Source: an uncultured Thermoleophilia bacterium (GTDB lineage: Bacteria > Actinomycetota > Thermoleophilia > UBA2241). From it: DNA of 64,000 bases. Each line of letters begins with the position of its first letter. Within the stretch, counting starts at the first letter, position 1. The translations under genes and the position numbers were made by a program. Of the stretch, positions 1 to 64,000 are shown piece after piece. The notes beneath the pieces were generated by a model. The model was not told the DNA's origin, made no database searches, and saw only the letters and a list, made by a program, of their open reading frames with translations. The stretch is taken from positions 17,045 to 81,044 of the forward strand of contig CAVXXF010000002.1 in NCBI GenBank assembly GCA_963765635.1. Direction: 5' to 3'.

Positions 1-155
1 GCGGCGAGCACGGCGGTGACCCCGAGAGCGTCAAGTTCTGCCACCGCGCCGGCATGAACTACGTCAGCTGCTCGCCGTTCCGTATCCCCGTGGCGAGGCT
101 TGCCGCGGCGCAGGCAGCGATCGAAGAGCGCAGCGAACTCACGCTCGAGAAGTAG
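1..155 (+). CDS. ppdK: Pyruvate phosphate dikinase, C-terminal end (partial)
   Basis: The frame from nt 3 reads [42 protein letters not shown]...EK*, the characteristic PPDK C-terminus. Not in the ORF track. Confidence 0.95.
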
Positions 156-168
156 GCGGAGGCGCCGC

Positions 169-726
169 GTGGCCAAGCTGGGCGGCGAGATCGCGGCGGT
201 GCTGGCGGACGGGCGCGAGGTGCGCGTGCGAGATGCGCGCACACGGGACGCCCGTCCACTGGCCCGTCTGCTCGACGCCGTCGCCGCCGAGCCGGCCGTC
301 ACGCTGCTCATGCTGCCCGGCCAGTTCGGCGCCGGCGTCTGGCGGCGGCGCATCGCCGATGCCTTGGGCGACCCGCGCTGCCTGCAGCTTTCCGCGGACC
401 TCGACGGCGAGCTGGTCGGCAACCTCGGCCTGCGCCCCGACCCGCACCCGTGTTCGGGGCACGTCACCTGGGTGGGCATGTCGGTGGCCGCGCACTGGCG
501 CGGACTCGGAGTCGGCGGCGCGCTGCTCGAGGCGTCCGCTGCGTGGGCCGCGTCGCACGCCATGACCAAACTGGCCCTCGGGGTCTTCCCCGAGAACGGG
601 CGTGCCATGGGCTTCTACGAACGGCACGGGTTCGTGCGCGAGGGGCTGCGCCGCGCGCAGTACGACCGCGCCGGGCGGTATCATGACGAGGTGCTCATGG
701 CACGCTTCCTCACACCGGTTCCCTGA
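169..726 (+). CDS. GNAT family N-acetyltransferase
   Basis: Motifs GMSVAAHWRGLGVGGALL, LGVFPENGRAMGFYERHGF and HDEVLMARF; GTG start at 169 after GGAGG. Confidence 0.9.
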   Translation: MAKLGGEIAAVLADGREVRVRDARTRDARPLARLLDAVAAEPAVTLLMLPGQFGAGVWRRRIADALGDPRCLQLSADLDGELVGNLGLRPDPHPCSGHVTWVGMSVAAHWRGLGVGGALLEASAAWAASHAMTKLALGVFPENGRAMGFYERHGFVREGLRRAQYDRAGRYHDEVLMARFLTPVP

Positions 727-730
727 GGCG

Positions 731-1102
731 ATGGACCGCACTCGCCTGCTGAGCGGCCTCGTCACCGCGGCCGCGGTCGTGCTGGCCGCGGTACCGGCGG
801 TCGTGGTGTTCGGCCTCGGGTGGCTCACGCTTGGCCATCCCAGCGTGCCTTCCGGCGGCACGGTGCCCCCCGATACCACCTCACCCGAGCAGTGGGTGCT
901 GTTCGCCCTGTTCTACCTCGCCTGGATGTTCGGGCTCATGGTGGTCCTCATCTGGACCTACGATCGTCTAGGGCGCTACTGGCACAGCTGGGACAGAGCG
1001 CCGCGGCGTGAAAAGAAGCAGCGGCGCCGGCTCGGCGCCGGCCTGAGCTACCTGGCCGGGCAGGAGAAGGCGCGGCGCGCGGGCAAGAAGGGCGGCACCT
1101 GA
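731..1102 (+). CDS. Hypothetical membrane protein (2 TM segments, basic C-terminus)
   Basis: ATG 4 nt after the GNAT stop; two hydrophobic stretches; ends 1 nt before dnaG. Confidence 0.65.
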   Translation: MDRTRLLSGLVTAAAVVLAAVPAVVVFGLGWLTLGHPSVPSGGTVPPDTTSPEQWVLFALFYLAWMFGLMVVLIWTYDRLGRYWHSWDRAPRREKKQRRRLGAGLSYLAGQEKARRAGKKGGT

Positions 1103-1103
1103 G

Positions 1104-2933
1104 GTGCCGCTCATCGCCCGCGCCAGCATCGACCAGGTCCAGGCCGCCGCCGACATGGTCGAGATCGTCGGCCAGTACACCGAGCTGCGCAAGGCCGGCG
1201 CCAACTACAGCGGCCGCTGCCCGTTCCACGAGGAGCGCACGCCGTCGTTCTCGGTCAACCCCGCGGAGAAGCTGTACTACTGCTTCGGTTGCGGTGCCGG
1301 AGGTAACCTCTTCGGCTTCGTGCAGGCCAAAGAGCAAATCGACTTCGCGGCGGCCGTCGAGTACCTGGCCGACAGGTACGGCATCGCGCTCGAGTACGAG
1401 GAGTCGAGCGCTCGCGGCGATGCGGAGCGTCACCGCCGCGAGCGCCTGCGCGCCCTTCTGGAGCAGGCCACGGCCTACTACGAGCGCGTCCTGCACGACG
1501 CGGCGGCGGCGGCTCCCGCCCGCGAGTACCTTGAGGCGCGTGGTCTGGGCGACGACGTCTGCCGGCGCTTCCGTCTGGGCTTCAGCCTCGCGGGCTGGGA
1601 CAAGCTGCGCGAGGCGGCGCGCGCCAAGAAGTTCAGCGACCAGGACCTGCTCGACGCCGGTCTCGTCGTGCCGGGCAAGAGCGGGCGGCCCTACGACCGC
1701 TTTCGCGGGCGTATCATGTTCCCGCTCGCCGACGACCGCGGGCGCACGCTTGGTTTCGGCGCGCGCACCATGGGCGACGAGAAGCCCAAGTACCTCAACT
1801 CGCCGGAGACGCCCCTGTACCACAAGAGCGAGGCGGTCTTCGGCCTGCACGCCGCCAAGTCGGCGGCGGGGCGCGAAGACCGCGTCTACGTGGTGGAGGG
1901 CTACACCGACGTGCTCGCCCTGGTGCAGGCCGGCGTGCCCAACGTCGTCGCCAGCATGGGCACGGCGCTCACCGAGCAGCAACTCAGTCGCCTGGCGCGC
2001 GTCACCCGAGATCTCTACCTGTGCTTCGACGCCGACGCCGCCGGCCTGGGCGCCATGAGCCGCGCGCTCACCCTGGGTCGCAAGATGGGACTGAGCCTGC
2101 ATGTCGTCCGCATCCCGGACGGTCTTGACCCGGCCGACTACGTACTCTCCGGGGCCGGCGGCGACGGTTTTCGCGCGCTTGCCGCCGACGCGCAGACGTT
2201 GCTACAATTCCACGTTCGCGTGGCGCTCGCGACGCAGGACCTCGACAAGCCCGACGGAAGAGCACGCGCTTTTGCGCAACTCAAGGGGGTCCTCTCGGAG
2301 GCGGCGACGCCGATCGAGCGCGACGAAGAGCTGCGGTACGTCGCAGACAGGCTGCAGCTTTCGGCCGAGAGCGTGCGCTACCTGCTTGCGGGGAGCGGAC
2401 GCTCTGCCAAGGGCCGAGCCGCCGCCGGGGAAGGCCGCCAGACGCCGCAGAGCGGCGGTGCGGCGGCCGCCTTCGGCGGCGCCCACGAGCTCGAAGTGCG
2501 CTTTCTCGCCGGCTGCCTGGCGCAGCCCCAGAAGGGCCGCGCCGTGCTGGCCGGCGTCGACGAGAGCTACTTCGCCACCGCCGAGACGCGCGCCGCGTTA
2601 CGCGTCGTGAGGGCGCGATTGGAGCGCGAAGCAGCAGGGAATACCCTGCAATCCGCCGCGCGAGAAGCGGAGGAGGACGACGACGGCGAGGCGCTTGCGG
2701 AGATCGTCGTCAGAGCCGGCCGGGAGAGATTCACGGCGGCTGTGGTAGACGAGCTCTTTCTCAGGGTGCAGGAAGCCCACGTGAGCCGTATCATCGCGAA
2801 GCTCAGAGTCACGGCGCAGACAGATGAGACGGGGAAGCAGGACGCGGAACGGATCCGCCTGCAGGCGGTGCGCCGCACGTTGCGCGAAGCGATCAGCAGG
2901 ATCCCGGTGGACGAGGAGCCCGATCAAGGCTAG
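1104..2933 (+). CDS. dnaG: DNA primase
   Basis: Zinc finger CPFHEERTPSF...YYCFGCG, KYLNSPET, TOPRIM VEGYTDV and CFDADAAG. Confidence 0.97.
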   Translation: MPLIARASIDQVQAAADMVEIVGQYTELRKAGANYSGRCPFHEERTPSFSVNPAEKLYYCFGCGAGGNLFGFVQAKEQIDFAAAVEYLADRYGIALEYEESSARGDAERHRRERLRALLEQATAYYERVLHDAAAAAPAREYLEARGLGDDVCRRFRLGFSLAGWDKLREAARAKKFSDQDLLDAGLVVPGKSGRPYDRFRGRIMFPLADDRGRTLGFGARTMGDEKPKYLNSPETPLYHKSEAVFGLHAAKSAAGREDRVYVVEGYTDVLALVQAGVPNVVASMGTALTEQQLSRLARVTRDLYLCFDADAAGLGAMSRALTLGRKMGLSLHVVRIPDGLDPADYVLSGAGGDGFRALAADAQTLLQFHVRVALATQDLDKPDGRARAFAQLKGVLSEAATPIERDEELRYVADRLQLSAESVRYLLAGSGRSAKGRAAAGEGRQTPQSGGAAAAFGGAHELEVRFLAGCLAQPQKGRAVLAGVDESYFATAETRAALRVVRARLEREAAGNTLQSAAREAEEDDDGEALAEIVVRAGRERFTAAVVDELFLRVQEAHVSRIIAKLRVTAQTDETGKQDAERIRLQAVRRTLREAISRIPVDEEPDQG

Positions 2934-2945
2934 GGGACGAAACTC

Positions 2946-4063
<1,118 letters not shown>

Positions 4064-4067
<4 letters not shown>

Positions 4068-5536
4068 GCGCTGTCGGCGTGACGGGCGGGGACCCGGAGA
4101 CGCGTGTCCTGCTGGTGTTCCCCGGCTCTCTGTACGGCGGCTGCTGGGCAGACGGGCCGCGCGTCAAGCCGGAGCTGGTCAGCCTGTCGACGGAGCTGCG
4201 TCGCGCGGGCTTCGCCGTCGACGTCCTGGACCTCGAGGTCGAGTGCGGCAACCCCGACGACGACGGCGCGCGGGCTGCGTTTCTGACGCGCGCCGAGGAG
4301 CTTCTTGACGCGCGCCCGGCCGACCTCGTCGTGGTCTCGTGCTGGTCGGCGCTGCAGTATGCGGCCGCGATGGCCGTCGCGGAGCGCGTGCGGTGCCTGC
4401 ATCCAGCTGCGGTGATCGCGGCCGAGGGGTACCATGTCTCGGTGCGCCCGGACGACTTCAGCGACGCGGGCGCCCCGTTCGACTGGCTCATCGTCGGCGA
4501 GGCCGAGTCGGCGGCCGTCACGATCGCGGTCGCGGTCGCGGGCGGCGAGCGCGAGACCGGCGCCTGCCGCGCGCTCGAGGGCAGGCCCCTGCCGCTGGAC
4601 GCGGCGCACGCCCCCGACTACGCGGCCTACCCGTACGCCCGCCGGGGACTCCCGGAGCTCGGCGTCTTCCTGAGCCGCGGTTGTCCGTACAACGCCCCCG
4701 CCTGTCTGCTGCGCCCGGGCGGCGGCTGGCACGCGTACCCGCCGCACGTCGCGGTCGCCCTTCTCACCGGCCTCTCCGAGCTCGGCCCCGGCCGCATCGA
4801 CGTGCTCGATCCCGCGTTCGGTTACGACCCTGTGTGGCGACACGCCGTCCTTGAAGGCTTGGCCGCCGCCGACCGCCGCGACCTTGCGATCACCGTCGCC
4901 GGCAGGCCGGCCGACCTCACGCGCGTAGACGTCGACAGGCTGTATGAGGCGCGCCTGCGCCTGCGCCTCGACGTGGGCACGCTGTCTCCTGAGCTGCTCT
5001 CGCGCACGGGGCAGGCTCCGCAGCCGCATCGGGCGGTCGTGCACGCCCTCGATCTGCTCACCTACGCCAACGCCAAGGGTCTCGTGACCGTGGCCTCGCT
5101 GACGTTCAACCAGCCCGGCGAGACGCGGGCCTCGGCGACGGAGACTCTCGACGCTCTGCAGGGCCTCGTCGAGGCAATGCCCAACACGTCGGTCTTCCTC
5201 CAGGCGCAAGCGTGGGCGTTTCTGCCCGCCGGCGATCCAGCCGCCGACATCGAGACGCCAGGGGCGCGCTTCGGGACGCGCATCGCGCGGCCGCAGTGGT
5301 GGAAGGAGCAGGTGCCTGCGGAGGCCGCCGCCCAAGAGGTCGTCGCGAGCCACGAGCTGGCCGATCTGCGGGCCGGCGATCAGAGCTACTGGCGGGCGCG
5401 CTTCGACGAGCTGCATGAGCGCCTCGACGCCAAACTCACGATTGCGGCGCGGCGCGGCCTGCGGAGCCACGAGACCGTGGGCTCGGCCGCTTCCGGAGTG
5501 CCGCACGGCTGGTGGGTCGAGGCGCGCTGGCACTGA
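4064..5536 (+). CDS. Cobalamin-binding radical-SAM-like protein with degenerate cluster motif
   Basis: N-terminal B12-binding-like domain (VLLVFP...DVLDL...DWLIVGEAE), [11 protein letters not shown] (CxxxAxxC) and NQPGET; TTG start overlaps the rpoD stop. Confidence 0.75.
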
Positions 5537-5771
5537 CTCAGAGGCGCGCCGAACCCCGTTCGTAGAAGGCATCCTCGGCGCGCAGGTAGTCGCGCAGCGT
5601 ATGCTTGATCACTGTCGCCAGCGGCTCCTGCGGCCACGGCAGCACCCGCCGGTTGACGAACGGGCACTCCTCCTGCGGTGGCCGCTCGGGACGCAGCAGC
5701 AACTCCGACTCCATACACGTGCCGACTGGGCGCTCCCCGCCAGGGCCGGACTGCCGGCGGGCGCGGCGTGT

Positions 5772-5800
5772 TTGTCCGGCGGGGTGCCCTGGCCTATACT
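5772..5800 (+). promoter_or_regulatory. Sigma70-type promoter of tRNA-Asn
   Basis: TTGTCC-17 nt-TATACT ending 16 nt before the tRNA. Confidence 0.6.
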
Positions 5801-5816
5801 CTTGCCTCCAGAGCGG

Positions 5817-5892
<76 letters not shown>

Positions 5893-6049
5893 GTCTCTCA
5901 CGGGGCGCCGCGGCCGAGAGGCCCCGGCGCCCCTGCCGCGTACGGGCCCCGCTCACCATCCCACGGGCTTCTTCTCCCGCCAGCCGGGTACACCCTCTGG
6001 TGTGAACGGCGGTGGCCGCCGCCACGCGGCCCTGAGGCGAGGAGGAATC

Positions 6050-6541
6050 ATGGCGGATCCGATGGATGAGGCCAAGCGCGAGGCGGAGGCCGGCGTGGCC
6101 GACGACAGGTTCAGCAAGCTGGTCACATCGCTCGGCGGGACGGCCTCGGCGCAGGCGGTGTTCGGCGCCGCCGTGGAGAAGGACGGCGTCACGATCGTGC
6201 CCGTCGCGCGCGTGCGCTTCGGTGTGGGCGGCGGCGGTGGCCGCGGCCCGGGACGCAAGAAGAAGAGCGGCAGCGGTGACCCCGATCAGGTCGGCTACGG
6301 GCAGGGCGGCGGCGTACAGGCGGCGCCCGTCGGCTACATCGAGCTCCGCGATGGGCAGACCAGCTACAAGCGCATCGCCGACCCCGCGCGGCCGCTGGCC
6401 ATGCTCCTGCTCTTCCCGCTGGTCGGCGTGATCTCGTTCGGCTTGATGGTGGCGATCAGTCTGCAGGCCGCCAAGTCGATGCGCGGCATGATGCCCTCGT
6501 TGCCGCACGTGTCCCTGCCGTCGCTGCACTGGCGTCAGTAG
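6050..6541 (+). CDS. YtfJ/GerW-like protein with C-terminal TM helix
   Basis: VFGAAVEKDGVTIVPVARVRFGVGGGGG...GGGVQAAPVGYIE is the YtfJ-family pattern; SD GGAGGA. Confidence 0.75.
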   Translation: MADPMDEAKREAEAGVADDRFSKLVTSLGGTASAQAVFGAAVEKDGVTIVPVARVRFGVGGGGGRGPGRKKKSGSGDPDQVGYGQGGGVQAAPVGYIELRDGQTSYKRIADPARPLAMLLLFPLVGVISFGLMVAISLQAAKSMRGMMPSLPHVSLPSLHWRQ

Positions 6542-6605
6542 CGGGCTGAGGGACTCGCGCGAACGGCCATGCACCGGCGACCGATCGCCGTCGGCGAAAA
6601 ACGGA

Positions 6606-6641
6606 AGAGGGCGGGGCCGCTCCCTTTCGGCCCCGCCCTCT
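6606..6641. terminator. Hairpin terminator between convergent genes
   Basis: AGAGGGCGGGGCCG-8 nt-CGGCCCCGCCCTCT, a perfect 14-bp stem. Confidence 0.7.
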
Positions 6642-6703
6642 CGACGGTCTTCATCGGGAAGCCGCCCACTTCGGCGGCCGGCTTCTTCGCTGCTTGCTGA
6701 TCG

Positions 6704-7933
6704 TCAGTCGAACGCGTAGGCGTCTTCGCCGTGCAACTGGCTGTCCAGGCCGATCTTCTCGACCTCATCCGGAACGCGGACCGGCCCAAAGATGTTGATG
6801 ACCTTGAGGATGATCCAGGTGACCACAAAGGCATAGGCCCCGATGATGAGCACCGCAAGTACCTGGACGCCGAGGAACCTCGGGTTGCCCTCGAGCAGCC
6901 CATCGGCGCCGGCGGCATTGACCGCGGTGCTCGCGAACACACCCAGGAGGATCGAGCCCATGATGCCACCCACGCCGTGGGCGGCCCAAACGTCCAGGGC
7001 GTCGTCCCACTTCATGCGTTCCTTGAACTTGACGGCGCCGTAGCAGACTGATCCAGCCAGCAGGCCGATGACGAATGCCGACCAGGTCGGTATGTAGCCG
7101 GCGCACGGCGTCACGCAGGCGAGGCCGGCGACGGCGCCGGTGAAGGCGCCGACCAGGCTCGGCTTGCCGTCGACCTTCCACGTGATGAACAGCCAGGTGC
7201 ACATCGCGATCGAGCCGGCGATGTCGGTGTTCACGAAAGCCTGGGCGGCGACGCCGTTGGCGGCCAGCGCGGAACCGCCGTTGAACCCGAACCAGCCGAA
7301 CCAGAGGAGTGCGGTCCCGAGCCCCACGAAGGCGATGTTGTGCGCCACGCTGCGCTCGCCCTTGGCGAACTTGCGTTTGCCGACGACCCAGACCGAGGCC
7401 AGGGCCGCCATGCCGGCACTGGTGTGCACGACCATGCCGCCGGCGAAGTCCAGGGCGCCCCACTCGGCGAGAAAGCCGCCGCCCCACATCCAGTGGGTGA
7501 AGGGGACGTAGACGAGCAGACTCCAGGCTACGAGGAACCACAGGTAGCTCTTGAAGTTGACCCGGTCCGCGAAGGCGCCGGTGATCAGCGCCGGCGTGAT
7601 GATGGCGAACATCTCCTCGTAGGTGAAGTGCGCCAGCGCTGGGATGGTCGGCGCCCACGGCCCCGGCGTCTCCCCGACCCCATTGAGGAATGCCCAGTCC
7701 AGATTGCCGATGAGGCCGAGCGGGCCGTTCCCAGAGAACGCCAGCGAGTAGCCCACCGCGACCCAGATGAACGTCACAACGCCCATGCTGATGAAGCTCT
7801 GCATCATGATCGCCAGGAAGTTCTTGCGGCGAACAAGGCCCCCGTAGAAGAACGCGAGGCCGGGGGTCATCAGCGCGACGAGCGCCGCCGACATGAGGAC
7901 GAACGCGGTGTCCCCAGCGTTGATTTCGCCCAT
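6704..7933 (-). CDS. amtB: Ammonium transporter
   Basis: GDTAFVLMSAALVALMTPGLAFFYGG, DFAGGMVVH, WFGWFGFNGGS, DDALDVWAAHGVGG. Confidence 0.96.
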   Translation of the reverse strand: MGEINAGDTAFVLMSAALVALMTPGLAFFYGGLVRRKNFLAIMMQSFISMGVVTFIWVAVGYSLAFSGNGPLGLIGNLDWAFLNGVGETPGPWAPTIPALAHFTYEEMFAIITPALITGAFADRVNFKSYLWFLVAWSLLVYVPFTHWMWGGGFLAEWGALDFAGGMVVHTSAGMAALASVWVVGKRKFAKGERSVAHNIAFVGLGTALLWFGWFGFNGGSALAANGVAAQAFVNTDIAGSIAMCTWLFITWKVDGKPSLVGAFTGAVAGLACVTPCAGYIPTWSAFVIGLLAGSVCYGAVKFKERMKWDDALDVWAAHGVGGIMGSILLGVFASTAVNAAGADGLLEGNPRFLGVQVLAVLIIGAYAFVVTWIILKVINIFGPVRVPDEVEKIGLDSQLHGEDAYAFD

Positions 7934-8144
7934 GCGAAATCCTCCTATGATGTGCCTGACACTCTAAGCTCGGAACCCTCAAGGGAGTACGTCGGCGAAC
8001 CTCACCCGAGAGCCAGACGCTGGCCGGGCATCGGTGGGGATACCCTCCAGCCACCAGCCCGATTGCCGCGATTCTTCCAGCTTGTGTAGCGGCGCGCAAG
8101 GCGGGCGCGCGGCGTGTCGCGAGGCCACTGCTGTCTTGGGCGGC

Positions 8145-8936
8145 TCAGCCCAGGATGAGCCGCTGCGGGTCGACCTCGTCGCGCAGGATGCGCAGCTCCT
8201 CGGCGTGCGGCGGCTCGGTCAGGGTCGATCGCGAGATGTCGACGGCGAAGCCCGTGTTCTGCTGCACCTGCTCCGGGGTGACGCCGTCATAGCGCTCGGC
8301 GAGGTACATCTCGTGCGTGGTCTCGTCGAACTTGAGCACGCACAGGTTGGTGACCACGGCGATGGGCCCGCCGCGCCGGTAGCCGGCGCGCTTGCGTGAG
8401 TCGCCGCCGCTGAGCCAGCCCGGCGTGGTCAGATAGTCGAGCTTCTCGACGAACTTCTGCACGCCGTGCTGCATGAAGACGATGTAGCCGCTGGCCAGGG
8501 AGCCAGCGTCGCAGGCGCCGCCGCTACCGCTGAAACGCACCTTCGGCGCAAGGTAGTCGCCGATCACCGTCGAGTTCATGTTGCCGTACCTGTCGACCTG
8601 GGCGGCGCCCAGGAAGGCGATGGTGTGCAGCCGCCGGTTGGCCACGTAGCTGAAAGCCTCGACGAGACCCGCGTTGAGGTTGGCGAACGCCATGACGCGC
8701 GGGTCGGCGACGGCCATGGGCAGCTCCTCGAGCGTCGGCCCGATGCCGCCGGTCTCGAAGAAGATGTGAGCGTGGGGGGCGTGGATACGCTTGGCCACGG
8801 TCGCGGCCAGCATCGCCACGCCGGTGCCGGCGAACAGCACGTCGCCGTCCTTGATGAAGCGGCCGGCGGCGATCGCCATCATCTCGCGGGGCGAGTAGGC
8901 AGTCGCGGCCGTCGGTGCGTCGCGCATCTCGCTCAC
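8145..8936 (-). CDS. CoA-transferase beta subunit (glutaconate CoA-transferase GctB-like)
   Basis: FAGTG...FFETGG, FLGAAQVDRYGNMNST, GSGGACD, FVEKLDYLTTPG, VDPQRLILG; GTG start overlaps the alpha-subunit stop (GTGA). Confidence 0.88.
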   Translation of the reverse strand: MSEMRDAPTAATAYSPREMMAIAAGRFIKDGDVLFAGTGVAMLAATVAKRIHAPHAHIFFETGGIGPTLEELPMAVADPRVMAFANLNAGLVEAFSYVANRRLHTIAFLGAAQVDRYGNMNSTVIGDYLAPKVRFSGSGGACDAGSLASGYIVFMQHGVQKFVEKLDYLTTPGWLSGGDSRKRAGYRRGGPIAVVTNLCVLKFDETTHEMYLAERYDGVTPEQVQQNTGFAVDISRSTLTEPPHAEELRILRDEVDPQRLILG

Positions 8937-9910
8937 CTCCGGTCCAGGCCCGGCGCGTAGCCGGCCACGGTGTTGGCCCTGATGCGCGCCAGCTGCGCGC
9001 CGCCGACCTTGTCGAGGTAGGCGTCCCAGCTCTCGACGCCGTCCACCCACTCGTCGAGATAGGCGGCCCAGGAGGCGTCGTCTTTGGCCGCCGCCTTGTA
9101 GTGATTGAGGTGGGCGGGGTCGTAGTCGTAGAAGTACGGGCAGGCGGTGGGGTGGGCGCCGTACGGCGCCAGGACCACCGCATCCACGAGGAAGGGCGGC
9201 AGGGAGTTGCGGTCGGGGTCGAGGCGCAGGTAGCTCTCGGGGACGATCTCCTCGCAGGTGACGATGACGGCGCTCGCGGCTTTGCACTGCTCCAGGTCGG
9301 CGAAGCTGAGCCCCCGGATGCGCACCGTGCCGTCGGTGCTCACCTGCTGGGCGTGGATGATCGAGACGTCCGGAGTAAGCGCGGGGAGGAGGACGACCTC
9401 GTCGTCCTCGTGGCCGAAGGGATCGTCGATGACGATGACCTTATGGCAAGGAATGCCGTCCTCGCAGCGCAGCTCGGGGGGGAAGCCCGACTTCTCGATG
9501 ACGTCGGTACCGAGCCCCGACTTGCTGGGGATGAAGGGTACGCCAAGGGCGCCGGCGAGGAAGCGCAGGCTCATCATGTTGTTGGTGTAGTCCTCGACCA
9601 ACAGCTCACCGCGCTCCACCGCCTTGCGGAAGCGGATGCAGGTGGGAGCGAAGCGGCCGTTGCCGCCGTAGGCGATGTCGAGGCGGCGCACGCAGCCGGC
9701 GCCCACGAGCACGTCCAGCGCCTGGCCATTGGAGTGCGCGACGAGATGCAGGTCCTTGATGCGGCGGCGGGCGATCTCGTAGGTCGCCGCCATCGGATTG
9801 CGCGTGATGGTGAAGCCGCCGACGGCGATCTGGCAGCCGTCGGGCACGAAGCGCTCGACGGCCTCCCCGACGCTCATGAGCTTGCCGTCCAGGCCGTTGT
9901 GCTCGGCCAT
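8933..9910 (-). CDS. CoA-transferase alpha subunit (GctA-like)
   Basis: KLMSVGEAVERFVPDG...GGFTITRNPMA, RFLAGALGVPFIP, PDVSIIHAQ, PYGAHPTAC. Confidence 0.9.
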   Translation of the reverse strand: MAEHNGLDGKLMSVGEAVERFVPDGCQIAVGGFTITRNPMAATYEIARRRIKDLHLVAHSNGQALDVLVGAGCVRRLDIAYGGNGRFAPTCIRFRKAVERGELLVEDYTNNMMSLRFLAGALGVPFIPSKSGLGTDVIEKSGFPPELRCEDGIPCHKVIVIDDPFGHEDDEVVLLPALTPDVSIIHAQQVSTDGTVRIRGLSFADLEQCKAASAVIVTCEEIVPESYLRLDPDRNSLPPFLVDAVVLAPYGAHPTACPYFYDYDPAHLNHYKAAAKDDASWAAYLDEWVDGVESWDAYLDKVGGAQLARIRANTVAGYAPGLDRR

Positions 9911-10077
9911 CTGCTGTCCCTCCTCGAGTCGGTGAGGGGTCTCTTAACGCGAAAACCCCAGCGAGCGCGATGCGTCTCAGCTGGGGAGCAAGGCCTGAGG
10001 GAAGGGCCGGTGGGAACGCCGCCGGCCCGGGCCATACGGCAGCGAGTTCATGATACACGCGGGCGGCGGCGATGCAA
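9911..10077 (-). promoter_or_regulatory. Promoter and structured 5' leader with terminator-like hairpin (copy A)
   Basis: TTGCAT-16-TATCAT, a GC hairpin, CCCTCAGGCCTTG, then CCCCAGC...GCTGGGG-TTTTCGCGTT; homologous to 16401-16575. Confidence 0.6.
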
Positions 10078-10135
10078 CATGCGCCTCGCCGCCCGCGGTC
10101 GCCTCGCGCGAGCGCCCCTGTGCTAGGCTGCGTAT

Positions 10136-10474
10136 ATGACGAGCGCGCCGCCGACTTTCCTCTTCTCGGGCTATGCGCGCCTGCCGCAGGACGTCAGTCA
10201 CCAGGCGATGTACAAGCGCGTCGGCGTGGTGCTCGAGGTCGACGAGGCCGGCGTGGTCGCCGCCTGCAGCACCACGCTGATGATGGCGTCGGCCGATACC
10301 TTCTTCCAGAGGCTGCTCGTCGGACGCAACGTGCTCTCCGAGCGCCGCGAGATCGAGGCGCTGGTGCGCTACCGCTACCGCGGCCATTCGCAGGGAGCGC
10401 TCGTCTCGGCGCTGCACAAGATCTTCGAGGCCGTCGACCTGAGCCCGCTGGTGCTCGGAGGGACGGCCGGCTGA
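10136..10474 (+). CDS. DUF3870-like protein
   Basis: FSGYARLPQ...YKRVGVVLEVD...CSTTL...RYRGHSQGALVSAL resembles DUF3870; extended -10 TGCTAGGCT 6 nt before the ATG (leaderless). Confidence 0.7.
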   Translation: MTSAPPTFLFSGYARLPQDVSHQAMYKRVGVVLEVDEAGVVAACSTTLMMASADTFFQRLLVGRNVLSERREIEALVRYRYRGHSQGALVSALHKIFEAVDLSPLVLGGTAG

Positions 10475-10573
10475 GCGACGAGCGCCGCCACGGCGAACAC
10501 AACGGCCGCCGCACGCAGGCGTCGTTTTAGGGCGTACACTCCTGGTCTGACGCGTCGCCTCGGGAGAGGGAAG

Positions 10574-12841
10574 GTGACTGCAGGCAAGGGGCCATCGGGC
10601 AGTACTGCCGCGCGCACCATCGCGCCGTGGCGTGCCGTGACCGGCGCGCCGTCTCCGGGGCTGCCCGCCAAACTGCGGCCGCCCACGGCGCGGGTCAGCG
10701 CGGTGGAACGCCGCGCTCTCCTGGAGGCGCTGGCGGCGGCCCCCGAGCCTCTCGTCCTGATATGCGCACCGGCCGGCACCGGCAAGACCACCGCGCTTCG
10801 TCAGTGGATCGAGGTCGACGGCCGGCCTGCGGCGTGGGTACAGCTGGATGCCTCGGACGACGATCCCGTCGTCCTCTTGATCTATCTCGCGAGGGCGCTT
10901 GGCGCCGTCACCGACATCGACCCGGGCGTGGAGAAATCCCTGGGCCTGGCGGTGCCGCCGGTGCGCGAGCGCGTGCTGCCGATGCTCGCCGATGCGCTGG
11001 CCGCTGCTCCGCCGTTCATGCTCGTGCTCGATGACGCGCATATGCTGCGGAGTGCACGATGCTGGGAGGTCGTGGCCTTCATCCTGCGCAGCCTGCCTCC
11101 GGGCGCCCAGCTGGCCCTCGGGACGCGCACCGACCCGCTGCTCCCGCTCTCGCGTCTGCGGGCGTCCGGCGAGCTGGCCGAGTTCCGCGCACCGCAGCTC
11201 GCTCTCGATCACGGGGAGGCCGCCGAGCTCGTGCGGCTGCACGGCTGCACGCCCGACGAGGCGGCTCTGGATGCCCTCCTCTCGGTCACCGAAGGATGGG
11301 CCACCGGCCTCCACCTCGTCTGCTTAGCGGCGGGCGGACGGCCGCTCGAGGAATGGCTGCCGCGGATCCGCGGCGAGCGCCGCGAGATCGCCGCCTACCT
11401 GACTGCCGAAGTCCTCGACAGGCAGCCCGCCGAGGTCCAGGCTTTCCTGCTGCAGACCTCGGTGCTCGGCGAGCTCACTCCCGGCCTCTGCAAGCTCGTC
11501 ACGGGGAGGGACGATGCCGGCGAGCTACTGGCGCTCATCGCTCATCAGGAGCTGTTCGTCGTGCCGCTCGGCGACGAAGTCCACCACTACCGCTACCACC
11601 ACCTCTTTGCCGAGATGCTGGAGGCCGAGCTTGAGGCACGGCACCCCGGCGAACGTGACCAGCTGCACCTCAGGGCCGCGGGCTGGTACGCGGAGCACCA
11701 TGACCCTGACGCCGAGGTGCGCCATCTCCTGGCGGGCGGTGACGTCACGGCCGCCGGTGACGTTGTTGCTGCGGCCTGGCCTGGCCTGTGGAACCGCGGA
11801 CAGGCAGAGACGGTGCGGCGCTGGCTGGAGTCGTTCGACAATCGCCAGGTACTCGGCCACAAGGCGCTGACGATGACCGCTGGCTGGGTCTACACGGCGC
11901 TCGACGACGGCAAGCTCGGCGAGCGCTGGGGCAAGGCAGCTTGCTGCGCGCCCATGGGCGACGCGCCGTCACCGGACGGCGCTGCCTCGCTGCGCTCCTC
12001 GCAGGCGCTACTTCGCGCGACCGTCGCGCCCGATGGGGTGCACCGTATGCGCGAGGATGCGGAGCTCGCGGCGAGCCTGGAAACGGTGCCGGGCACGAGC
12101 TGGTACGCCGACGCCCAGGTCTCGCTCGGCGTCGCTCGCTGGCTCTCCGGGTGGGCCCAGCGCGCGCTTCATCCGCTGGCCGTCGCCGCCCGGGAAGGGT
12201 ACGTGTACAATCCCTCGGCGGAGCTCGCGGCTCTCGGCTATCTGGCGCTCATCAGCGTCGACGAGACGGAGTGGGAGGCCGCGCAGGAGTACGAGGCGCG
12301 TGCATCGGCGCGCCTGACCGAGCTGGGGTTCGGCACCAGCCGGCGCTGCTTGCCCATGCTGCTGGCGCGGGCGAAGCTGCTGGCGCGCCGGCCCGACGCG
12401 GACGTTGACGCCGCCACGGCGGACGTGGACCGCCTGCTCGGCCACATGGTCCCGCATCCCTGGATGAGTCTGCTGACTCACGTCGTTCTGGGGGAGGTCA
12501 CGCTGGAACGCTGCGACATGGTCGCCGCCGAGGCCCATGCGACACGCGCCGCGGTTCTTCTCCAGCGGTACCCCGACGCGGGCATCCTGCGGCGCCGCGC
12601 CGAACGCTTGCGCGGCGCCGTCGAACGCACGCGTATCGCCGAGCCGCTGACCCCGGCCGAACATCGTGTCCTTGAGATGCTGCCCACGCATCTCACGGAG
12701 GCGCAGATGGCAGGGCAGCTCTTCGTGTCGCGCAACACGGTGAAGTCGCACCTTAAGAGTCTCTATCGCAAACTCGGGGCGTCCTCGCGGGCAGAGGCCG
12801 TGGCGGTCGCCCGCGAGACCGGGACTCTGCCGCCGGGTTGA
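10574..12841 (+). CDS. MalT-like STAND ATPase / LuxR transcriptional regulator
   Basis: Walker A APAGTGKTT, LVLDDAH, TEGWATGL, YRYHHLF, C-terminal LuxR HTH LTPAE...LFVSRNTVKSHLKSLYRKLG. Confidence 0.92.
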   Translation: MTAGKGPSGSTAARTIAPWRAVTGAPSPGLPAKLRPPTARVSAVERRALLEALAAAPEPLVLICAPAGTGKTTALRQWIEVDGRPAAWVQLDASDDDPVVLLIYLARALGAVTDIDPGVEKSLGLAVPPVRERVLPMLADALAAAPPFMLVLDDAHMLRSARCWEVVAFILRSLPPGAQLALGTRTDPLLPLSRLRASGELAEFRAPQLALDHGEAAELVRLHGCTPDEAALDALLSVTEGWATGLHLVCLAAGGRPLEEWLPRIRGERREIAAYLTAEVLDRQPAEVQAFLLQTSVLGELTPGLCKLVTGRDDAGELLALIAHQELFVVPLGDEVHHYRYHHLFAEMLEAELEARHPGERDQLHLRAAGWYAEHHDPDAEVRHLLAGGDVTAAGDVVAAAWPGLWNRGQAETVRRWLESFDNRQVLGHKALTMTAGWVYTALDDGKLGERWGKAACCAPMGDAPSPDGAASLRSSQALLRATVAPDGVHRMREDAELAASLETVPGTSWYADAQVSLGVARWLSGWAQRALHPLAVAAREGYVYNPSAELAALGYLALISVDETEWEAAQEYEARASARLTELGFGTSRRCLPMLLARAKLLARRPDADVDAATADVDRLLGHMVPHPWMSLLTHVVLGEVTLERCDMVAAEAHATRAAVLLQRYPDAGILRRRAERLRGAVERTRIAEPLTPAEHRVLEMLPTHLTEAQMAGQLFVSRNTVKSHLKSLYRKLGASSRAEAVAVARETGTLPPG

Positions 12842-12865
12842 GGCCGGGCGGGGACGGATTTCTCC

Positions 12866-15800
12866 ATGACCGCCTGTCCATCGTGCCTTGTCGAGCTCCC
12901 CGAGGGGTCGCGCTTCTGCTCGCGCTGCGGCGTGCGGCTGGTTGCCCGCGCCGCGCCGCGCGAAGAGCGTAAGCTCGTGACCAGCCTCTTCTGCGACCTC
13001 GTCGGCTTCACGGCCATGAGCGAAGTCGCCGATCCCGAGGACATCGATGCCCTCCTGCGCTCCTACCACAACGCAGCCCGCAAGGTGATCGAGGCGCACG
13101 GAGGCACGGTGGAGAAGTTCATCGGCGACGCTGTGGTGGGGGTCTTCGGCGTGCCCGCCTCCCACGAGGACGACGCGGAGCGCGCCGTGCGCGCCGGCCT
13201 GCGCCTTGTCGAGCGGCTCGCCGACGTGCCCAGCATGGGCGGGCGGACCTGCAGGGTCCGCATCGGCGTGAACACCGGCGAGGCTCTCGCGCGTCTCGAC
13301 GTCGAGCCCGGTTCGGGCCAGGGCCTCCTCGCCGGCGACGCCGTCAACGTGGCCGCGCGTCTGCAGGCGATCGCCCCGCCGATGGGCGTGATCGTCGGTG
13401 AGGCGACCTACGTCCTCACCGCGGAGGTGTTCGACTACGATCCGCTGCCGCCGGTGGCGCTCAGGGGCAAGTCCGCGCCGGTCGCCGCCTGGCTCGCCAG
13501 GGCCCCAGTCTCGCGCCTGGGCGTGCGCCCGGGCAGCGCGCTTCAGTCCCGGCACATGGGTCGGGACAACGAGCTCGCGTACCTCATCAGCCTGTTCGAG
13601 AAGGCGATCGGTGCGCGGTCCCCGCAGATCGTCCTCATCCTCGGCGATCCGGGCATCGGCAAGACGCGGCTGGTCTCCGAGCTTCTTTCGTATGTGGACG
13701 TGCGTCCGGGGTTGATCACCTGGCGCCAGGGTCGCTGCCTGCCGTACGGCGAGGGGCGCACCTTCTGGGCGCTCGGCGAGATCGTGAAGGCTCATGCAGG
13801 CATCCTGCGGACCGATGATGCGGAGACCGTCGCGGCCCGGCTTGAGCGCATGGTCCCTGCCGGCGCCGACAAAGATTGGGTGTGCGGCCGCCTGCGTCAG
13901 CTGGTCGGGCTGGAGGCCCCGCCGGCGGGCCGCGACGAAAGCTTCGCGGCGTGGCTGCGGTGCCTGGAGGGGCTTGCCGCGGCGCGTCCGATGGTGCTCT
14001 GCGTGGAGGACCTACAATGGGCCGACGATGCGCTGCTCACTTTCTTCGACTTCCTTGCCGCCCATGTGGGCACGGTCCCCCTGCTCGTGGTCGCCACGGC
14101 CAGGCCCGAGCTGCGCGCGAGCGGCCCGGCCTTCGCGCCGTCCGGCGGGCGAGCCACGAGGATGTGGCTGGAGCGTCTGTCTGACAGGGAGACGATGCAG
14201 CTGGTCGCCGCACTGCCGGAAGCGGCCGGCGTGGGCGACGAGGTGATCGGCGCCATCGCCCGCCGCGCGGAGGGCAACCCCTTCTATGCCGAGGAGTTGG
14301 CGCGGCTGATGGGCGACACCACGCACCGCGACCTGCAGCTTCTGGAGAGCGGCGCCGGCGCTCTGCCCCGAACGGTACAGGCGATCATCGCCGCGAGGCT
14401 CGACGCCCTGTCCGCGGAGAGTAAGGCCTGCCTCGGGGACGCGGCCGTGGTGGGGCACGTCTTCTGGGCGGGTGCGCTTGTCGCACTGGGCGCTGGAGAC
14501 GCCGTCACGGTGGAGGAGGCTCTCCGCGAGTTGCTCGACAAGCGACTCGTGCGCCGCGTGCAGGACTCCTCGATGCGGGATGAAGACGAATTCGCCTTCT
14601 GCCACGGATTGGTGGCCGAGGTCAGCTACCACACCCTGCCGCGTGGCGCTCGCGCCAGAAAGCACGCGGCGCTGGCGTCCTGGACCGAGGCGAAGGCCGG
14701 GGAGCGCGCCGACGACATGGCCGCTGTCCTGGCGCGCCACTTCGCGGACGCCGTGGAGCTCGCGCGCGCCGCCGGCGAGCCGGCCCTGGCCGAGCCGCTT
14801 GTCGCTCCCGCGGTCCACTACCTCTCGGTGGCCGGCGACCGCGCCCTGGACCTTGACGCGGCCGCCGCACAGCGGCATTACGAGCGTGCCCTCGGTCTGG
14901 CCGGGCTCGATCATGCAGAGCGCCCGGCGCTGCTCGCGCGCTTGGCGGAGCCTCTCTTCCAGGCCGCCAAGTATCGCGAGGCGGCCGACACGCTCAGCGA
15001 GGCGTGTCAGGCGCTGCTGCTGGCCGGCGACCGGCGCGCCGCCGCGCTCACGCTGGCGAGACACGCGGACGTCCTCTATGCCCTCGGTGACCCCGGCGTC
15101 ACCGACCTGCTGGAACTGGCGATGGCGCTTCTGGAGGGTGACGAGCCGAGTCCCGAGATGGCGACTGTGCTGGGGCGATACGGAAAGGCCCTGTGGCTGG
15201 CCGGCGACCCTCATGCCGGTCTCGAGGCGATCGACGAGGCCGTGGCGATCTCGAGGCGGCTGGCTCTCCCCGAGCCCGTCCTGCTGCTTGGATACCGCGG
15301 AGGGATCCGCTGCATCCTCGGCGACATCGGAGGCCTCGAGGACTACGTGTACGCGCTTGGCGCGGCGAGGGCGCTGGGTCTGGAGCGCGAGGCCGCACTG
15401 CTCATCTTCAATCACGCCGACGCCCTGCTCTCCTACGAGGGGCCTGCCGCGGCGGCTGTGGCCCTCCGGGACGGCATGAAGTCCGCCCGGAGACACCGCC
15501 TCGAAGAGCTGGCCGCATCGTCGCCGTCCGGTCCCGTCGCTGCGGTGGGGCAGATGGGCGAGTGGGATGCGGAGGCCGTGCGGCGCCTTACCGTGAACCT
15601 GATCGAGTCCCTCGGTCTGATGGGGGAGTGGGACGACGCCTTGGCCATGGCGGCGGAGCTTAGTCCCGCCCTGGAGCAGAGTGAGGCCGGATCGGACCTG
15701 GTGATCGTGTATGCGCAAGAGGCGGTCCTCAGAGTGGCGCGCGGCGAGGCCGATCTGGCGAGGCCCTTCGTCGATCGGCTCGAACAACACGGCCTGGCCA

Positions 15801-16339
15801 GCGAGATCCCGTGGATCCGGGCCTACGCGCTGCTGGCGGCCGCACCCGTGCGCCTTCACCTTGGGGACGCCGATGCCGCGCTCAAGCTCCTTTCCGAGTG
15901 GGACTCACGGGAGCGACCCGGCAGCGGCCCCAACTACGTCGTGTACCTGCCCGAGGCGGTGTGCACGGCGCTGGCCGCGGGCGACGAAAGGCTCGCGGCA
16001 CGCCTCGCGGGCGGCGTCGACTCGGCGCTACCCATGCAGCGGCACGTGCTGGCGACCACGCAGGGCCTCCTCGCCGAGCGGCGGGGCGAATACGAGACGG
16101 CGGCGGCCGTCTTCGCCGACGCCGCTGCCGGCTGGCACGGTTTTGAGATCCCCTACGCAGAGGCTCAGGCCCTGCTCGGGCAGGGGCGCTGCCTGCTGGC
16201 GCTCGACCGAGCGCCGGAAGCAGCGCCCGCTCTGGCCGCGGCCTGCGAGATCTTCGCGCGGCTCGGCGCCATGCCGGCGCTCGCGGAGACGGAGGCGTTG
16301 CTCGCTGGTGCAGCGGGAGACCCGCCACCGGGCGTTTGA
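12866..16339 (+). CDS. Zinc ribbon + class III nucleotide cyclase + STAND ATPase + TPR protein (paralog 1)
   Basis: CPSC..FCSRCG; FCDLVGFT, EKFIGD, GDAVNVAARLQ; Walker A GDPGIGKT; Walker B VEDLQWAD; GNPFY; helical C-terminus. Confidence 0.92.
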   Translation: MTACPSCLVELPEGSRFCSRCGVRLVARAAPREERKLVTSLFCDLVGFTAMSEVADPEDIDALLRSYHNAARKVIEAHGGTVEKFIGDAVVGVFGVPASHEDDAERAVRAGLRLVERLADVPSMGGRTCRVRIGVNTGEALARLDVEPGSGQGLLAGDAVNVAARLQAIAPPMGVIVGEATYVLTAEVFDYDPLPPVALRGKSAPVAAWLARAPVSRLGVRPGSALQSRHMGRDNELAYLISLFEKAIGARSPQIVLILGDPGIGKTRLVSELLSYVDVRPGLITWRQGRCLPYGEGRTFWALGEIVKAHAGILRTDDAETVAARLERMVPAGADKDWVCGRLRQLVGLEAPPAGRDESFAAWLRCLEGLAAARPMVLCVEDLQWADDALLTFFDFLAAHVGTVPLLVVATARPELRASGPAFAPSGGRATRMWLERLSDRETMQLVAALPEAAGVGDEVIGAIARRAEGNPFYAEELARLMGDTTHRDLQLLESGAGALPRTVQAIIAARLDALSAESKACLGDAAVVGHVFWAGALVALGAGDAVTVEEALRELLDKRLVRRVQDSSMRDEDEFAFCHGLVAEVSYHTLPRGARARKHAALASWTEAKAGERADDMAAVLARHFADAVELARAAGEPALAEPLVAPAVHYLSVAGDRALDLDAAAAQRHYERALGLAGLDHAERPALLARLAEPLFQAAKYREAADTLSEACQALLLAGDRRAAALTLARHADVLYALGDPGVTDLLELAMALLEGDEPSPEMATVLGRYGKALWLAGDPHAGLEAIDEAVAISRRLALPEPVLLLGYRGGIRCILGDIGGLEDYVYALGAARALGLEREAALLIFNHADALLSYEGPAAAAVALRDGMKSARRHRLEELAASSPSGPVAAVGQMGEWDAEAVRRLTVNLIESLGLMGEWDDALAMAAELSPALEQSEAGSDLVIVYAQEAVLRVARGEADLARPFVDRLEQHGLASEIPWIRAYALLAAAPVRLHLGDADAALKLLSEWDSRERPGSGPNYVVYLPEAVCTALAAGDERLAARLAGGVDSALPMQRHVLATTQGLLAERRGEYETAAAVFADAAAGWHGFEIPYAEAQALLGQGRCLLALDRAPEAAPALAAACEIFARLGAMPALAETEALLAGAAGDPPPGV

Positions 16340-16400
16340 GCGCGGCCCGGCGGTCGTACAGACGGCCGATTCTTCCTCCATTCTGTCGAGACAGCCGGGC

Positions 16401-16575
16401 TTGCTCCGCCCGCCGGCCGGTGTATCATGGCTCTTGCTGCACCCATCGCCGCAGCTGAGCGCCGTCTCCGCTCACTGCCCGCAGGCATTGGACCCCCAGC
16501 GAACGCTTCGGCGTCCCCTGGGGGTCTTCGCGTTTTCCGAGGGGCACACACACCGGTTCCTAAGGAGGGAGCTGC
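16401..16575 (+). promoter_or_regulatory. Promoter and structured 5' leader with terminator-like hairpin (copy B)
   Basis: TTGCTC-16-TATCAT, hairpin GCAGCTGAGCG/CGCTCACTGC, CCCGCAGGCATTG, then GACCCCCAG...cTTCGg...CTGGGGGTC-TTCGCGTTTT. Confidence 0.62.
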
Positions 16576-17808
16576 ATGGACTTTCGCTACACCACGGAGC
16601 AGGAGATGTACCGCCAGGCCATCCGCGAGTGGCTGGTCAAGAACCTCGAGCCGCGTGCCCGCGCCATCGACGAGGCCGAAGACGGCATCCCCGACGACAT
16701 CACGGCGGGCATGGCCGAGATGGGCATGTTCGGCGTGACGATCCCCGAGGAGTACGGCGGCATGCCGATCCCCGACGACGAGCGCCTGATCTACGCGATG
16801 ATCACCGTCCAGGAGATCGCGCGCGCCGACCTCAGCATGAGCACTCCTGTCTACACCCTGCTCACGATCGGCTGGTCGTACATCATCAATCGGTACGGCA
16901 CCGACGAGCTGAAGCAGGAAGTGCTGCCGGCCGTGGCCGCAGGCAAGGCCTTCGCCGGTATCAACACCACCGAGCCCGGCGGCGGCAGCGACCTCGGCGC
17001 CATCAAGACCATCGCGCCGTGGAACGAGGACAAGCAGGCCTTCGTCATGAACGGTGAGAAGGCCTACGTGAGCGGGCCCAAGGAATGCGCCAAGTGGGGC
17101 CCCCCGAGCGGCCACTGCACCCTGGTCAAGACCGACCCCGCCCAGGGTCACAAGGGCATGACGTTCATCTGGGTCCCGGCGCATCTGCCCGGCATCACGT
17201 ACACCACGTACAAGGACATGGGCCGCATGGGCCTGAGTACCGGCGGCTGGATCTACAAGGACGTCGAGCTGCCGCGCAAGTACATCCTCGGCGAAGAGGG
17301 CAAGGGCTTCTACGTCAACATGGACGGCTTCAACGCCGCCCGCGTGCTCGTGGTCGCGGCCTGCCTCGGCGGCGCCGAGAAGGCCCTCGAGATCAGCGGC
17401 GAGTACACCGCCCAGCGCACCACGTTCGGCAAGCCGCTGGGCAAGAACGAGGGCATCTCGTTCGAGATGGCCGACGACTGGATGCAGCTCGACATGCTGA
17501 AGCTCAACCTGTTGCGCGGCGCCTGGATGATCGGCCAGGAGCATACCGACCCCGGCCAGTTCAGTCGCAAGGAGATCAACAAGATCATCAGCACCTGCAA
17601 GTGCCTGGCTCCGACCTTGTGCCACGACATCGCCCGCCACGGGATGATGTACCACGGCGCCTTCGGCTACACCAAGGAGACGCCGCTGGAGATGCTGCTG
17701 CGCGGCGTCATGAGCTACGAGGTCGGCGCCGAGGGCGGCCTGATGATCATGCGCGGCATCATCGCCCGCGACGAGTGGGGCGATACGCACAACCCGTTCA
17801 AGGACTAG
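16576..17808 (+). CDS. Acyl-CoA dehydrogenase
   Basis: MDFRYTTEQ, IPEEYGG, TTEPGGGSD, NGEKAYVSG, QRTTFGKPLG, HGAFGY; SD AAGGAGG. Confidence 0.95.
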   Translation: MDFRYTTEQEMYRQAIREWLVKNLEPRARAIDEAEDGIPDDITAGMAEMGMFGVTIPEEYGGMPIPDDERLIYAMITVQEIARADLSMSTPVYTLLTIGWSYIINRYGTDELKQEVLPAVAAGKAFAGINTTEPGGGSDLGAIKTIAPWNEDKQAFVMNGEKAYVSGPKECAKWGPPSGHCTLVKTDPAQGHKGMTFIWVPAHLPGITYTTYKDMGRMGLSTGGWIYKDVELPRKYILGEEGKGFYVNMDGFNAARVLVVAACLGGAEKALEISGEYTAQRTTFGKPLGKNEGISFEMADDWMQLDMLKLNLLRGAWMIGQEHTDPGQFSRKEINKIISTCKCLAPTLCHDIARHGMMYHGAFGYTKETPLEMLLRGVMSYEVGAEGGLMIMRGIIARDEWGDTHNPFKD

Positions 17809-17842
17809 GGCGGAGAGCAAAGGCCGGGAGGAGGCCGCCACA

Positions 17843-19132
17843 ATGGAATCAGTCGAATGCATCGTCGTCGGTGGCGGCCTCGCCGGCCTCTCGGCCGCCT
17901 ACGGGCTGGCGTCGGCCGGCGTGGAAGTCATGGTACTCGAGCGCGGCGACTATTCGGGCGCCAAGAACGTCACCGGCGGGCGCCTCTACGTGAAGCCCGT
18001 CCGCGGCTTCTACCCCGAGCTCTGGGACGAAGCCCCGTACGAGCGCCCCGTCGCCCGCGAGCTCGTGACGATGATGGGCGACGGCGCCCACACGACCATC
18101 GAGATCGCCTCCGACCGCTTCGCCGGTGAGAGGCCGCAGAGCTACACCGTGCTGCGCGCCAGGCTCGACCAGTGGTTGGCCGAGAAGGTCACCGAGAAGG
18201 GCGCCATGGTCGTGCCCAATATGAAGGTCGACGAACTCCTGCGCAAAGACGGCCGCATCATCGGCATCCGCGCCGGCGGCGACGAGATCGGGGCGAGCGT
18301 GGTCATCGTCGCCGAGGGCGTGCTGCGGTTGCTCAGCAGCGCGGCCGGCCTGGCGGCCGAGCCGCAGGCCAGGCATCACGCGCTCGGCTACAAGGAAGTC
18401 ATCGAGCTGCCTGCGGGCGTCATCGAGGACCGCTGGCACCTGAATCCGGGGGAGGGTGCCGCACAGTTCTTCATGGGCGCCTGCACCAGGGGCATGATGG
18501 GCGGCGGCTTCCTCTACACAAACAGGGACAGCATCTCGCTGGGCATGGTCGTGGGCATGGAAGACCTGCGCCGCCGGCGCGACGGCACCGAGAGCTGGCA
18601 GCTCCTGGACGAGTTCAAGGAGCTGCCCCAGATCCGGCCGCTGGTCGCCGGCGGTACCGTGGCGGAGTACTCGGCGCACAGCATCCCCGAGGGCGGCATC
18701 AGCCAGGTTCCGAAACTCGCCGGCGACGGCTACCTTGTCGCCGGGGACACCGCCGGCCTGAGCCTCAACGCCCTCGTGACGGTGCGCGGCATGGACTTCG
18801 CCATCGCCAGCGGCTACTTCGCCGCCGAGGCGGTCAAGAAGGCGAAGGCGGCCGGAGATTTCTCGGCCACCGGCCTCGCCTCCTACGAGGCGTCCTTGCG
18901 CGAGAGCTTCGTGCTCAAGGACCTCGAGACGGCGCGGGCCATACCGGGCTTCATGGAGAACCCGCGCCTGTTCACGCACTACCCCAGGGCCGTCTCACGG
19001 CTGCTCGAGAGCATCTACACCGTCGACGAACGGCCGCAAGCCGGCCTGGTCAAGAAGGCCTGGAGGGGCGCGAGGCGCGATTTCCTGAACGTGGCGACCG
19101 TCAAGGACGCCTGGTCGATGCGGAAGATCTGA
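17843..19132 (+). CDS. fixC: FixC-type ETF:quinone oxidoreductase flavoprotein
   Basis: IVVGGGLAG, ERGDYSGAKNVTGGRLY, GGGFLYTNRDSISLG, EYSAHSIPEGG, RGMDFAIASG. Confidence 0.92.
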   Translation: MESVECIVVGGGLAGLSAAYGLASAGVEVMVLERGDYSGAKNVTGGRLYVKPVRGFYPELWDEAPYERPVARELVTMMGDGAHTTIEIASDRFAGERPQSYTVLRARLDQWLAEKVTEKGAMVVPNMKVDELLRKDGRIIGIRAGGDEIGASVVIVAEGVLRLLSSAAGLAAEPQARHHALGYKEVIELPAGVIEDRWHLNPGEGAAQFFMGACTRGMMGGGFLYTNRDSISLGMVVGMEDLRRRRDGTESWQLLDEFKELPQIRPLVAGGTVAEYSAHSIPEGGISQVPKLAGDGYLVAGDTAGLSLNALVTVRGMDFAIASGYFAAEAVKKAKAAGDFSATGLASYEASLRESFVLKDLETARAIPGFMENPRLFTHYPRAVSRLLESIYTVDERPQAGLVKKAWRGARRDFLNVATVKDAWSMRKI

Positions 19133-19144
19133 GAGGGAGGAGCC

Positions 19145-19426
19145 ATGCCGATGAAGATCGACGCCAAGCTCGGCCTCGATGTCTTCAAGCTCGACAAGGA
19201 GCCGCACATCGTCATCGACACCGAGGTGTGCAAGACGGTGTGCACCGACGACGCGTGCCTCTACGTATGCCCGGCCGACCTCTACGAGCGCGACGACCAG
19301 GGCCGCATGACCGTCAACTGGGAGGGCTGCCTGGAGTGCGGCACGTGTCTCCTGTGCTGTGACCATCGCGCTCTCACTTGGAAGTACCCGAGCGGCCCGT
19401 TCGGAGTGCAGTTCCGCATGAGCTGA
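19145..19426 (+). CDS. fixX: FixX ferredoxin-like protein
   Basis: HIVID..C...C....CLYVCPA, GCLECGTCLLCC, WKYPSGPFGVQF. Confidence 0.9.
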   Translation: MPMKIDAKLGLDVFKLDKEPHIVIDTEVCKTVCTDDACLYVCPADLYERDDQGRMTVNWEGCLECGTCLLCCDHRALTWKYPSGPFGVQFRMS

Positions 19427-19439
19427 AGGAGGTGACGGC

Positions 19440-20213
19440 GTGGACATCGTCGTCTGCGTGAAGACCAACCCGGACCTGCAGATGGTCCGCATCAAGAACC
19501 GTGAGGCGGTCACCGAGGCCGTGCCGTACAAGATCGGCGACCTCGAGAAGAACGCCCTCGAGGCGGCCGTGGTGCTGCGCGACGCCGTCGGTGGCAAGGT
19601 CACGGCGTTGTGCCTGGCCGAGGGGAACCGCAAGGCCGCCGAAGACATCAAGGTGGCCCTGGCGATGGGCGCCGACGAGGCCGTCGTGATCGACGACCCG
19701 ACGCTGGCCGCTCCCGATCAGGCGGCCGTGGCCGCGGCTCTTGCGGCCGCCGTCAAGAAGATCGGCGCCTGCGACCTGCTGCTCTTCGGCGAGGGTTCCA
19801 GCGACAACTACACGGGTCAGGTCGGGGCGCGCGTCGCCGAGCTGCTCGGCCTGCCGCAGATCGGCTACGCGCGCAAGCTCGAGGCCGCGGAGGGCGTCGT
19901 GCGCTGCGAGCGCAGCATGGACGACATGATCGAGACCCTCGAGGCGCCGCTACCGGCGGTGGTCACCGTGGTCAGCGAGATCAACGAGCCGCGCATCCCC
20001 GGCCTGATGCAGATCATGAAGGCCAAGAGCAAGCCCCTGCAGGTGTGGGCGCTGGCCGACCTGGGCCTCGACGCGCCGGCCCCGGTCCGCGAGATCGTCA
20101 GCAACCTGGCGGAGGAACAGGACCGCAAGAACATCCTGTTCGAGGGCACCGCGGCCGAGCAGGCCGACGCCTTCGTCAATGCCCTCATCAAAGAAGGCGT
20201 CCTGGGGAGGTAA
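19440..20213 (+). CDS. etfB: Electron transfer flavoprotein beta subunit (FixA)
   Basis: MDIVVCVK, ALAMGADEA, GEGSSDNYTGQVG, EINEPRIP. Confidence 0.93.
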   Translation: MDIVVCVKTNPDLQMVRIKNREAVTEAVPYKIGDLEKNALEAAVVLRDAVGGKVTALCLAEGNRKAAEDIKVALAMGADEAVVIDDPTLAAPDQAAVAAALAAAVKKIGACDLLLFGEGSSDNYTGQVGARVAELLGLPQIGYARKLEAAEGVVRCERSMDDMIETLEAPLPAVVTVVSEINEPRIPGLMQIMKAKSKPLQVWALADLGLDAPAPVREIVSNLAEEQDRKNILFEGTAAEQADAFVNALIKEGVLGR

Positions 20214-20215
20214 CG

Positions 20216-21163
20216 ATGGCCGCACTGCTGGTCTACAGTGAGAGAGTCGATGCCGCCTGCGAACTGGTCGCCGGTGGCAAGAAGCTGGCCGCGGCCCTCG
20301 GCCTCGGCGTGAGCGCCGTAGCCCTGGGGCCGGGCGCCGGAGCCGCGGCGAGCGCGCTCGCCGCGGCCGGCGCCGACACCGTGTACGTCAGCGAAGACGC
20401 CGCTTTCGAGGGCTGGCCGGCCGACGCCGTGGCCGCCGGCCTGGCGCAGATCGCCGAGCAGGCCGGCGCGAGCGACGTGCTCGTGGGCTCCACGCGGCGT
20501 GGCAAAGAGACGGCGCCGCGCCTGGCGCAGAAGCTCGGCGCCGGCTGCGTCACCGACGTGAACGACCTTGTGGTCGAGGGCGGCGAGCTGGTCGCCGGCC
20601 GCTACGCCTACGGCGGCGCCACGGTGGCGCGCGAGAAGCTCACCACGGCGATCAAGGTCTTCGCCGTGATGCCCAAGACGTTCAGCGCCGAGGGCGCGAG
20701 CGCCGGGGCGGGCGCCTTGGTCAACCCCGCGGTTGACGTTCGAACCGGCGTCAAGGTCGTCGACCGCCGCGCCAAGGAGGGCGACCACGTCAACCTCGAC
20801 GCGGCGCCGCTCATCGTCGGCGTCGGCCGTGGCTTCAACTCCCGCGAGGACCTGGCGCTCGGCGACGAACTGGCAGCGGCGCTGGGCGCCGTCGTGGGCT
20901 GCACCAAGAGCCTCGCCGACTTCGAGTGGCTCGGCGAGGACCGCATCATCGGCCTCTCCGGCGCGAAGACGGCCCCCGACCTCTACCTGAGCGTGGGCGT
21001 CTCGGGCCAGATCCAGCACACCGTGGGCGTCTCGGCGGCCAAGCTCATCGCCGCCGTCAACAAGGACAAGGAAGCGCCGATCTTCGCGCTCGCCGACTAC
21101 GGTATCGTCGGCGACTTGTACGAGGTGCTGCCGGCGCTGACCGCGCGACTCAAGAACGTGTGA
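20216..21163 (+). CDS. etfA: Electron transfer flavoprotein alpha subunit (FixB)
   Basis: IVGVGRG, GVSGQIQH, AVNKDKEAPIFALADYGIVGDL; ATG 2 nt after the etfB stop. Confidence 0.93.
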   Translation: MAALLVYSERVDAACELVAGGKKLAAALGLGVSAVALGPGAGAAASALAAAGADTVYVSEDAAFEGWPADAVAAGLAQIAEQAGASDVLVGSTRRGKETAPRLAQKLGAGCVTDVNDLVVEGGELVAGRYAYGGATVAREKLTTAIKVFAVMPKTFSAEGASAGAGALVNPAVDVRTGVKVVDRRAKEGDHVNLDAAPLIVGVGRGFNSREDLALGDELAAALGAVVGCTKSLADFEWLGEDRIIGLSGAKTAPDLYLSVGVSGQIQHTVGVSAAKLIAAVNKDKEAPIFALADYGIVGDLYEVLPALTARLKNV

Positions 21164-21249
21164 CGGGCGGGCCGCCGGGGCCTCCGTCCGCCGGCCCCCC
21201 GTCACATCCAAGCTGCTCCGGAGGCGAGAGACGGCGTCGCCGGGAGCAC

Positions 21250-21277
21250 GGCCGGGGCCGCGAAAGCGGCCCCGGCC
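21250..21277. terminator. Perfect 12-bp hairpin with GAAA loop
   Basis: GGCCGGGGCCGC-GAAA-GCGGCCCCGGCC downstream of the etf operon. Confidence 0.55.
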
Positions 21278-21561
21278 TCGTTCTGGTGGAGTCGCCGCAG
21301 GCTCGCCGCGTTCTGAGCTCGTCAAGCTCGTCGTCTCGCTCGACTCCCCGACTGATCTCCCCTTCGTGGCCGAAGCGTCCGCAGCCGTCTTCGTTCCACG
21401 CTTGACATGTGTGCGTGCGTCACCGGCGTTTGTCGGGGAAGCCCGACTCAGTGGTGGAGGGCGGGATGTCGTCGGGAGGTACGCGGGAGCTGGGGACTGT
21501 ACAATCGCGGCCATGGTGCCGCCCCGACAGGCGACGTGGGCTGTCCCCACGAGGAGCACTC

Positions 21562-23259
21562 GTGAGCACTGAGGGTCAAGCCCACTCACCGCTGCTGCTT
21601 CGTTCGCGCATGATGCGCGCCGTTGCCTGGTTGCGGGCGCGCTCTTGGGGCGTGTTCGTGAGTGGTCTGGCGCTCGACCTTGCGTTGCTGATCCCGGCTT
21701 ACTTCGTCGACTGGCGCGATACGTATATCGGCGTGCCGGCCGCCGTCACATCGCTGATCGTGGTCAGTGGCGCGCTCGTCGGCGGACCGCGCGTCGGAGC
21801 TGCGCTGGCGCTGGCCACCGGCGTCGCCTTCGATGTGCTCATCGTTACCGATCGGTGGCTCCTGTCAGGCCTATCGAGCGCCATCGTGATCGTGGTGTGG
21901 CTGCTTGCCGGCGTCGCGGCAGGGATGCTTGGAGATCGCTACCGGGGACAAGTAAGAGCGGCGCTCGACGAGGCGGATGAGGCTCGCGAGGCGGTCGAGA
22001 GGGTGCTCGACGTGACCCCGGCCTTCCACGCCAGCGGCAACCTCGCCGGCGTCGCGCAAGCCGTGTGCGATGCAGCCCTCGAGACCGCGGGGTGCATCGC
22101 CGCCGCGCTGGTCACTATAGAGGGTGACGTTTTTCGCCTGGTCGCGAGGGCACCGGGCGGGCCAAGAGGGATGGCCATGCCGTTGCCCCTCGAGGCGTTC
22201 CCAGATCTCAAGGAGGCACTCGCAACGGAGCTCAAACCCTCCTTCGTTGCCGATCTGGCTCGACACGGCGGGCCATCGCTGATCGTCGATCTTGCCGGGT
22301 TCACCGGCCTCACCTCCGCCCTGCGAGTACCCGTGGTGCTCAACGAACGACCGGTCGCGGTGCTCACACTCGGCTGGGCGACCAGGGAATCGGAGCCGGA
22401 GCCGGCTTGGCTGGCAACCGTACAGCGCTTCACCGATCACGCCGCCGTCGCCCTCGAGAAGGCGCGTCGCGTGGCGGCGGAACGTGACGCCGCGCGCCTT
22501 TACCGCAGGTTCGAAGCCAGCCTCATCCCGCAGATCGCCACGAGCGCCAGCGACCTGCGCGTGGGCCTGAGCTACTCTCCCGGCGAGCGTCGCATGCGGC
22601 TCGGCGGCGACTTCGTCGACCTCGTCACGCGTGCCGACGGCATGGTTCGCGCGGTCATTGGCGATGTGACGGGGCACGGCCCAGACGCCGCGGCTCTGGG
22701 GGCTTACTTGCGCGCCGCCTGGCGTGCGCTCGCGCACCGCGACCTGGACGCGGTCGGGACGATGGACACGCTGAACCACCTCGTCATGGAGGAGTCGGAC
22801 CGCGCGGAGGCCGAGAAAGGGCGCATGCCCATCATGGCGACCGTGTGCGCCGTCGAGATCCCTGCCGATCGCTCGACCGTCACGTTCGCGACGGCGGGAC
22901 ACCCGCCCTCCCTCCTTATGGCGGGCGACGAGATCGCGACGATGCCGCTTGGTGGCCTCCCTCTTGGAGTGCAGACGTGCGACTGGAGGCCGGTCACAGT
23001 GCCATTGCCCGAGACCTGGACGCTCTTCCTGTACACCGATGGGATCATCGAGGCTCGCACTGCCCCGGAAGCGCGAAGTCGCATCGGCGTCGAGGGTCTG
23101 GTCGCGTTGCTCGCCGAGCCTGGCGCGAAGGGAGCATGGGCAGACGCCGACCTCCGCCGGCTTCTTGCCAAAGTCCGGCTGCTGAACGGCGGTCCGCTGC
23201 CCGACGATGCAACGCTCCTGGCGTTGAGCCGCGTGAACCTCCCCGGCGGCAATCATTAG
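21562..23259 (+). CDS. Membrane-anchored GAF + PP2C/SpoIIE (RsbU-like) phosphatase
   Basis: N-terminal TM helices, GAF segment, LGGDFVD, IGDVTGHG, AGHPP, LYTDGIIE, DDATLL. Confidence 0.88.
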   Translation: MSTEGQAHSPLLLRSRMMRAVAWLRARSWGVFVSGLALDLALLIPAYFVDWRDTYIGVPAAVTSLIVVSGALVGGPRVGAALALATGVAFDVLIVTDRWLLSGLSSAIVIVVWLLAGVAAGMLGDRYRGQVRAALDEADEAREAVERVLDVTPAFHASGNLAGVAQAVCDAALETAGCIAAALVTIEGDVFRLVARAPGGPRGMAMPLPLEAFPDLKEALATELKPSFVADLARHGGPSLIVDLAGFTGLTSALRVPVVLNERPVAVLTLGWATRESEPEPAWLATVQRFTDHAAVALEKARRVAAERDAARLYRRFEASLIPQIATSASDLRVGLSYSPGERRMRLGGDFVDLVTRADGMVRAVIGDVTGHGPDAAALGAYLRAAWRALAHRDLDAVGTMDTLNHLVMEESDRAEAEKGRMPIMATVCAVEIPADRSTVTFATAGHPPSLLMAGDEIATMPLGGLPLGVQTCDWRPVTVPLPETWTLFLYTDGIIEARTAPEARSRIGVEGLVALLAEPGAKGAWADADLRRLLAKVRLLNGGPLPDDATLLALSRVNLPGGNH

Positions 23260-23396
23260 ACCTGGCCGCAGGGGAGCCCAGGCTGCACTCAGGTCCCGGT
23301 CGTCGTGTCCCACACGGCGTGACCGCCGAGTCGGCCGATGGCCTCGCCGTTCCAAGGGTTTCGCGGACAGGTTCCGAAGGTCAAGGCAGGAGATTC

Positions 23397-26352
23397 ATGC
23401 AACTGAGTAGAGATTCAGTACGCCGGGCCCGCCGGACCGCGGCGCTCGTCTTCGTCGGCGTGGCCGTGGTTCTCGCTGCCGCCTCGGCGGCGCCGCGCAG
23501 CAGCGAGGCCGTCGCGGCGTGGCTCCGCGCCGACACCGTGAAGACGTGCACGCTCCCTGTGGCCGAGCACCTCTCAGTGGTCGCAGCGACTTCCAAGGCG
23601 GGTTCTCCCGCCCATGCCCCCATGGCTGCTGACTCCGGCGCCTTGGACTCCGCTGCGCCCGTCACCGTGACCCTCGACGCCGGTGCCGACTTCACGATGG
23701 TCGGCGTGATGTGCGATGTGCCTGCCGATCATGGCGCGGTGACCGTGCGGATTCGCACCAGCCTGGACGGCCACGGCTGGAGCCCTTGGTATGAGAGGTC
23801 TCTCGAGATCGCCGCCGACGGCCGCTCCGCTCCGCGTGCCTTCATGGACGCCATGTGGGTCGGCGCGGGGCACTACGTGCAAGTGGGCGCGAGGGCCGAC
23901 GGCACTCGCGCTCCCACCGCGCTCGATGGTGTACGCCTGATGGCGATCGACACCGACGGTGGGGACTCCATCGGCGGGAGGGCGGCGACGGTCCTGCGCC
24001 GCGTCGTCGCCACTCTCGCCGGCGTGAGCCTCACGCCCGCGGCTTCCGCGGACGTCGTCCATCCGATCTGGGTGACGCGGGCCGGGTGGGGCGCCGATGA
24101 GTCGCTGGTCAGTGGCACCCCGCAGGCGGCGCCGGTCAAGGTGGCCTTCGTCCATCACTCCACCGGCGGGAACACGTACGCGCCGACCGACGCCCCGGCG
24201 CTGGTCCGCGGTATCTACGCCTACCATACGATTGGCCTCGGCTGGAGCGACATCGGCTACAATTTCCTCATCGACCGCTTCGGCACGATCTACGTGGGCC
24301 GCGCCGGCGGCCCTGCCCAGGGCGTCGTGGGCGCCCAGGTGTACGGCTTCAACACGGGCAGCACAGGGGTCTCGATCATCGGCACCTACACGAGCGAGGC
24401 GCCACCGGTCGCGGCGGTGACGGCGCTCGAGGATCTGCTCGCCTGGAAGCTCTCGCTGAGCGGCCTCGATCCTCAGGGCACGGCGACCATGAACTGCGGC
24501 GGCACCGACAAGTTCAAGGCGGGCCAGACCGTCACGCTGCCGGTCATCGCCGGTCACCGCGACGCCAACTACACAGCGTGTCCCGGCGATGCTCTCTACG
24601 CGCAGCTGCCGGCGGTGCGGCAGGCGGTCGCCGCTCGATTCAAGCAAGCGGTGCCTGCCCCCGAGCCGTGGGTGGTGACCCTCGCCCTGTCCAGCGCCCG
24701 AGTCGAGGTCGACGACACCGTCACGTACGCCGGCAGCGTGACGACCGGCGCCGGCGCCCCCGGTAGCGGCACCGTGACCGTTCAGAAGCGCCTCGCCGGC
24801 GGCGGCGCCTGGATCGACTGGCGTCGTGCCTCCCTGAAGGCCGACGGCAGCTACGCCGTGGCCGTCGCGATGACCAATCGTCAGAGCTGGGAGTTCCGCG
24901 CCAAGATGCCCGCCAGCCAGGCCGATCTGACCGGCTACAGCGCCGTGCAGGCGCTCACCGTCGCCGCGGCCGCCCCGATTCCGGCCACGGAAGCATGCGC
25001 CTTCACCATCACCGGTCGCGGCTGGGGCCACGGCATCGGCCTGTCGCAGTGGGGCGCCTACGGTCTGGCCAAACATGGGTCCAGCTACAAGAGCATCCTC
25101 AGGCACTACTACACGGGTGTCGGTTTCACCGCCGTCAAGAACGCTACGGTCCGCGTGCTGTTGCGGAGTGGCTTGCAGGCGGTGAAGCTGACCTGCGCCA
25201 ACGACTTCACCGTGCGGGGCGGCGCCGGCGCCGTCACGATCCCCGGCGGTACGACCGCGACGACCACCTACGTCAGTGGCAAGTACAAGGTCGTCGCCGG
25301 AGGCCTCAGCAAGGTCTTTGCAGCTGCCGTCACCTTCACGCCTACCAGAGGCCAACTGGATGTCCTGACCGCCACCGACCTGCGGCAGACCGGCCGGCAT
25401 CGCGGCACGATCAGCGTCGCGGCCTCCGGGGGGTCGCTGATGATGATCAACCACGTCGCCCTGGAGAGCTACCTTCGGGGCGTCGTCCCTCACGAGGTGT
25501 CTCCCTCGTGGCCGGCCGCGTCCCTCAAGGCTCAAGCGTGCGCGGCGCGCTCGTACGCGGAGCGGGCACGACGAGTAGCGACAGGGCAGTGGGATCTGTA
25601 CTGTGATGTGCGCTCCCAGGCCTACGGTGGCATCTCCTGGGAGGCTTCTGCGACCGACGCCGCGGTCAAGTCGACCGCCGGCATCGTGCCCAGCTACGAG
25701 GGCCAGCCCATCCAAGCGTTCTACTTCTCCTCTTCGGGCGGTCACACCGAGAGCATCGAGCTCGCCTGGCAGACCTCGCCGCTGCCCTACCTCAAGGGCG
25801 TCGAGGACCCCTACGACTCGGTACGCGCCACTGCACATCTGGGGGCCGCTGCGGCGCACTCCCGTCGAGCTCACAGCTTCCCTGGGCACGGCAGTGAAGG
25901 GTTCGCTGCGGGCCATCTACAGGGTCGAGGCCGGGACTTCGCCCCGCATCGTGAAAGCGGCCATCATCGGCAGTGGCGGTACGACGTTCATGCGCGGCGA
26001 CACCCTGCGCGCGAAGCTCGGCTTGAACAGCGCCTGGGCGACGTTCAAGAGCTTGTCGATCTCGCCGGCGGCAGCGGACAAGAGGACCGTCTCGCGTGGC
26101 CAGAGTGTGTCTCTCTCGGGCCGCGTCTACCCGGCTCTTGCCTCGGGTGCGTCCGTGAAGCTCTACTACCGCAACGGCGGCGCCTGGCGGATTCGCAGTA
26201 TCACGACGGTCCGTCACGCCCAGAGCCTGGGTAGTGGCGTCACTGCGAAGTACTCCTCCTACAACGTCACGCTGGCGCCGACGCAGGACACGCAGTACTA
26301 CTTCCTCAGCGGCGCCGCCAGGTCACCGAGGACGCTGATCACGGTGAAGTAG
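23397..26352 (+). CDS. Secreted N-acetylmuramoyl-L-alanine amidase (PGRP/Amidase_2) fused to SpoIID/LytB domain; +1 frameshift at about 25820
   Basis: AFVHHST, WSDIGYNFLID, GHRDANYTACPG; GRGWGHGIGLSQWGA, LESYLRGVVPHE, LKAQACAARSY, FYFSSSGGHTE, PYLKGVEDPYDS; continues as YAPLHIWGP in another frame to 26352. Confidence 0.85.
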
Positions 26353-26759
26353 CGGCAGGACGTGGCCATCGGCAGGACACGAGCTGACGGCGGCGCTGGC
26401 TGACCACCGGGTCCCCGGTGATCCGGCAGCCTGTCGCACAGGCTCCACGGGGCGCTGGCCTCCTCTGAAATGCGCCACAAGCACGTCGCCCGGCAGCAGT
26501 TGTTCGTGCTCATCGCACGCGTCATCGATCGCGTCAAGCTGGTCTTCATCAGTGAGGCCTTCCTTGATGTGGGGTGCGCGCGCCGCCTCTCGGCCCGCCG
26601 CAGTAGATCGCTCGCGAGACGTAGGCCTTTGCGCCGGCTGAGCTCGGCCTGCGTAGATGGGCACGGGCGGCGGCCGTGCGTCATCATATCTGGCGACCAC
26701 GCAGGATAGAACGACGGGCACCTCAATGGGGACGATGACGTCGACATATCGCGTGGCCG

Positions 26760-27265
26760 ACATGTTGGCCTGTCAGACGCCGACCGGCCGGAACGCCGTC
26801 GATGGGCCGCCGTTCGTCGCCGTCTGGCGCGAGATCGGCGAGTGGCCCTGCGGCTACGCCACGCAGAACGAGCTCTTCGTGCTGCAACCACGCCGGGAAG
26901 GCGACCACGTCGTGGTGCCGGAATCCGTGCCTGTCACCTCGCGATTCCTCGGCATGATCCAGGGCGTCGGAGGCACCTCGTTCGCCACCACGAGCGGTGA
27001 CGAGACGTTCTTCACCTGGACCCAAGTCTGCGACAAGCGTGCAAAGGGGACGCCAACCTGCGTCGGCGTGTGCGATCACGACACCGGCACGGTGACGAAG
27101 CGTCCTCGCCGTGTTTGCCCACTCGGCAAACGACAGCCACTGCACGCCGGCTCTCGTCATCGAGAGCACCGGGATGCTGCATCTTGTCGCCAGCGCTTAC
27201 GGAAGGCCCTTCCGCTTTTCGCACAGCGTCCGACCTCTGGACATCGGCGCTTGGACGCTTGACGT
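26760..27265 (+). pseudogene. Decayed fragment of a BNR-repeat (BNR_4-like) beta-propeller gene
   Basis: Two frames join near 27110; NDSHCTPALVIESTGMLHLVASAYGRPFRFSHSVRPLDIGAWT resembles the BNR_4 DxHxxP..D..G.LH motif; no clear start. Confidence 0.45.
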
Positions 27266-27331
27266 TAGCGTCCTCGACGAGGTCTACCGGAGCAGAGATG
27301 CCGGGCGCGGCGGCCCCCGGGGCCGCGGGCG

Positions 27332-28468
27332 TCAGTCGCCGAGCGGGCCGCCGGGCTCGCCGGCGGCGGCCGGCGGCGGTCCCGGGTCAAGCGGTTCGCT
27401 CTCGCCACAGCCCTCCGCGTCCATCCGCACCGCGTGCCGCGCCTTGCGCAGCGCGATGAGGTCGCGGCCCAGCGTCCAGCCGGCGGACGCCAGGGGAATC
27501 GCCAGCAGCACGCCCACGATCCCGGCCAGCGTGGCGCCGATCAACGCGGCGATGAAGACCACGAGCGGTGACAGCGTGAGCGTCTTCGCGTACACGACGT
27601 TCTGGAGCACGTTGTTCTCGAACTGCTGGTAGGCGACGAAGAAGACGAGGAGCACGACGCCGTCGACCGTCGTGCCGGTGGCGAAGCCGACGATCGTGAC
27701 GATCACCGCGCCGATCGTGGCCCCGACCAAGGGGATGATGTCGAGGATGGCCACGAGGACGGCCAGCGTCTCCGCGTAGGGCACCCCGAGGACTTTGAGC
27801 ACGATGTACGACGATACGCCGGCGACCAGGCTGATGGCCAGGTTGCCGCGCACGTAGCCGCCCGTGGCGCGCAGAAAGTTCTCGCCGATGCGCGCCACCC
27901 AGCGGCGTTCGTCGCCGACGAGGGAATCGAGTATCGACGCCCAGCCTCGCGGACCCTCGATGAGCAGCATCACCATGATGGTCAGGACGGTGATGGTCGC
28001 AGCGAGGACGTACGCCGCCTTGGTCACGGCGCTGACGATGGACTGCTGGTTGCCGAGGACGACGCTGGCCACCTGGCCAGGCGTCACCGACCTGAGGCGC
28101 TCGATGACGTTGAGCCTGACCTCGAGGAAGTGCAGGTCCCCGCCCCTGCCGAACAGTGAGGTGACGAGGCGGGGAAGGTCACGGATGAAGACGTCCGACT
28201 GCCCCACCACGGGCCAGGCGATGGCGACGACCGCCGCGGCGATCACGGCGATGGTCGCGAACGAGACCAGCAGCGAGGCAAGGATACGGTTCCAGCGGTG
28301 CCGCTCGAGCCAGCCCACCGCGGGCTGGAGGGCGATCGCCAGGATGATGCCGATCAGCACCCAGAGCAGGATGCTGCGGATCTCCACGAAGAAGAGCAGC
28401 AGGGCGACGATGGCGATGACCGTGAGCGTGGCGATCGCGGTCAGGCGGATGATCTCGGAGGTGCGCAT
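27332..28468 (-). CDS. AI-2E (PerM/TqsA) family transporter
   Basis: LAIALQPAVGWL, GGYVRGNL, IPLVGATIG, YQQFENNVL, GIVGVLLAIPL. Confidence 0.9.
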   Translation of the reverse strand: MRTSEIIRLTAIATLTVIAIVALLLFFVEIRSILLWVLIGIILAIALQPAVGWLERHRWNRILASLLVSFATIAVIAAAVVAIAWPVVGQSDVFIRDLPRLVTSLFGRGGDLHFLEVRLNVIERLRSVTPGQVASVVLGNQQSIVSAVTKAAYVLAATITVLTIMVMLLIEGPRGWASILDSLVGDERRWVARIGENFLRATGGYVRGNLAISLVAGVSSYIVLKVLGVPYAETLAVLVAILDIIPLVGATIGAVIVTIVGFATGTTVDGVVLLVFFVAYQQFENNVLQNVVYAKTLTLSPLVVFIAALIGATLAGIVGVLLAIPLASAGWTLGRDLIALRKARHAVRMDAEGCGESEPLDPGPPPAAAGEPGGPLGD

Positions 28469-28604
28469 GGTCGGTGGGCGTTGCGGGCGGGTGTCGTTCA
28501 AGCCGCTCTCGTCTCCTGTCTCGCGTCCGTGCATTCGCCGTCGCGCACAGCGTATCATTGAGCGGCGCTCGCGAGGCCGTCCCTGCCTCGCGCCCCGCAC
28601 GCGT

Positions 28605-28681
28605 GGGCCTATAGCTCAGTTGGTTAGAGCAGCCGACTCATAATCGGCCGGTCGCAGGTTCGAGTCCTGCTGGGCCCACCA
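28605..28681 (+). tRNA. tRNA-Ile2 (CAT anticodon, lysidine type)
   Basis: GGGCCTA...TGGGCCC-ACCA, anticodon arm GCCGA-CTCATAA-TCGGC; resembles ileX-type tRNAs rather than fMet (no GGG/CCC run in the anticodon stem). Confidence 0.92.
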
Positions 28682-28761
28682 GCGTTGTCGCCACGACGAC
28701 GATGTCCCTGCAAGCAGGCAATGCCTGGTTTCCGGTCGCCTACCCGGTCGCTCTTCCCGGT

Positions 28762-29652
28762 TCAGCGAGTCCCGGCTCGCCTGCCCACCGGGCAGCTCAG
28801 CTCGCACATCCGGCAGTACTTGACGCCGTACTGAGGCTCTCCCTCGTCCTTCGGCATCGCCAGGACGACCTCTTCGAAGGCGTTCATCGTCGAGGCCAGG
28901 GCAGCGCCTTCTTCAGCGCTGGCCGCCATCGCCCTGGCGGCTTTCTCGACGTCCCGCGACATCTTGGTGTTGCAGGTCACCCGGTCGTAGGTGCCGTCGA
29001 TGCCCGGCAGAATCGACTGTCCCAGCTCGGAAGTCGAGTAGGCGGCGTGGTCGAAGGCCTTCACAGGGCAGGCCTTGCGGCACGGCTGCGGGCAGCCGTC
29101 GCAGGGGTCGTAGTCGAGCGGGCCGGTGGCCTTCGCCGCGCGGTCCATCAGGAGCGCCCGCCAACGGATCCGCGGGCCGTACTCCGGCGTGATCACGATG
29201 TTGTTCTTGCCGATGCATCCGAGGCCGGCCAGCACAGCCGAATCCTTCAGGAAGATCCCGGTGCTCTCGATGAAGTAGGGCGGCCGGTAGCTCTTGACCG
29301 AGAACGCCCTCTCGAGCCATGCCGAGAGCTCCCTGGTGATCTGGATGAGGATGCGGTTGCCGGGCGTCCCCTTGCCGTCGTACCAGTCGAGTTCCGGCTT
29401 GTCGACAGGGTGCTCGACTCCGATCACCACGGCGGAGACCGCGTCGGCAGGCCACTCGACCTCGTGGTGGAGGGCCTCTTCCGGCGCGTCCTGCCACGGC
29501 ACTTCGGGGTCCATGCCGATCTTCGGATAGATGCGGTGTGAGGGAGAGGCCTTCAGCGGCTCGACGTCGGCGACCCCCACGACGGACGCGCCCAGTGACC
29601 TGGCCTTCTCGACGATCCTGTCCGTCAGCTCCGACGGGGACGGCGTGTTCAC
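28762..29652 (-). CDS. QueG/reductive-dehalogenase-like 2x[4Fe-4S] protein
   Basis: GASVVGVA, LKDSAVLAGLGCIGKNNIVITPEYGPRIRWRALL, CDGCPQPCRKACP, YCRMCELSCP. Confidence 0.85.
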   Translation of the reverse strand: MNTPSPSELTDRIVEKARSLGASVVGVADVEPLKASPSHRIYPKIGMDPEVPWQDAPEEALHHEVEWPADAVSAVVIGVEHPVDKPELDWYDGKGTPGNRILIQITRELSAWLERAFSVKSYRPPYFIESTGIFLKDSAVLAGLGCIGKNNIVITPEYGPRIRWRALLMDRAAKATGPLDYDPCDGCPQPCRKACPVKAFDHAAYSTSELGQSILPGIDGTYDRVTCNTKMSRDVEKAARAMAASAEEGAALASTMNAFEEVVLAMPKDEGEPQYGVKYCRMCELSCPVGRRAGTR

Positions 29653-29720
29653 GGTCTCTCCTCTCACACGCAAGACTACGACCGGCCGTGACGACGACCT
29701 GCGATCAGCCCGCCTCCTGA

Positions 29721-30446
29721 CTAGAGGTCGAGTACGTCGATGATCTCGCGGAAGTCGGACACCGACCGCTGGCCGGCATCCCGAAAGACCGACGAAGCGC
29801 CCTCACCTGGTGTGTCGATACCCACGAAGTGCGCACCGACGTTCCGGGCGAACACCATGTCGTTCTCGCCGTCTCCGACGATGAGCAGCTCGCTCGGCAG
29901 AATGCCGCACTTACTGCAGAATCTGTCCGCCAGAGATGTGTCCGGCTTCGGCCTCGACTCTTCACCCGTACCGAGGTAGTCGAAGTACTCCAGGATCCCC
30001 GTCTTATTCAGCCCTGCGACAGTTGCAGTGAGCGTATCTACGGTGGCGACGCCGAGTCTGTAGTCCTTGCTCCTCAGGTAGCTGAGCGTTTCCGGCACGT
30101 GCGGCAGAGCGACATAGGGGACGTCATCGCCGAGAGAGAACCGCTCGATCAGCTCCAGCAGGTCGTTCGTGTCGAAGGGCCGCTGCCACCCACATTCTTC
30201 AGCGTAGCTCTGGCAGGCGTCGAACAGAGCTTGCGCTATCTGCTGGTTGGTTGAGAACTGGATCAGGCTGTCAGGCGTGAGTCGATCGGGCAGATGTCCC
30301 AAACCCTCGCTCAGCTGCCGCAGCAGCGGGTCGGGGACCTGGTAGTCGTCCTTCAGACAGGCAAGGAGAGTGGCGTAGATGTGGTGCTGCGTAGAGTGGA
30401 ACTCAAGCAGAGTCCCGTCCTTGTCGAAGAGGATGCCTTTGATCAT
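29721..30446 (-). CDS. HAD family hydrolase
   Basis: ILFDKDGTL, LGVAT, PKPD, VGDGENDM; ATGA overlap with the upstream gene. Confidence 0.9.
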   Translation of the reverse strand: MIKGILFDKDGTLLEFHSTQHHIYATLLACLKDDYQVPDPLLRQLSEGLGHLPDRLTPDSLIQFSTNQQIAQALFDACQSYAEECGWQRPFDTNDLLELIERFSLGDDVPYVALPHVPETLSYLRSKDYRLGVATVDTLTATVAGLNKTGILEYFDYLGTGEESRPKPDTSLADRFCSKCGILPSELLIVGDGENDMVFARNVGAHFVGIDTPGEGASSVFRDAGQRSVSDFREIIDVLDL

Positions 30447-31783
30447 GACGATGATCTCCCATAGCGCTTCGCGACCTCGATCATCTTCTTGACGTTCTCT
30501 CGCTTGGCCTCGTCGAGGAAGGCCGAGAAGTCCATCATGAAGCCGCCGCCCCTGCCGCAGACTTCGGCGAGTCTCACGCAGTAGGCCTCGACCTCGTCCA
30601 CAGAGGCCGTGGCCAGCAGCGAGCTGGACACGTTGCCCTCGATGCACTGCGAACCCGCCAGCACCTCCTTCGCAGCGAAGGCGTCGGTGGCGCTCTCGAG
30701 GTGGATCAGGCAGGTCCCCGCAGGGATCTCCCTGAAGTGGTGGAGCCGCGAGTCGTACTTGCCCTGCGTGAAGACCCACACCAGAAGGCCCTCGTCCACC
30801 AGGCCCAGGATGAGCTTCTTGAGCGTCGGCCAGTAGAGCTCCTCATACTGCTGCTCGGACATGAAGCCGTCGGCGCCCTTGTAGAGATAGAGCGTGACGA
30901 TCGGCTGGCCGAGGGCTTTGGCTCCGTCGATGCCATAGTGGAGCTGCCAGGGAAGCAGGCGCTCCATGAGGGCGGTCATCTTCTCCGGCCTGGAGTACAT
31001 GTCGACGATGGCGCCGCGCCAGCCGCGGTAGTAGTTGCTGATGACGTCGAACGGCGCGTGGGCCATGGGGCCCAGAAGGTGCGGCAGAGCCAGTCGGCCT
31101 CCCAGCTCCTGGTCGATGCGCCCAAGGTAGTCGAACCACTCTTGCACGGCCTGTCCGGACGCTTGGAGCGCCCTCATGGCGTCGACCACGCCGGGGTTCT
31201 CGGCGGCAGCCAGGACAAGGTCGGGAAGGCCCTGAAAGAACGCGACCATGTTGCGCAGCGGCGGCAGCTGCGCCAGCGGCTCGAGCTCCGGAGAGAGCCG
31301 GGGCAGGTACTTGCGCAGGATCCAGTCCGACGGGTCGTCGAGATACTCGTCGTACTCCGCGGCCTTCATGTACTCGCCCTCGACGAACTGGAACGACTTG
31401 TCGTCGGGCAGGTGGACGCCGGGCAGGCGCACGCGGTTCCAGCGCAGCGCCTCGAACATGCCCGCCGGGAAGATGAATTCGGGACCGACGTAGGCGTCGA
31501 AGTCCGTGTCTTCGTACTGACGCACGTAGGCATCGAACGCCTTGTCGAAGTCGGTCATCGCTTCCCTGAAGGTCAGCGGACCGTAGTCGAAGGCGAACTT
31601 CTGGGTGGCGGCGGGAATGACGGGGATCTTGCCGGCGTCCTTGAGCCGGATGGTGTCGATGATGAGCTGGGCTCTGGCCCGGTACTTCTCCCTGGCCTCA
31701 TGGTTCGCGAAGTGCAGGTGCGCCCCTTTGACCCAGTCGGCGATAAGACGCTCCCCAAGCTTCTCCTCTGCGATGTGATCCAT
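30443..31783 (-). CDS. UroD/MtaA-superfamily methyltransferase-like protein
   Basis: FQFVEGEYMKAAEYDEYLDDP, APFDVI..YYRG, GADGFMS..YEELYWPTLK, CIEGNVSSSLL, GGGFMM. Confidence 0.85.
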   Translation of the reverse strand: MDHIAEEKLGERLIADWVKGAHLHFANHEAREKYRARAQLIIDTIRLKDAGKIPVIPAATQKFAFDYGPLTFREAMTDFDKAFDAYVRQYEDTDFDAYVGPEFIFPAGMFEALRWNRVRLPGVHLPDDKSFQFVEGEYMKAAEYDEYLDDPSDWILRKYLPRLSPELEPLAQLPPLRNMVAFFQGLPDLVLAAAENPGVVDAMRALQASGQAVQEWFDYLGRIDQELGGRLALPHLLGPMAHAPFDVISNYYRGWRGAIVDMYSRPEKMTALMERLLPWQLHYGIDGAKALGQPIVTLYLYKGADGFMSEQQYEELYWPTLKKLILGLVDEGLLVWVFTQGKYDSRLHHFREIPAGTCLIHLESATDAFAAKEVLAGSQCIEGNVSSSLLATASVDEVEAYCVRLAEVCGRGGGFMMDFSAFLDEAKRENVKKMIEVAKRYGRSSS

Positions 31784-32418
31784 CAGGCGTCTCCGTCGGT
31801 CCACGCGGCGGCCAGCTTGACGGCGTGACCCACATCGTTTCCCCAGCCGTCAGCCCCCGTATACGCGCGCACACTCTCGTCCACGGGGGCGCCGCCGACC
31901 ATGATCTTGACCGTGCCGCGGAGGCCGGCGGTCGCGATGCCGTCGACCGTGCTCCGCATGGCGTCGAAGGCCAGCGTGAGGAGCCCGCTGAGTGCGACGA
32001 TGTCGGCGTCGTGCTCCTTGATGGCCGCCACGAAGTCCTCGACCGGCACGTCGATGCCGAGATCGTGCACGGCGTAGCCTTCGATGCCCAGCATGAGCGC
32101 GACGATGTCTTTGCCGATGTCGTGGATGTCGCCGTGGACGGTGCCGATGACGACGGTGCCCCTGGAGCTCTCGGGCACCGCCCTCGCCCCGCCCGGCATC
32201 ACTTCTTCCGAGATGCTCTTCATGATCTCGCCGCCCATGATGAGCTCGGGGAGGAACGCCTCCCCTTCGGCAAAGCGCTCGCCGATCACCGCCATCGCCT
32301 TGCTGCCGTCGGCGATGATGGCCAATGGGTCCGTGCCGCTGTCGAGCATGCGTTTGGCGAGCGTCACAGCCTCGTCCATACGCATCCCCACGATCGCGTC
32401 CGTCAACCCTTGATGCAT
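31783..32418 (-). CDS. Corrinoid (cobalamin-binding) protein 1
   Basis: Cap domain FLPELIMGG, GTVHGDIHDIGKDIV (DxHxxG), SGLLT, IMVGGAP. Confidence 0.92.
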   Translation of the reverse strand: MHQGLTDAIVGMRMDEAVTLAKRMLDSGTDPLAIIADGSKAMAVIGERFAEGEAFLPELIMGGEIMKSISEEVMPGGARAVPESSRGTVVIGTVHGDIHDIGKDIVALMLGIEGYAVHDLGIDVPVEDFVAAIKEHDADIVALSGLLTLAFDAMRSTVDGIATAGLRGTVKIMVGGAPVDESVRAYTGADGWGNDVGHAVKLAAAWTDGDA

Positions 32419-32473
32419 ACGTCCCCCTCGATCCGGCAGTGGCACTGATGCACTCTAGCAGACGCTTCCATAG

Positions 32474-32505
32474 CTGTCTAGACAGGTGGGGAATCATGAT
32501 ACAAT
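32474..32505. promoter_or_regulatory. GntR/HutC-type operator and extended -10 element
   Basis: Perfect palindrome CTGTCTAGACAG (32474-32485) and TGATACAAT between divergent genes. Confidence 0.65.
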
Positions 32506-32548
32506 CAAGATCCGCCAAGGCGGCGTCGAGCCCCAAGCTGGAGAGCGT

Positions 32549-33310
32549 GTGAGCAAGCTCAAGCCCATCGATCGTGCGTCGTTCGAGCCACCGTATTCAC
32601 AGGTCGCGCGCGGCATACGCGAGCGCATCATGACCGGCGAGTATCGAGCCGGCGACCGCCTGCCCTCGGAGGCGGAGCTTTGTGCGATGTACGGCGTCAG
32701 CCGCATGACGGTCCGCCGGGCGGTGACGCTTCTTGCGCAGGACGGCGTCGTGCAAACGGAGAACGGACGGGGGACCTTCGTCAGGGCCCCGGAGCTCGGG
32801 GCCGCGACGTTCGACCTCAGTAGCCTGCGCCGCCTTGTTGACGACGCCGCCACGACGGTGAAGATCAGCGAGGCAAGGATCGTGCCGACCTCCCCGCGGG
32901 TGTGCCGCAAACTCGCGCTCGACGCCGATTCCCCCGTGGTCGCCATCAAGCGCGTCCTCAGCAGCGCCGGCGAGCCGGTCTTCTACCACAGCGAGTATCT
33001 GGTCTTTGACCCCCGGCGTCCGCTCGTCGAAGCCGAATACGGCGTGACCGCGTTGCGCGACCTCCTGGCGAACGCCGCGAAGTCGGGCTTCAAGTACGGC
33101 CGCCTCCAACTGCATGCCTCCACGCTCAGGGAGACCGAGGCCTCTTACCTCGGCGAAGAGCCGGGCGTGCCGGCGTGGGTGATCGAGCATCTCTTCTTCG
33201 ATTTCGAGGATCGACCGGTGAGCTGGGGCCGGTTCATCGGCAGGTCCGACCGCCTGGATCTCTCGACGACGGTCGGCGTTCCTGACGTCGGGGAGGGGGC
33301 AAGCGAATGA
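32549..33310 (+). CDS. GntR family (HutC/UTRA) regulator
   Basis: PPYSQVA, GDRLPSEAELCAMYGVSRMTVRRA, GRGTFV, UTRA-like C-terminus. Confidence 0.92.
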   Translation: MSKLKPIDRASFEPPYSQVARGIRERIMTGEYRAGDRLPSEAELCAMYGVSRMTVRRAVTLLAQDGVVQTENGRGTFVRAPELGAATFDLSSLRRLVDDAATTVKISEARIVPTSPRVCRKLALDADSPVVAIKRVLSSAGEPVFYHSEYLVFDPRRPLVEAEYGVTALRDLLANAAKSGFKYGRLQLHASTLRETEASYLGEEPGVPAWVIEHLFFDFEDRPVSWGRFIGRSDRLDLSTTVGVPDVGEGASE

Positions 33311-33951
33311 CTCCTTCGTCCGCAGCCGACCTGACAGGACTCATCGTGGGGATGGACCAGGGAGGCAGCCTCAACGCCATCCGCGAGCGGCTCGCCGCCG
33401 GCGAAGACCCACGCATGCTGATGGAGGAGTGCCGCGCGGGGATGGAACGGGTCGGCAAGATGTTCGAGAGCGGCGAGTACTTCGTCTCCGCCCTCATCAT
33501 GGCCGGGGAGATCTTCCGCCAGGCCGCAGACATACTGCTTCCCCTGTTGACGGCCACGGGGTCTTCGCAGGATTCACGCAAGGTCGTCATCGCGACGGTG
33601 AAGGGCGATATCCACGACATCGGCAAGAGCATCGCCGTGACGCTGCTCGAGGCCCGCGGCTTCACGGTCGTCGATCTGGGTGTGGACGTCGATCCGGAGG
33701 TGATCGCGGACACAGTCGTGGCGGAGCGCCCCGATGTGGTCGGGCTCTCGTGCCTCCTGACCTCGGGATTTGATACCTTGCGCGAGACGATCGCACTCGT
33801 GCGCGAGCGCACCGCCGACGGGAAGCAGCGCCTGCCGGTGGTGATCGGCGGAACGGCCATCGACCAGCGCTCGGCGGAGTACGCGGGCGCGGACGGCTGG
33901 TGCACCGACGCAGCCGAAGGGATCGCCGTCGTGCACTCCCTGCTGAGTTGA
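33307..33951 (+). CDS. Corrinoid (cobalamin-binding) protein 2
   Basis: YFVSALIMAGE, ATVKGDIHDIGK, SCLLT, VIGG; ATGA overlap with the GntR gene. Confidence 0.92.
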   Translation: MTPSSAADLTGLIVGMDQGGSLNAIRERLAAGEDPRMLMEECRAGMERVGKMFESGEYFVSALIMAGEIFRQAADILLPLLTATGSSQDSRKVVIATVKGDIHDIGKSIAVTLLEARGFTVVDLGVDVDPEVIADTVVAERPDVVGLSCLLTSGFDTLRETIALVRERTADGKQRLPVVIGGTAIDQRSAEYAGADGWCTDAAEGIAVVHSLLS

Positions 33952-34126
33952 CGCCTGGCAGCAGACTCCCTCCGGCCCGGCGCGACATGATGACGTCATG
34001 TCACGTGGCCGAGACGGATGTCCATGGTGCTGCCCAGACGAGGAACGGTGGGAGGGCGCCGTGACGCCGTTCGCGACGATCAGGAGCTTGAGAGGGCCTC
34101 CAGAAGGCCGCGGAGAGCTTCGGACG

Positions 34127-34156
34127 GGTTCGAAAGCTGTCCACTTAGGTCCACCA
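34127..34156 (+). repeat. Degenerate tRNA-3'-end-like repeat, copy 1 (putative att scar)
   Basis: GGTTCGAAAGCTGTCCACTTAGGTCCACCA; 25/30 identical to 41896-41925. Confidence 0.6.
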
Positions 34157-34313
34157 TGACGCAAGCCCGCGTCGACCCACGTCACCTTCCTGCTGGAGGC
34201 CATCGAGCATACGCGCGTGCCCTCGGTGCGGCCGCCAAGGAGCTGCGCGCGATGTGGTGCAGGTGGCGTCGAAACGACTGAGCCGCCGGTCGAGCGACCG
34301 GACCGTAGGTGAT

Positions 34314-34793
34314 CTACGGCTGGTAGGTGTCTACGGGCAGCCCTGCAGCCAGCCACGCGGTGATGCCGCCGTCGACGTTGTACACCTCTGCGAAACCCAG
34401 CCCGACCAGGATGTCGGAGCCGGTCTGGCTGCGGTTGCCGCTCCGGCAGATGACGTAGACCGGTCTGTCGGCTGCGAGCTCGGAGGCTGCCCGCGACTCC
34501 AGGTCTCCCAGGGGGATGAGCACCGCGCCCTGGGGGACGCCCGTCTCGGCCCACTCCTCCGGTTCCCGCACGTCGACCAGCTGGGCTCCATCGTTCGAGC
34601 TCAGCACCTCATTCGCGGTCTGGACGTCCACGGTGACCCAGCCGGAGCCCTCGCCGGCCGGCGCCGGCTCGACGGTAGGCGGTGCCTCCGTACCGGTGGA
34701 CGATCCCGTCTCCTGGCTCGAGCACCCGGCGGCGGCCAGCGCCAGCATGAGGATGACGATCGCCAGGATCGGCAGAAGGAAGCGTGCTCGCAT
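34314..34793 (-). CDS. Rhodanese-domain lipoprotein
   Basis: Signal peptide with AAGC lipobox; DVREPEEW, CRSGNRS, NVDGGITAW. Confidence 0.9.
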   Translation of the reverse strand: MRARFLLPILAIVILMLALAAAGCSSQETGSSTGTEAPPTVEPAPAGEGSGWVTVDVQTANEVLSSNDGAQLVDVREPEEWAETGVPQGAVLIPLGDLESRAASELAADRPVYVICRSGNRSQTGSDILVGLGFAEVYNVDGGITAWLAAGLPVDTYQP

Positions 34794-35012
34794 GATCGGG
34801 ATCTCCTCGCGTTCGTGTGGGTGGGCGACTGCACGGTCTATCTACCCGTCGCCGCATCACTTCAGCGCGCGCACGTGACGCCGCACACCAGGCTCGCGAG
34901 CGGCAGGGCCGTCGTGCCTGCAGCTGAGCCTGCACCACGCAGGGTGGCCACGCTCTGGATACGAGTTGGCTCCCGTGCGAGTCGGCCGATGCCGTAATGA
35001 CACATGTGTGTC

Positions 35013-35049
35013 TTGACATGACATCACTATGGCATCATAATGATGCCAT
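35013..35049 (+). promoter_or_regulatory. Leaderless promoter with palindromic operator
   Basis: TTGACA-17-CATAAT; ATGGCATCA-TAA-TGATGCCAT covers the -10 and the start codon. Confidence 0.75.
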
Positions 35050-35581
35050 GAACCTGCGCCCGCATATCGAGAGCGTTCACCAGCAGCTTGCCGCTACCGC
35101 CGAAGCCGGCGGCGACGAGGCTCGTGCGGCGATTGAACGCCTGATGGCGCCGCTCGATTCCACGATCCGCCTGACGCTGCTCGATGTGCTGACAGCGGCC
35201 GCAGAGGAGATCACCTGCGATCTCGCGCCAGGCTCGGTAGAGGTGCGCTTGAGGGGCCGTGATCCCGAGTTCGTCGTGACCCCGGCGCCGGTCGATCCGT
35301 CCGTTGACGACCAGACGCATGGCGACGGCGAGCGGCTGGACCACCGGCCGGTCACGGGCGTTGCACCGCCCGCTGAGGGCGAGGGCGATGAGGCTGCGAT
35401 GTCGCGCATCAACCTCCGCATGCCCGAGCACCTCAAGGCCCGGGTCGAACGCGCGGCTGCCGATGAGGGACTCTCGGTCAATGCCTGGCTCGTGCGGGCG
35501 GCAGCCGTGGCACTGGAGCGCGCGAATCCAGAACGGCGGACTGCGCAGGGTGCTCAGCGTTACACGGGCTGGGCGCGCTAG
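35048..35581 (+). CDS. Actinobacterial ribbon-helix-helix (HicB-like) regulator
   Basis: AAEEITCDLAPGSVEVRLRGRDPEFVV and SRINLRMPEHLKARVERAAADEGLSVNAWL. Confidence 0.85.
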   Translation: MNLRPHIESVHQQLAATAEAGGDEARAAIERLMAPLDSTIRLTLLDVLTAAAEEITCDLAPGSVEVRLRGRDPEFVVTPAPVDPSVDDQTHGDGERLDHRPVTGVAPPAEGEGDEAAMSRINLRMPEHLKARVERAAADEGLSVNAWLVRAAAVALERANPERRTAQGAQRYTGWAR

Positions 35582-35583
35582 TC

Positions 35584-36468
35584 ATGCCTACCTTCGACAC
35601 TCCCAAGCCGATCTCAGTATCGCTGGAACTCGGCGTCTGTGACATCCGGATCGTGGCCGGCGATCGTACCGACACGGTCGTTGAGGTCCGTCCGAGCGAT
35701 CCAACCAAGACGGGCGATGTGGCAGCCGCTGAGCAGACTCGTGTCGAGTTCGCCGCCGGCAGGCTGCAGATCATGGCGCCCAGAGGGTGGAAGCGGTATA
35801 CGCCCCTGGGTGGCCGCGAGTCGATCGATGTGCAGATCAAGCTGCCGGCCGGCTCGCACCTGCGCGGTGAGGCGGACCTCGGGGCAGTGCGCTTCACGGG
35901 CCGTCTCGGTGAAGTGCACTTCAAGACAGGCCTGGGCGAGATCCGCGTCGACCAGGCAGGCCGGGTTGAGCTCAAGACCGGCGGGGGCGACATCATCGTG
36001 GATCAAGTCGCAGACCACGCCGAGCTCCGCACGGGTACCGGCGCCGTGCAGGCGAGAAGCATCGGCGGCAGCGCCGTGGTCAAGAACGGCAACGGCGACA
36101 CCTGGATCGGCGAGGTCGTCGGCGAGCTATGGGTGAGCGCGGCCAATGGCAGGATCTCCGTCGATCAGGCGCACGGCGCAGTGACGGCCAAGACCGCCAA
36201 CGGCGACGTGCGCCTCTCAGAGATCGCCAGTGGCGCGGTACACGCCCAGACCGCCTGCGGCAAGGTCGACATCGGCGTCCTCGATGGGGTCGCCGCTTGG
36301 CTGGACCTGTACACGAAGTACGGCAACGTACAGAACGACCTGAACGCCGCCGAGCGCGCCGAGCCGGGCGAAGCCACCGTCGAGGTCCGCGCCCGCAGCT
36401 CGTTCGGCGACATCACCGTGCGTCGCTCATCGCTGCTCGCGAACGCTTCAGGGAGGGCCGAGGCGTGA
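35584..36468 (+). CDS. DUF4097 beta-strand-repeat protein
   Basis: MPTFDTPKPI followed by repeated xKTxxGDIxV units. Confidence 0.85.
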   Translation: MPTFDTPKPISVSLELGVCDIRIVAGDRTDTVVEVRPSDPTKTGDVAAAEQTRVEFAAGRLQIMAPRGWKRYTPLGGRESIDVQIKLPAGSHLRGEADLGAVRFTGRLGEVHFKTGLGEIRVDQAGRVELKTGGGDIIVDQVADHAELRTGTGAVQARSIGGSAVVKNGNGDTWIGEVVGELWVSAANGRISVDQAHGAVTAKTANGDVRLSEIASGAVHAQTACGKVDIGVLDGVAAWLDLYTKYGNVQNDLNAAERAEPGEATVEVRARSSFGDITVRRSSLLANASGRAEA

Positions 36469-37406
36469 CTACCGTGGGAGCGGCGATCGAAGCCAAGTCA
36501 CTCCGCAAGTCGTACAAGAACGTCTCAGTTCTGAAAGACGTCAGCTTCAGCGTTCCGAAGGGGACGGTCTTCGCCCTGCTGGGCGGCAATGGTGCCGGCA
36601 AGACTACGACGATCAATATCCTGACGACTCTCATCCGAGCCGATGGCGGCACGGCCACGGTGGCCGGTCACGACGTTGCCGAGCGCCCGGACAGGGTGCG
36701 CAACGAGATCAGTCTGACCGGGCAGTTCGCTGCCGTCGACAATCGGCTGACAGGTCGTGAGAACCTGCTGCTGATCGGCGACCTGCGCCATGTTCCCGAT
36801 TCCGCCAAGACCGCCACAGACCTGTTGCCCCGCTTTGGGCTGGAGGAGGCGGCCGATCGCGCTGTGTCGACGTTCTCCGGTGGGATGCGCCGCCGCCTCG
36901 ACATCGCCATGAGCCTGATCGGTACTCCTGCGGTCATCTTCCTCGATGAACCCACCAGCGGGTTCGACCCGGAAGCCCGCACTGAGATGTGGCGGACGAT
37001 CCGCAGGCTGGCAGAAGGCGGGACGACGGTATTCCTCACAACGCAGTATCTCGAAGAGGCCGATGAATTGGCCGACGACATCGCCGTCTTGCACCAAGGC
37101 AGAATCGTCGCCAGTGGAACAGCCGGCGAGCTGAAGAAGCTCGTACCGGGTGGGCTGATCGAGCTGACTTTCCATGACAAAGAGACCCGTGATGCTGCTG
37201 CAAGGGTGCTTGGCAAGAGTCACGCCCATACTGAAGGCGAGGGCGCGACGCTGACGATCACCACCGATGGCACGGTAGCTCAGGTGGCCGGCATCTTCGT
37301 CGGACTCGAGGATGCTCGAATCGAGCCGACCGAGTTCTCCCAGAAAGTGGCCACGCTCGACGACGCGTTCCTGAAGATCACTGGCAGCAGCCGGGAGGAG
37401 GAATGA
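36465..37406 (+). CDS. ABC exporter ATPase (DrrA-like)
   Basis: GGNGAGKTT, FSGGMRRRLDIA, FLDEPTSG, LTTQYLEEAD. Confidence 0.93.
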   Translation: MTTVGAAIEAKSLRKSYKNVSVLKDVSFSVPKGTVFALLGGNGAGKTTTINILTTLIRADGGTATVAGHDVAERPDRVRNEISLTGQFAAVDNRLTGRENLLLIGDLRHVPDSAKTATDLLPRFGLEEAADRAVSTFSGGMRRRLDIAMSLIGTPAVIFLDEPTSGFDPEARTEMWRTIRRLAEGGTTVFLTTQYLEEADELADDIAVLHQGRIVASGTAGELKKLVPGGLIELTFHDKETRDAAARVLGKSHAHTEGEGATLTITTDGTVAQVAGIFVGLEDARIEPTEFSQKVATLDDAFLKITGSSREEE

Positions 37407-38179
37407 CACACACGCTCGCAGATACCTGGACGCTGGCCAAGCGTAGTCTGCGCCACATCACCCGCAGTCCCGACACAGTCATCACCGTGCTGCTGATGCC
37501 GATCGCCCTCATGCTCCTCTTTGTCTACGTGTGGGGTGGAGCCATGGGGCGGCAGACGGGCTCGGTGAGCTACATCGACTTCATCGTGCCGGGAATCGTC
37601 GTCATGACGGTCCTCAGCGGCATCTCGTACGCTGCAGTCCGCCTCAACATGGACGTGCAGAGTGGCATCATCAATCGCTTCAGGACGATGCCGGTCGCCC
37701 CGTCATCGATTCTCGGCGGGCAGGTCGCGTCATCCACACTCTCGAACCTATTCTCATCCCTGGTGGTCTTGCTGGTAGCGCTCGCGATGGGCTTCCGGCC
37801 GCAGGCCGGCGTGATGGCATGGTCGGTCTTTGCCGGGATCCTGCTGCTGTTCACGCTTTCGACGACATGGCTGGCCATCTTCTTCGGCCTGCTCGCAAAG
37901 ACGATGGAGGGGGCAGGCGCATTCAGCTACATCCTTCTTCTGCTCGTGTTCATCAGCCCCGCATTCGTGCCGACGGACTCCATGACGCCGTTGTTGCGGG
38001 GCTTTGCCGAGAATCAGCCAATGACTCCGGTGGTCGAGACGATGCGTTCACTGCTGGTCAATGGCACGGCCGGCCCCAAGGTCTGGACGGCCATAGCATG
38101 GATCCTCGGTCTTCTCGTAGTCTCGTATCTTCTATCCGTGGCAGTCTACAAGCGCAAAGCGATTGTGATTAACGCCTAG
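37403..38179 (+). CDS. ABC-2 permease (DrrB-like)
   Basis: Six TM segments; YIDFIVPG, RFRTMP, FAENQPMTP. Confidence 0.9.
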   Translation: MTHTLADTWTLAKRSLRHITRSPDTVITVLLMPIALMLLFVYVWGGAMGRQTGSVSYIDFIVPGIVVMTVLSGISYAAVRLNMDVQSGIINRFRTMPVAPSSILGGQVASSTLSNLFSSLVVLLVALAMGFRPQAGVMAWSVFAGILLLFTLSTTWLAIFFGLLAKTMEGAGAFSYILLLLVFISPAFVPTDSMTPLLRGFAENQPMTPVVETMRSLLVNGTAGPKVWTAIAWILGLLVVSYLLSVAVYKRKAIVINA

Positions 38180-38312
38180 AATCGCAGCTTCCCGCTTCCT
38201 GGCGACAGGCGTAGGCCCGCAGGCAACAGGGCTGGGGCACGCTGTGTGCTTCAGCCGTCCTCGTCACTCGCCTCCGTCGAGCATCGTCCCTGCATCCCTC
38301 ACACCGGTGCGG

Positions 38313-40938
<2,626 letters not shown>

Positions 40939-41130
40939 CGCGCTCCCGTCCTTCGAAGATTCCTGCGCTTATTGCAGCTGCGTTCTTATATAGGAGCAAG
41001 ACAAGGAAAACAAGCGTTGGATGGCGTTTTGGGCAGGGAGGAGACTGCCTGGTCAGGTCCGCCACCGTGGTCACATTAGCAGCGTGGGGAGTTCCAATCG
41101 TCTAGGGTGGTCTTCAGTCGGCATGAAGGG

Positions 41131-41883
41131 ATGACAGTGGTGCAGGAGACAAGGTCCGTTGAAGTCTGCTTCTCACCGGGGCTGTTCCAGGACGTCGTGA
41201 CGACGGGCGACTTCATCGTCGTGCTGGTGGATATCCTGCGCGCCACGACCACCATCTGCACCGCGGTCGCGAATGGTGCGGAGGCGATCATCCCTGTCGC
41301 CTCTCATGAAGAGGCGAGACAACTCAAGTCGGAGGGATTCCTGGTCGCGACCGAAAGGGATGGCGTCCAACTCGACTTCGCGGATTTCGGGAACTCGGCC
41401 TTCAGCTTCACCAGAGACGCGATCCGCGGGAAGACACTCGTCTATTGCACGACCAACGGTACGCGAGCGCTCGAGATGGCGAAGAGCGCCAGCAGCATCG
41501 CGATCGGAGCCTTCATCAACATCTCGGCGGTGAGTGAGTGGCTAGCGGGGCAGCAGAAGAACGTGGTCATCCTGTGCTCGGGCTGGAAGAACAAGTTCTG
41601 CCTCGAGGACACGCTCTTTGCCGGGGCACTGACGGAGAGATTGCTGAACACGGGCTTGTTTCGATCCGATTGTGATTCGGCCCATGCCTCGATGGACCTC
41701 TGGCATCTGGCCGAGGGCGATGTGCTGGGTTACGTCGAGAAGGCCGCCCAGCGCCACCGTTTGAAGAAGCTGGGGCTGGACGACGTGATCCCTTACTCGT
41801 TCGAGTGCGACCAGGTGAAGGTCGTGCCGGTGTTCGACGGAAAGCTGATCAAGGGGTACGTGGCTCATCCACCGATGGCTTGA
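41131..41883 (+). CDS. comB: 2-phosphosulfolactate phosphatase family protein
   Basis: VDILRATTTI, DFGNS, TTNGT, CSGWKNKFCLED. Confidence 0.88.
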   Translation: MTVVQETRSVEVCFSPGLFQDVVTTGDFIVVLVDILRATTTICTAVANGAEAIIPVASHEEARQLKSEGFLVATERDGVQLDFADFGNSAFSFTRDAIRGKTLVYCTTNGTRALEMAKSASSIAIGAFINISAVSEWLAGQQKNVVILCSGWKNKFCLEDTLFAGALTERLLNTGLFRSDCDSAHASMDLWHLAEGDVLGYVEKAAQRHRLKKLGLDDVIPYSFECDQVKVVPVFDGKLIKGYVAHPPMA

Positions 41884-41895
41884 CCTCCAGCCGGA

Positions 41896-41925
41896 GGTTC
41901 ACAAGCTTTCGACTTAGGTCCACCG
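41896..41925 (+). repeat. Degenerate tRNA-3'-end-like repeat, copy 2 (putative att scar)
   Basis: GGTTCACAAGCTTTCGACTTAGGTCCACCG. Confidence 0.55.
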
Positions 41926-42168
41926 CTCGCCGCTCGGGTCGAGACTCGTCACCCCTGCAGCGCTCGCGTGTCGAGGGATCATGGAGCTCTTGCTGCCATG
42001 AAGTTCCCGCATCTAGCAACCGTTCTTCATGGTGCGCGGCCCGAGGCCACGTCCCGATATGGGTGCAAGTCCGTCGTCCGCGAGATTGAGTTTCGTAATA
42101 TTAAGATTGACTTTCTCAATTCAGAGAGGTATATTCGCTCCATCATGTGAACGAGAGTGGAGTACCTC

Positions 42169-42528
42169 ATGACGAATGACTGGCACGAGCTGACCGATCT
42201 CACCGCAGACCGACGATTCCTCGTGACCGAGGTGCGGATGGACTCCGGTATCTCGATCCAGGGCGAGTTCGAGCTGCCGCCTCTGGCCCGCCTGCGGTAC
42301 GAGGACCAGGTGTTCGTGAGCGAGTTCGTCCGCAGCCACGGCTCGATCAAAGACATGGAGAAGGCGTTCGGCATCAGCTACCCGACCGTCAAGAACCGCC
42401 TCAACCGCATCATCGACCTGCTCCCGATGGTCGAGGTCGTGGCTGCGTCTGAGGGCGACGACGCCCTCGAGCTGCTCGAGCGCGGTGAGATCTCCGCGCA
42501 CGAGGCCGCCGAAAGGCTCAGGCGATGA
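42169..42528 (+). CDS. DUF2089-like HTH protein
   Basis: IQGEFELPPLARL..DQVFVSEFVRSHGSIKDME..GISYPTVKNRL; upstream TTGACT-17-TATATT with AGATTGA(G/C)TTTC direct repeats. Confidence 0.8.
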   Translation: MTNDWHELTDLTADRRFLVTEVRMDSGISIQGEFELPPLARLRYEDQVFVSEFVRSHGSIKDMEKAFGISYPTVKNRLNRIIDLLPMVEVVAASEGDDALELLERGEISAHEAAERLRR

Positions 42529-42809
42529 ACGTCCCGCCGCTGGTCCTCGACCTGAAGGTGGTCAGGCCCGAGCGGCGCCCGGTCCGCCTGTGGCTGCCCC
42601 TGTTCCTGCTCTGGCCCTTGGTCCTGGTGCTCGGCGTCCTCGCGCTCCTGCTCACGATGGTCGCCGATGGCGTGCTGTTCGTCCTCGGCCGGCGCTACCA
42701 CCACTACACCGTCTTGCTGGTCCGCTCGTTCGCCACGCTGGGCGGCACACGCGGGATGGCCATTCGTTTCAGCAACACGAAAACGGCCGTCGACATGACG
42801 GTCCAATGA
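42525..42809 (+). CDS. Small membrane protein
   Basis: ATGA coupling; RLWLPLFLLWPL hydrophobic segment. Confidence 0.7.
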   Translation: MNVPPLVLDLKVVRPERRPVRLWLPLFLLWPLVLVLGVLALLLTMVADGVLFVLGRRYHHYTVLLVRSFATLGGTRGMAIRFSNTKTAVDMTVQ

Positions 42810-42823
42810 GGAGGGTGAGTACG

Positions 42824-43261
42824 ATGAGTGCAGACCGCAGCCGGATCCTTGACCTGCTCGCCGGGGGCAAGATCACCGCCGAGGAGGCCGAGCGCCTGCT
42901 CGACGCGCTCGACACGCACGCAGGCGCCGCGGCGGCGTCCGGGTCGGCGATCAAGGGCGACCCCGAACCGCTGATCGCGGCGCTCCCCAAGTACCTCTAC
43001 GTCAAGGTCCTGGCGGCGAACGGCGACAACGTCGACGTGAAGATCCCCATCGTGCTCGTGCGCTCGGGGCTCAAGTTGACGTCGCTCATCCCTCCGCTGG
43101 CGATGGACAAGATCAACGACACCATGGCCGAGCACGGCATGTCCGTCGACTTCAACAACTTCAAGCCCGAGGACATCGACGAGCTCATCGGGGGCCTGCG
43201 CGACATGGAGGTCAACGTGGACTCCCAGAACGGCGACACGGTGCGGGTGTACTGCGCGTAG
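42824..43261 (+). CDS. SHOCT-like domain protein
   Basis: RSRILDLLAGGKITAEEAERLLDAL...VDVKIPI...GDTVRVYC. Confidence 0.75.
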   Translation: MSADRSRILDLLAGGKITAEEAERLLDALDTHAGAAAASGSAIKGDPEPLIAALPKYLYVKVLAANGDNVDVKIPIVLVRSGLKLTSLIPPLAMDKINDTMAEHGMSVDFNNFKPEDIDELIGGLRDMEVNVDSQNGDTVRVYCA

Positions 43262-43266
43262 TGACC

Positions 43267-44169
43267 TCAGCTGTCGTCCGGCGAGCCGGTCGGCGGCGCG
43301 CTCGCCGGCTCCAGATGGACGACGACGTCGGTGATCTGGCCGTAGGCGCTGCGCAGCGAGTCCTCGACCTCGTGCGCGATCGCGTGACCGCGCTCAATGG
43401 TCGTGCCGGGAGCGACCTGGACGTGCAGATCGACGTAGACGTGGCTCTCCGGTCCCCTGGTCCGCACGGCATGGCAGCCGAGCACACCCGTCACGCCGCC
43501 CGCCGTCGCCGCAAGCGCGTCGGCGGGCAGGCGGGCGGCGTCGCCGAGCGTGTGCAGCACGCCGCGCAGGATCCCCAACGCGGTGCGCAGGATCACGACG
43601 GCGACGAGCAGCGCCACGATGCCGTCGGCCTGTGCCCACCCCAGCCTGACGATGACGAGACTGATGATGACGCCGCTGCTGACCAGCACGTCGCTCAACG
43701 TGTGGCTGGCGTCGGCGATCAGGACCTCGCTGCCGAGCCGCTTGCCCGCTCGCCGCTCCCAGGTCGTGACCGCGATGTTGACGGCGAGCGTGCCCAGCAT
43801 GATGACGAACGAGATCGTCGTGACCTCGGTGGGCACGCCGCGCCCCGACAGACTGTCGACGGCGCCCCTGCCGACGGTGTAGCCCGCGACGATGAGCAGG
43901 AGGCCGATCAGGGCGGCGGCGAAGGTCTCGTACTTGCTGTGGCCGTATGGATGGTCGTCGTCGGCGGGCCGCGCGGCGAACCACATGCCGACCAGCCCGA
44001 TGATGTTCGACGCGCCGTCGAACAGCGAGTGAAAGCCGTCGGCCTCCATGGCCGCGGAGTGACTGATGATGCCGTAGAGGAGCTTGGCGAGCGCCACGGC
44101 CAGGTTGAGCGCGAGGACCACCCAGAGGACGTTGCGGATGCTTCGATATCGATCGTGCGATGACGTCAT
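43267..44169 (-). CDS. Cation diffusion facilitator transporter
   Basis: ADGFHSLFD, PADDDHPYGHSKYE, ADASHTLSD, VVVHLEP. Confidence 0.93.
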   Translation of the reverse strand: MTSSHDRYRSIRNVLWVVLALNLAVALAKLLYGIISHSAAMEADGFHSLFDGASNIIGLVGMWFAARPADDDHPYGHSKYETFAAALIGLLLIVAGYTVGRGAVDSLSGRGVPTEVTTISFVIMLGTLAVNIAVTTWERRAGKRLGSEVLIADASHTLSDVLVSSGVIISLVIVRLGWAQADGIVALLVAVVILRTALGILRGVLHTLGDAARLPADALAATAGGVTGVLGCHAVRTRGPESHVYVDLHVQVAPGTTIERGHAIAHEVEDSLRSAYGQITDVVVHLEPASAPPTGSPDDS

Positions 44170-44284
44170 TGAGGTCCATCCGGAGGTTGACGGACGAGGG
44201 TAGATGGTAGCAGGTGGTGAGCCCGCCAGTGCCGCGGTCAGTCGCCGCCCAGCCCCCCGAGAAGGTTGCCCAGGAAGCCGCCCT

Positions 44285-44536
44285 TCATCTCAGCTCCCTC
44301 AGCCGCTTCCTGGCATAGGAACGCATGGTGCCGAGCTGCAGCAAGGCGTGAAGACCCGCGACAAGGGCCATGGTGTACCCGATCACGGGGTGGATGTCGT
44401 CCACTGGCAGGAACCCCTCGACCTCGTCGTCCATCCCCATGCCGGTGAGAGCCGAAAGGGCGACGAGGCCGAGCAGGGCGAGGCTGGTGAGGATGGTCAG
44501 GTCCTTGCGGACCGTGCGCAGGGTCTTCGTGCTCAT
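44285..44536 (-). CDS. Small 2-TM protein (DUF4405-like, conserved His residues)
   Basis: ALSALTG..DIHPVIGY..GLHALLQ. Confidence 0.6.
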   Translation of the reverse strand: MSTKTLRTVRKDLTILTSLALLGLVALSALTGMGMDDEVEGFLPVDDIHPVIGYTMALVAGLHALLQLGTMRSYARKRLRELR

Positions 44537-44626
44537 GCCCGGAGTATCGGCGGCGAGACCTTAAGGCGGGCATAAGGGGAAGGCGCACGGGGGGACCGCC
44601 GCTGCGCTGGACGGTTCGCGGACGGA

Positions 44627-45793
44627 CTACCCTCGCAGGGCGACAGTGAAGACCGCGCCCTCGCCCGGACGACTCTCGGCCTTTATGCGCCAGCCGTGCA
44701 CCTCGGAGATGTTTCTCGAGATGGCAAGGCCAAGGCCGTGACCCTCCTGCGAACGCGAATCGTCCGCCTGGTAGAAGCGTTCGAAGATGTGCGGCAGATC
44801 CTTTGCGGCGATGCCGGGCCCGGTGTCCCTGACGCGCAGCGAGCTGCGCGTCAGGGACACCGACACCTCGCCGCCCACCGGCGTGAACTTCATCGCGTTG
44901 CCGACCAGGTTCGCGACGAGCTGAGCCGCGAGCCCCTCATCGGCCCGTACGACAACCAGAGGCTCGATATCGGTGGTCAGGACGATCCCTCTCTGCGCCG
45001 CGAGGGGAGCGAGACGCTCGGCTTCGCGGCCGACCAGCGCTGACATGTCCACGGAGCGGCCGTCCAGGGTCAGCGTGTCCAGGGCGGCGAGCCCGAGGAG
45101 ATCGTCGACGAGCTGCGCCCCGACCTTCAGCTCATCCTTGGCGGCGGTGATGTGCTCCTCGTGATCGCCGGTGCGCAGCGCCAGATCGAGCTCCGAGTTG
45201 ACCACTGCGAGAGGCGTGCGGAGCTCGTGACTGGCGTCGTGGGTGAACTGCGTGAGGCGCTCGAACATTTGTTCCGCAGGGGCAAGACTGCGGCGCGCGA
45301 ACCACAGGCCGAGCACGACCGTGAGCGCCGAGACGAACACGGCGGCGATGAAGAAGACCGCGATCTCGCCGGGGAGCTCCGCCGGCCCGATGCGGTCCTG
45401 GCCGGCCAGCTGCAGCGTGACGTCGCGGGCTCGGTCGAGCTTGGTGGTGAGCACGCGAAAGGAGCTTCCGTCGGCGCGCACCGTCTTCAACGGCTGGGCC
45501 TCGAGATCGACGGGCAGGCGTGCGAAGATGTCGCTGGCGTAGAGCACCCGCCCCTTGGTCGTGGCGAGCTTGACGTTGAAAGCCTCGCGGTGGAGCCAGC
45601 GCGCCTCCTCGACGGTGATGGGCAGCCGGATCTGCTTGTTGATCGCGGCCGCCTGACGCCGCAGACGGTTGTCCAGCTGGCGATTGACGTCCGTGAACTC
45701 GATGGCGATGAACACGGCTCCCAGCACCAGCATCAGGCCGAACACCAGTACGGTGAACTGGAGGGCCAGTTTGATGCGAAGGCGGCGGAACAC
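44627..45793 (-). CDS. Sensor histidine kinase
   Basis: DASHELRTPL, NLVGNAMKFT, DTGPGI, FERFYQ, GHGLGL. Confidence 0.93.
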   Translation of the reverse strand: MFRRLRIKLALQFTVLVFGLMLVLGAVFIAIEFTDVNRQLDNRLRRQAAAINKQIRLPITVEEARWLHREAFNVKLATTKGRVLYASDIFARLPVDLEAQPLKTVRADGSSFRVLTTKLDRARDVTLQLAGQDRIGPAELPGEIAVFFIAAVFVSALTVVLGLWFARRSLAPAEQMFERLTQFTHDASHELRTPLAVVNSELDLALRTGDHEEHITAAKDELKVGAQLVDDLLGLAALDTLTLDGRSVDMSALVGREAERLAPLAAQRGIVLTTDIEPLVVVRADEGLAAQLVANLVGNAMKFTPVGGEVSVSLTRSSLRVRDTGPGIAAKDLPHIFERFYQADDSRSQEGHGLGLAISRNISEVHGWRIKAESRPGEGAVFTVALRG

Positions 45794-45799
45794 GTGGCG

Positions 45800-46465
45800 T
45801 CAGGCGCGGATGAGGTAGCCCTTGCCGGGCACCGTGGTGACGAGGTTCTTGCCGAGCTTGCGCCGCAGATACGAGATGTGGACGTCGACCGTTTGCGAGA
45901 ACAGCAGGTCCTCGGACTCCCCCCACACCTGCTCAAGGAGTGTGAGCCTGTCCTGCACGACGCCCTTGTTGCGCAGAAGGTGCTCGAGCAGCTCGTACTC
46001 CCGCGGCGCGAGGCCTACCAGCGTGCCGCCCCTGCGGACCTCGTGGCTGTTGGCGTCGAGGACGACATCGCCGGACTGCAGCGTGGCGCTGCGCTCGGGC
46101 GTTGCACGCCGCATGAGCGTGCGTACCCGCGCGAGGAGCTCGTCGATGTCGAAGGGCTTGGGCAGATAGTCGTCGGCGCCGGTGTCGAGGCCGAGCACCA
46201 CGTCACGCTTGGAGCTGCGCGCCGTCAGCATGAGGATCGGCACCGGCGTGGGGTCGTCACCTTCTCGCAGTGCCCGGCAGACCGAGACGCCGTCGAGCTT
46301 CGGCAGGTTGAGGTCGAGAATGATGCAGTCGAAACGCTCCGCGAGGGCGCGACGCAGGCCCTCCTCACCGTCATGAGCGACGGCCACGGCATGGCCCTCG
46401 AGCTCCAGGAGGCTCTGCAGGTTGGCGGCCAGCTTGAGATTGTCTTCTACGACGAGGATGGTCAT
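45800..46465 (-). CDS. OmpR-family response regulator
   Basis: ILVVED, IILDLNLP, GADDYLPKPF, VDVHISYLRRKL. Confidence 0.95.
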   Translation of the reverse strand: MTILVVEDNLKLAANLQSLLELEGHAVAVAHDGEEGLRRALAERFDCIILDLNLPKLDGVSVCRALREGDDPTPVPILMLTARSSKRDVVLGLDTGADDYLPKPFDIDELLARVRTLMRRATPERSATLQSGDVVLDANSHEVRRGGTLVGLAPREYELLEHLLRNKGVVQDRLTLLEQVWGESEDLLFSQTVDVHISYLRRKLGKNLVTTVPGKGYLIRA

Positions 46466-46653
46466 GCGGCATCCTGCTCACGATACCTGACGCAGGTTAA
46501 GGCTGACATAACTCGGCCCGGCGATACGCCGGACGAGGCGTCGCGGATTCCGCTAATCGGCTCTTAAGGCGCGGACCTGCATCCTGTGCCCGGACAGCGC
46601 ACCAGAGAGGCTCCGATCCAACGCCTCGCGGTGCCGGACAAAGGAGGAGAGCC

Positions 46654-47052
46654 ATGAAGAAGCGCATGACAGCGTTCGCCCTGATCCTCGCGGTGTTCAC
46701 GCTCGCGGTGCCGGCGGGAGCCCTCGCGGATGGCGCGCAGTCCCCGGCGAAGGGCAAACGCGCCGGCGTCGCCGGTATCCGCGCCGGCGTGACCTGTCAC
46801 GACCCGTGCGACGACCCCTTTCAGCTCAAGGCTTGGGTGCGCGGCAGCAATCTCGCGGGCCTGAAGGTCAAGTTCTCGCTGAAAGGCAAGACATTCACCG
46901 CCAAGTGCGACGGCTCCGGGCTCGCCCACTATCACCTGGACATCAACCCTTCGAACTATCCGCAGGGCGTGGTGGTCAAGGTGACCGCCGCGATCAGCCA
47001 CGGCGGAGCCACGAAGTCGGCCTCGACCTGGTTCAAGCCGAACTACAACTGA
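46654..47052 (+). CDS. Secreted hypothetical protein (Ig-like beta-rich)
   Basis: SD AAGGAGGA; signal peptide MKKRMTAFALILAVFTLAVPAGALA. Confidence 0.75.
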   Translation: MKKRMTAFALILAVFTLAVPAGALADGAQSPAKGKRAGVAGIRAGVTCHDPCDDPFQLKAWVRGSNLAGLKVKFSLKGKTFTAKCDGSGLAHYHLDINPSNYPQGVVVKVTAAISHGGATKSASTWFKPNYN

Positions 47053-47149
47053 CGACGCTTCGCCTCATTCGTGGGCGGGCGAGGGTTTCCCGGACCTCGC
47101 CTGCCCACCCTGCGCTCGCCGGGCGTCGAGCCCGCTGCTGTGGCGCTGA

Positions 47150-47345
47150 GGGCTGCGCCGGCGAGTATTTCTGCAGCCTGCTAGGGCATCCCCTTGGACA
47201 ACACGACCAGCCTTCATACCGGCTCGATGCGAGGACCACAGGCGATCCGCGACTCCTCGGAGCAGTTCCTGCCCTACCACTACGACTTCGACCTCGATCT
47301 GGGGCGCGCGATCGGCCTGGTCGACTGCGGTGACGTCGCGGTCGC
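47150..47345 (+). pseudogene. Agmatinase/ureohydrolase N-terminal remnant
   Basis: GIPLDNTTSLHTGSMRGPQAIRDSSEQFLPY...LVDCGDVAV; frame disruption at about 47184; no catalytic C-terminal half. Confidence 0.65.
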
Positions 47346-47429
47346 GGCGGGCGGAAGAGCCGCCCGCCGCCCCGCCTCTCCCGACGCTTGAGCAAGGCGC
47401 GCTCCGGGGTATGCGTGTAGGGGGGAGCC

Positions 47430-48347
47430 ATGACAGCGCACGCACACCAGCAGAGCGCCCGGGCCGTTCTGAGGACCTCGTGGTGGGGCCTCACGTATCT
47501 GGTAGACCACCACGTGCTCCGCACAGACCCGCCCCTGATCCGCGGCCTCGTGCTCACCAACCGCTGCAACCTACGCTGTCAGCACTGCACCGTCGCTGCG
47601 CGCGGCCCGAAGGACCTGGACTTCGCGGAAGTGACGGCCGCCGTGGATGCCTTCTACAGGCAAGGCGGCCGCTGTCTGTACCTGGAGGGCGGCGAACCGT
47701 TTCTCTGGCGGGACGGCTCCCACCGGCTCGACGACATCGTCGAGTACGCCCACGGCCTCCGGTACCTGACCGTGGTCGTCTACACCAACGGCACGCTCCC
47801 CCTGCGCACGTCGGCCGACACGGTGTTCGTGAGTGTGGACGGACTCCAGGCCACGCACGACGCGCTGCGTGGCACGTCGTTCGAGCGCATCATGGGCAAC
47901 ATCCGCGAGTCGCCTCACTCGTCGCTCTTCATCAACTCTACGATCAACGCGCGCAACAAGGACGAGATCCGCGCGTTCTGCGAGCACGTCAAGGGCATCG
48001 ACAACATCCGCGGCACCTTCTTCTACCTGCACACGCCGTACTACGGGCACGACGCGCTCGAGCTCGGCTTCGACGAGCGGCAGCGCGTCCTCCGCGAACT
48101 CCTGTCTCTCTGCGGGAGCTACCGGATCCTCAACTCCCGCGCGGGGCTGGAGTCGGCCCTCAGAAACGACTGGGCGCGACCGCTGCACTCCTGCTCTGTG
48201 TACGAAGAGGGCGTCGTCTACGAGTGCTGCAGGTACTCGGGCGACCCCGAGCTCTGCCGGCAGTGTGGCTACCTGAGCTACGCGGAGATCGATCAGGTCC
48301 TGAAGCTGAGGCCATCGGCGATCGGCAATGCGATCAAGTACTTCTGA
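47430..48347 (+). CDS. Radical SAM protein with C-terminal Cys cluster
   Basis: TNRCNLRCQHC, EGGEPF, YTNG, VSVDG; C-terminal C...CC...CRQC. Confidence 0.88.
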   Translation: MTAHAHQQSARAVLRTSWWGLTYLVDHHVLRTDPPLIRGLVLTNRCNLRCQHCTVAARGPKDLDFAEVTAAVDAFYRQGGRCLYLEGGEPFLWRDGSHRLDDIVEYAHGLRYLTVVVYTNGTLPLRTSADTVFVSVDGLQATHDALRGTSFERIMGNIRESPHSSLFINSTINARNKDEIRAFCEHVKGIDNIRGTFFYLHTPYYGHDALELGFDERQRVLRELLSLCGSYRILNSRAGLESALRNDWARPLHSCSVYEEGVVYECCRYSGDPELCRQCGYLSYAEIDQVLKLRPSAIGNAIKYF

Positions 48348-49644
48348 CATCGAGAGGCTCTTCCGGCGCTCTCTCGTGAGGCTCCTCACCGGAGAGCGCG
48401 AGATCCGCCTGACGCGGGCGGTCCCCTCGCCCGACGAGCTGCGCGAGAAGTTCACGCAGATCGACGCGCTCGGGCTCTACCTCCACATCCCGTTCTGCGA
48501 GCGCATCTGCCCGTACTGCCCGTACAACAAGGAGATCTACCGTTCCGACTTGGCAGAGGGCTACGTCAGAGCCATCAAGCGGGAGATCGACATCTACGCC
48601 GGCATCGTCGGCGACAAGCCGGTCACCTCGCTCTACATCGGCGGCGGGACCCCCACGACGATGCTGCACAGCGGCTTGGCGGACATCATCGGGCACGTGC
48701 GCCGCACGTTCGATCTGCACTGCGACATCCACATGGAGAGCCATCCCAACCACCTGAGCGCCGAGAACCTCGATGCCATCGAGGCGCTCGGCGTGCGGCA
48801 CCTGAGCATCGGCGTGGAGTCGCTGGTGGACCGGCATCTGCGGACCCTGTGCCGGCCGTACACCGTGAGCCAGGTCAAGGAGGCCGTGGGGCGTGCGGTC
48901 TCGCACGGTTTCACGTGCGTCAACGTGGACGTCATGTTCGCCCTGCCCGGCCAGACCGAGCGGGAGGTCGCGGAGACCGGCCGCGACCTCGTGAGGCTGG
49001 GCGTCGACCAGGTCGCGGCCTATCCGCTTTTTCTGTTCCCGTACACGCCCATGGGGAGGGCCGTCGGCCCGGGCGCACACGTGATCCGGCAGAGCCTCAA
49101 GAGGCGAAGGATGCTGCACGTCCTCGAGAGGATCTTCTACGAGAGTGGCTACGAGAGGACCTCGGTCTGGGCGTTCACGAAGCGGGGCGTGCCGCGGTAC
49201 TGCTCGGTGACGGTGCCGCTGTACCTGGGTCTGGGGGCCAGCGGCGGCTCGTACCTCAGGGACGTGTTCTACCTGAACACCTTCGGGGTGGCCGAGTACA
49301 TCAAGGCCCTGGACGACGGCGGCATGGCGATTGCCCTGTCGGTCGATCTTACTGAGAAGATGCAGCGCGCCGGCTGGCTGTACTGGCGGGTGTACGAGAC
49401 GCGCTTTCGCAAGGCCGACTATCGGGCTCGCTTCGGCGAGGACATTGACGCCGCGTATGGCCGCTACCTGACCGCGGCGCGCCTGCTCGGCCTGCTGAGA
49501 GACGACGGCGAGCAGATCACGCTTTCGGACAGCGGCGCCTTCTGGCTGCACGCGGCCGAGGACCTGCTGTCCATCGAGTTCGTGAGCACGCTCTGGGGTT
49601 CGTCACGGCGCGACCTGTGGCCGGAGCGGGCGATCCTGTCGTGA
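48328..49644 (+). CDS. HemN-like radical SAM protein
   Basis: LYLHIPFCERICPYC, YIGGGTPT, NVDVMFALPGQT, YLGLGASG. Confidence 0.88.
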   Translation: MRSSTSDIERLFRRSLVRLLTGEREIRLTRAVPSPDELREKFTQIDALGLYLHIPFCERICPYCPYNKEIYRSDLAEGYVRAIKREIDIYAGIVGDKPVTSLYIGGGTPTTMLHSGLADIIGHVRRTFDLHCDIHMESHPNHLSAENLDAIEALGVRHLSIGVESLVDRHLRTLCRPYTVSQVKEAVGRAVSHGFTCVNVDVMFALPGQTEREVAETGRDLVRLGVDQVAAYPLFLFPYTPMGRAVGPGAHVIRQSLKRRRMLHVLERIFYESGYERTSVWAFTKRGVPRYCSVTVPLYLGLGASGGSYLRDVFYLNTFGVAEYIKALDDGGMAIALSVDLTEKMQRAGWLYWRVYETRFRKADYRARFGEDIDAAYGRYLTAARLLGLLRDDGEQITLSDSGAFWLHAAEDLLSIEFVSTLWGSSRRDLWPERAILS

Positions 49645-49740
49645 ATGGACGTGGCGGGTGCGGTCCGCGTCCGGCGGGCGTGTCACGCGTTTCCCGCAGA
49701 GCATGATGACAAAAGGCACACAGACGGGTATCATGCTGCT

Positions 49741-50034
49741 ATGAAGCCGTTTCGCTGGAGTCCGGAGAAGAACGAGGCTCTTCAGGCCGAGCGGGGCGTG
49801 TCCTTCGAGAGCATCGTGGTGGCAATCGGCTCGGACGGCCTGCTCGATATCCTGGCCCATCCGAACCTGGCAAAGTACCCGCGCCAGCCCATCCTCGTGG
49901 TGGCCGCGGACGACTATGTCTACCTGGTGCCGTTTGTCGAGGAGGAGGGGTTCTTCTTCCTCAAGACCATCATCCCGAGTCGCAAAGCGACGCGGGACTA
50001 CCTCCGGGGGAGGGACCTCGATGCAGAAGATTGA
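49741..50034 (+). CDS. BrnT-like type II toxin
   Basis: FRWSPEKNEAL..ERGVSFE..HPN..YPRQ..YLVPFVEE..FLKTIIPSRKATRDY; ATGACA-17-TATCAT 6 nt upstream. Confidence 0.82.
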   Translation: MKPFRWSPEKNEALQAERGVSFESIVVAIGSDGLLDILAHPNLAKYPRQPILVVAADDYVYLVPFVEEEGFFFLKTIIPSRKATRDYLRGRDLDAED

Positions 50035-50338
50035 CGCCTATGAAGAGGACGTCCTTGTCGCCTTCGAGGAAGGGAAGCTCGACTCGGTCGCCACCAAAGA
50101 GGAGCTCGCCACGCTCAAGGCGGCCGCCCGGGCGACGGCCATCAAGGACCGGCGCGTGAACATCCGCCTGTCGTCGGGTGACCTGAGCGACATCCAGGTG
50201 AAAGCGCTCGAGGAGGGCGTTCCCTACCAGACCCTGATCGCCAGCGTGCTCCACAAGTACGTCACCGGCCGCCTTGCGGAGCGTCCGCGTCCTGGTGGCG
50301 AGCCCGCGCGCGAGCCTTCGCCGAGACTCAAGCGGTAG
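50021..50338 (+). CDS. CopG/RHH antitoxin
   Basis: [34 protein letters not shown]; overlaps the toxin gene. Confidence 0.82.
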
Positions 50339-50342
50339 TGCG

Positions 50343-51263
50343 ATGAACGTAGCAGTGGCGATCGAGAAACTGAGCAAGTCGTTCGGAAGCACACGGGCGC
50401 TGGACGGCCTCGACCTCGAGATCGAGGTCGGCGAGGTCCACGGCCTGCTGGGCCCGAACGGCTCCGGCAAGACGACGACCATCCGCGTGCTGCTCGGCCT
50501 GCTACGCGCCGATTCAGGCACGGTCCGGCTGCTCGGAAGCGATCCCTGGCGCGACGTAGAGCGGCTGCATCGCCGCCTCGCCTACGTGCCCGGAGAGGTG
50601 ACCCTCTGGCCGAACCTCACCGGCGGCGAGGTGATCGACCTGCTCGGGCGGCTGCGGGGCGGCCTCGACGCGAAGCGCCGCGCCGATCTGCTGGAGCGCT
50701 TCGAGCTCGATCCGACCAAGAAGGCGCGCGCCTACTCCAAGGGCAACCGCCAGAAGGTCGCCCTGGTCGCCGCCCTCTCGTCGGACGTCGAACTGCTGCT
50801 GCTCGATGAGCCCACTGCGGGCCTTGACCCCCTGATGGACGCCGTGTTCCGTGAGTGCATCGTCGAGCTGCGTGCCCAGGGCCGCACCGCGCTGCTCTCG
50901 AGTCACATGCTCTCCGAGGTCGAGGCGCTGGCCGACCGCGTGACGATCATCCGCGACGGCCGCCGGGTCGAGGTAGGGAGCCTCGCTGAGATGCGCCACC
51001 TGGCGCGCGTCTCGATCTCCGCCGATCTCGCCGGGCCGCCGGACGGCCTCGCGGCTCTGCCGGGGGTGCACGATCTGCGCGTGGACGGCACGCACGCGGA
51101 CTTCCTGGTCGACCCGGGCAGCCTCGACCGCGCGCTCACCGCGTTGACGACGATCGGGGTGACTGGCCTGACGGTCCGGCCGCCTACGCTGGAGGAGCTG
51201 TTTCTGCGCCATTACGGAGACGAAGGGGCGGCGCCGGGCGCGGAGCCGCACGTGACGCCGTGA
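50343..51263 (+). CDS. ABC exporter ATPase
   Basis: [36 protein letters not shown]. Confidence 0.93.
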
Positions 51264-51294
51264 CCACGCCGGGCGCGGAGCAGCCGGAGGCATC

Positions 51295-52890
51295 GTGAGC
51301 GCGCTCGCCGGCACCGGCGCTCTGGTGCGGCTCGCTCTGCGCCGCGACCGCATCGTCCTTCCCGTGTTCATCGTGCTCCTCGTGGTCATGGTTGCGGCCT
51401 CCGCGTCCGCCACGATCAAGTTGTATCCGGACGAAGGTTCGCGCGTGCAGGCCGCCGCGGCCATCAACAACACGACGTCCACCCTGGTGCTGTACGGCCC
51501 GATCCACGACGAGACCTCGATCGGCGCGATCTCCACCTTCAAGATGGGCATCATGGGCGCGATCGCCGTCGCGATCCTGGCGCTGTTCCTCGTTGTCAGG
51601 CACACGCGTGCCGAGGAGGAGACGGGCCGCCTCGAGCTGCTCGGCGCGACAGTCGTGGGACGGCGCGCGCCGCTCACCGCCGCGCTCATCGTGACGGCCG
51701 GCGCCAGCCTCGTCGCCGGCCTCGGCACGGCGCTTGGCCTGATCGCCGTCGGGATGCCGGCCGCCGGCTCGCTGCTCATGGGCGCGGGCTTCGCCTGCCT
51801 CGGCATCGCCTTTGCCGCCGTGGCCGGCCTCACCGCGCAGCTGGTGAAAAGCGCGCGGACCGCCGCCGGCCTGGCCGGCGGCGTGCTCGGCGCCTCCTAC
51901 CTCCTGCGGGCGATCGGCGACGCCTCGGCCGGCGACGGGTTCGGCTGGCTGTCGTGGCCGTCGCCGGTAGGCTGGTGGCAGCAGACCAGGCCGTATGCCG
52001 GGGACCGCTGGTGGATCCTCGCTCTGCTGCTCGGCCTCTCGATGGTGGTCGCCGCACTGGCCTACGCGCTCGCGGCGCGCCGTGACTTCGCCGCGGGTCT
52101 CCTGCCGGACCGGCCGGGCCCCGCCGCGGCAGCCGCCGGCTTGCGCAGTCCGCTGGCACTCGCTTGGCGCCTGCAGCGCGGCGGCTTCTTCGCCTGGGCC
52201 GCAGTGTTCGTCGTACTTGGCTTCGTGGTCGGCGGCATGGCCTCCAACGTCGCTGACTTCTTGAAGAGTCCGCAGGCCCAGGAGCTGATAACCAAGCTTG
52301 GCGGCGTGAGTGGTCTGCGCGACGCGTTTCTCGCCGTGGAACTGGCCTTCGCCGGCGTCTTCGCTGCGGTGTTCGGCGTGCAGGCGGTGATGCGCCTGCG
52401 CACGGAGGAGTCGGCGCTGCGCGCCGACCCCGTGCTCGCCGCCGCGGTGGGGCGCACATCGTGGGCGTGGAGCCACCTGACGATAGCCCTGGCCGGGGCC
52501 GCGGCGCTGCTCCTCGTGGTCGGCGTCAGCGCGGGGCTGGCCAGTGCCGTGCAGGTGGGCGACAGTTCTCAACTCGGACGGATCGTGGTCGCCGCGCTGG
52601 TGCAGCTCCCGGCGGTGTGGGTTGTCGTTGGCATCGTCGTGGCGGCCTTTGGCCTGGTCCCACGGTTCGTCGTCCTCGGCTGGGTCGCGCTCGTCGGCTT
52701 CATGCTGCTCGGCGAGTTCGGACCGCTGTTCGAGCTGAGCCAGGCGATCATGGACATCTCGCCGTTCACGCACGTGCCCAGGTTGCCCGGCGGCGACTTC
52801 TCTGCCGCGCCGCTGCTGTGGCTGACGGCCGCGGCCGCCGGCCTCATCGCCGTCGGGCTCGTGGGGTTCCGGCGGCGCGACGTGGGCTGA
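51295..52890 (+). CDS. ABC-2 permease, 12 TM (actinobacterial drug-exporter type)
   Basis: LRRDR, RHTRAEEETGRLELL, SPFTHVP, FRRRDVG. Confidence 0.88.
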   Translation: MSALAGTGALVRLALRRDRIVLPVFIVLLVVMVAASASATIKLYPDEGSRVQAAAAINNTTSTLVLYGPIHDETSIGAISTFKMGIMGAIAVAILALFLVVRHTRAEEETGRLELLGATVVGRRAPLTAALIVTAGASLVAGLGTALGLIAVGMPAAGSLLMGAGFACLGIAFAAVAGLTAQLVKSARTAAGLAGGVLGASYLLRAIGDASAGDGFGWLSWPSPVGWWQQTRPYAGDRWWILALLLGLSMVVAALAYALAARRDFAAGLLPDRPGPAAAAAGLRSPLALAWRLQRGGFFAWAAVFVVLGFVVGGMASNVADFLKSPQAQELITKLGGVSGLRDAFLAVELAFAGVFAAVFGVQAVMRLRTEESALRADPVLAAAVGRTSWAWSHLTIALAGAAALLLVVGVSAGLASAVQVGDSSQLGRIVVAALVQLPAVWVVVGIVVAAFGLVPRFVVLGWVALVGFMLLGEFGPLFELSQAIMDISPFTHVPRLPGGDFSAAPLLWLTAAAAGLIAVGLVGFRRRDVG

Positions 52891-53025
52891 CTGCGCACAC
52901 TGTTGAGGCCTTCCTGCACCCCTAACACCGCGGCGTCAAGCGCATCGGCAGCGCGTCGGAACCAGTGCTTCGGGAAGTGCTCGCGATACTGGATGCTTGC
53001 ATCAGCTGAGACCCGGTAATCACGC

Positions 53026-53054
53026 TTGACGTTACTAACGCGTAGCGTTACTAT
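53026..53054 (+). promoter_or_regulatory. higBA promoter with operator palindrome
   Basis: TTGACG-17-TACTAT; TAACGC-GTA-GCGTTA; ATG 6 nt downstream. Confidence 0.75.
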
Positions 53055-53060
53055 CTCAAC

Positions 53061-53339
53061 ATGATCGTCTCGTTCAAGGACGCGGACACAAAGGCGCTGG
53101 CCGGTGTCCGGAGGGTCGGGCGCTTCGTGAACATCGAGGCGGTCGCCAGGCGCAAGCTGCGCCAACTGCAGATCGCCGGCCGCCTCGAAGACCTGCGCGT
53201 CCCGCCCGGCAACCGGCTTGAGGCGCTCAAGGGCGATCGCGCCGGCCAGCACAGCATCCGCGTGAACGACCAGTACCGCGTCTGCTTCCGCTGGACGGCG
53301 GCGGGCGCCGAAGATGTCGAGATCGTCGACTATCACTAG
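53061..53339 (+). CDS. higB: HigB/RelE toxin
   Basis: MIVSFKD, LRVPPGNRLEALKGDRAGQHSIRVNDQYRVCFRW, VEIVDYH. Confidence 0.93.
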   Translation: MIVSFKDADTKALAGVRRVGRFVNIEAVARRKLRQLQIAGRLEDLRVPPGNRLEALKGDRAGQHSIRVNDQYRVCFRWTAAGAEDVEIVDYH

Positions 53340-53343
53340 GAGG

Positions 53344-53649
53344 ATGACGATGCAGAGGCTCAAGCCCGTGACGCCCGGCGAGCTGCTGCGCGAGGAGTTC
53401 CTTCTGCCGATGGGGCTCTCGCAGTACCGCCTCGCCAAGGAGATCGGCGTGCCCGCCCAGCGCATCGGCGAGATCGTCGGCGGCCGACGCGCCGTGACCG
53501 CCGACACCGACCTGCGGCTGTGCCGCTTCTTCGGCCTTTCCAACGGCTACTGGCTGCGCGCCCAAGCGGCCTACGACACCGAGGTCGCCGAAGACGCTTT
53601 GGCCGAAGAGCTCGCGCAGATCAAGCCGTGGTCCGGGACCGCCGCCTAA
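53344..53649 (+). CDS. higA: HigA antitoxin
   Basis: PVTPGELLREEFL.PMGLSQYRLAKEI...TADTDLRLCRFFG..YWLRAQ. Confidence 0.93.
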   Translation: MTMQRLKPVTPGELLREEFLLPMGLSQYRLAKEIGVPAQRIGEIVGGRRAVTADTDLRLCRFFGLSNGYWLRAQAAYDTEVAEDALAEELAQIKPWSGTAA

Positions 53650-53664
53650 CGGAAAGGGGATGCC

Positions 53665-54564
53665 ATGCGCTACCCGTATTTCACCTGCGATGTCTTCACC
53701 GACACGCGCTTCGGAGGCAATCAGCTCGCCGTGCTGCCGGAGGCGGGGGGTCTGAGCGACCGGCAGATGCAGCAGATCGCCCGGGAGTTCAACTTCTCGG
53801 AGACGACCTTCGTGCTGCCGCCCGAGGCGGGGCACGACCGCAGGGTGCGCATCTTCACACCTCCGCGCGAGGTGCCGTTCGCCGGGCACCCCAATATCGG
53901 CACGGCGTTCGTGCTTGCGACCATGGGCGCGTTCGGGCCGCTGGATGCGCCGATATCGGTCACTTTCGAGGAGCTGGCGGGTCTCGTCCCGGTCGCCATC
54001 GAGAAGCGTGAGGAAGGGCGGATCTGGTGCGAGCTCACGGCTCCCCAAAGCCTCACTCTTGGCAGGACCGTCACGGCGCAGGCTGTGGCGGCCGCGGTCT
54101 CGCTCAACGCCGATGACATCGTCACCGCGGCTCACGCGCCCCAGATGGCGTCGGTCGGCCTGCCGTTCCTGATCGCGGAACTCAGGGACCGGGGCGCGCT
54201 GGAGCGCGCCCGACCGGACGTGGGCGGACTCGAGGGCCTCATCGCCGGCGGCATCGAATTGCCGGACCTGCACCTCTACGTCAAGACGTCCGACGGTTTC
54301 GACATACGGGCGCGGATGTTCGCGCCGATGGACGGCGTCCCCGAGGATCCCGCCACCGGCAGCGCCAACTGCGCGCTCGTCGGGCTGCTCAGCCACCTCG
54401 ACGAGGCGGTCGGCGGCAGCTTCTCCTGGCGCATCGCGCAAGGCGTCGAGATGGGCCGCCCGAGCGTGCTGGAGGCTCGCACCGAGAAGAGGGACGGCGA
54501 GGTCGTCAACGTGTGGATCGGCGGGGAATCCGTGATGGTCAGCGAAGGGCTTATCGAGGTGTAG
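53665..54564 (+). CDS. PhzF family isomerase/epimerase
   Basis: DVFTDTRFGGNQLAV, NFSETTF, EVPFAGHP, EDPATGSAN, QGVEMGRPS. Confidence 0.92.
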   Translation: MRYPYFTCDVFTDTRFGGNQLAVLPEAGGLSDRQMQQIAREFNFSETTFVLPPEAGHDRRVRIFTPPREVPFAGHPNIGTAFVLATMGAFGPLDAPISVTFEELAGLVPVAIEKREEGRIWCELTAPQSLTLGRTVTAQAVAAAVSLNADDIVTAAHAPQMASVGLPFLIAELRDRGALERARPDVGGLEGLIAGGIELPDLHLYVKTSDGFDIRARMFAPMDGVPEDPATGSANCALVGLLSHLDEAVGGSFSWRIAQGVEMGRPSVLEARTEKRDGEVVNVWIGGESVMVSEGLIEV

Positions 54565-54580
54565 CTGAGGGGTGAGGGTC

Positions 54581-55471
54581 ATGGCGCAGGTCAGTGTGCT
54601 CGGGCTGGGGGCGATGGGGGGCACTCTCGCCAGAGTGCTGGCGGAGCACGGGCACGACGTGACGGTGTGGAACCGATCGGAGGTGCCGGCGGCGCGGGCG
54701 GAGACGCTTACGCGCGCCGGGGTCAGGTGGGCCGCCACCCCGGCCGAAGCCATCGCCGCGAGCCCGCTGAGCGTGATGTGCGTGACCGACTACCCTGCGG
54801 CTGAAACGGTGATTGGCGCGGCCGGCGCGACGCAGTCGCTCGCCGGGCGCACGCTCGTGCAGCTGACCAACGGGAGCGAGGAGCAGGTGCGGAGCCAGCT
54901 GGGCAGCGTGGCGGCCGCCGGCGGGCGCATGCTGGCCGGCGGCATCGTCGGCTACCCGCGCCACATCGGGCGTGACGACGCGGTGATCCTGTACGCGGGG
55001 AGCGAGTCGGCTTTCGAAGAGCACCGTGGAACGCTGGCGGACCTGGCCGGCGGCCAGCGCTATCTGGGCGAAGACCCGGCCGTGCAGAACACCACCTACA
55101 TCTCGGCGTTCGGCTTCTACTACGCGGCGCTGGCCGGCTTCCTGGAGAGCGCCGCGCTGGCCGCGAGCCGCGGCGTGGCGCCGGCCGACTTCGCCGCCGT
55201 CATGCCCGGTATGACGGCGCTGCTGCTCGACCACATCGCCGACGCCGCGCGGCGCCTCGAAGCGGCGGACTACGACGGCGACCAGGCGACCGTGGACGTC
55301 CACCTCGTGGGCTCCGGCCGGCGTCAGCAGGCCTTCGCCGATAAGGGCCTGCAGTCGCTGATGACCGACGCCTTCGTCGCCTACTGCCGGCAGGCGCACG
55401 AGGCGGGGGAGGGCGGCGAGGATATCGCCGCCCTCTACAAGCGACTTCGCGTGCGGCCGCCCGAAGACTGA
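54581..55471 (+). CDS. NADPH-dependent imine-reductase-like oxidoreductase
   Basis: GLGAMG...VWNRS, VQLTNGS, ILYAGS, YLGEDP....Y; Tyr rather than the beta-hydroxyacid dehydrogenase Lys. Confidence 0.8.
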   Translation: MAQVSVLGLGAMGGTLARVLAEHGHDVTVWNRSEVPAARAETLTRAGVRWAATPAEAIAASPLSVMCVTDYPAAETVIGAAGATQSLAGRTLVQLTNGSEEQVRSQLGSVAAAGGRMLAGGIVGYPRHIGRDDAVILYAGSESAFEEHRGTLADLAGGQRYLGEDPAVQNTTYISAFGFYYAALAGFLESAALAASRGVAPADFAAVMPGMTALLLDHIADAARRLEAADYDGDQATVDVHLVGSGRRQQAFADKGLQSLMTDAFVAYCRQAHEAGEGGEDIAALYKRLRVRPPED

Positions 55472-55658
55472 GACGCGACGTTCTCGCGAGCTCCTCCTCC
55501 GAACGCCGTGGCACTACCATGACGCTGGTGCGACAGGTATCTTTGGTCGAACCAGCGTGCTCGGTCATGTGGGCAAGGGGGTGCCTCCCGGTGCTGCGCG
55601 CGGGCGAGAGATCGGATCGGAGTGACCGCCTCGCGGCGGTCACGGAGTCGGCTGCCCC

Positions 55659-58600
55659 ATGACCGCCTGCCCGTCGTGCGGCACCGAGAACGTGACGCAG
55701 GCGAGATTCTGCATGGGATGCGGGACGCCGCTCGAAAGCAGCCGCGGGGCCAGGTCCGAGCGCAAGATCGTCACGTCGCTGTTCTGCGACCTCGTCGGCT
55801 TCACGGCGCTCTCGGAGCGCGCTGACCCGGAGGACGTGGACCGCCTTCTGCGCGCGTTCAACGCGCTCGCCGGGCGGGTCATCCGCTCGTACGGCGGCTC
55901 GGTGGAGAAGTTCATCGGCGACGCCGTGGTGGCCGTGTTCGGCGTGCCGGTGGTGCGCGAGGACGATCCGGAGCGCGCCGTGCGCGCCGGCCTCCGCCTG
56001 CTCGAGGGCCTGGGGGAGTTGCCGCAGATGGCCGGCGAGCCCGTCCGCGCCCGCGTCGGCGTGAACACCGGGCGCGCCCTGGTGCGGCTCGATGTCGACC
56101 CACAGGCCGGCGAGGGGTTTCTGGTGGGCGACGCGGTGAACGTCGCCGCGCGCCTGCAGACGGTGGCGCCGCCCATGAGCGTGGTGGTCGGCGAGGCGAC
56201 CCATGCGCTCACCGTCGACCGCTTCGAGTACGAAGAGCTAGCCCCGCTGACGCTCAAGGGCAAATCGGCGCCCGCGCGCATGTGGCTGGCCAGGCGCTCC
56301 CTGACCCGCACCGGCTTGGAGTTCGACGTCGCCCGGTCCGGGGAGTTCGTCGGGCGCGAGGCGGAGCTCAAGGCGCTGACCGGCTTGCTCGAGGACGTCA
56401 GCCACACGGGCGAGCCGCGTTTCGCGCTGCTTCTGGGAGAGGCCGGCATCGGGAAGTCGCGCCTCATCTTCGAGCTGGCGCGCTTCGTGGACGCGTGGCC
56501 GGAGCTGATCACGTGGCGGCAGGGCTCATGTCCCCCGTACGGCGACGTGACGCCGTTCTCGGCGCTGGCGCAGATCGTCAAGGCGCACGCCGGGATCCTC
56601 GAATCCGACGATCTCGAGGCGACCGCGGGCAGACTCGACGAGATGCTCAGCGAGAGTGCGGAGCGCGACTGGCTCGGCCGCCGCCTGCGGCCCCTCCTGG
56701 GCCTGGAGGCTCCGGCGGCGTCCCTCGAGGAGAACCTCGTCGCCTGGCAGCGCTTCCTGGAGGACCTTGCCGCGGAACGCCCGACGGTCCTCATCTTCGA
56801 GGACCTGCACTGGGCGGACCCCAGCCTGGTGACGTTTCTCCGGCGTGTCGTCGAACACGCCGCGGATGTACCGCTGCTCGTGGTCGGCGCGGCGCGGCCG
56901 GAGTTCCTGGACGATCATCGCGGCCTGGCGTCGTCGGCCGACCGCGTGGAAATCATCGACCTCAAGAGCCTGCCACTTCGCGCTTCCGGCGAGCTCGCCG
57001 CGGACCTTCTGCGTGCCAGCGAGGTCCCCGCCGAGATGCAGGATGAAGTCGTCCGGCGCTGCGGCGGCAACCCGCTCTATACCGAGGAACTCGTGCGGCT
57101 GCTCGCCGACGAGGCCGCGGCGAGAGGAGAGGGAGACGGCAGCGACGCGCCGGCCGCGGGCGCCCTTCCCGACTCGCTGCAGGCGCTGATCGCGGCGCGT
57201 CTCGATGTGCTGAGGCCCGGACGCAAGGCGCTTCTGGCCGACGCCGCCGTGGTGGGCCAGGACTTCTGGCTGGGGGCGCTGGCGACCGTCGCCGGTCTCG
57301 GAAGAGATGCCGTGGAAACGGAACTCGGCGAGCTCGCGGCTCGCGACCTCGTGCGGCCGGTCAGGGAGTCGGCCGTGGAGGGCGAGCGGCAGTACACCTT
57401 CTGGCACGCGCTCACGCGCGAGGTCGCCTACGAGGAGCTGCCGCGCGCCGTGCGCGCGACGAAGCATGCGGCCGTGGCCGACTGGCTCGAGCACGACTCC
57501 GGGGGGCGCGTCGACGACCTCGCCGACGTGCTCGCCCACCACCGCGTGACCTCGCTGGAGCTGGCGCGCGCCGCCGGCGAGCTCGAGCTGGCGGAACGCC
57601 AGCTCGAGCCGGCCATCGGCGCGCTCACGAAGGCCGGCGACCGGACGCTGCCGCTGGACGTCACGGCGGCGGAGGCGCGCTACGCCCGCGCCGCCGGCCT
57701 TGCCGCGGACGGCAGCCCGCAGCGGCCGCTCGTGCTGAGGAAGTGGGGCAAAGCACTCATGGAGAGCGGCCGCTTCGAGGAGTCGCTCGAAGCGTTCAAG
57801 GAAGGTGTGGCCCTGTTCGAGGCCCGTGACGAGCGTCGCGAGTTGGCCCTGGCGACGGTCGACTACTCCACGGCGCTGGGCCTCGTCGGCGACACGGCGC
57901 GCGCCGTCCAGGTACTTCGCGAAGTGATCCCGCCCATCGAGGCGGCAGGGCCCTCAGCCGAACTCGTGGCCGTCCTCGGTTCGTGGGCCATGCTGTGCAC
58001 GGAGACGGCTGACTTCGAAGCAGCGCTGCCGGCGGCGGCTCGCGCCCTCGCCCTTGCTGCCGCGCTCGGCATCGAGACCCCCGTGGAGGCGCTCGTCTCC
58101 CAGGCCGACTGGCGCTGCGTGGCCGGCGACGCCGCGGGGCTGGCCGACTACCGCCGCGGCCTGGACGAAGCTCGCGAGCAGGGACTCGCGCGGCCCACTG
58201 CAGCCATCTACTACAACTACGGCACTGCCCTGGGCCAGTTCGAGGGGCCGGAGGCCTCACTGCGACTGCGTCGCGAAGGCCTCGAGTTCTGCCTCAGGCG
58301 GCACGACCAGGCGATGGCGTTCTCGTTGCGCTACGGCATCGCCCACGACCTGTATCGCTCCGGAGACTGGGCGGCGGCGCTGGCGGAGGCCGTCGATCTC
58401 GATCCGCAGCTGGAGCGGGCCGGCAATTGGGCCGAGCTCGGCTACCTGCGCGCCCTCGAGGCGCGGCTGCAGGCGGCTCAAGGCCACGCCCACGAGGCCA
58501 TGCCCTTCGCCGACTGGAGCGAGGCGCTCGGCGACGGCCCCGGGGAGTCCCTTCTGCGTGCCGACGCGCTGATCGCGGCGGCGTGCGTGCACGTCGCCCT

Positions 58601-59072
58601 GGGAGACGATGCGCGCGCCGGCCGCCTGCTCAACGACTGTCTCGCCCTTCCGGGTCTGTGCGACGAGTACGAGTTCGACTGGCTGGTCCCGGAGGCGGCT
58701 CGCAGCGCCGCGGCCATCGGCGCCTGCGCTGTCGTGTCCCGGCTCGCGGACATGGTGGTCGCCGGTCGTCCTCTGCGGCCCTGCATCGAGCCGTCGGTGA
58801 ACGCCGTCCTCGCCGAGTGCGACGGTAACGCGGGGTCCGCCCTTGCGCTCTACGAAGACGCCGCGTCCCGCTGGGAAAGCCTCGGCGTCCCGCACGAGCG
58901 CGCGCTGGCGCGCCTCGGGCAGGGGCGCTGCCTTACGGCGCTCGGCCGGGCTGCTGACGCGGCACCCGCGCTCGACGAAGCGGCGCAGATCCTGGCTGCG
59001 CTCGGCGCCGGACCGGCGCTCGCCGAGGCAAGGACCCTTCGCGAGACGGGTGCCGGCTCCGTCAGGCCGTAG
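55659..59072 (+). CDS. Zinc ribbon + class III cyclase + STAND ATPase + TPR protein (paralog 2)
   Basis: CPSC..FCMGCG; FCDLVGFT, EKFIGD, GDAVNVAARLQ; GEAGIGKS; FEDLHWAD; GNPLY. Confidence 0.92.
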   Translation: MTACPSCGTENVTQARFCMGCGTPLESSRGARSERKIVTSLFCDLVGFTALSERADPEDVDRLLRAFNALAGRVIRSYGGSVEKFIGDAVVAVFGVPVVREDDPERAVRAGLRLLEGLGELPQMAGEPVRARVGVNTGRALVRLDVDPQAGEGFLVGDAVNVAARLQTVAPPMSVVVGEATHALTVDRFEYEELAPLTLKGKSAPARMWLARRSLTRTGLEFDVARSGEFVGREAELKALTGLLEDVSHTGEPRFALLLGEAGIGKSRLIFELARFVDAWPELITWRQGSCPPYGDVTPFSALAQIVKAHAGILESDDLEATAGRLDEMLSESAERDWLGRRLRPLLGLEAPAASLEENLVAWQRFLEDLAAERPTVLIFEDLHWADPSLVTFLRRVVEHAADVPLLVVGAARPEFLDDHRGLASSADRVEIIDLKSLPLRASGELAADLLRASEVPAEMQDEVVRRCGGNPLYTEELVRLLADEAAARGEGDGSDAPAAGALPDSLQALIAARLDVLRPGRKALLADAAVVGQDFWLGALATVAGLGRDAVETELGELAARDLVRPVRESAVEGERQYTFWHALTREVAYEELPRAVRATKHAAVADWLEHDSGGRVDDLADVLAHHRVTSLELARAAGELELAERQLEPAIGALTKAGDRTLPLDVTAAEARYARAAGLAADGSPQRPLVLRKWGKALMESGRFEESLEAFKEGVALFEARDERRELALATVDYSTALGLVGDTARAVQVLREVIPPIEAAGPSAELVAVLGSWAMLCTETADFEAALPAAARALALAAALGIETPVEALVSQADWRCVAGDAAGLADYRRGLDEAREQGLARPTAAIYYNYGTALGQFEGPEASLRLRREGLEFCLRRHDQAMAFSLRYGIAHDLYRSGDWAAALAEAVDLDPQLERAGNWAELGYLRALEARLQAAQGHAHEAMPFADWSEALGDGPGESLLRADALIAAACVHVALGDDARAGRLLNDCLALPGLCDEYEFDWLVPEAARSAAAIGACAVVSRLADMVVAGRPLRPCIEPSVNAVLAECDGNAGSALALYEDAASRWESLGVPHERALARLGQGRCLTALGRAADAAPALDEAAQILAALGAGPALAEARTLRETGAGSVRP

Positions 59073-60951
59073 CCGGCGCCTCCGCCGTCTCGAGGACCCC
59101 GCCGGTGAATGCGTCGACCTCGTCCTGAGGAGGGAGCGCGAGGCTGAGGTAGCGCTCGCCGTCGCGGACCATCAGGCGGTCGCGCACGAACGAGTCCAGG
59201 GCAGCGTCGATGTCCGCTGCTGTCGCGACTGGGTCGGGGCAGGCGGCGGCCACGAGCTCATCGAGCTGCGACCGGCGGCAGATGCCCGCGCAGGCGCGGT
59301 AGACCGCCGCCTCCAGCGCGTCGAGCGTCCGGCGAGAGGCTCTCGCGTCGTCGCGCGTGTCGAGGATCGTCGTCGAGCCGTCTCCCTCCGTCGCCAGGCG
59401 CACCTCGCCACGTCGTCCCGCCGACTGCCAGCTCTGGACCGCGGCGATGACCCGTGTCGCCTTCGCCCACGGGTCGTCTTCGTTCGCGAACGAGTACTCG
59501 AACGCGTAGGCGACGCGTCTGAGCGACTCCTCGGGGAAGGGGTAGAGGTAGCGATACGGCGTCAGCGCGGCCAGGTCGGTGAGGCCGTAGTCTCCCGGGC
59601 GGTCCGCGTAGGCGCTGAAGCGATCGAGGCGCACCGGGCCGCAGCCGTCCGGAGGTTCGAGGAAGCTCAGGGCCGGCAGCAGGCCGAGCATCTGCTCGTA
59701 GTCGGCGGCCGTCTCGCCGGGCACGCCGTAGATGAGATTCCACGATGCCGGCACGCCGTGAGCCCTGCACCACAGCAGGAGGCGGACGTTCTCGAGGGCG
59801 CGCGAGCCCTTGTGCATCAGATGCAGGATGTGATCGTTCAAGCTCTCGATCCCCGGCTGGATGGTCGCGCCCGCCGCGGCCAGCAGTGCGATGTGTCGGC
59901 GTGTCGCCTCGGGGCGCACCTCGCACGACAGAGGGGCATCCAGAGGATCCGCCGCGAGTGCGGGGAGCACGGCGTCGAAGAACTCGGGCGGGGGAACGTC
60001 GTCGACGATGTCGACGGAACCGATCCCCGGCAGGGACGCGAGGTGCCGCAGCTCGTCCAGGACTCGCCGCGAGCTCTTGCGGCGAAACGCCCTGCGGCAT
60101 CCCGGTGAGCCGCAGAACAGGCACGGATGCTTGTCGGCCCACCAGCACCCGCGGCAGGTCTCCACGAGCGCCACGGGTGTGACGCGCTTGGCCAGGCCGT
60201 TCATCGCCAGCGTCGCGAAGTAGTCGTCGAAGTCGGGCTCCGGGAGGGTGTCGAGGTCGGCCACGAGCGCGGGGGGTCCGTTCGAGACTGTGCGGCCGTT
60301 GTGGCGGTAGACGATGCCCGGGATCGCCGCAAGCCCGTCGCCGGGGCGCTCGCGCAGCCACGACATGAGCGCCGGGAGCGAGCGCTCGGCCTCGCCGCAG
60401 AAGCCGAAGTCGACGAAGGCGAAGCGCCGGTGGTACTCGGCGCCCATCTCCTCGTCCCAGTTGCTGCCGCCGAAGGCGATCGCGATCCCGGGGTGGGCGG
60501 CCTTGACTCGCTGCGCCAGAGACAGCGAGGCGACGTTCTGCGCGCCGCACGACGAGAAGCCGACCAGGTCGTACTGAGCCCAGGGGATCGAGGCCATGCA
60601 GGCGTCGAGGAAGCCCGGCACCAGGGATCGCGCCCGGAGGATCAGGTCGACGTCGTCCTCGGCGAGTCGCCAGCGGCCACGCAGCACGTCGTCGACGTAG
60701 CCGGGGTCCGGGCCTCGTGCCTCATCGTACAGACACCCCGTGAACACCCACTCGCCGGCGAGGATCGGGTGGGGGAACCCGTCGGCGAGGCGCTCGTAGT
60801 CGCGCAGGGAGAGCAGTCGCGCGAACGCGATCCCCGGGTAGACGACGTCCGCGGCGACGCCCTCACGCTCCAGCGACGCCTTGAGCAGGCTGACGCCGAG
60901 CGACGGACGCAGCACCGTCGCGAAGGGCATGCTGACGAGGAGCGCCCTCAT
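59062..60951 (-). CDS. B12-dependent radical SAM RiPP C-methyltransferase (TIGR03975/PoyC-like)
   Basis: LLVSMPF..RPSLGVSLLK, GEWVF, FGGSNWD, RGCWWADKHPCLFC (CX7CX2C), QPGIESL, WNLIYGVPGE, RLDRFS; C-terminal RRE-like ERYLSLAL. Confidence 0.9.
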   Translation of the reverse strand: MRALLVSMPFATVLRPSLGVSLLKASLEREGVAADVVYPGIAFARLLSLRDYERLADGFPHPILAGEWVFTGCLYDEARGPDPGYVDDVLRGRWRLAEDDVDLILRARSLVPGFLDACMASIPWAQYDLVGFSSCGAQNVASLSLAQRVKAAHPGIAIAFGGSNWDEEMGAEYHRRFAFVDFGFCGEAERSLPALMSWLRERPGDGLAAIPGIVYRHNGRTVSNGPPALVADLDTLPEPDFDDYFATLAMNGLAKRVTPVALVETCRGCWWADKHPCLFCGSPGCRRAFRRKSSRRVLDELRHLASLPGIGSVDIVDDVPPPEFFDAVLPALAADPLDAPLSCEVRPEATRRHIALLAAAGATIQPGIESLNDHILHLMHKGSRALENVRLLLWCRAHGVPASWNLIYGVPGETAADYEQMLGLLPALSFLEPPDGCGPVRLDRFSAYADRPGDYGLTDLAALTPYRYLYPFPEESLRRVAYAFEYSFANEDDPWAKATRVIAAVQSWQSAGRRGEVRLATEGDGSTTILDTRDDARASRRTLDALEAAVYRACAGICRRSQLDELVAAACPDPVATAADIDAALDSFVRDRLMVRDGERYLSLALPPQDEVDAFTGGVLETAEAPATA

Positions 60952-60992
60952 CGGCTGGGTCTGGGGGCCGCCGCACGAAGCGGCAGGTCCCT

Positions 60993-61382
60993 CTAACTGA
61001 CGGAAGGCGCGGAGGGCTGCCCCGGAGGCGGCGCCGGCGACCTGCGCCGCAGTGGCGCGATCTGCACGGTGGAATCCTCGAACCTCCAGGTCATCGAGAT
61101 CGAGAGACCGGTCTCGACGCCGAACTGCAGGACCGGAGGCCCGGCGGTGATCTGCAGCGCGACGTGACCCTCGATCGTGAACTCCGAAGGGGTGACCTTC
61201 AGGGCGTTGAGCTTGGCGCCCGCGCGCTGCGCGAACACCCCGAGAGCATCGAGCAGCTTGTCGATGTCCTCAGGTTTCACGCTTCCGCTCGGACCGCCGT
61301 TGGCCGTCAACGTCGGCGGCTTTCCGCCTGAGTCGTAGGCCACCACCTGGATCTGCCAATCGTCGGTTGTCTGCGATGCCAC
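60993..61382 (-). CDS. Trypco1/Pepco-like small protein
   Basis: Helix followed by PSEFTIEGHVALQITAG-PPVLQFGVETGLSISMTW, resembling the Trypco1 P.E...F...G.....V...W beta-hairpin; SD AAAGGGGGG; GTG start. Confidence 0.6.
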   Translation of the reverse strand: MASQTTDDWQIQVVAYDSGGKPPTLTANGGPSGSVKPEDIDKLLDALGVFAQRAGAKLNALKVTPSEFTIEGHVALQITAGPPVLQFGVETGLSISMTWRFEDSTVQIAPLRRRSPAPPPGQPSAPSVS

Positions 61383-61513
61383 ATCGCCCCCCTTTCACGT
61401 TGTCGGCATGACGCTAGTACCAAGAGGGCAGCTGCGGCAATGGGTCGCCGTTGGGTTTCTCGCGTGCCGAGCGGGCCCTGGCAGCATCCGGCAGGCGATT
61501 CGTGTCGGACGAA

Positions 61514-61530
61514 TCACCCGAATCGGGTGA
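61514..61530. promoter_or_regulatory. Palindromic operator between divergent genes
   Basis: TCACCCGA-A-TCGGGTGA with perfect 8-bp arms. Confidence 0.55.
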
Positions 61531-61596
61531 GGCGGCGCCTCCTCCACCCCCGTAGCGTGCTCACCGACAGTGCTGCATCGCGATCAAGGAGGGACG

Positions 61597-61935
61597 ATGA
61601 AGGCCGACCCGCAGACTCCGGTCACCGAGGAGCCGAGCGCAGCTCAGTGGCGGCCCGCCTTTGTCGAGCAGCCGGCTGAGCCGAGGGCCATCGCCCTGCC
61701 GGGCCACCTCGCCGTCTGCCTCGAGTGCAGGTACGCGGAGCTCTTCGCCGTGCAGCCGCGCGCCCGCTGCACCTGCGCCGAGAGCGACCACTCGAGGCAG
61801 GTCGTGTTCGCCGGCCGGCCTGCGTGCGCGCAGATGATGCCGCGCGAGGGCGACGACCTCACGCTGGCCTGGTGCACGCCGGGCCCCAAGCGCGCACACG
61901 CGCGGTTCATCCAGCCGCGGCCGCCCGTGCACTGA
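61597..61935 (+). CDS. Small Cys-rich hypothetical protein
   Basis: Strong SD AAGGAGG; CLEC...CTC...C...C; followed by a hairpin at about 61951-61989. Confidence 0.6.
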   Translation: MKADPQTPVTEEPSAAQWRPAFVEQPAEPRAIALPGHLAVCLECRYAELFAVQPRARCTCAESDHSRQVVFAGRPACAQMMPREGDDLTLAWCTPGPKRAHARFIQPRPPVH

Positions 61936-62244
61936 CGCGGTGCGAGAGGCGACGGCCGGCGGGGCCCCGCAGGGGCGCCTCCGGCCGTCGCCGCGTACGT
62001 TACTGGAGCTGCGCCGGCCGCTCGCGGGCGATGCGCTCGTCGAGGGCGAGCGCCTCCGGCGAGTGGCGGAGGACCTCGCTGCGGTGCTCTGGCGCGAGGA
62101 CGAGGACGGTGGTCGGAATGGAGCGGCGCCTGCTCGCCAATGAGGAGGCGCTATACGGCGCGCCGGCGGGAGTCCACGCGTGCGCGACAGCCTCTCCCAC
62201 CAGAGCTGCGAAGGTAGTAGTGTTCAGGCAGGAGGGGCCATGGG

Positions 62245-64000
62245 ATGATCGCCTGCCCGTCATGCGCCACCGAACTGCCTGAGGCGTCGCGCTTCTGCCT
62301 GAGCTGCGGCGCGCGGCTGGCTGCGCCCGCAGCCGCAGCCGAAGAGCGCAAGATCGTGACCACGCTCTTCTGCGACCTCGTCGGCTTCACCGCGATGAGC
62401 GAGGCCGCCGATCCCGAGGACGTCGACCGCCTGCTCGGCGAGTACTTCGCCCGCGCCACCAAGGTGATCGAGTCCCACGGCGGCACCGTCGAGAAGTTCA
62501 TCGGTGACGCCGTGGTCGGCGTCTTCGGCGTGCCTGCCGTGCACGAGGACGACCCCGAACGTGCCGTGCGCGCCGGCCTGCGCATCGTGCAGGCGCTTGA
62601 GGGCATCATGCGCCCCGACGGCTCGCCTCTCGAGGTCCGCGCCGGCGTCAACACAGGCGAGGCCCTCGTGCGCCTCGACGTGGACCCACTTTCTGGACGC
62701 GGCTTCCTCACCGGCGACGCCGCAAACGTTGCTGCCCGCCTGCAGGCCGCTGCCCCGCCCATGGGCGTCGCCGTTGGCGCCCTAACGCACGAGCTGAGCC
62801 AGCGCGCCTTCGTCTTCGAGGAGCTGCCGGCCGTCGCCGCCAAGGGCAAGTCGGAGCCGGTAGAGGCGTGGCGGGCGCTGGCGCCGGTCTCGCGCCTCGG
62901 CGCCGACGCGACGGTTGCTCTGACGCCCTTGGTCGGCCGGGACACCGAACTCGTCTACCTGACCGCGATGCTGGACAGGAGTCTCGCCGACTCGACGCCA
63001 CAGCTCGTCCTCATCGTCGGCGAACCCGGCATCGGCAAGTCCCGGCTGGTCCTCGAGCTGCTCGCCCGCGTGGACGCACGCCCCGATCTGGTCACCTGGC
63101 GCCAGGGGCGATGTCCTCCCTATGGGGAGGCGGCGACGTTCTGGGCTCTCGGCGAGATCGTCAAAGCGCACGCCGGGGTGCTTGAGACGGACAGTGAGCA
63201 GGTAGCCGAGGCGAAGCTCGAAGCCATCCTCCCGGAGGGCTCCGACCGCGACTGGTTCCGCCAGCGCTTGCGCCCCCTGCTGGGACTCGAGGCACCGCCC
63301 GTCGACCCGGGAGTGAACCACACCGCCTGGCTGCGCTTCTTCGAGGGTCTTGCCGCGACTCGACCGACTGTCCTGGTGTTCGAGGACCTCCACTGGGCCG
63401 ACGAACCCCTGCTCGCGTTCCTCGAATACCTGGCCAGCCACGTGGACGCCGTGCCCCTCTTGGTCGTGGGGACCGCCCGACCGCAGCTCTTCGAGGAGCA
63501 TCCAGGCTTCCTCGCCGCTGCGCGACACACCCAGCGCGTCGGCCTGGAGCCGCTGTCGATGGACGACACGGGAAGGCTCGTCGAGGGGCTCATGGAGGGC
63601 GCTGGCGCGCGTTCGTCGGCTGTCGCCGAGATCGTGCACCGCGCCGTTGGCAATCCGTTTTACGCTGAGGAGTCCGTGAGACTCCTCATGGATCGCGCCG
63701 ATGCTTCGACGCTCCCTGCTTCGGTGCAGGCCGTGATCGCGGCACGTCTCGACGCGCTGCACCCCGAGCAGAAGGCGCTCCTCGGCGACGCCGCCGTCAT
63801 CGGTGAGACGTTCTGGGCCGGAGCTGTGGATGCACTGGGCGGGCACGAGCGCGGCGACGTTGACGACGCCTTGTACCGGCTCGTCGAGAAGCAGCTGGTC
63901 CGGCGCGTGCGCACTTCTTCGATGGCAGGAGAGGAGGAGTTCGCGTTCGTCCATGGACTGGCACGCGACGTTTCCTATCAGACGCTTCCCCGCACTGTGC
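62245..64000 (+). CDS. Zinc ribbon + class III cyclase + STAND ATPase protein (paralog 3, runs off the window)
   Basis: MIACPSCATELPEASRFCLSCG; FCDLVGFT, EKFIGD, GDAANVAARLQ; GEPGIGKS; FEDLHWAD; GNPFY. Missing from the ORF track because it has no stop in the window. Confidence 0.92.
   Translation, partial: MIACPSCATELPEASRFCLSCGARLAAPAAAAEERKIVTTLFCDLVGFTAMSEAADPEDVDRLLGEYFARATKVIESHGGTVEKFIGDAVVGVFGVPAVHEDDPERAVRAGLRIVQALEGIMRPDGSPLEVRAGVNTGEALVRLDVDPLSGRGFLTGDAANVAARLQAAAPPMGVAVGALTHELSQRAFVFEELPAVAAKGKSEPVEAWRALAPVSRLGADATVALTPLVGRDTELVYLTAMLDRSLADSTPQLVLIVGEPGIGKSRLVLELLARVDARPDLVTWRQGRCPPYGEAATFWALGEIVKAHAGVLETDSEQVAEAKLEAILPEGSDRDWFRQRLRPLLGLEAPPVDPGVNHTAWLRFFEGLAATRPTVLVFEDLHWADEPLLAFLEYLASHVDAVPLLVVGTARPQLFEEHPGFLAAARHTQRVGLEPLSMDDTGRLVEGLMEGAGARSSAVAEIVHRAVGNPFYAEESVRLLMDRADASTLPASVQAVIAARLDALHPEQKALLGDAAVIGETFWAGAVDALGGHERGDVDDALYRLVEKQLVRRVRTSSMAGEEEFAFVHGLARDVSYQTLPRTV

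Follow-up and report, generated by a model that had tools for sequence, protein, structure and literature searches.

The locus

The window, namely the whole 64,000-nt stretch of DNA analysed, derives from the genome of an uncultured Thermoleophilia bacterium and hosts two operons of CoA metabolism. Operon A (8145..9910, minus strand) encodes the two subunits of a GctA-like CoA-transferase (subunit A, 8933-9910; subunit B, 8145-8927) that matches the Pfam CoA_trans family and has glutaconate CoA-transferase (1POI_A, E 1.1e-66) as its closest solved structure. Operon B (16576..21163, plus strand), annotated with Pfam and NCBIfam models, encodes an acyl-CoA dehydrogenase (16576-17808), FixC-like (17843-19132) and FixX-like (19145-19426) proteins, EtfB (19440-20213) and EtfA (about 20200-21163). 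Among named models the dehydrogenase fits acryloyl-CoA reductase AcrC best, its 210.6 bits being below the cut-off of 640. A DUF3870 gene (10136..10474, plus strand; Pfam PF12986, E 6.6e-18) is divergent from the leader of operon A, and genes encoding a MalT/LuxR-like protein (10574-12841) and a cyclase-AAA-TPR protein are also located between the two operon leaders.

In leader A (minus strand) a -35 box TTGCAT (10077-10072) is separated by a 16-nt spacer from a TG-extended -10 box TATCAT (10057-10050), both read directly. The conserved core (9978..10043; 42.9 bits with the core model R3 and 117.1 bits with model R2), sustained also by folds and covariation, opens with GCUGC (10043-10039), whose first four nucleotides (10043-10040) are the 5' strand of a helix denominated P0. 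Helix P1 (10037-10030 with 9995-9988), the inner stem P1a, GGGCCGG/CCGGCCC (10028-10022 with 10010-10004), an apical loop (10021-10011) and a 3' bulge (10003-9996) make up the body of the element. A C-rich junction (9987-9984) then leads to CAGC (9983-9980), the 3' strand of P0, which falls inside the 5' arm of a terminator-like hairpin, CCCCAGC...GCUGGGG (arms 9986-9980 and 9962-9956; 9946..9986 including the tail UUUUCGCGUU at 9955-9946). The SD (9925-9917) and the ATG (9910) follow.

Leader B (plus strand) has the same layout. The -35 box TTGCTC (16401-16406), a 16-nt spacer and a TG-extended -10 box (16421-16428, TATCAT itself at 16423-16428), all read directly, precede a core (16436..16502; 57.8 bits with R3, 111.7 bits with model R1; fold and covariation) that starts with GCUGC (16436-16440; P0 5' strand, 16436-16439). 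P1 (16443-16450 with 16484-16491), the inner stems P1a/P1b (16451-16461 with 16469-16478), the loop CCGUCUC (16462-16468) and the bulge (16479-16483) are followed by the junction ACCCC (16492-16496) and by the P0 3' strand CAGC (16497-16500). The terminator-like hairpin (arms 16491-16499 and 16518-16526; 16491..16536 with the tail UUCGCGUUUU at 16527-16536) features an inner ACGC-UUCG-GCGU segment with a UUCG loop, and the SD is at 16562-16570, ahead of the ATG at 16576. The features that the first-pass annotation had listed in the two leaders were thus all found in place by direct reading.

The promoters of both leaders are of the sigma-70 type. A simple consensus promoter scanner made no call on either of them. 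Among leader A orthologs the -10 box stays TAnnnT (TATCAT, TATGAT, TAGGAT, TACGCT) and its distance to GCUGC is constant; among leader B orthologs the variants TATGAT, TATGCT, TAAGAT, TACTAT and TAGAAT were found. Because GCUGC is located 7-8 nt after the -10 box, transcription would start at or next to this invariant pentamer.

Homology of the two leaders

It had been proposed that the two leaders are homologous, and this is borne out by their local alignment, which scores 55; none of 3000 random 176-nt segments of the same genome reached that score (mean 18.5, sd 2.8, maximum 33). A covariance model built from B-type leaders only ranked copy A second in the window, with 24.6 bits (E 1e-4); the following full-length match there scored 17 bits. 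Divergence is considerable. A plain BLASTN search of leader A against its own genome gave the self-match only, copy B being too diverged, and with default filters R1 misses copy A in its own genome, recovering it only with the filters off. In a combined MAFFT alignment of A and B leaders (A3) P1 was off by one column and only 10 consensus pairs were obtained; separate alignments and model-based alignments were used instead. Alignment A6 was excluded, as contaminated by reverse-strand matches of the near-palindromic terminator.

A conserved RNA core

The core is, on comparative evidence, a conserved secondary structure supported by covariation. In the R1 alignment, with 38 leaders drawn from seven genera, paired cells make up 96.2%, versus 34-48% when partners are slid, and 19 of the 28 pairs have changed on both sides; none of 500 shuffles reached any of these measures. 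An independent MAFFT alignment of 47 diverse cores gave a similar picture, with 94.7% of cells paired versus 22-43% slid, and changes on both sides at five of the six P1 pairs.

Nucleotide conservation is concentrated elsewhere. In 105 distinct sequences GCUGC is conserved in all, and the consensus of the 3' segment is C (98%), Y, Y, C (100%), (C), A (99%), G (100%), C (96%, otherwise U). The apical loop CCGUCUC reappears in distant lineages. Conserved nucleotides are missing in the 3' bulge and in most of P1a, and a putative binding pocket would therefore be small. The bulge motif CCNCA, earlier regarded as conserved, does occur in both copies of the window; in the family as a whole, the bulge ranges from 3 to 8 nt and its sequence varies. 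The conserved core is formed instead by the 5'-terminal GCUGC, the C-rich junction and the AGC overlapping the terminator 5' arm. Pairing of the CCGUCUC loop with GAGACG-like segments, in a pseudoknot or kissing interaction, a contact between loop and junction, and an antiterminator formed by the P1a 3' strand were also considered by eye; all were discarded, being inconsistent across lineages.

Scans of Rfam 15 (E<=10) with region 9000-17500 and with each leader yielded no family at gathering threshold; the best sub-threshold matches on the leaders scored 18.4, 17.2 and 17.2 bits, to be compared with thresholds of 89, 40 and 42.5, respectively. In the whole window only two tRNAs were found at gathering threshold.

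Distribution and gene association

On these comparative grounds, both leaders are copies of a previously undescribed putative cis-regulatory RNA family, whose carriers are uncultured Thermoleophilia-type actinobacteria from soils and sediments. A sample of 151 genomes of the class contained 21 in which the core model R3 identified the family, at one or two copies each (two in the genome under study). All positive genomes belong to two families, and nothing was found by R3 in families f2 and f3. Because the relatives are all kin from these two families, family-wide counts are not independent. Outside family f1, R1 gave some weak matches: one (L117, 29.3 bits) lacks promoter and GCUGC, and the remaining ones score 20.6-23.3 bits. 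A loose pattern search with no promoter requirement returned 381 unique cores, reduced to 171 by a fold filter and many of them false; the count of leaders lacking a terminator obtained in this way has been left out of the results.

The first gene downstream of the element encodes subunit A of a family-I CoA-transferase in 58 of 113 cases, an acyl-CoA dehydrogenase in 42 and a family-III CoA-transferase in 12; in the remaining one, at a contig end, it was not assigned. Non-homologous CoA-transferases thus share the same element. In a second type of locus the operon encodes a family-III CoA-transferase, an acyl-CoA dehydrogenase, FixC, FixX and EtfB. In compact loci a leftward CoA-transferase operon with its element is followed by the rightward DUF3870 gene, and this by a second element pointing to the dehydrogenase; no conserved transcription-factor gene was found in them. 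The distance separating DUF3870 from leader B differs among loci, from no insertion at all to one of several kb and more. With at most two copies per genome, and 112 of 113 elements directly upstream of CoA-transferase or acyl-CoA dehydrogenase genes, the element does not behave as a dispersed repeat. Homologs, covariation and gene association, together with the lack of any Rfam match to either leader, uphold the first-pass annotation in its main proposal, a new structured cis-regulatory leader or attenuator common to the two operons.

Sequences related to the locus are found in metatranscriptomes. Three runs, available as assembled contigs, contain only 6-8% of query words, with fragments of relatives throughout 9000-17800, and one 426-nt contig covers 16250-16655; neither transcript ends nor levels can be read from such contigs, which may derive from DNA.

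P0 and the putative terminator

P0 is a potential closing helix of 4 bp, formed by the 5'-terminal GCUG and CAGC over an asymmetric C-rich internal loop with strands C-A/C-N-C (5') and N-N-C-Y-Y-C-C (3'). Of 64 nascent RNAs truncated ahead of the terminator 3' arm, 51 include it in their minimum-energy fold. The changes observed in P0 are only wobble-compatible (G-C to G-U in 3 of 47 cores, A to G opposite U in one), and since three of its four pairs never vary, covariation cannot prove it.

The P0 3' strand and the junction are located within the terminator 5' arm. As the C-rich junction and CAGC are themselves that arm, the P0/junction fold and the terminator would be mutually exclusive. A complementary 3' arm was found in 99 of the 113 family members, and in these the following 12 nt contain on average 5.59 T, versus 1.89 expected (15.7% T in the genome). 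In one leader (L172) the pair CCUCCAG/CUGGAGG is a compensated change in the otherwise invariant terminator stem. The terminator fold exceeds the P0 fold in stability by 6-9 kcal/mol (A, -48.5 vs -39.6; B, -50.1 vs -43.9). The identical tail TTCGCGTT previously noticed is common to the window copies, but just its U-richness is kept across the family, and in some relatives the tail is UUUUUUGCUUU. The window tails fail the 5 T in 8 required by a simple terminator scanner.

Eleven of the 12 leaders preceding family-III CoA-transferases keep the core and lack the terminator arm. The family is, as far as such comparisons tell, one core joined to different putative expression platforms. In the leaders lacking the terminator, sequestration of the SD by the C-rich segment was no better than in shuffled controls in nine of ten cases, and the tenth (L173) carries a terminator; in 6 of these 10 leaders the best partner of the C-rich segment is located 15-20 nt before the start codon.

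Discussion

In the mechanism that we propose, the nascent RNA would fold into the long bulged hairpin P1-P1a-P1b, closed by P0. By default the more stable terminator would form, and the operon would be off. An effector fixing the P0/junction fold during transcription would block the terminator and allow read-through into the CoA-transferase or dehydrogenase/ETF genes, so that the element would be an ON switch. That these are regulatory leaders working through the terminator is very probable. The specific ON logic, with P0 opposed to the terminator, is slightly favoured, and the full proposal of an effector-stabilised ON switch in a terminator-attenuated leader has, for both window copies, even chances. 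The most likely effector would be a pathway metabolite of small size, whether CoA, an acyl-CoA or the free acid used as substrate, in which case the element would be a riboswitch; direct sensing of a small molecule is a reading to which we give a little less than an even chance.

The main competing explanation retains the same fold and the same competition with the terminator, and assigns the role of effector to the DUF3870 protein, perhaps loaded with a metabolite, which would bind P0/junction or the CCGUCUC loop, in the manner of HutP or PyrR on their own leaders. We regard this protein-dependent antitermination as possible, though rather doubtful. The element lies immediately beside DUF3870 in 77 of 80 loci hosting the gene, in constant orientation (upstream when on the minus strand; when on the plus strand, downstream, in most cases by 48-360 nt), and all 21 element-bearing genomes of the 151 sampled also have DUF3870. 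The gene is never preceded by the element and has a -10-like TAGGCT 8 nt before its ATG; it is therefore plausibly expressed outside the regulated units, a frequent placing for the gene of a trans-acting regulator, and the order DUF3870, terminator-containing leader, operon recalls by analogy hutP-hut. The AF2 model is a compact alpha/beta domain (pLDDT 92.4). In fold searches, however, no RNA-binding fold was recognised, and Foldseek gave no match at E <= 0.001. The best structural matches, which are middling, fall on domains that handle cofactors or ligands (CO-dehydrogenase flavoprotein C-domain, Z 8.3; IscU, Z 8.1; LplA C-domain, Z 7.8; NqrC/RnfG, about 6.3), and a sequence search of the PDB gave no significant match (best E 0.3). 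The protein is near-neutral (12 K+R vs 10 D+E). Distant homologs are found within or beside genes for fumarase, Sdh/Hdr-like proteins, succinyl-CoA synthetase, CoA-transferase, methylmalonyl-CoA mutase and carboxyltransferase, in some cases without any gap between the genes, and none of the 80 distant loci examined carries the RNA; three genomes have DUF3870 and not the element. Given the fold, the charge, the distant loci and the three RNA-less genomes, an enzyme-accessory role fits DUF3870 as well as a regulatory one. As to the domain family, a published paper deals with a Bacteroides lipoprotein domain assigned at the time to PF12986; the window protein has no sequence match to the entry of that domain.

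Other explanations dispense with sensing altogether. The leader could be a constitutive structural element, acting as an mRNA stabiliser, in polymerase pausing, or as a small RNA corresponding to the terminated transcript. A helix starting at the very first nucleotide of a transcript can shield it from 5'-end-dependent decay, and the 5'-terminal helix could give such protection; promoter, RNA of roughly 100 nt and terminator also match the anatomy of an sRNA gene, and P0, with three of four pairs invariant, is unproven. Yet a stabiliser needs neither invariant unpaired junction nucleotides nor an apical loop conserved across two families, the genes would be silent behind a default terminator that nothing relieves, placed between promoter and operon, and neither the strict association with one pathway nor the low copy number is in line with this hypothesis, which we hold to be improbable. 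Since the core is kept without the terminator arm in nearly all family-III CoA-transferase leaders, a terminated small RNA is not the conserved product. It is far less probable that the conserved blocks are DNA sites for a repressor, for instance the MalT/LuxR-like protein (10574-12841), and that pairing is incidental. The blocks would start at +1, a frequent position of repressor sites, and the MalT-like LuxR regulator and the cyclase-AAA-TPR protein are encoded between the window leaders; but a DNA site would not require pairing, which is compensated in two thirds of the R1 pairs despite complete sequence change, the LuxR and cyclase genes are absent from the compact loci of other genera, where both leaders are still found, and the spacing between DUF3870 and leader B is variable. 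Least probable of all is attenuation by a leader peptide, in which translation of a short ORF including the block P-Q-A-L would control the terminator. Both window copies are readable as P-Q-A-L over CCN CAG GCN TTG, hence the idea put forward in the first-pass annotation, and in many B-type leaders an AUG is found within CACAUGACC near the 5' end. There is nevertheless no conserved start codon: window copy B has CCAUCGCC at that site, with no AUG, and A-type leaders lack a start codon or SD upstream of the block. Indels of 1-2 nt and the 3-8-nt bulge fall inside the would-be frame, and the covarying helix P1 has the block as its 3' strand, which led us to abandon the idea.

If the proposed riboswitch-like mechanism is correct, the element defines a new orphan class of riboswitch-like RNAs, with unusually clean comparative support, controlling CoA-transferase and acyl-CoA dehydrogenase/ETF operons. 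As one sensor serves two non-homologous families of CoA-transferases, its ligand should name the substrate of a widespread gene cluster. It is an attractive but unlikely conjecture that coenzyme A or a CoA thioester has in this element its first natural riboswitch, acting as an ON switch. Accumulating thioester (such as glutaryl-, glutaconyl-, crotonyl-, propionyl- or acryloyl-CoA) or free CoA would then induce a GctAB-like or CaiB-like CoA-transferase and the ETF/FixCX-linked acyl-CoA dehydrogenase. A 2022 review of riboswitch ligands mentions CoA as a notable cofactor without a known riboswitch (PMC9971707), and a full-text literature search on riboswitches for CoA, acyl-CoA or carnitine led only to this review and a companion one. 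The element, an RNA of only 66-105 nt, would be suited to testing RNA sensing of CoA thioesters, the gap pointed out in the review. Should DUF3870 turn out to be the effector, this would be the first function for a domain family. Homologs of this family adjoin genes of succinate, fumarate and propionate pathways in many anaerobes.

Comparison with known systems

The second locus type hosts the CaiB, CaiA and FixABCX protein families, as the E. coli cai/fix system does, a similarity of gene content only. The E. coli system relies on protein regulators, not on a leader RNA, and, unlike its counterparts there, the window transferase is GctAB-like and the window dehydrogenase scores 109 bits with the crotonobetainyl-CoA dehydrogenase model (cut-off 540). 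ANTAR RNAs consist of two small hexaloop hairpins, whereas the element is one long bulged hairpin with a 7-11-nt loop; a search for ANTAR (PF03861) gave no match in the genome, but none in control genomes either.

In BglG/LicT RAT sites, as in the element, an RNA hairpin abuts and overlaps the terminator 5' arm, and a loose resemblance of CAGGCA to such sites had suggested a relationship. The CAGG motif, however, varies across the family, and a search for CAT_RBD (PF03123) proteins was negative in the genome (91.5% complete), though positive in 4 of 14 known genomes used as control, which tells against the RAT idea. Similarities to HutP-hut and PyrR-pyr concern the organization: a small protein gene lies directly upstream of a terminator-containing leader followed by a catabolic operon, and the RNA element overlaps the terminator. 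Unlike HutP and PyrR, DUF3870 has no recognised similarity to either among the fold matches listed, and the HutP family (PF09021) has no match in the genome, the control being positive in B. subtilis.

A further parallel is with ON-type transcriptional riboswitches, for instance that for adenine (pbuE/ydhL), where closing helix and terminator have a strand in common, the 3' strand of the helix. Unlike the adenine riboswitch, which is organized as a three-way junction, the element consists of one long hairpin, bulged and interrupted by a C-rich internal loop; its putative closing helix is only 4 bp long and invariant, and it has no similarity to Rfam models. As in ON-type riboswitches, a promoter-proximal candidate aptamer would be closed by a short helix that has its 3' strand within the terminator 5' arm, termination would be the default state, stems covary around invariant junction nucleotides, and one core is joined to different putative platforms.

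Two homologous leaders in the window

The first-pass annotation described an ordered architecture common to the 5' leaders of two operons, and this was read directly in both intergenic regions. Leader A (10077-9911, minus strand) is found 5' of the genes encoding a two-subunit family-I CoA-transferase (8933-9910 and 8145-8927, minus strand), whose nearest solved structure is the glutaconate CoA-transferase GctA (1POI_A, E 1.1e-66). Leader B (16401-16575, plus strand) is found 5' of the genes encoding an acyl-CoA dehydrogenase, then FixC, FixX, EtfB and EtfA. Both begin with a promoter in which 16 nt separate a -35 TTGCnn from a -10 TATCAT extended by TG. GCUGC follows 7-8 nt past the -10, and after it come a long bulged hairpin, a second GC-rich hairpin built on CCCCAG/CUGGGG, a U-rich tail, the SD and the start codon. 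The two leaders are separated by a DUF3870 gene (10136-10474) that runs divergently from leader A and by the genes for a MalT-like AAA+/LuxR regulator (10574-12841) and an adenylate-cyclase-AAA-TPR protein (12866-16339). Two more paralogous adenylate-cyclase-AAA(-TPR) genes are found later in the window (55626-59072 and 62221-63999).

The local alignment of the two leaders scores 55, a value reached by none of 3000 random 176-nt segments of the same genome (68.6% G+C; mean 18.5, sd 2.8, maximum 33). With R1, a covariance model made of B-type leaders only, copy A is the second-best match in the 64-kb window (24.6 bits, E 1e-4), and the full-length match that follows scores 17 bits. The homology of the two leaders is real. 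Searches of Rfam 15 at E<=10, over 9000-17500 and with each leader alone, gave no match near a gathering score (GA), the best being 18.4 bits (GA 89), 17.2 (GA 40) and 17.2 (GA 42.5); at gathering thresholds only two tRNAs are found in the whole window. As had been suspected when the leaders could not be matched by eye to any riboswitch, the element falls outside the known RNA families. Full-text searches gave no description of a riboswitch candidate linked to these genes, nor of a CoA, acyl-CoA or carnitine riboswitch; a CoA riboswitch is mentioned only in two reviews, once in each, and one of these (PMC9971707) lists CoA as still lacking a known riboswitch.

Distribution and genomic context

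Further homologs were found by covariance models. Of 36 genomes sampled from the genus, 26 have orthologs of the transferase and of the dehydrogenase, and the upstream regions of these genes bear the same leaders. R2, the A-type model, is positive in 39 of 54 genomes of the genus, with a single copy in each and two in four genomes, and also gives weak cross-matches to B copies. In an even sample of 151 genomes of the class, R1 detected the element in 17 of 25 genomes of the same family, including all 10 from six other genera. R3, built from 47 diverse sequences of the 66-nt core, is positive in 21 of the same 151 genomes (16/25 in family f1, 4/25 in family f4), with no matches in the other nine families. 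Positive genomes host one or two R3 copies, exactly two being found in the genome under study, and all carriers are uncultured.

R3 was also run on 80 loci, each with a DUF3870 alignment, and 113 matches were found in 77 of them. Matches on the minus strand all lie upstream of DUF3870, and those on the plus strand all lie downstream. The first gene after the element encodes a family-I CoA-transferase subunit A in 58 cases, an acyl-CoA dehydrogenase in 42 and a family-III CoA-transferase in 12; the remaining one is unassigned, 191 nt from a contig end. The element is thus not a dispersed repeat, because the first downstream genes belong to the same three families (a CoA-transferase or an acyl-CoA dehydrogenase in 112/113) and no locus has more than two matches. 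It is attached to one pathway, which includes two non-homologous transferases.

Two locus types were recognized. In other f1 genera the layout is compact, promoter and element A leading to the divergent CoA-transferase operon on one side of DUF3870, promoter and element B leading to the dehydrogenase operon on the other. The MalT-like and cyclase-AAA-TPR genes form an insertion that parts DUF3870 from leader B in this genome only or in close kin; the width of this gap among relatives varies between about 50 nt and over 4 kb. The second type, which occurs in f4 and in some others, contains one element only, and the order is DUF3870, promoter, element, family-III (CaiB-like) CoA-transferase, dehydrogenase, FixC, FixX and EtfB. 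As to the substrate, the transferase is GctAB-like in the window and CaiB-like elsewhere. The models that the dehydrogenase comes closest to, far under their cut-offs, are those of acryloyl-CoA reductase and non-decarboxylating glutaryl-CoA dehydrogenase.

The CoA-transferase operon is followed by an ammonium transporter gene (6704-8144, minus strand). A promoter-like TTGCGC-17-AAGAAT precedes this gene, whose 5' UTR is about 120 nt long. The order CoA-transferase A, CoA-transferase B, transporter recurs at a distant locus (L184), which hints at a pathway handling an amine or releasing ammonium. A corrinoid-dependent methyltransferase cluster at 30443-33951 (URO-D-like methyltransferase, two B12-binding proteins) with a GntR/UTRA regulator bears no visible relation to the leader RNA. 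In one genome (G003, contig C11; loci L055 and L068) a second copy of the dehydrogenase gene, scoring the same as the first, is found at a distance of 2.4 kb, possibly by assembly or tandem duplication; the region upstream of these copies reads as coding sequence, with no leader.

Secondary structure and conserved core

RNAalifold returned the same two-hairpin fold for the A-type and B-type alignments taken separately. Covariation, anticipated by the first-pass annotation from two copies, holds in larger sets. In 38 leaders from seven genera, aligned by fitting to R1, 96.2% of the cells form standard pairs, against 34-48% when the partners are displaced by 1-3 columns. Changes on both sides are seen in 19 of 28 pairs, and none of 500 shuffles reaches any of the five measures. 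In 47 diverse cores aligned independently with MAFFT, 5 of the 6 pairs of P1, a stem of the bulged hairpin, show two-sided changes (94.7% paired, 22-43% when slid). In the outer stem of the second hairpin, 5 of 9 pairs are invariant in the 38 leaders and two more change on one side only; both copies of locus L172 carry a compensated change, CCUCCAG with CUGGAGG.

All 105 distinct members contain GCUGC unchanged, and 97% keep a C four positions further on. The core 3' end reads C (98%), Y, Y, C (100%), an optional C, A (99%), G (100%) and C (96%, otherwise U). The 7-nt apical loop CCGUCUC, or near variants, is found inside a GGCA...UGCC stem in distant lineages, and is replaced in some by short UCUC or UUUC loops. 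The 3' bulge, described as conserved in the first-pass annotation, is not kept across the family, being variable and 3-8 nt long.

The second hairpin has a complementary 3' arm in 99 of the 113 elements, and the next 12 nt contain on average 5.59 T, versus 1.89 expected from 15.7% T. Tails vary in sequence and remain U-rich, with runs such as UUUUUUGCUUU in some relatives; those in the window fall below the simple rule of 5 T in 8. From these features we infer an intrinsic terminator of the high-G+C type. Many same-genus B-type leaders (L040, L041, L042, L043, L044, L047, L050, L052, L054 and others) host an extra GC-rich hairpin of about 70 nt between terminator tail and SD, missing in the window copy. 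Just 5' of the leader B -35 lies the box CTTCCTCCATTCTGTCGAGAC (16372-16392, plus strand); related boxes (CTCCA, few nt, TGTCGAAAC or TGGCGAAAC) are found 10-30 nt upstream of the B-type -35 in this and other genera, are absent at A-type promoters, and may be activator sites additional to the RNA.

A putative switch

A 4-bp helix, P0, is possible between the GCUG at the 5' end and the invariant CAGC; it would close the bulged hairpin over an asymmetric internal loop rich in C. When 64 leaders were truncated 10 nt past CAGC, ahead of the terminator 3' arm, 51 had P0 in the fold of minimum energy. Being invariant, it is beyond proof by covariation and is regarded as a putative helix. The C-rich segment plus CAG is also the 5' arm of the second hairpin, and the two folds are therefore mutually exclusive. 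The terminator fold is the more stable at full length (-48.5 kcal/mol versus -39.6 with P0 enforced in leader A, -50.1 versus -43.9 in leader B), so that the default state of both leaders should be termination. In the nascent RNA, P0 would be possible until the terminator 3' arm is made. Without effector the more stable terminator would form and transcription would end; an effector fixing P0 and the junction during transcription would allow read-through.

Of the 12 family-III transferase leaders, 11 keep GCUGC and C-Y-Y-C-C-AGC without a complementary 3' arm within 55 nt. Moreover, the C past CAG has no partner in the terminator fold but is kept in 96%, and the sole variant, U, still pairs with G1. 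Both findings favour a role of the C-rich segment in the sensor, beyond that of a terminator arm. In the terminator-less leaders, sequestration of the SD by this segment is no better than in shuffles. The 5' GCUGCC(G/U)C of A-type leaders has a complement, a segment containing GGCAG, that lies close to the SD or start codon or just 5' of it (10043-10037 versus 9916-9912 in the window). L106, which shows the pattern as do L108 and L109, has the exact 8-nt complement GAGGCAGC, and CGGCAGAC is found in many copies from the same genus; no such complement is present in B-type leaders. This pairing could make a larger closed fold or mask the SD in read-through transcripts.

Candidate effectors

Several readings were discarded. 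The resemblance to BglG/LicT RAT sites noted at first finds no support in the genome (91.5% complete), where a search for CAT_RBD proteins gave no match; HutP itself was not found there either. The leaders, with one long bulged hairpin and a loop of 7-11 nt, do not show the two small hexaloop hairpins of an ANTAR target. A leader peptide, the other early alternative, fails because the start codon is not conserved and indels fall inside the frame. Compensatory changes contradict a DNA operator, and compact loci do not have the LuxR gene.

The DUF3870 gene has a TG-extended -10-like TAGGCT (within 10078-10138), replaced by TAGAAT or TACAAT in relatives; the recurrence of this box only 8 nt before the ATG suggests a leaderless or very short-leader mRNA. 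Seven metagenome contigs (L238, L239, L240, L247, L249, L259, L263) carry distant DUF3870 genes, at times two in tandem, adjoining succinate-propionate route genes, among them class-I fumarase and CitMHS-type transporters. In an f4 genome (G044) a DUF3870 paralog (L203, 1417-2085) ends a TRAP-transporter (DctM) operon and is followed by a strong hairpin with U7 and, beyond, by an ATP-grasp succinyl-CoA-synthetase-like gene; the core RNA model found no match there.

No transcription-factor gene is conserved in compact loci, where DUF3870 is the only constant neighbour. Direct sensing of a metabolite by the leader RNA is our tentative prediction, and is ranked somewhat above antitermination dependent on DUF3870, because no RNA-binding relative of the DUF3870 fold was found and distant homologs sit beside enzyme genes without the RNA. 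The AF2 model (pLDDT 92.4, three strands and four helices) has no Foldseek match at E <= 0.001 (best 1.2e-3). The best VIA-align Z scores, in a range that the tool calls common, are those of the CO-dehydrogenase flavoprotein C-domain (8.3), IscU (8.1) and the LplA C-domain (7.8), so that no strong structural relative emerges. Distant homologs are found in or beside genes for fumarase, Fer4+CCG proteins, succinyl-CoA synthetase, acetyl-CoA-hydrolase-type CoA-transferase, methylmalonyl-CoA mutase, carboxyltransferase and dicarboxylate transporters, and none of 80 such loci has the RNA. However, DUF3870 adjoins the element in 77 of the 80 loci searched with R3, and in the 151-genome sample, where kin are not independent, all 21 RNA-positive genomes have it, three have DUF3870 without RNA and 127 have neither. 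The element never precedes DUF3870, which apparently has its own -10-like box 8 nt ahead of the ATG. Regulator genes are often placed in this way, outside the regulated units and with their own promoter, and the order DUF3870, leader, operon recalls the hutP-hut gene order.
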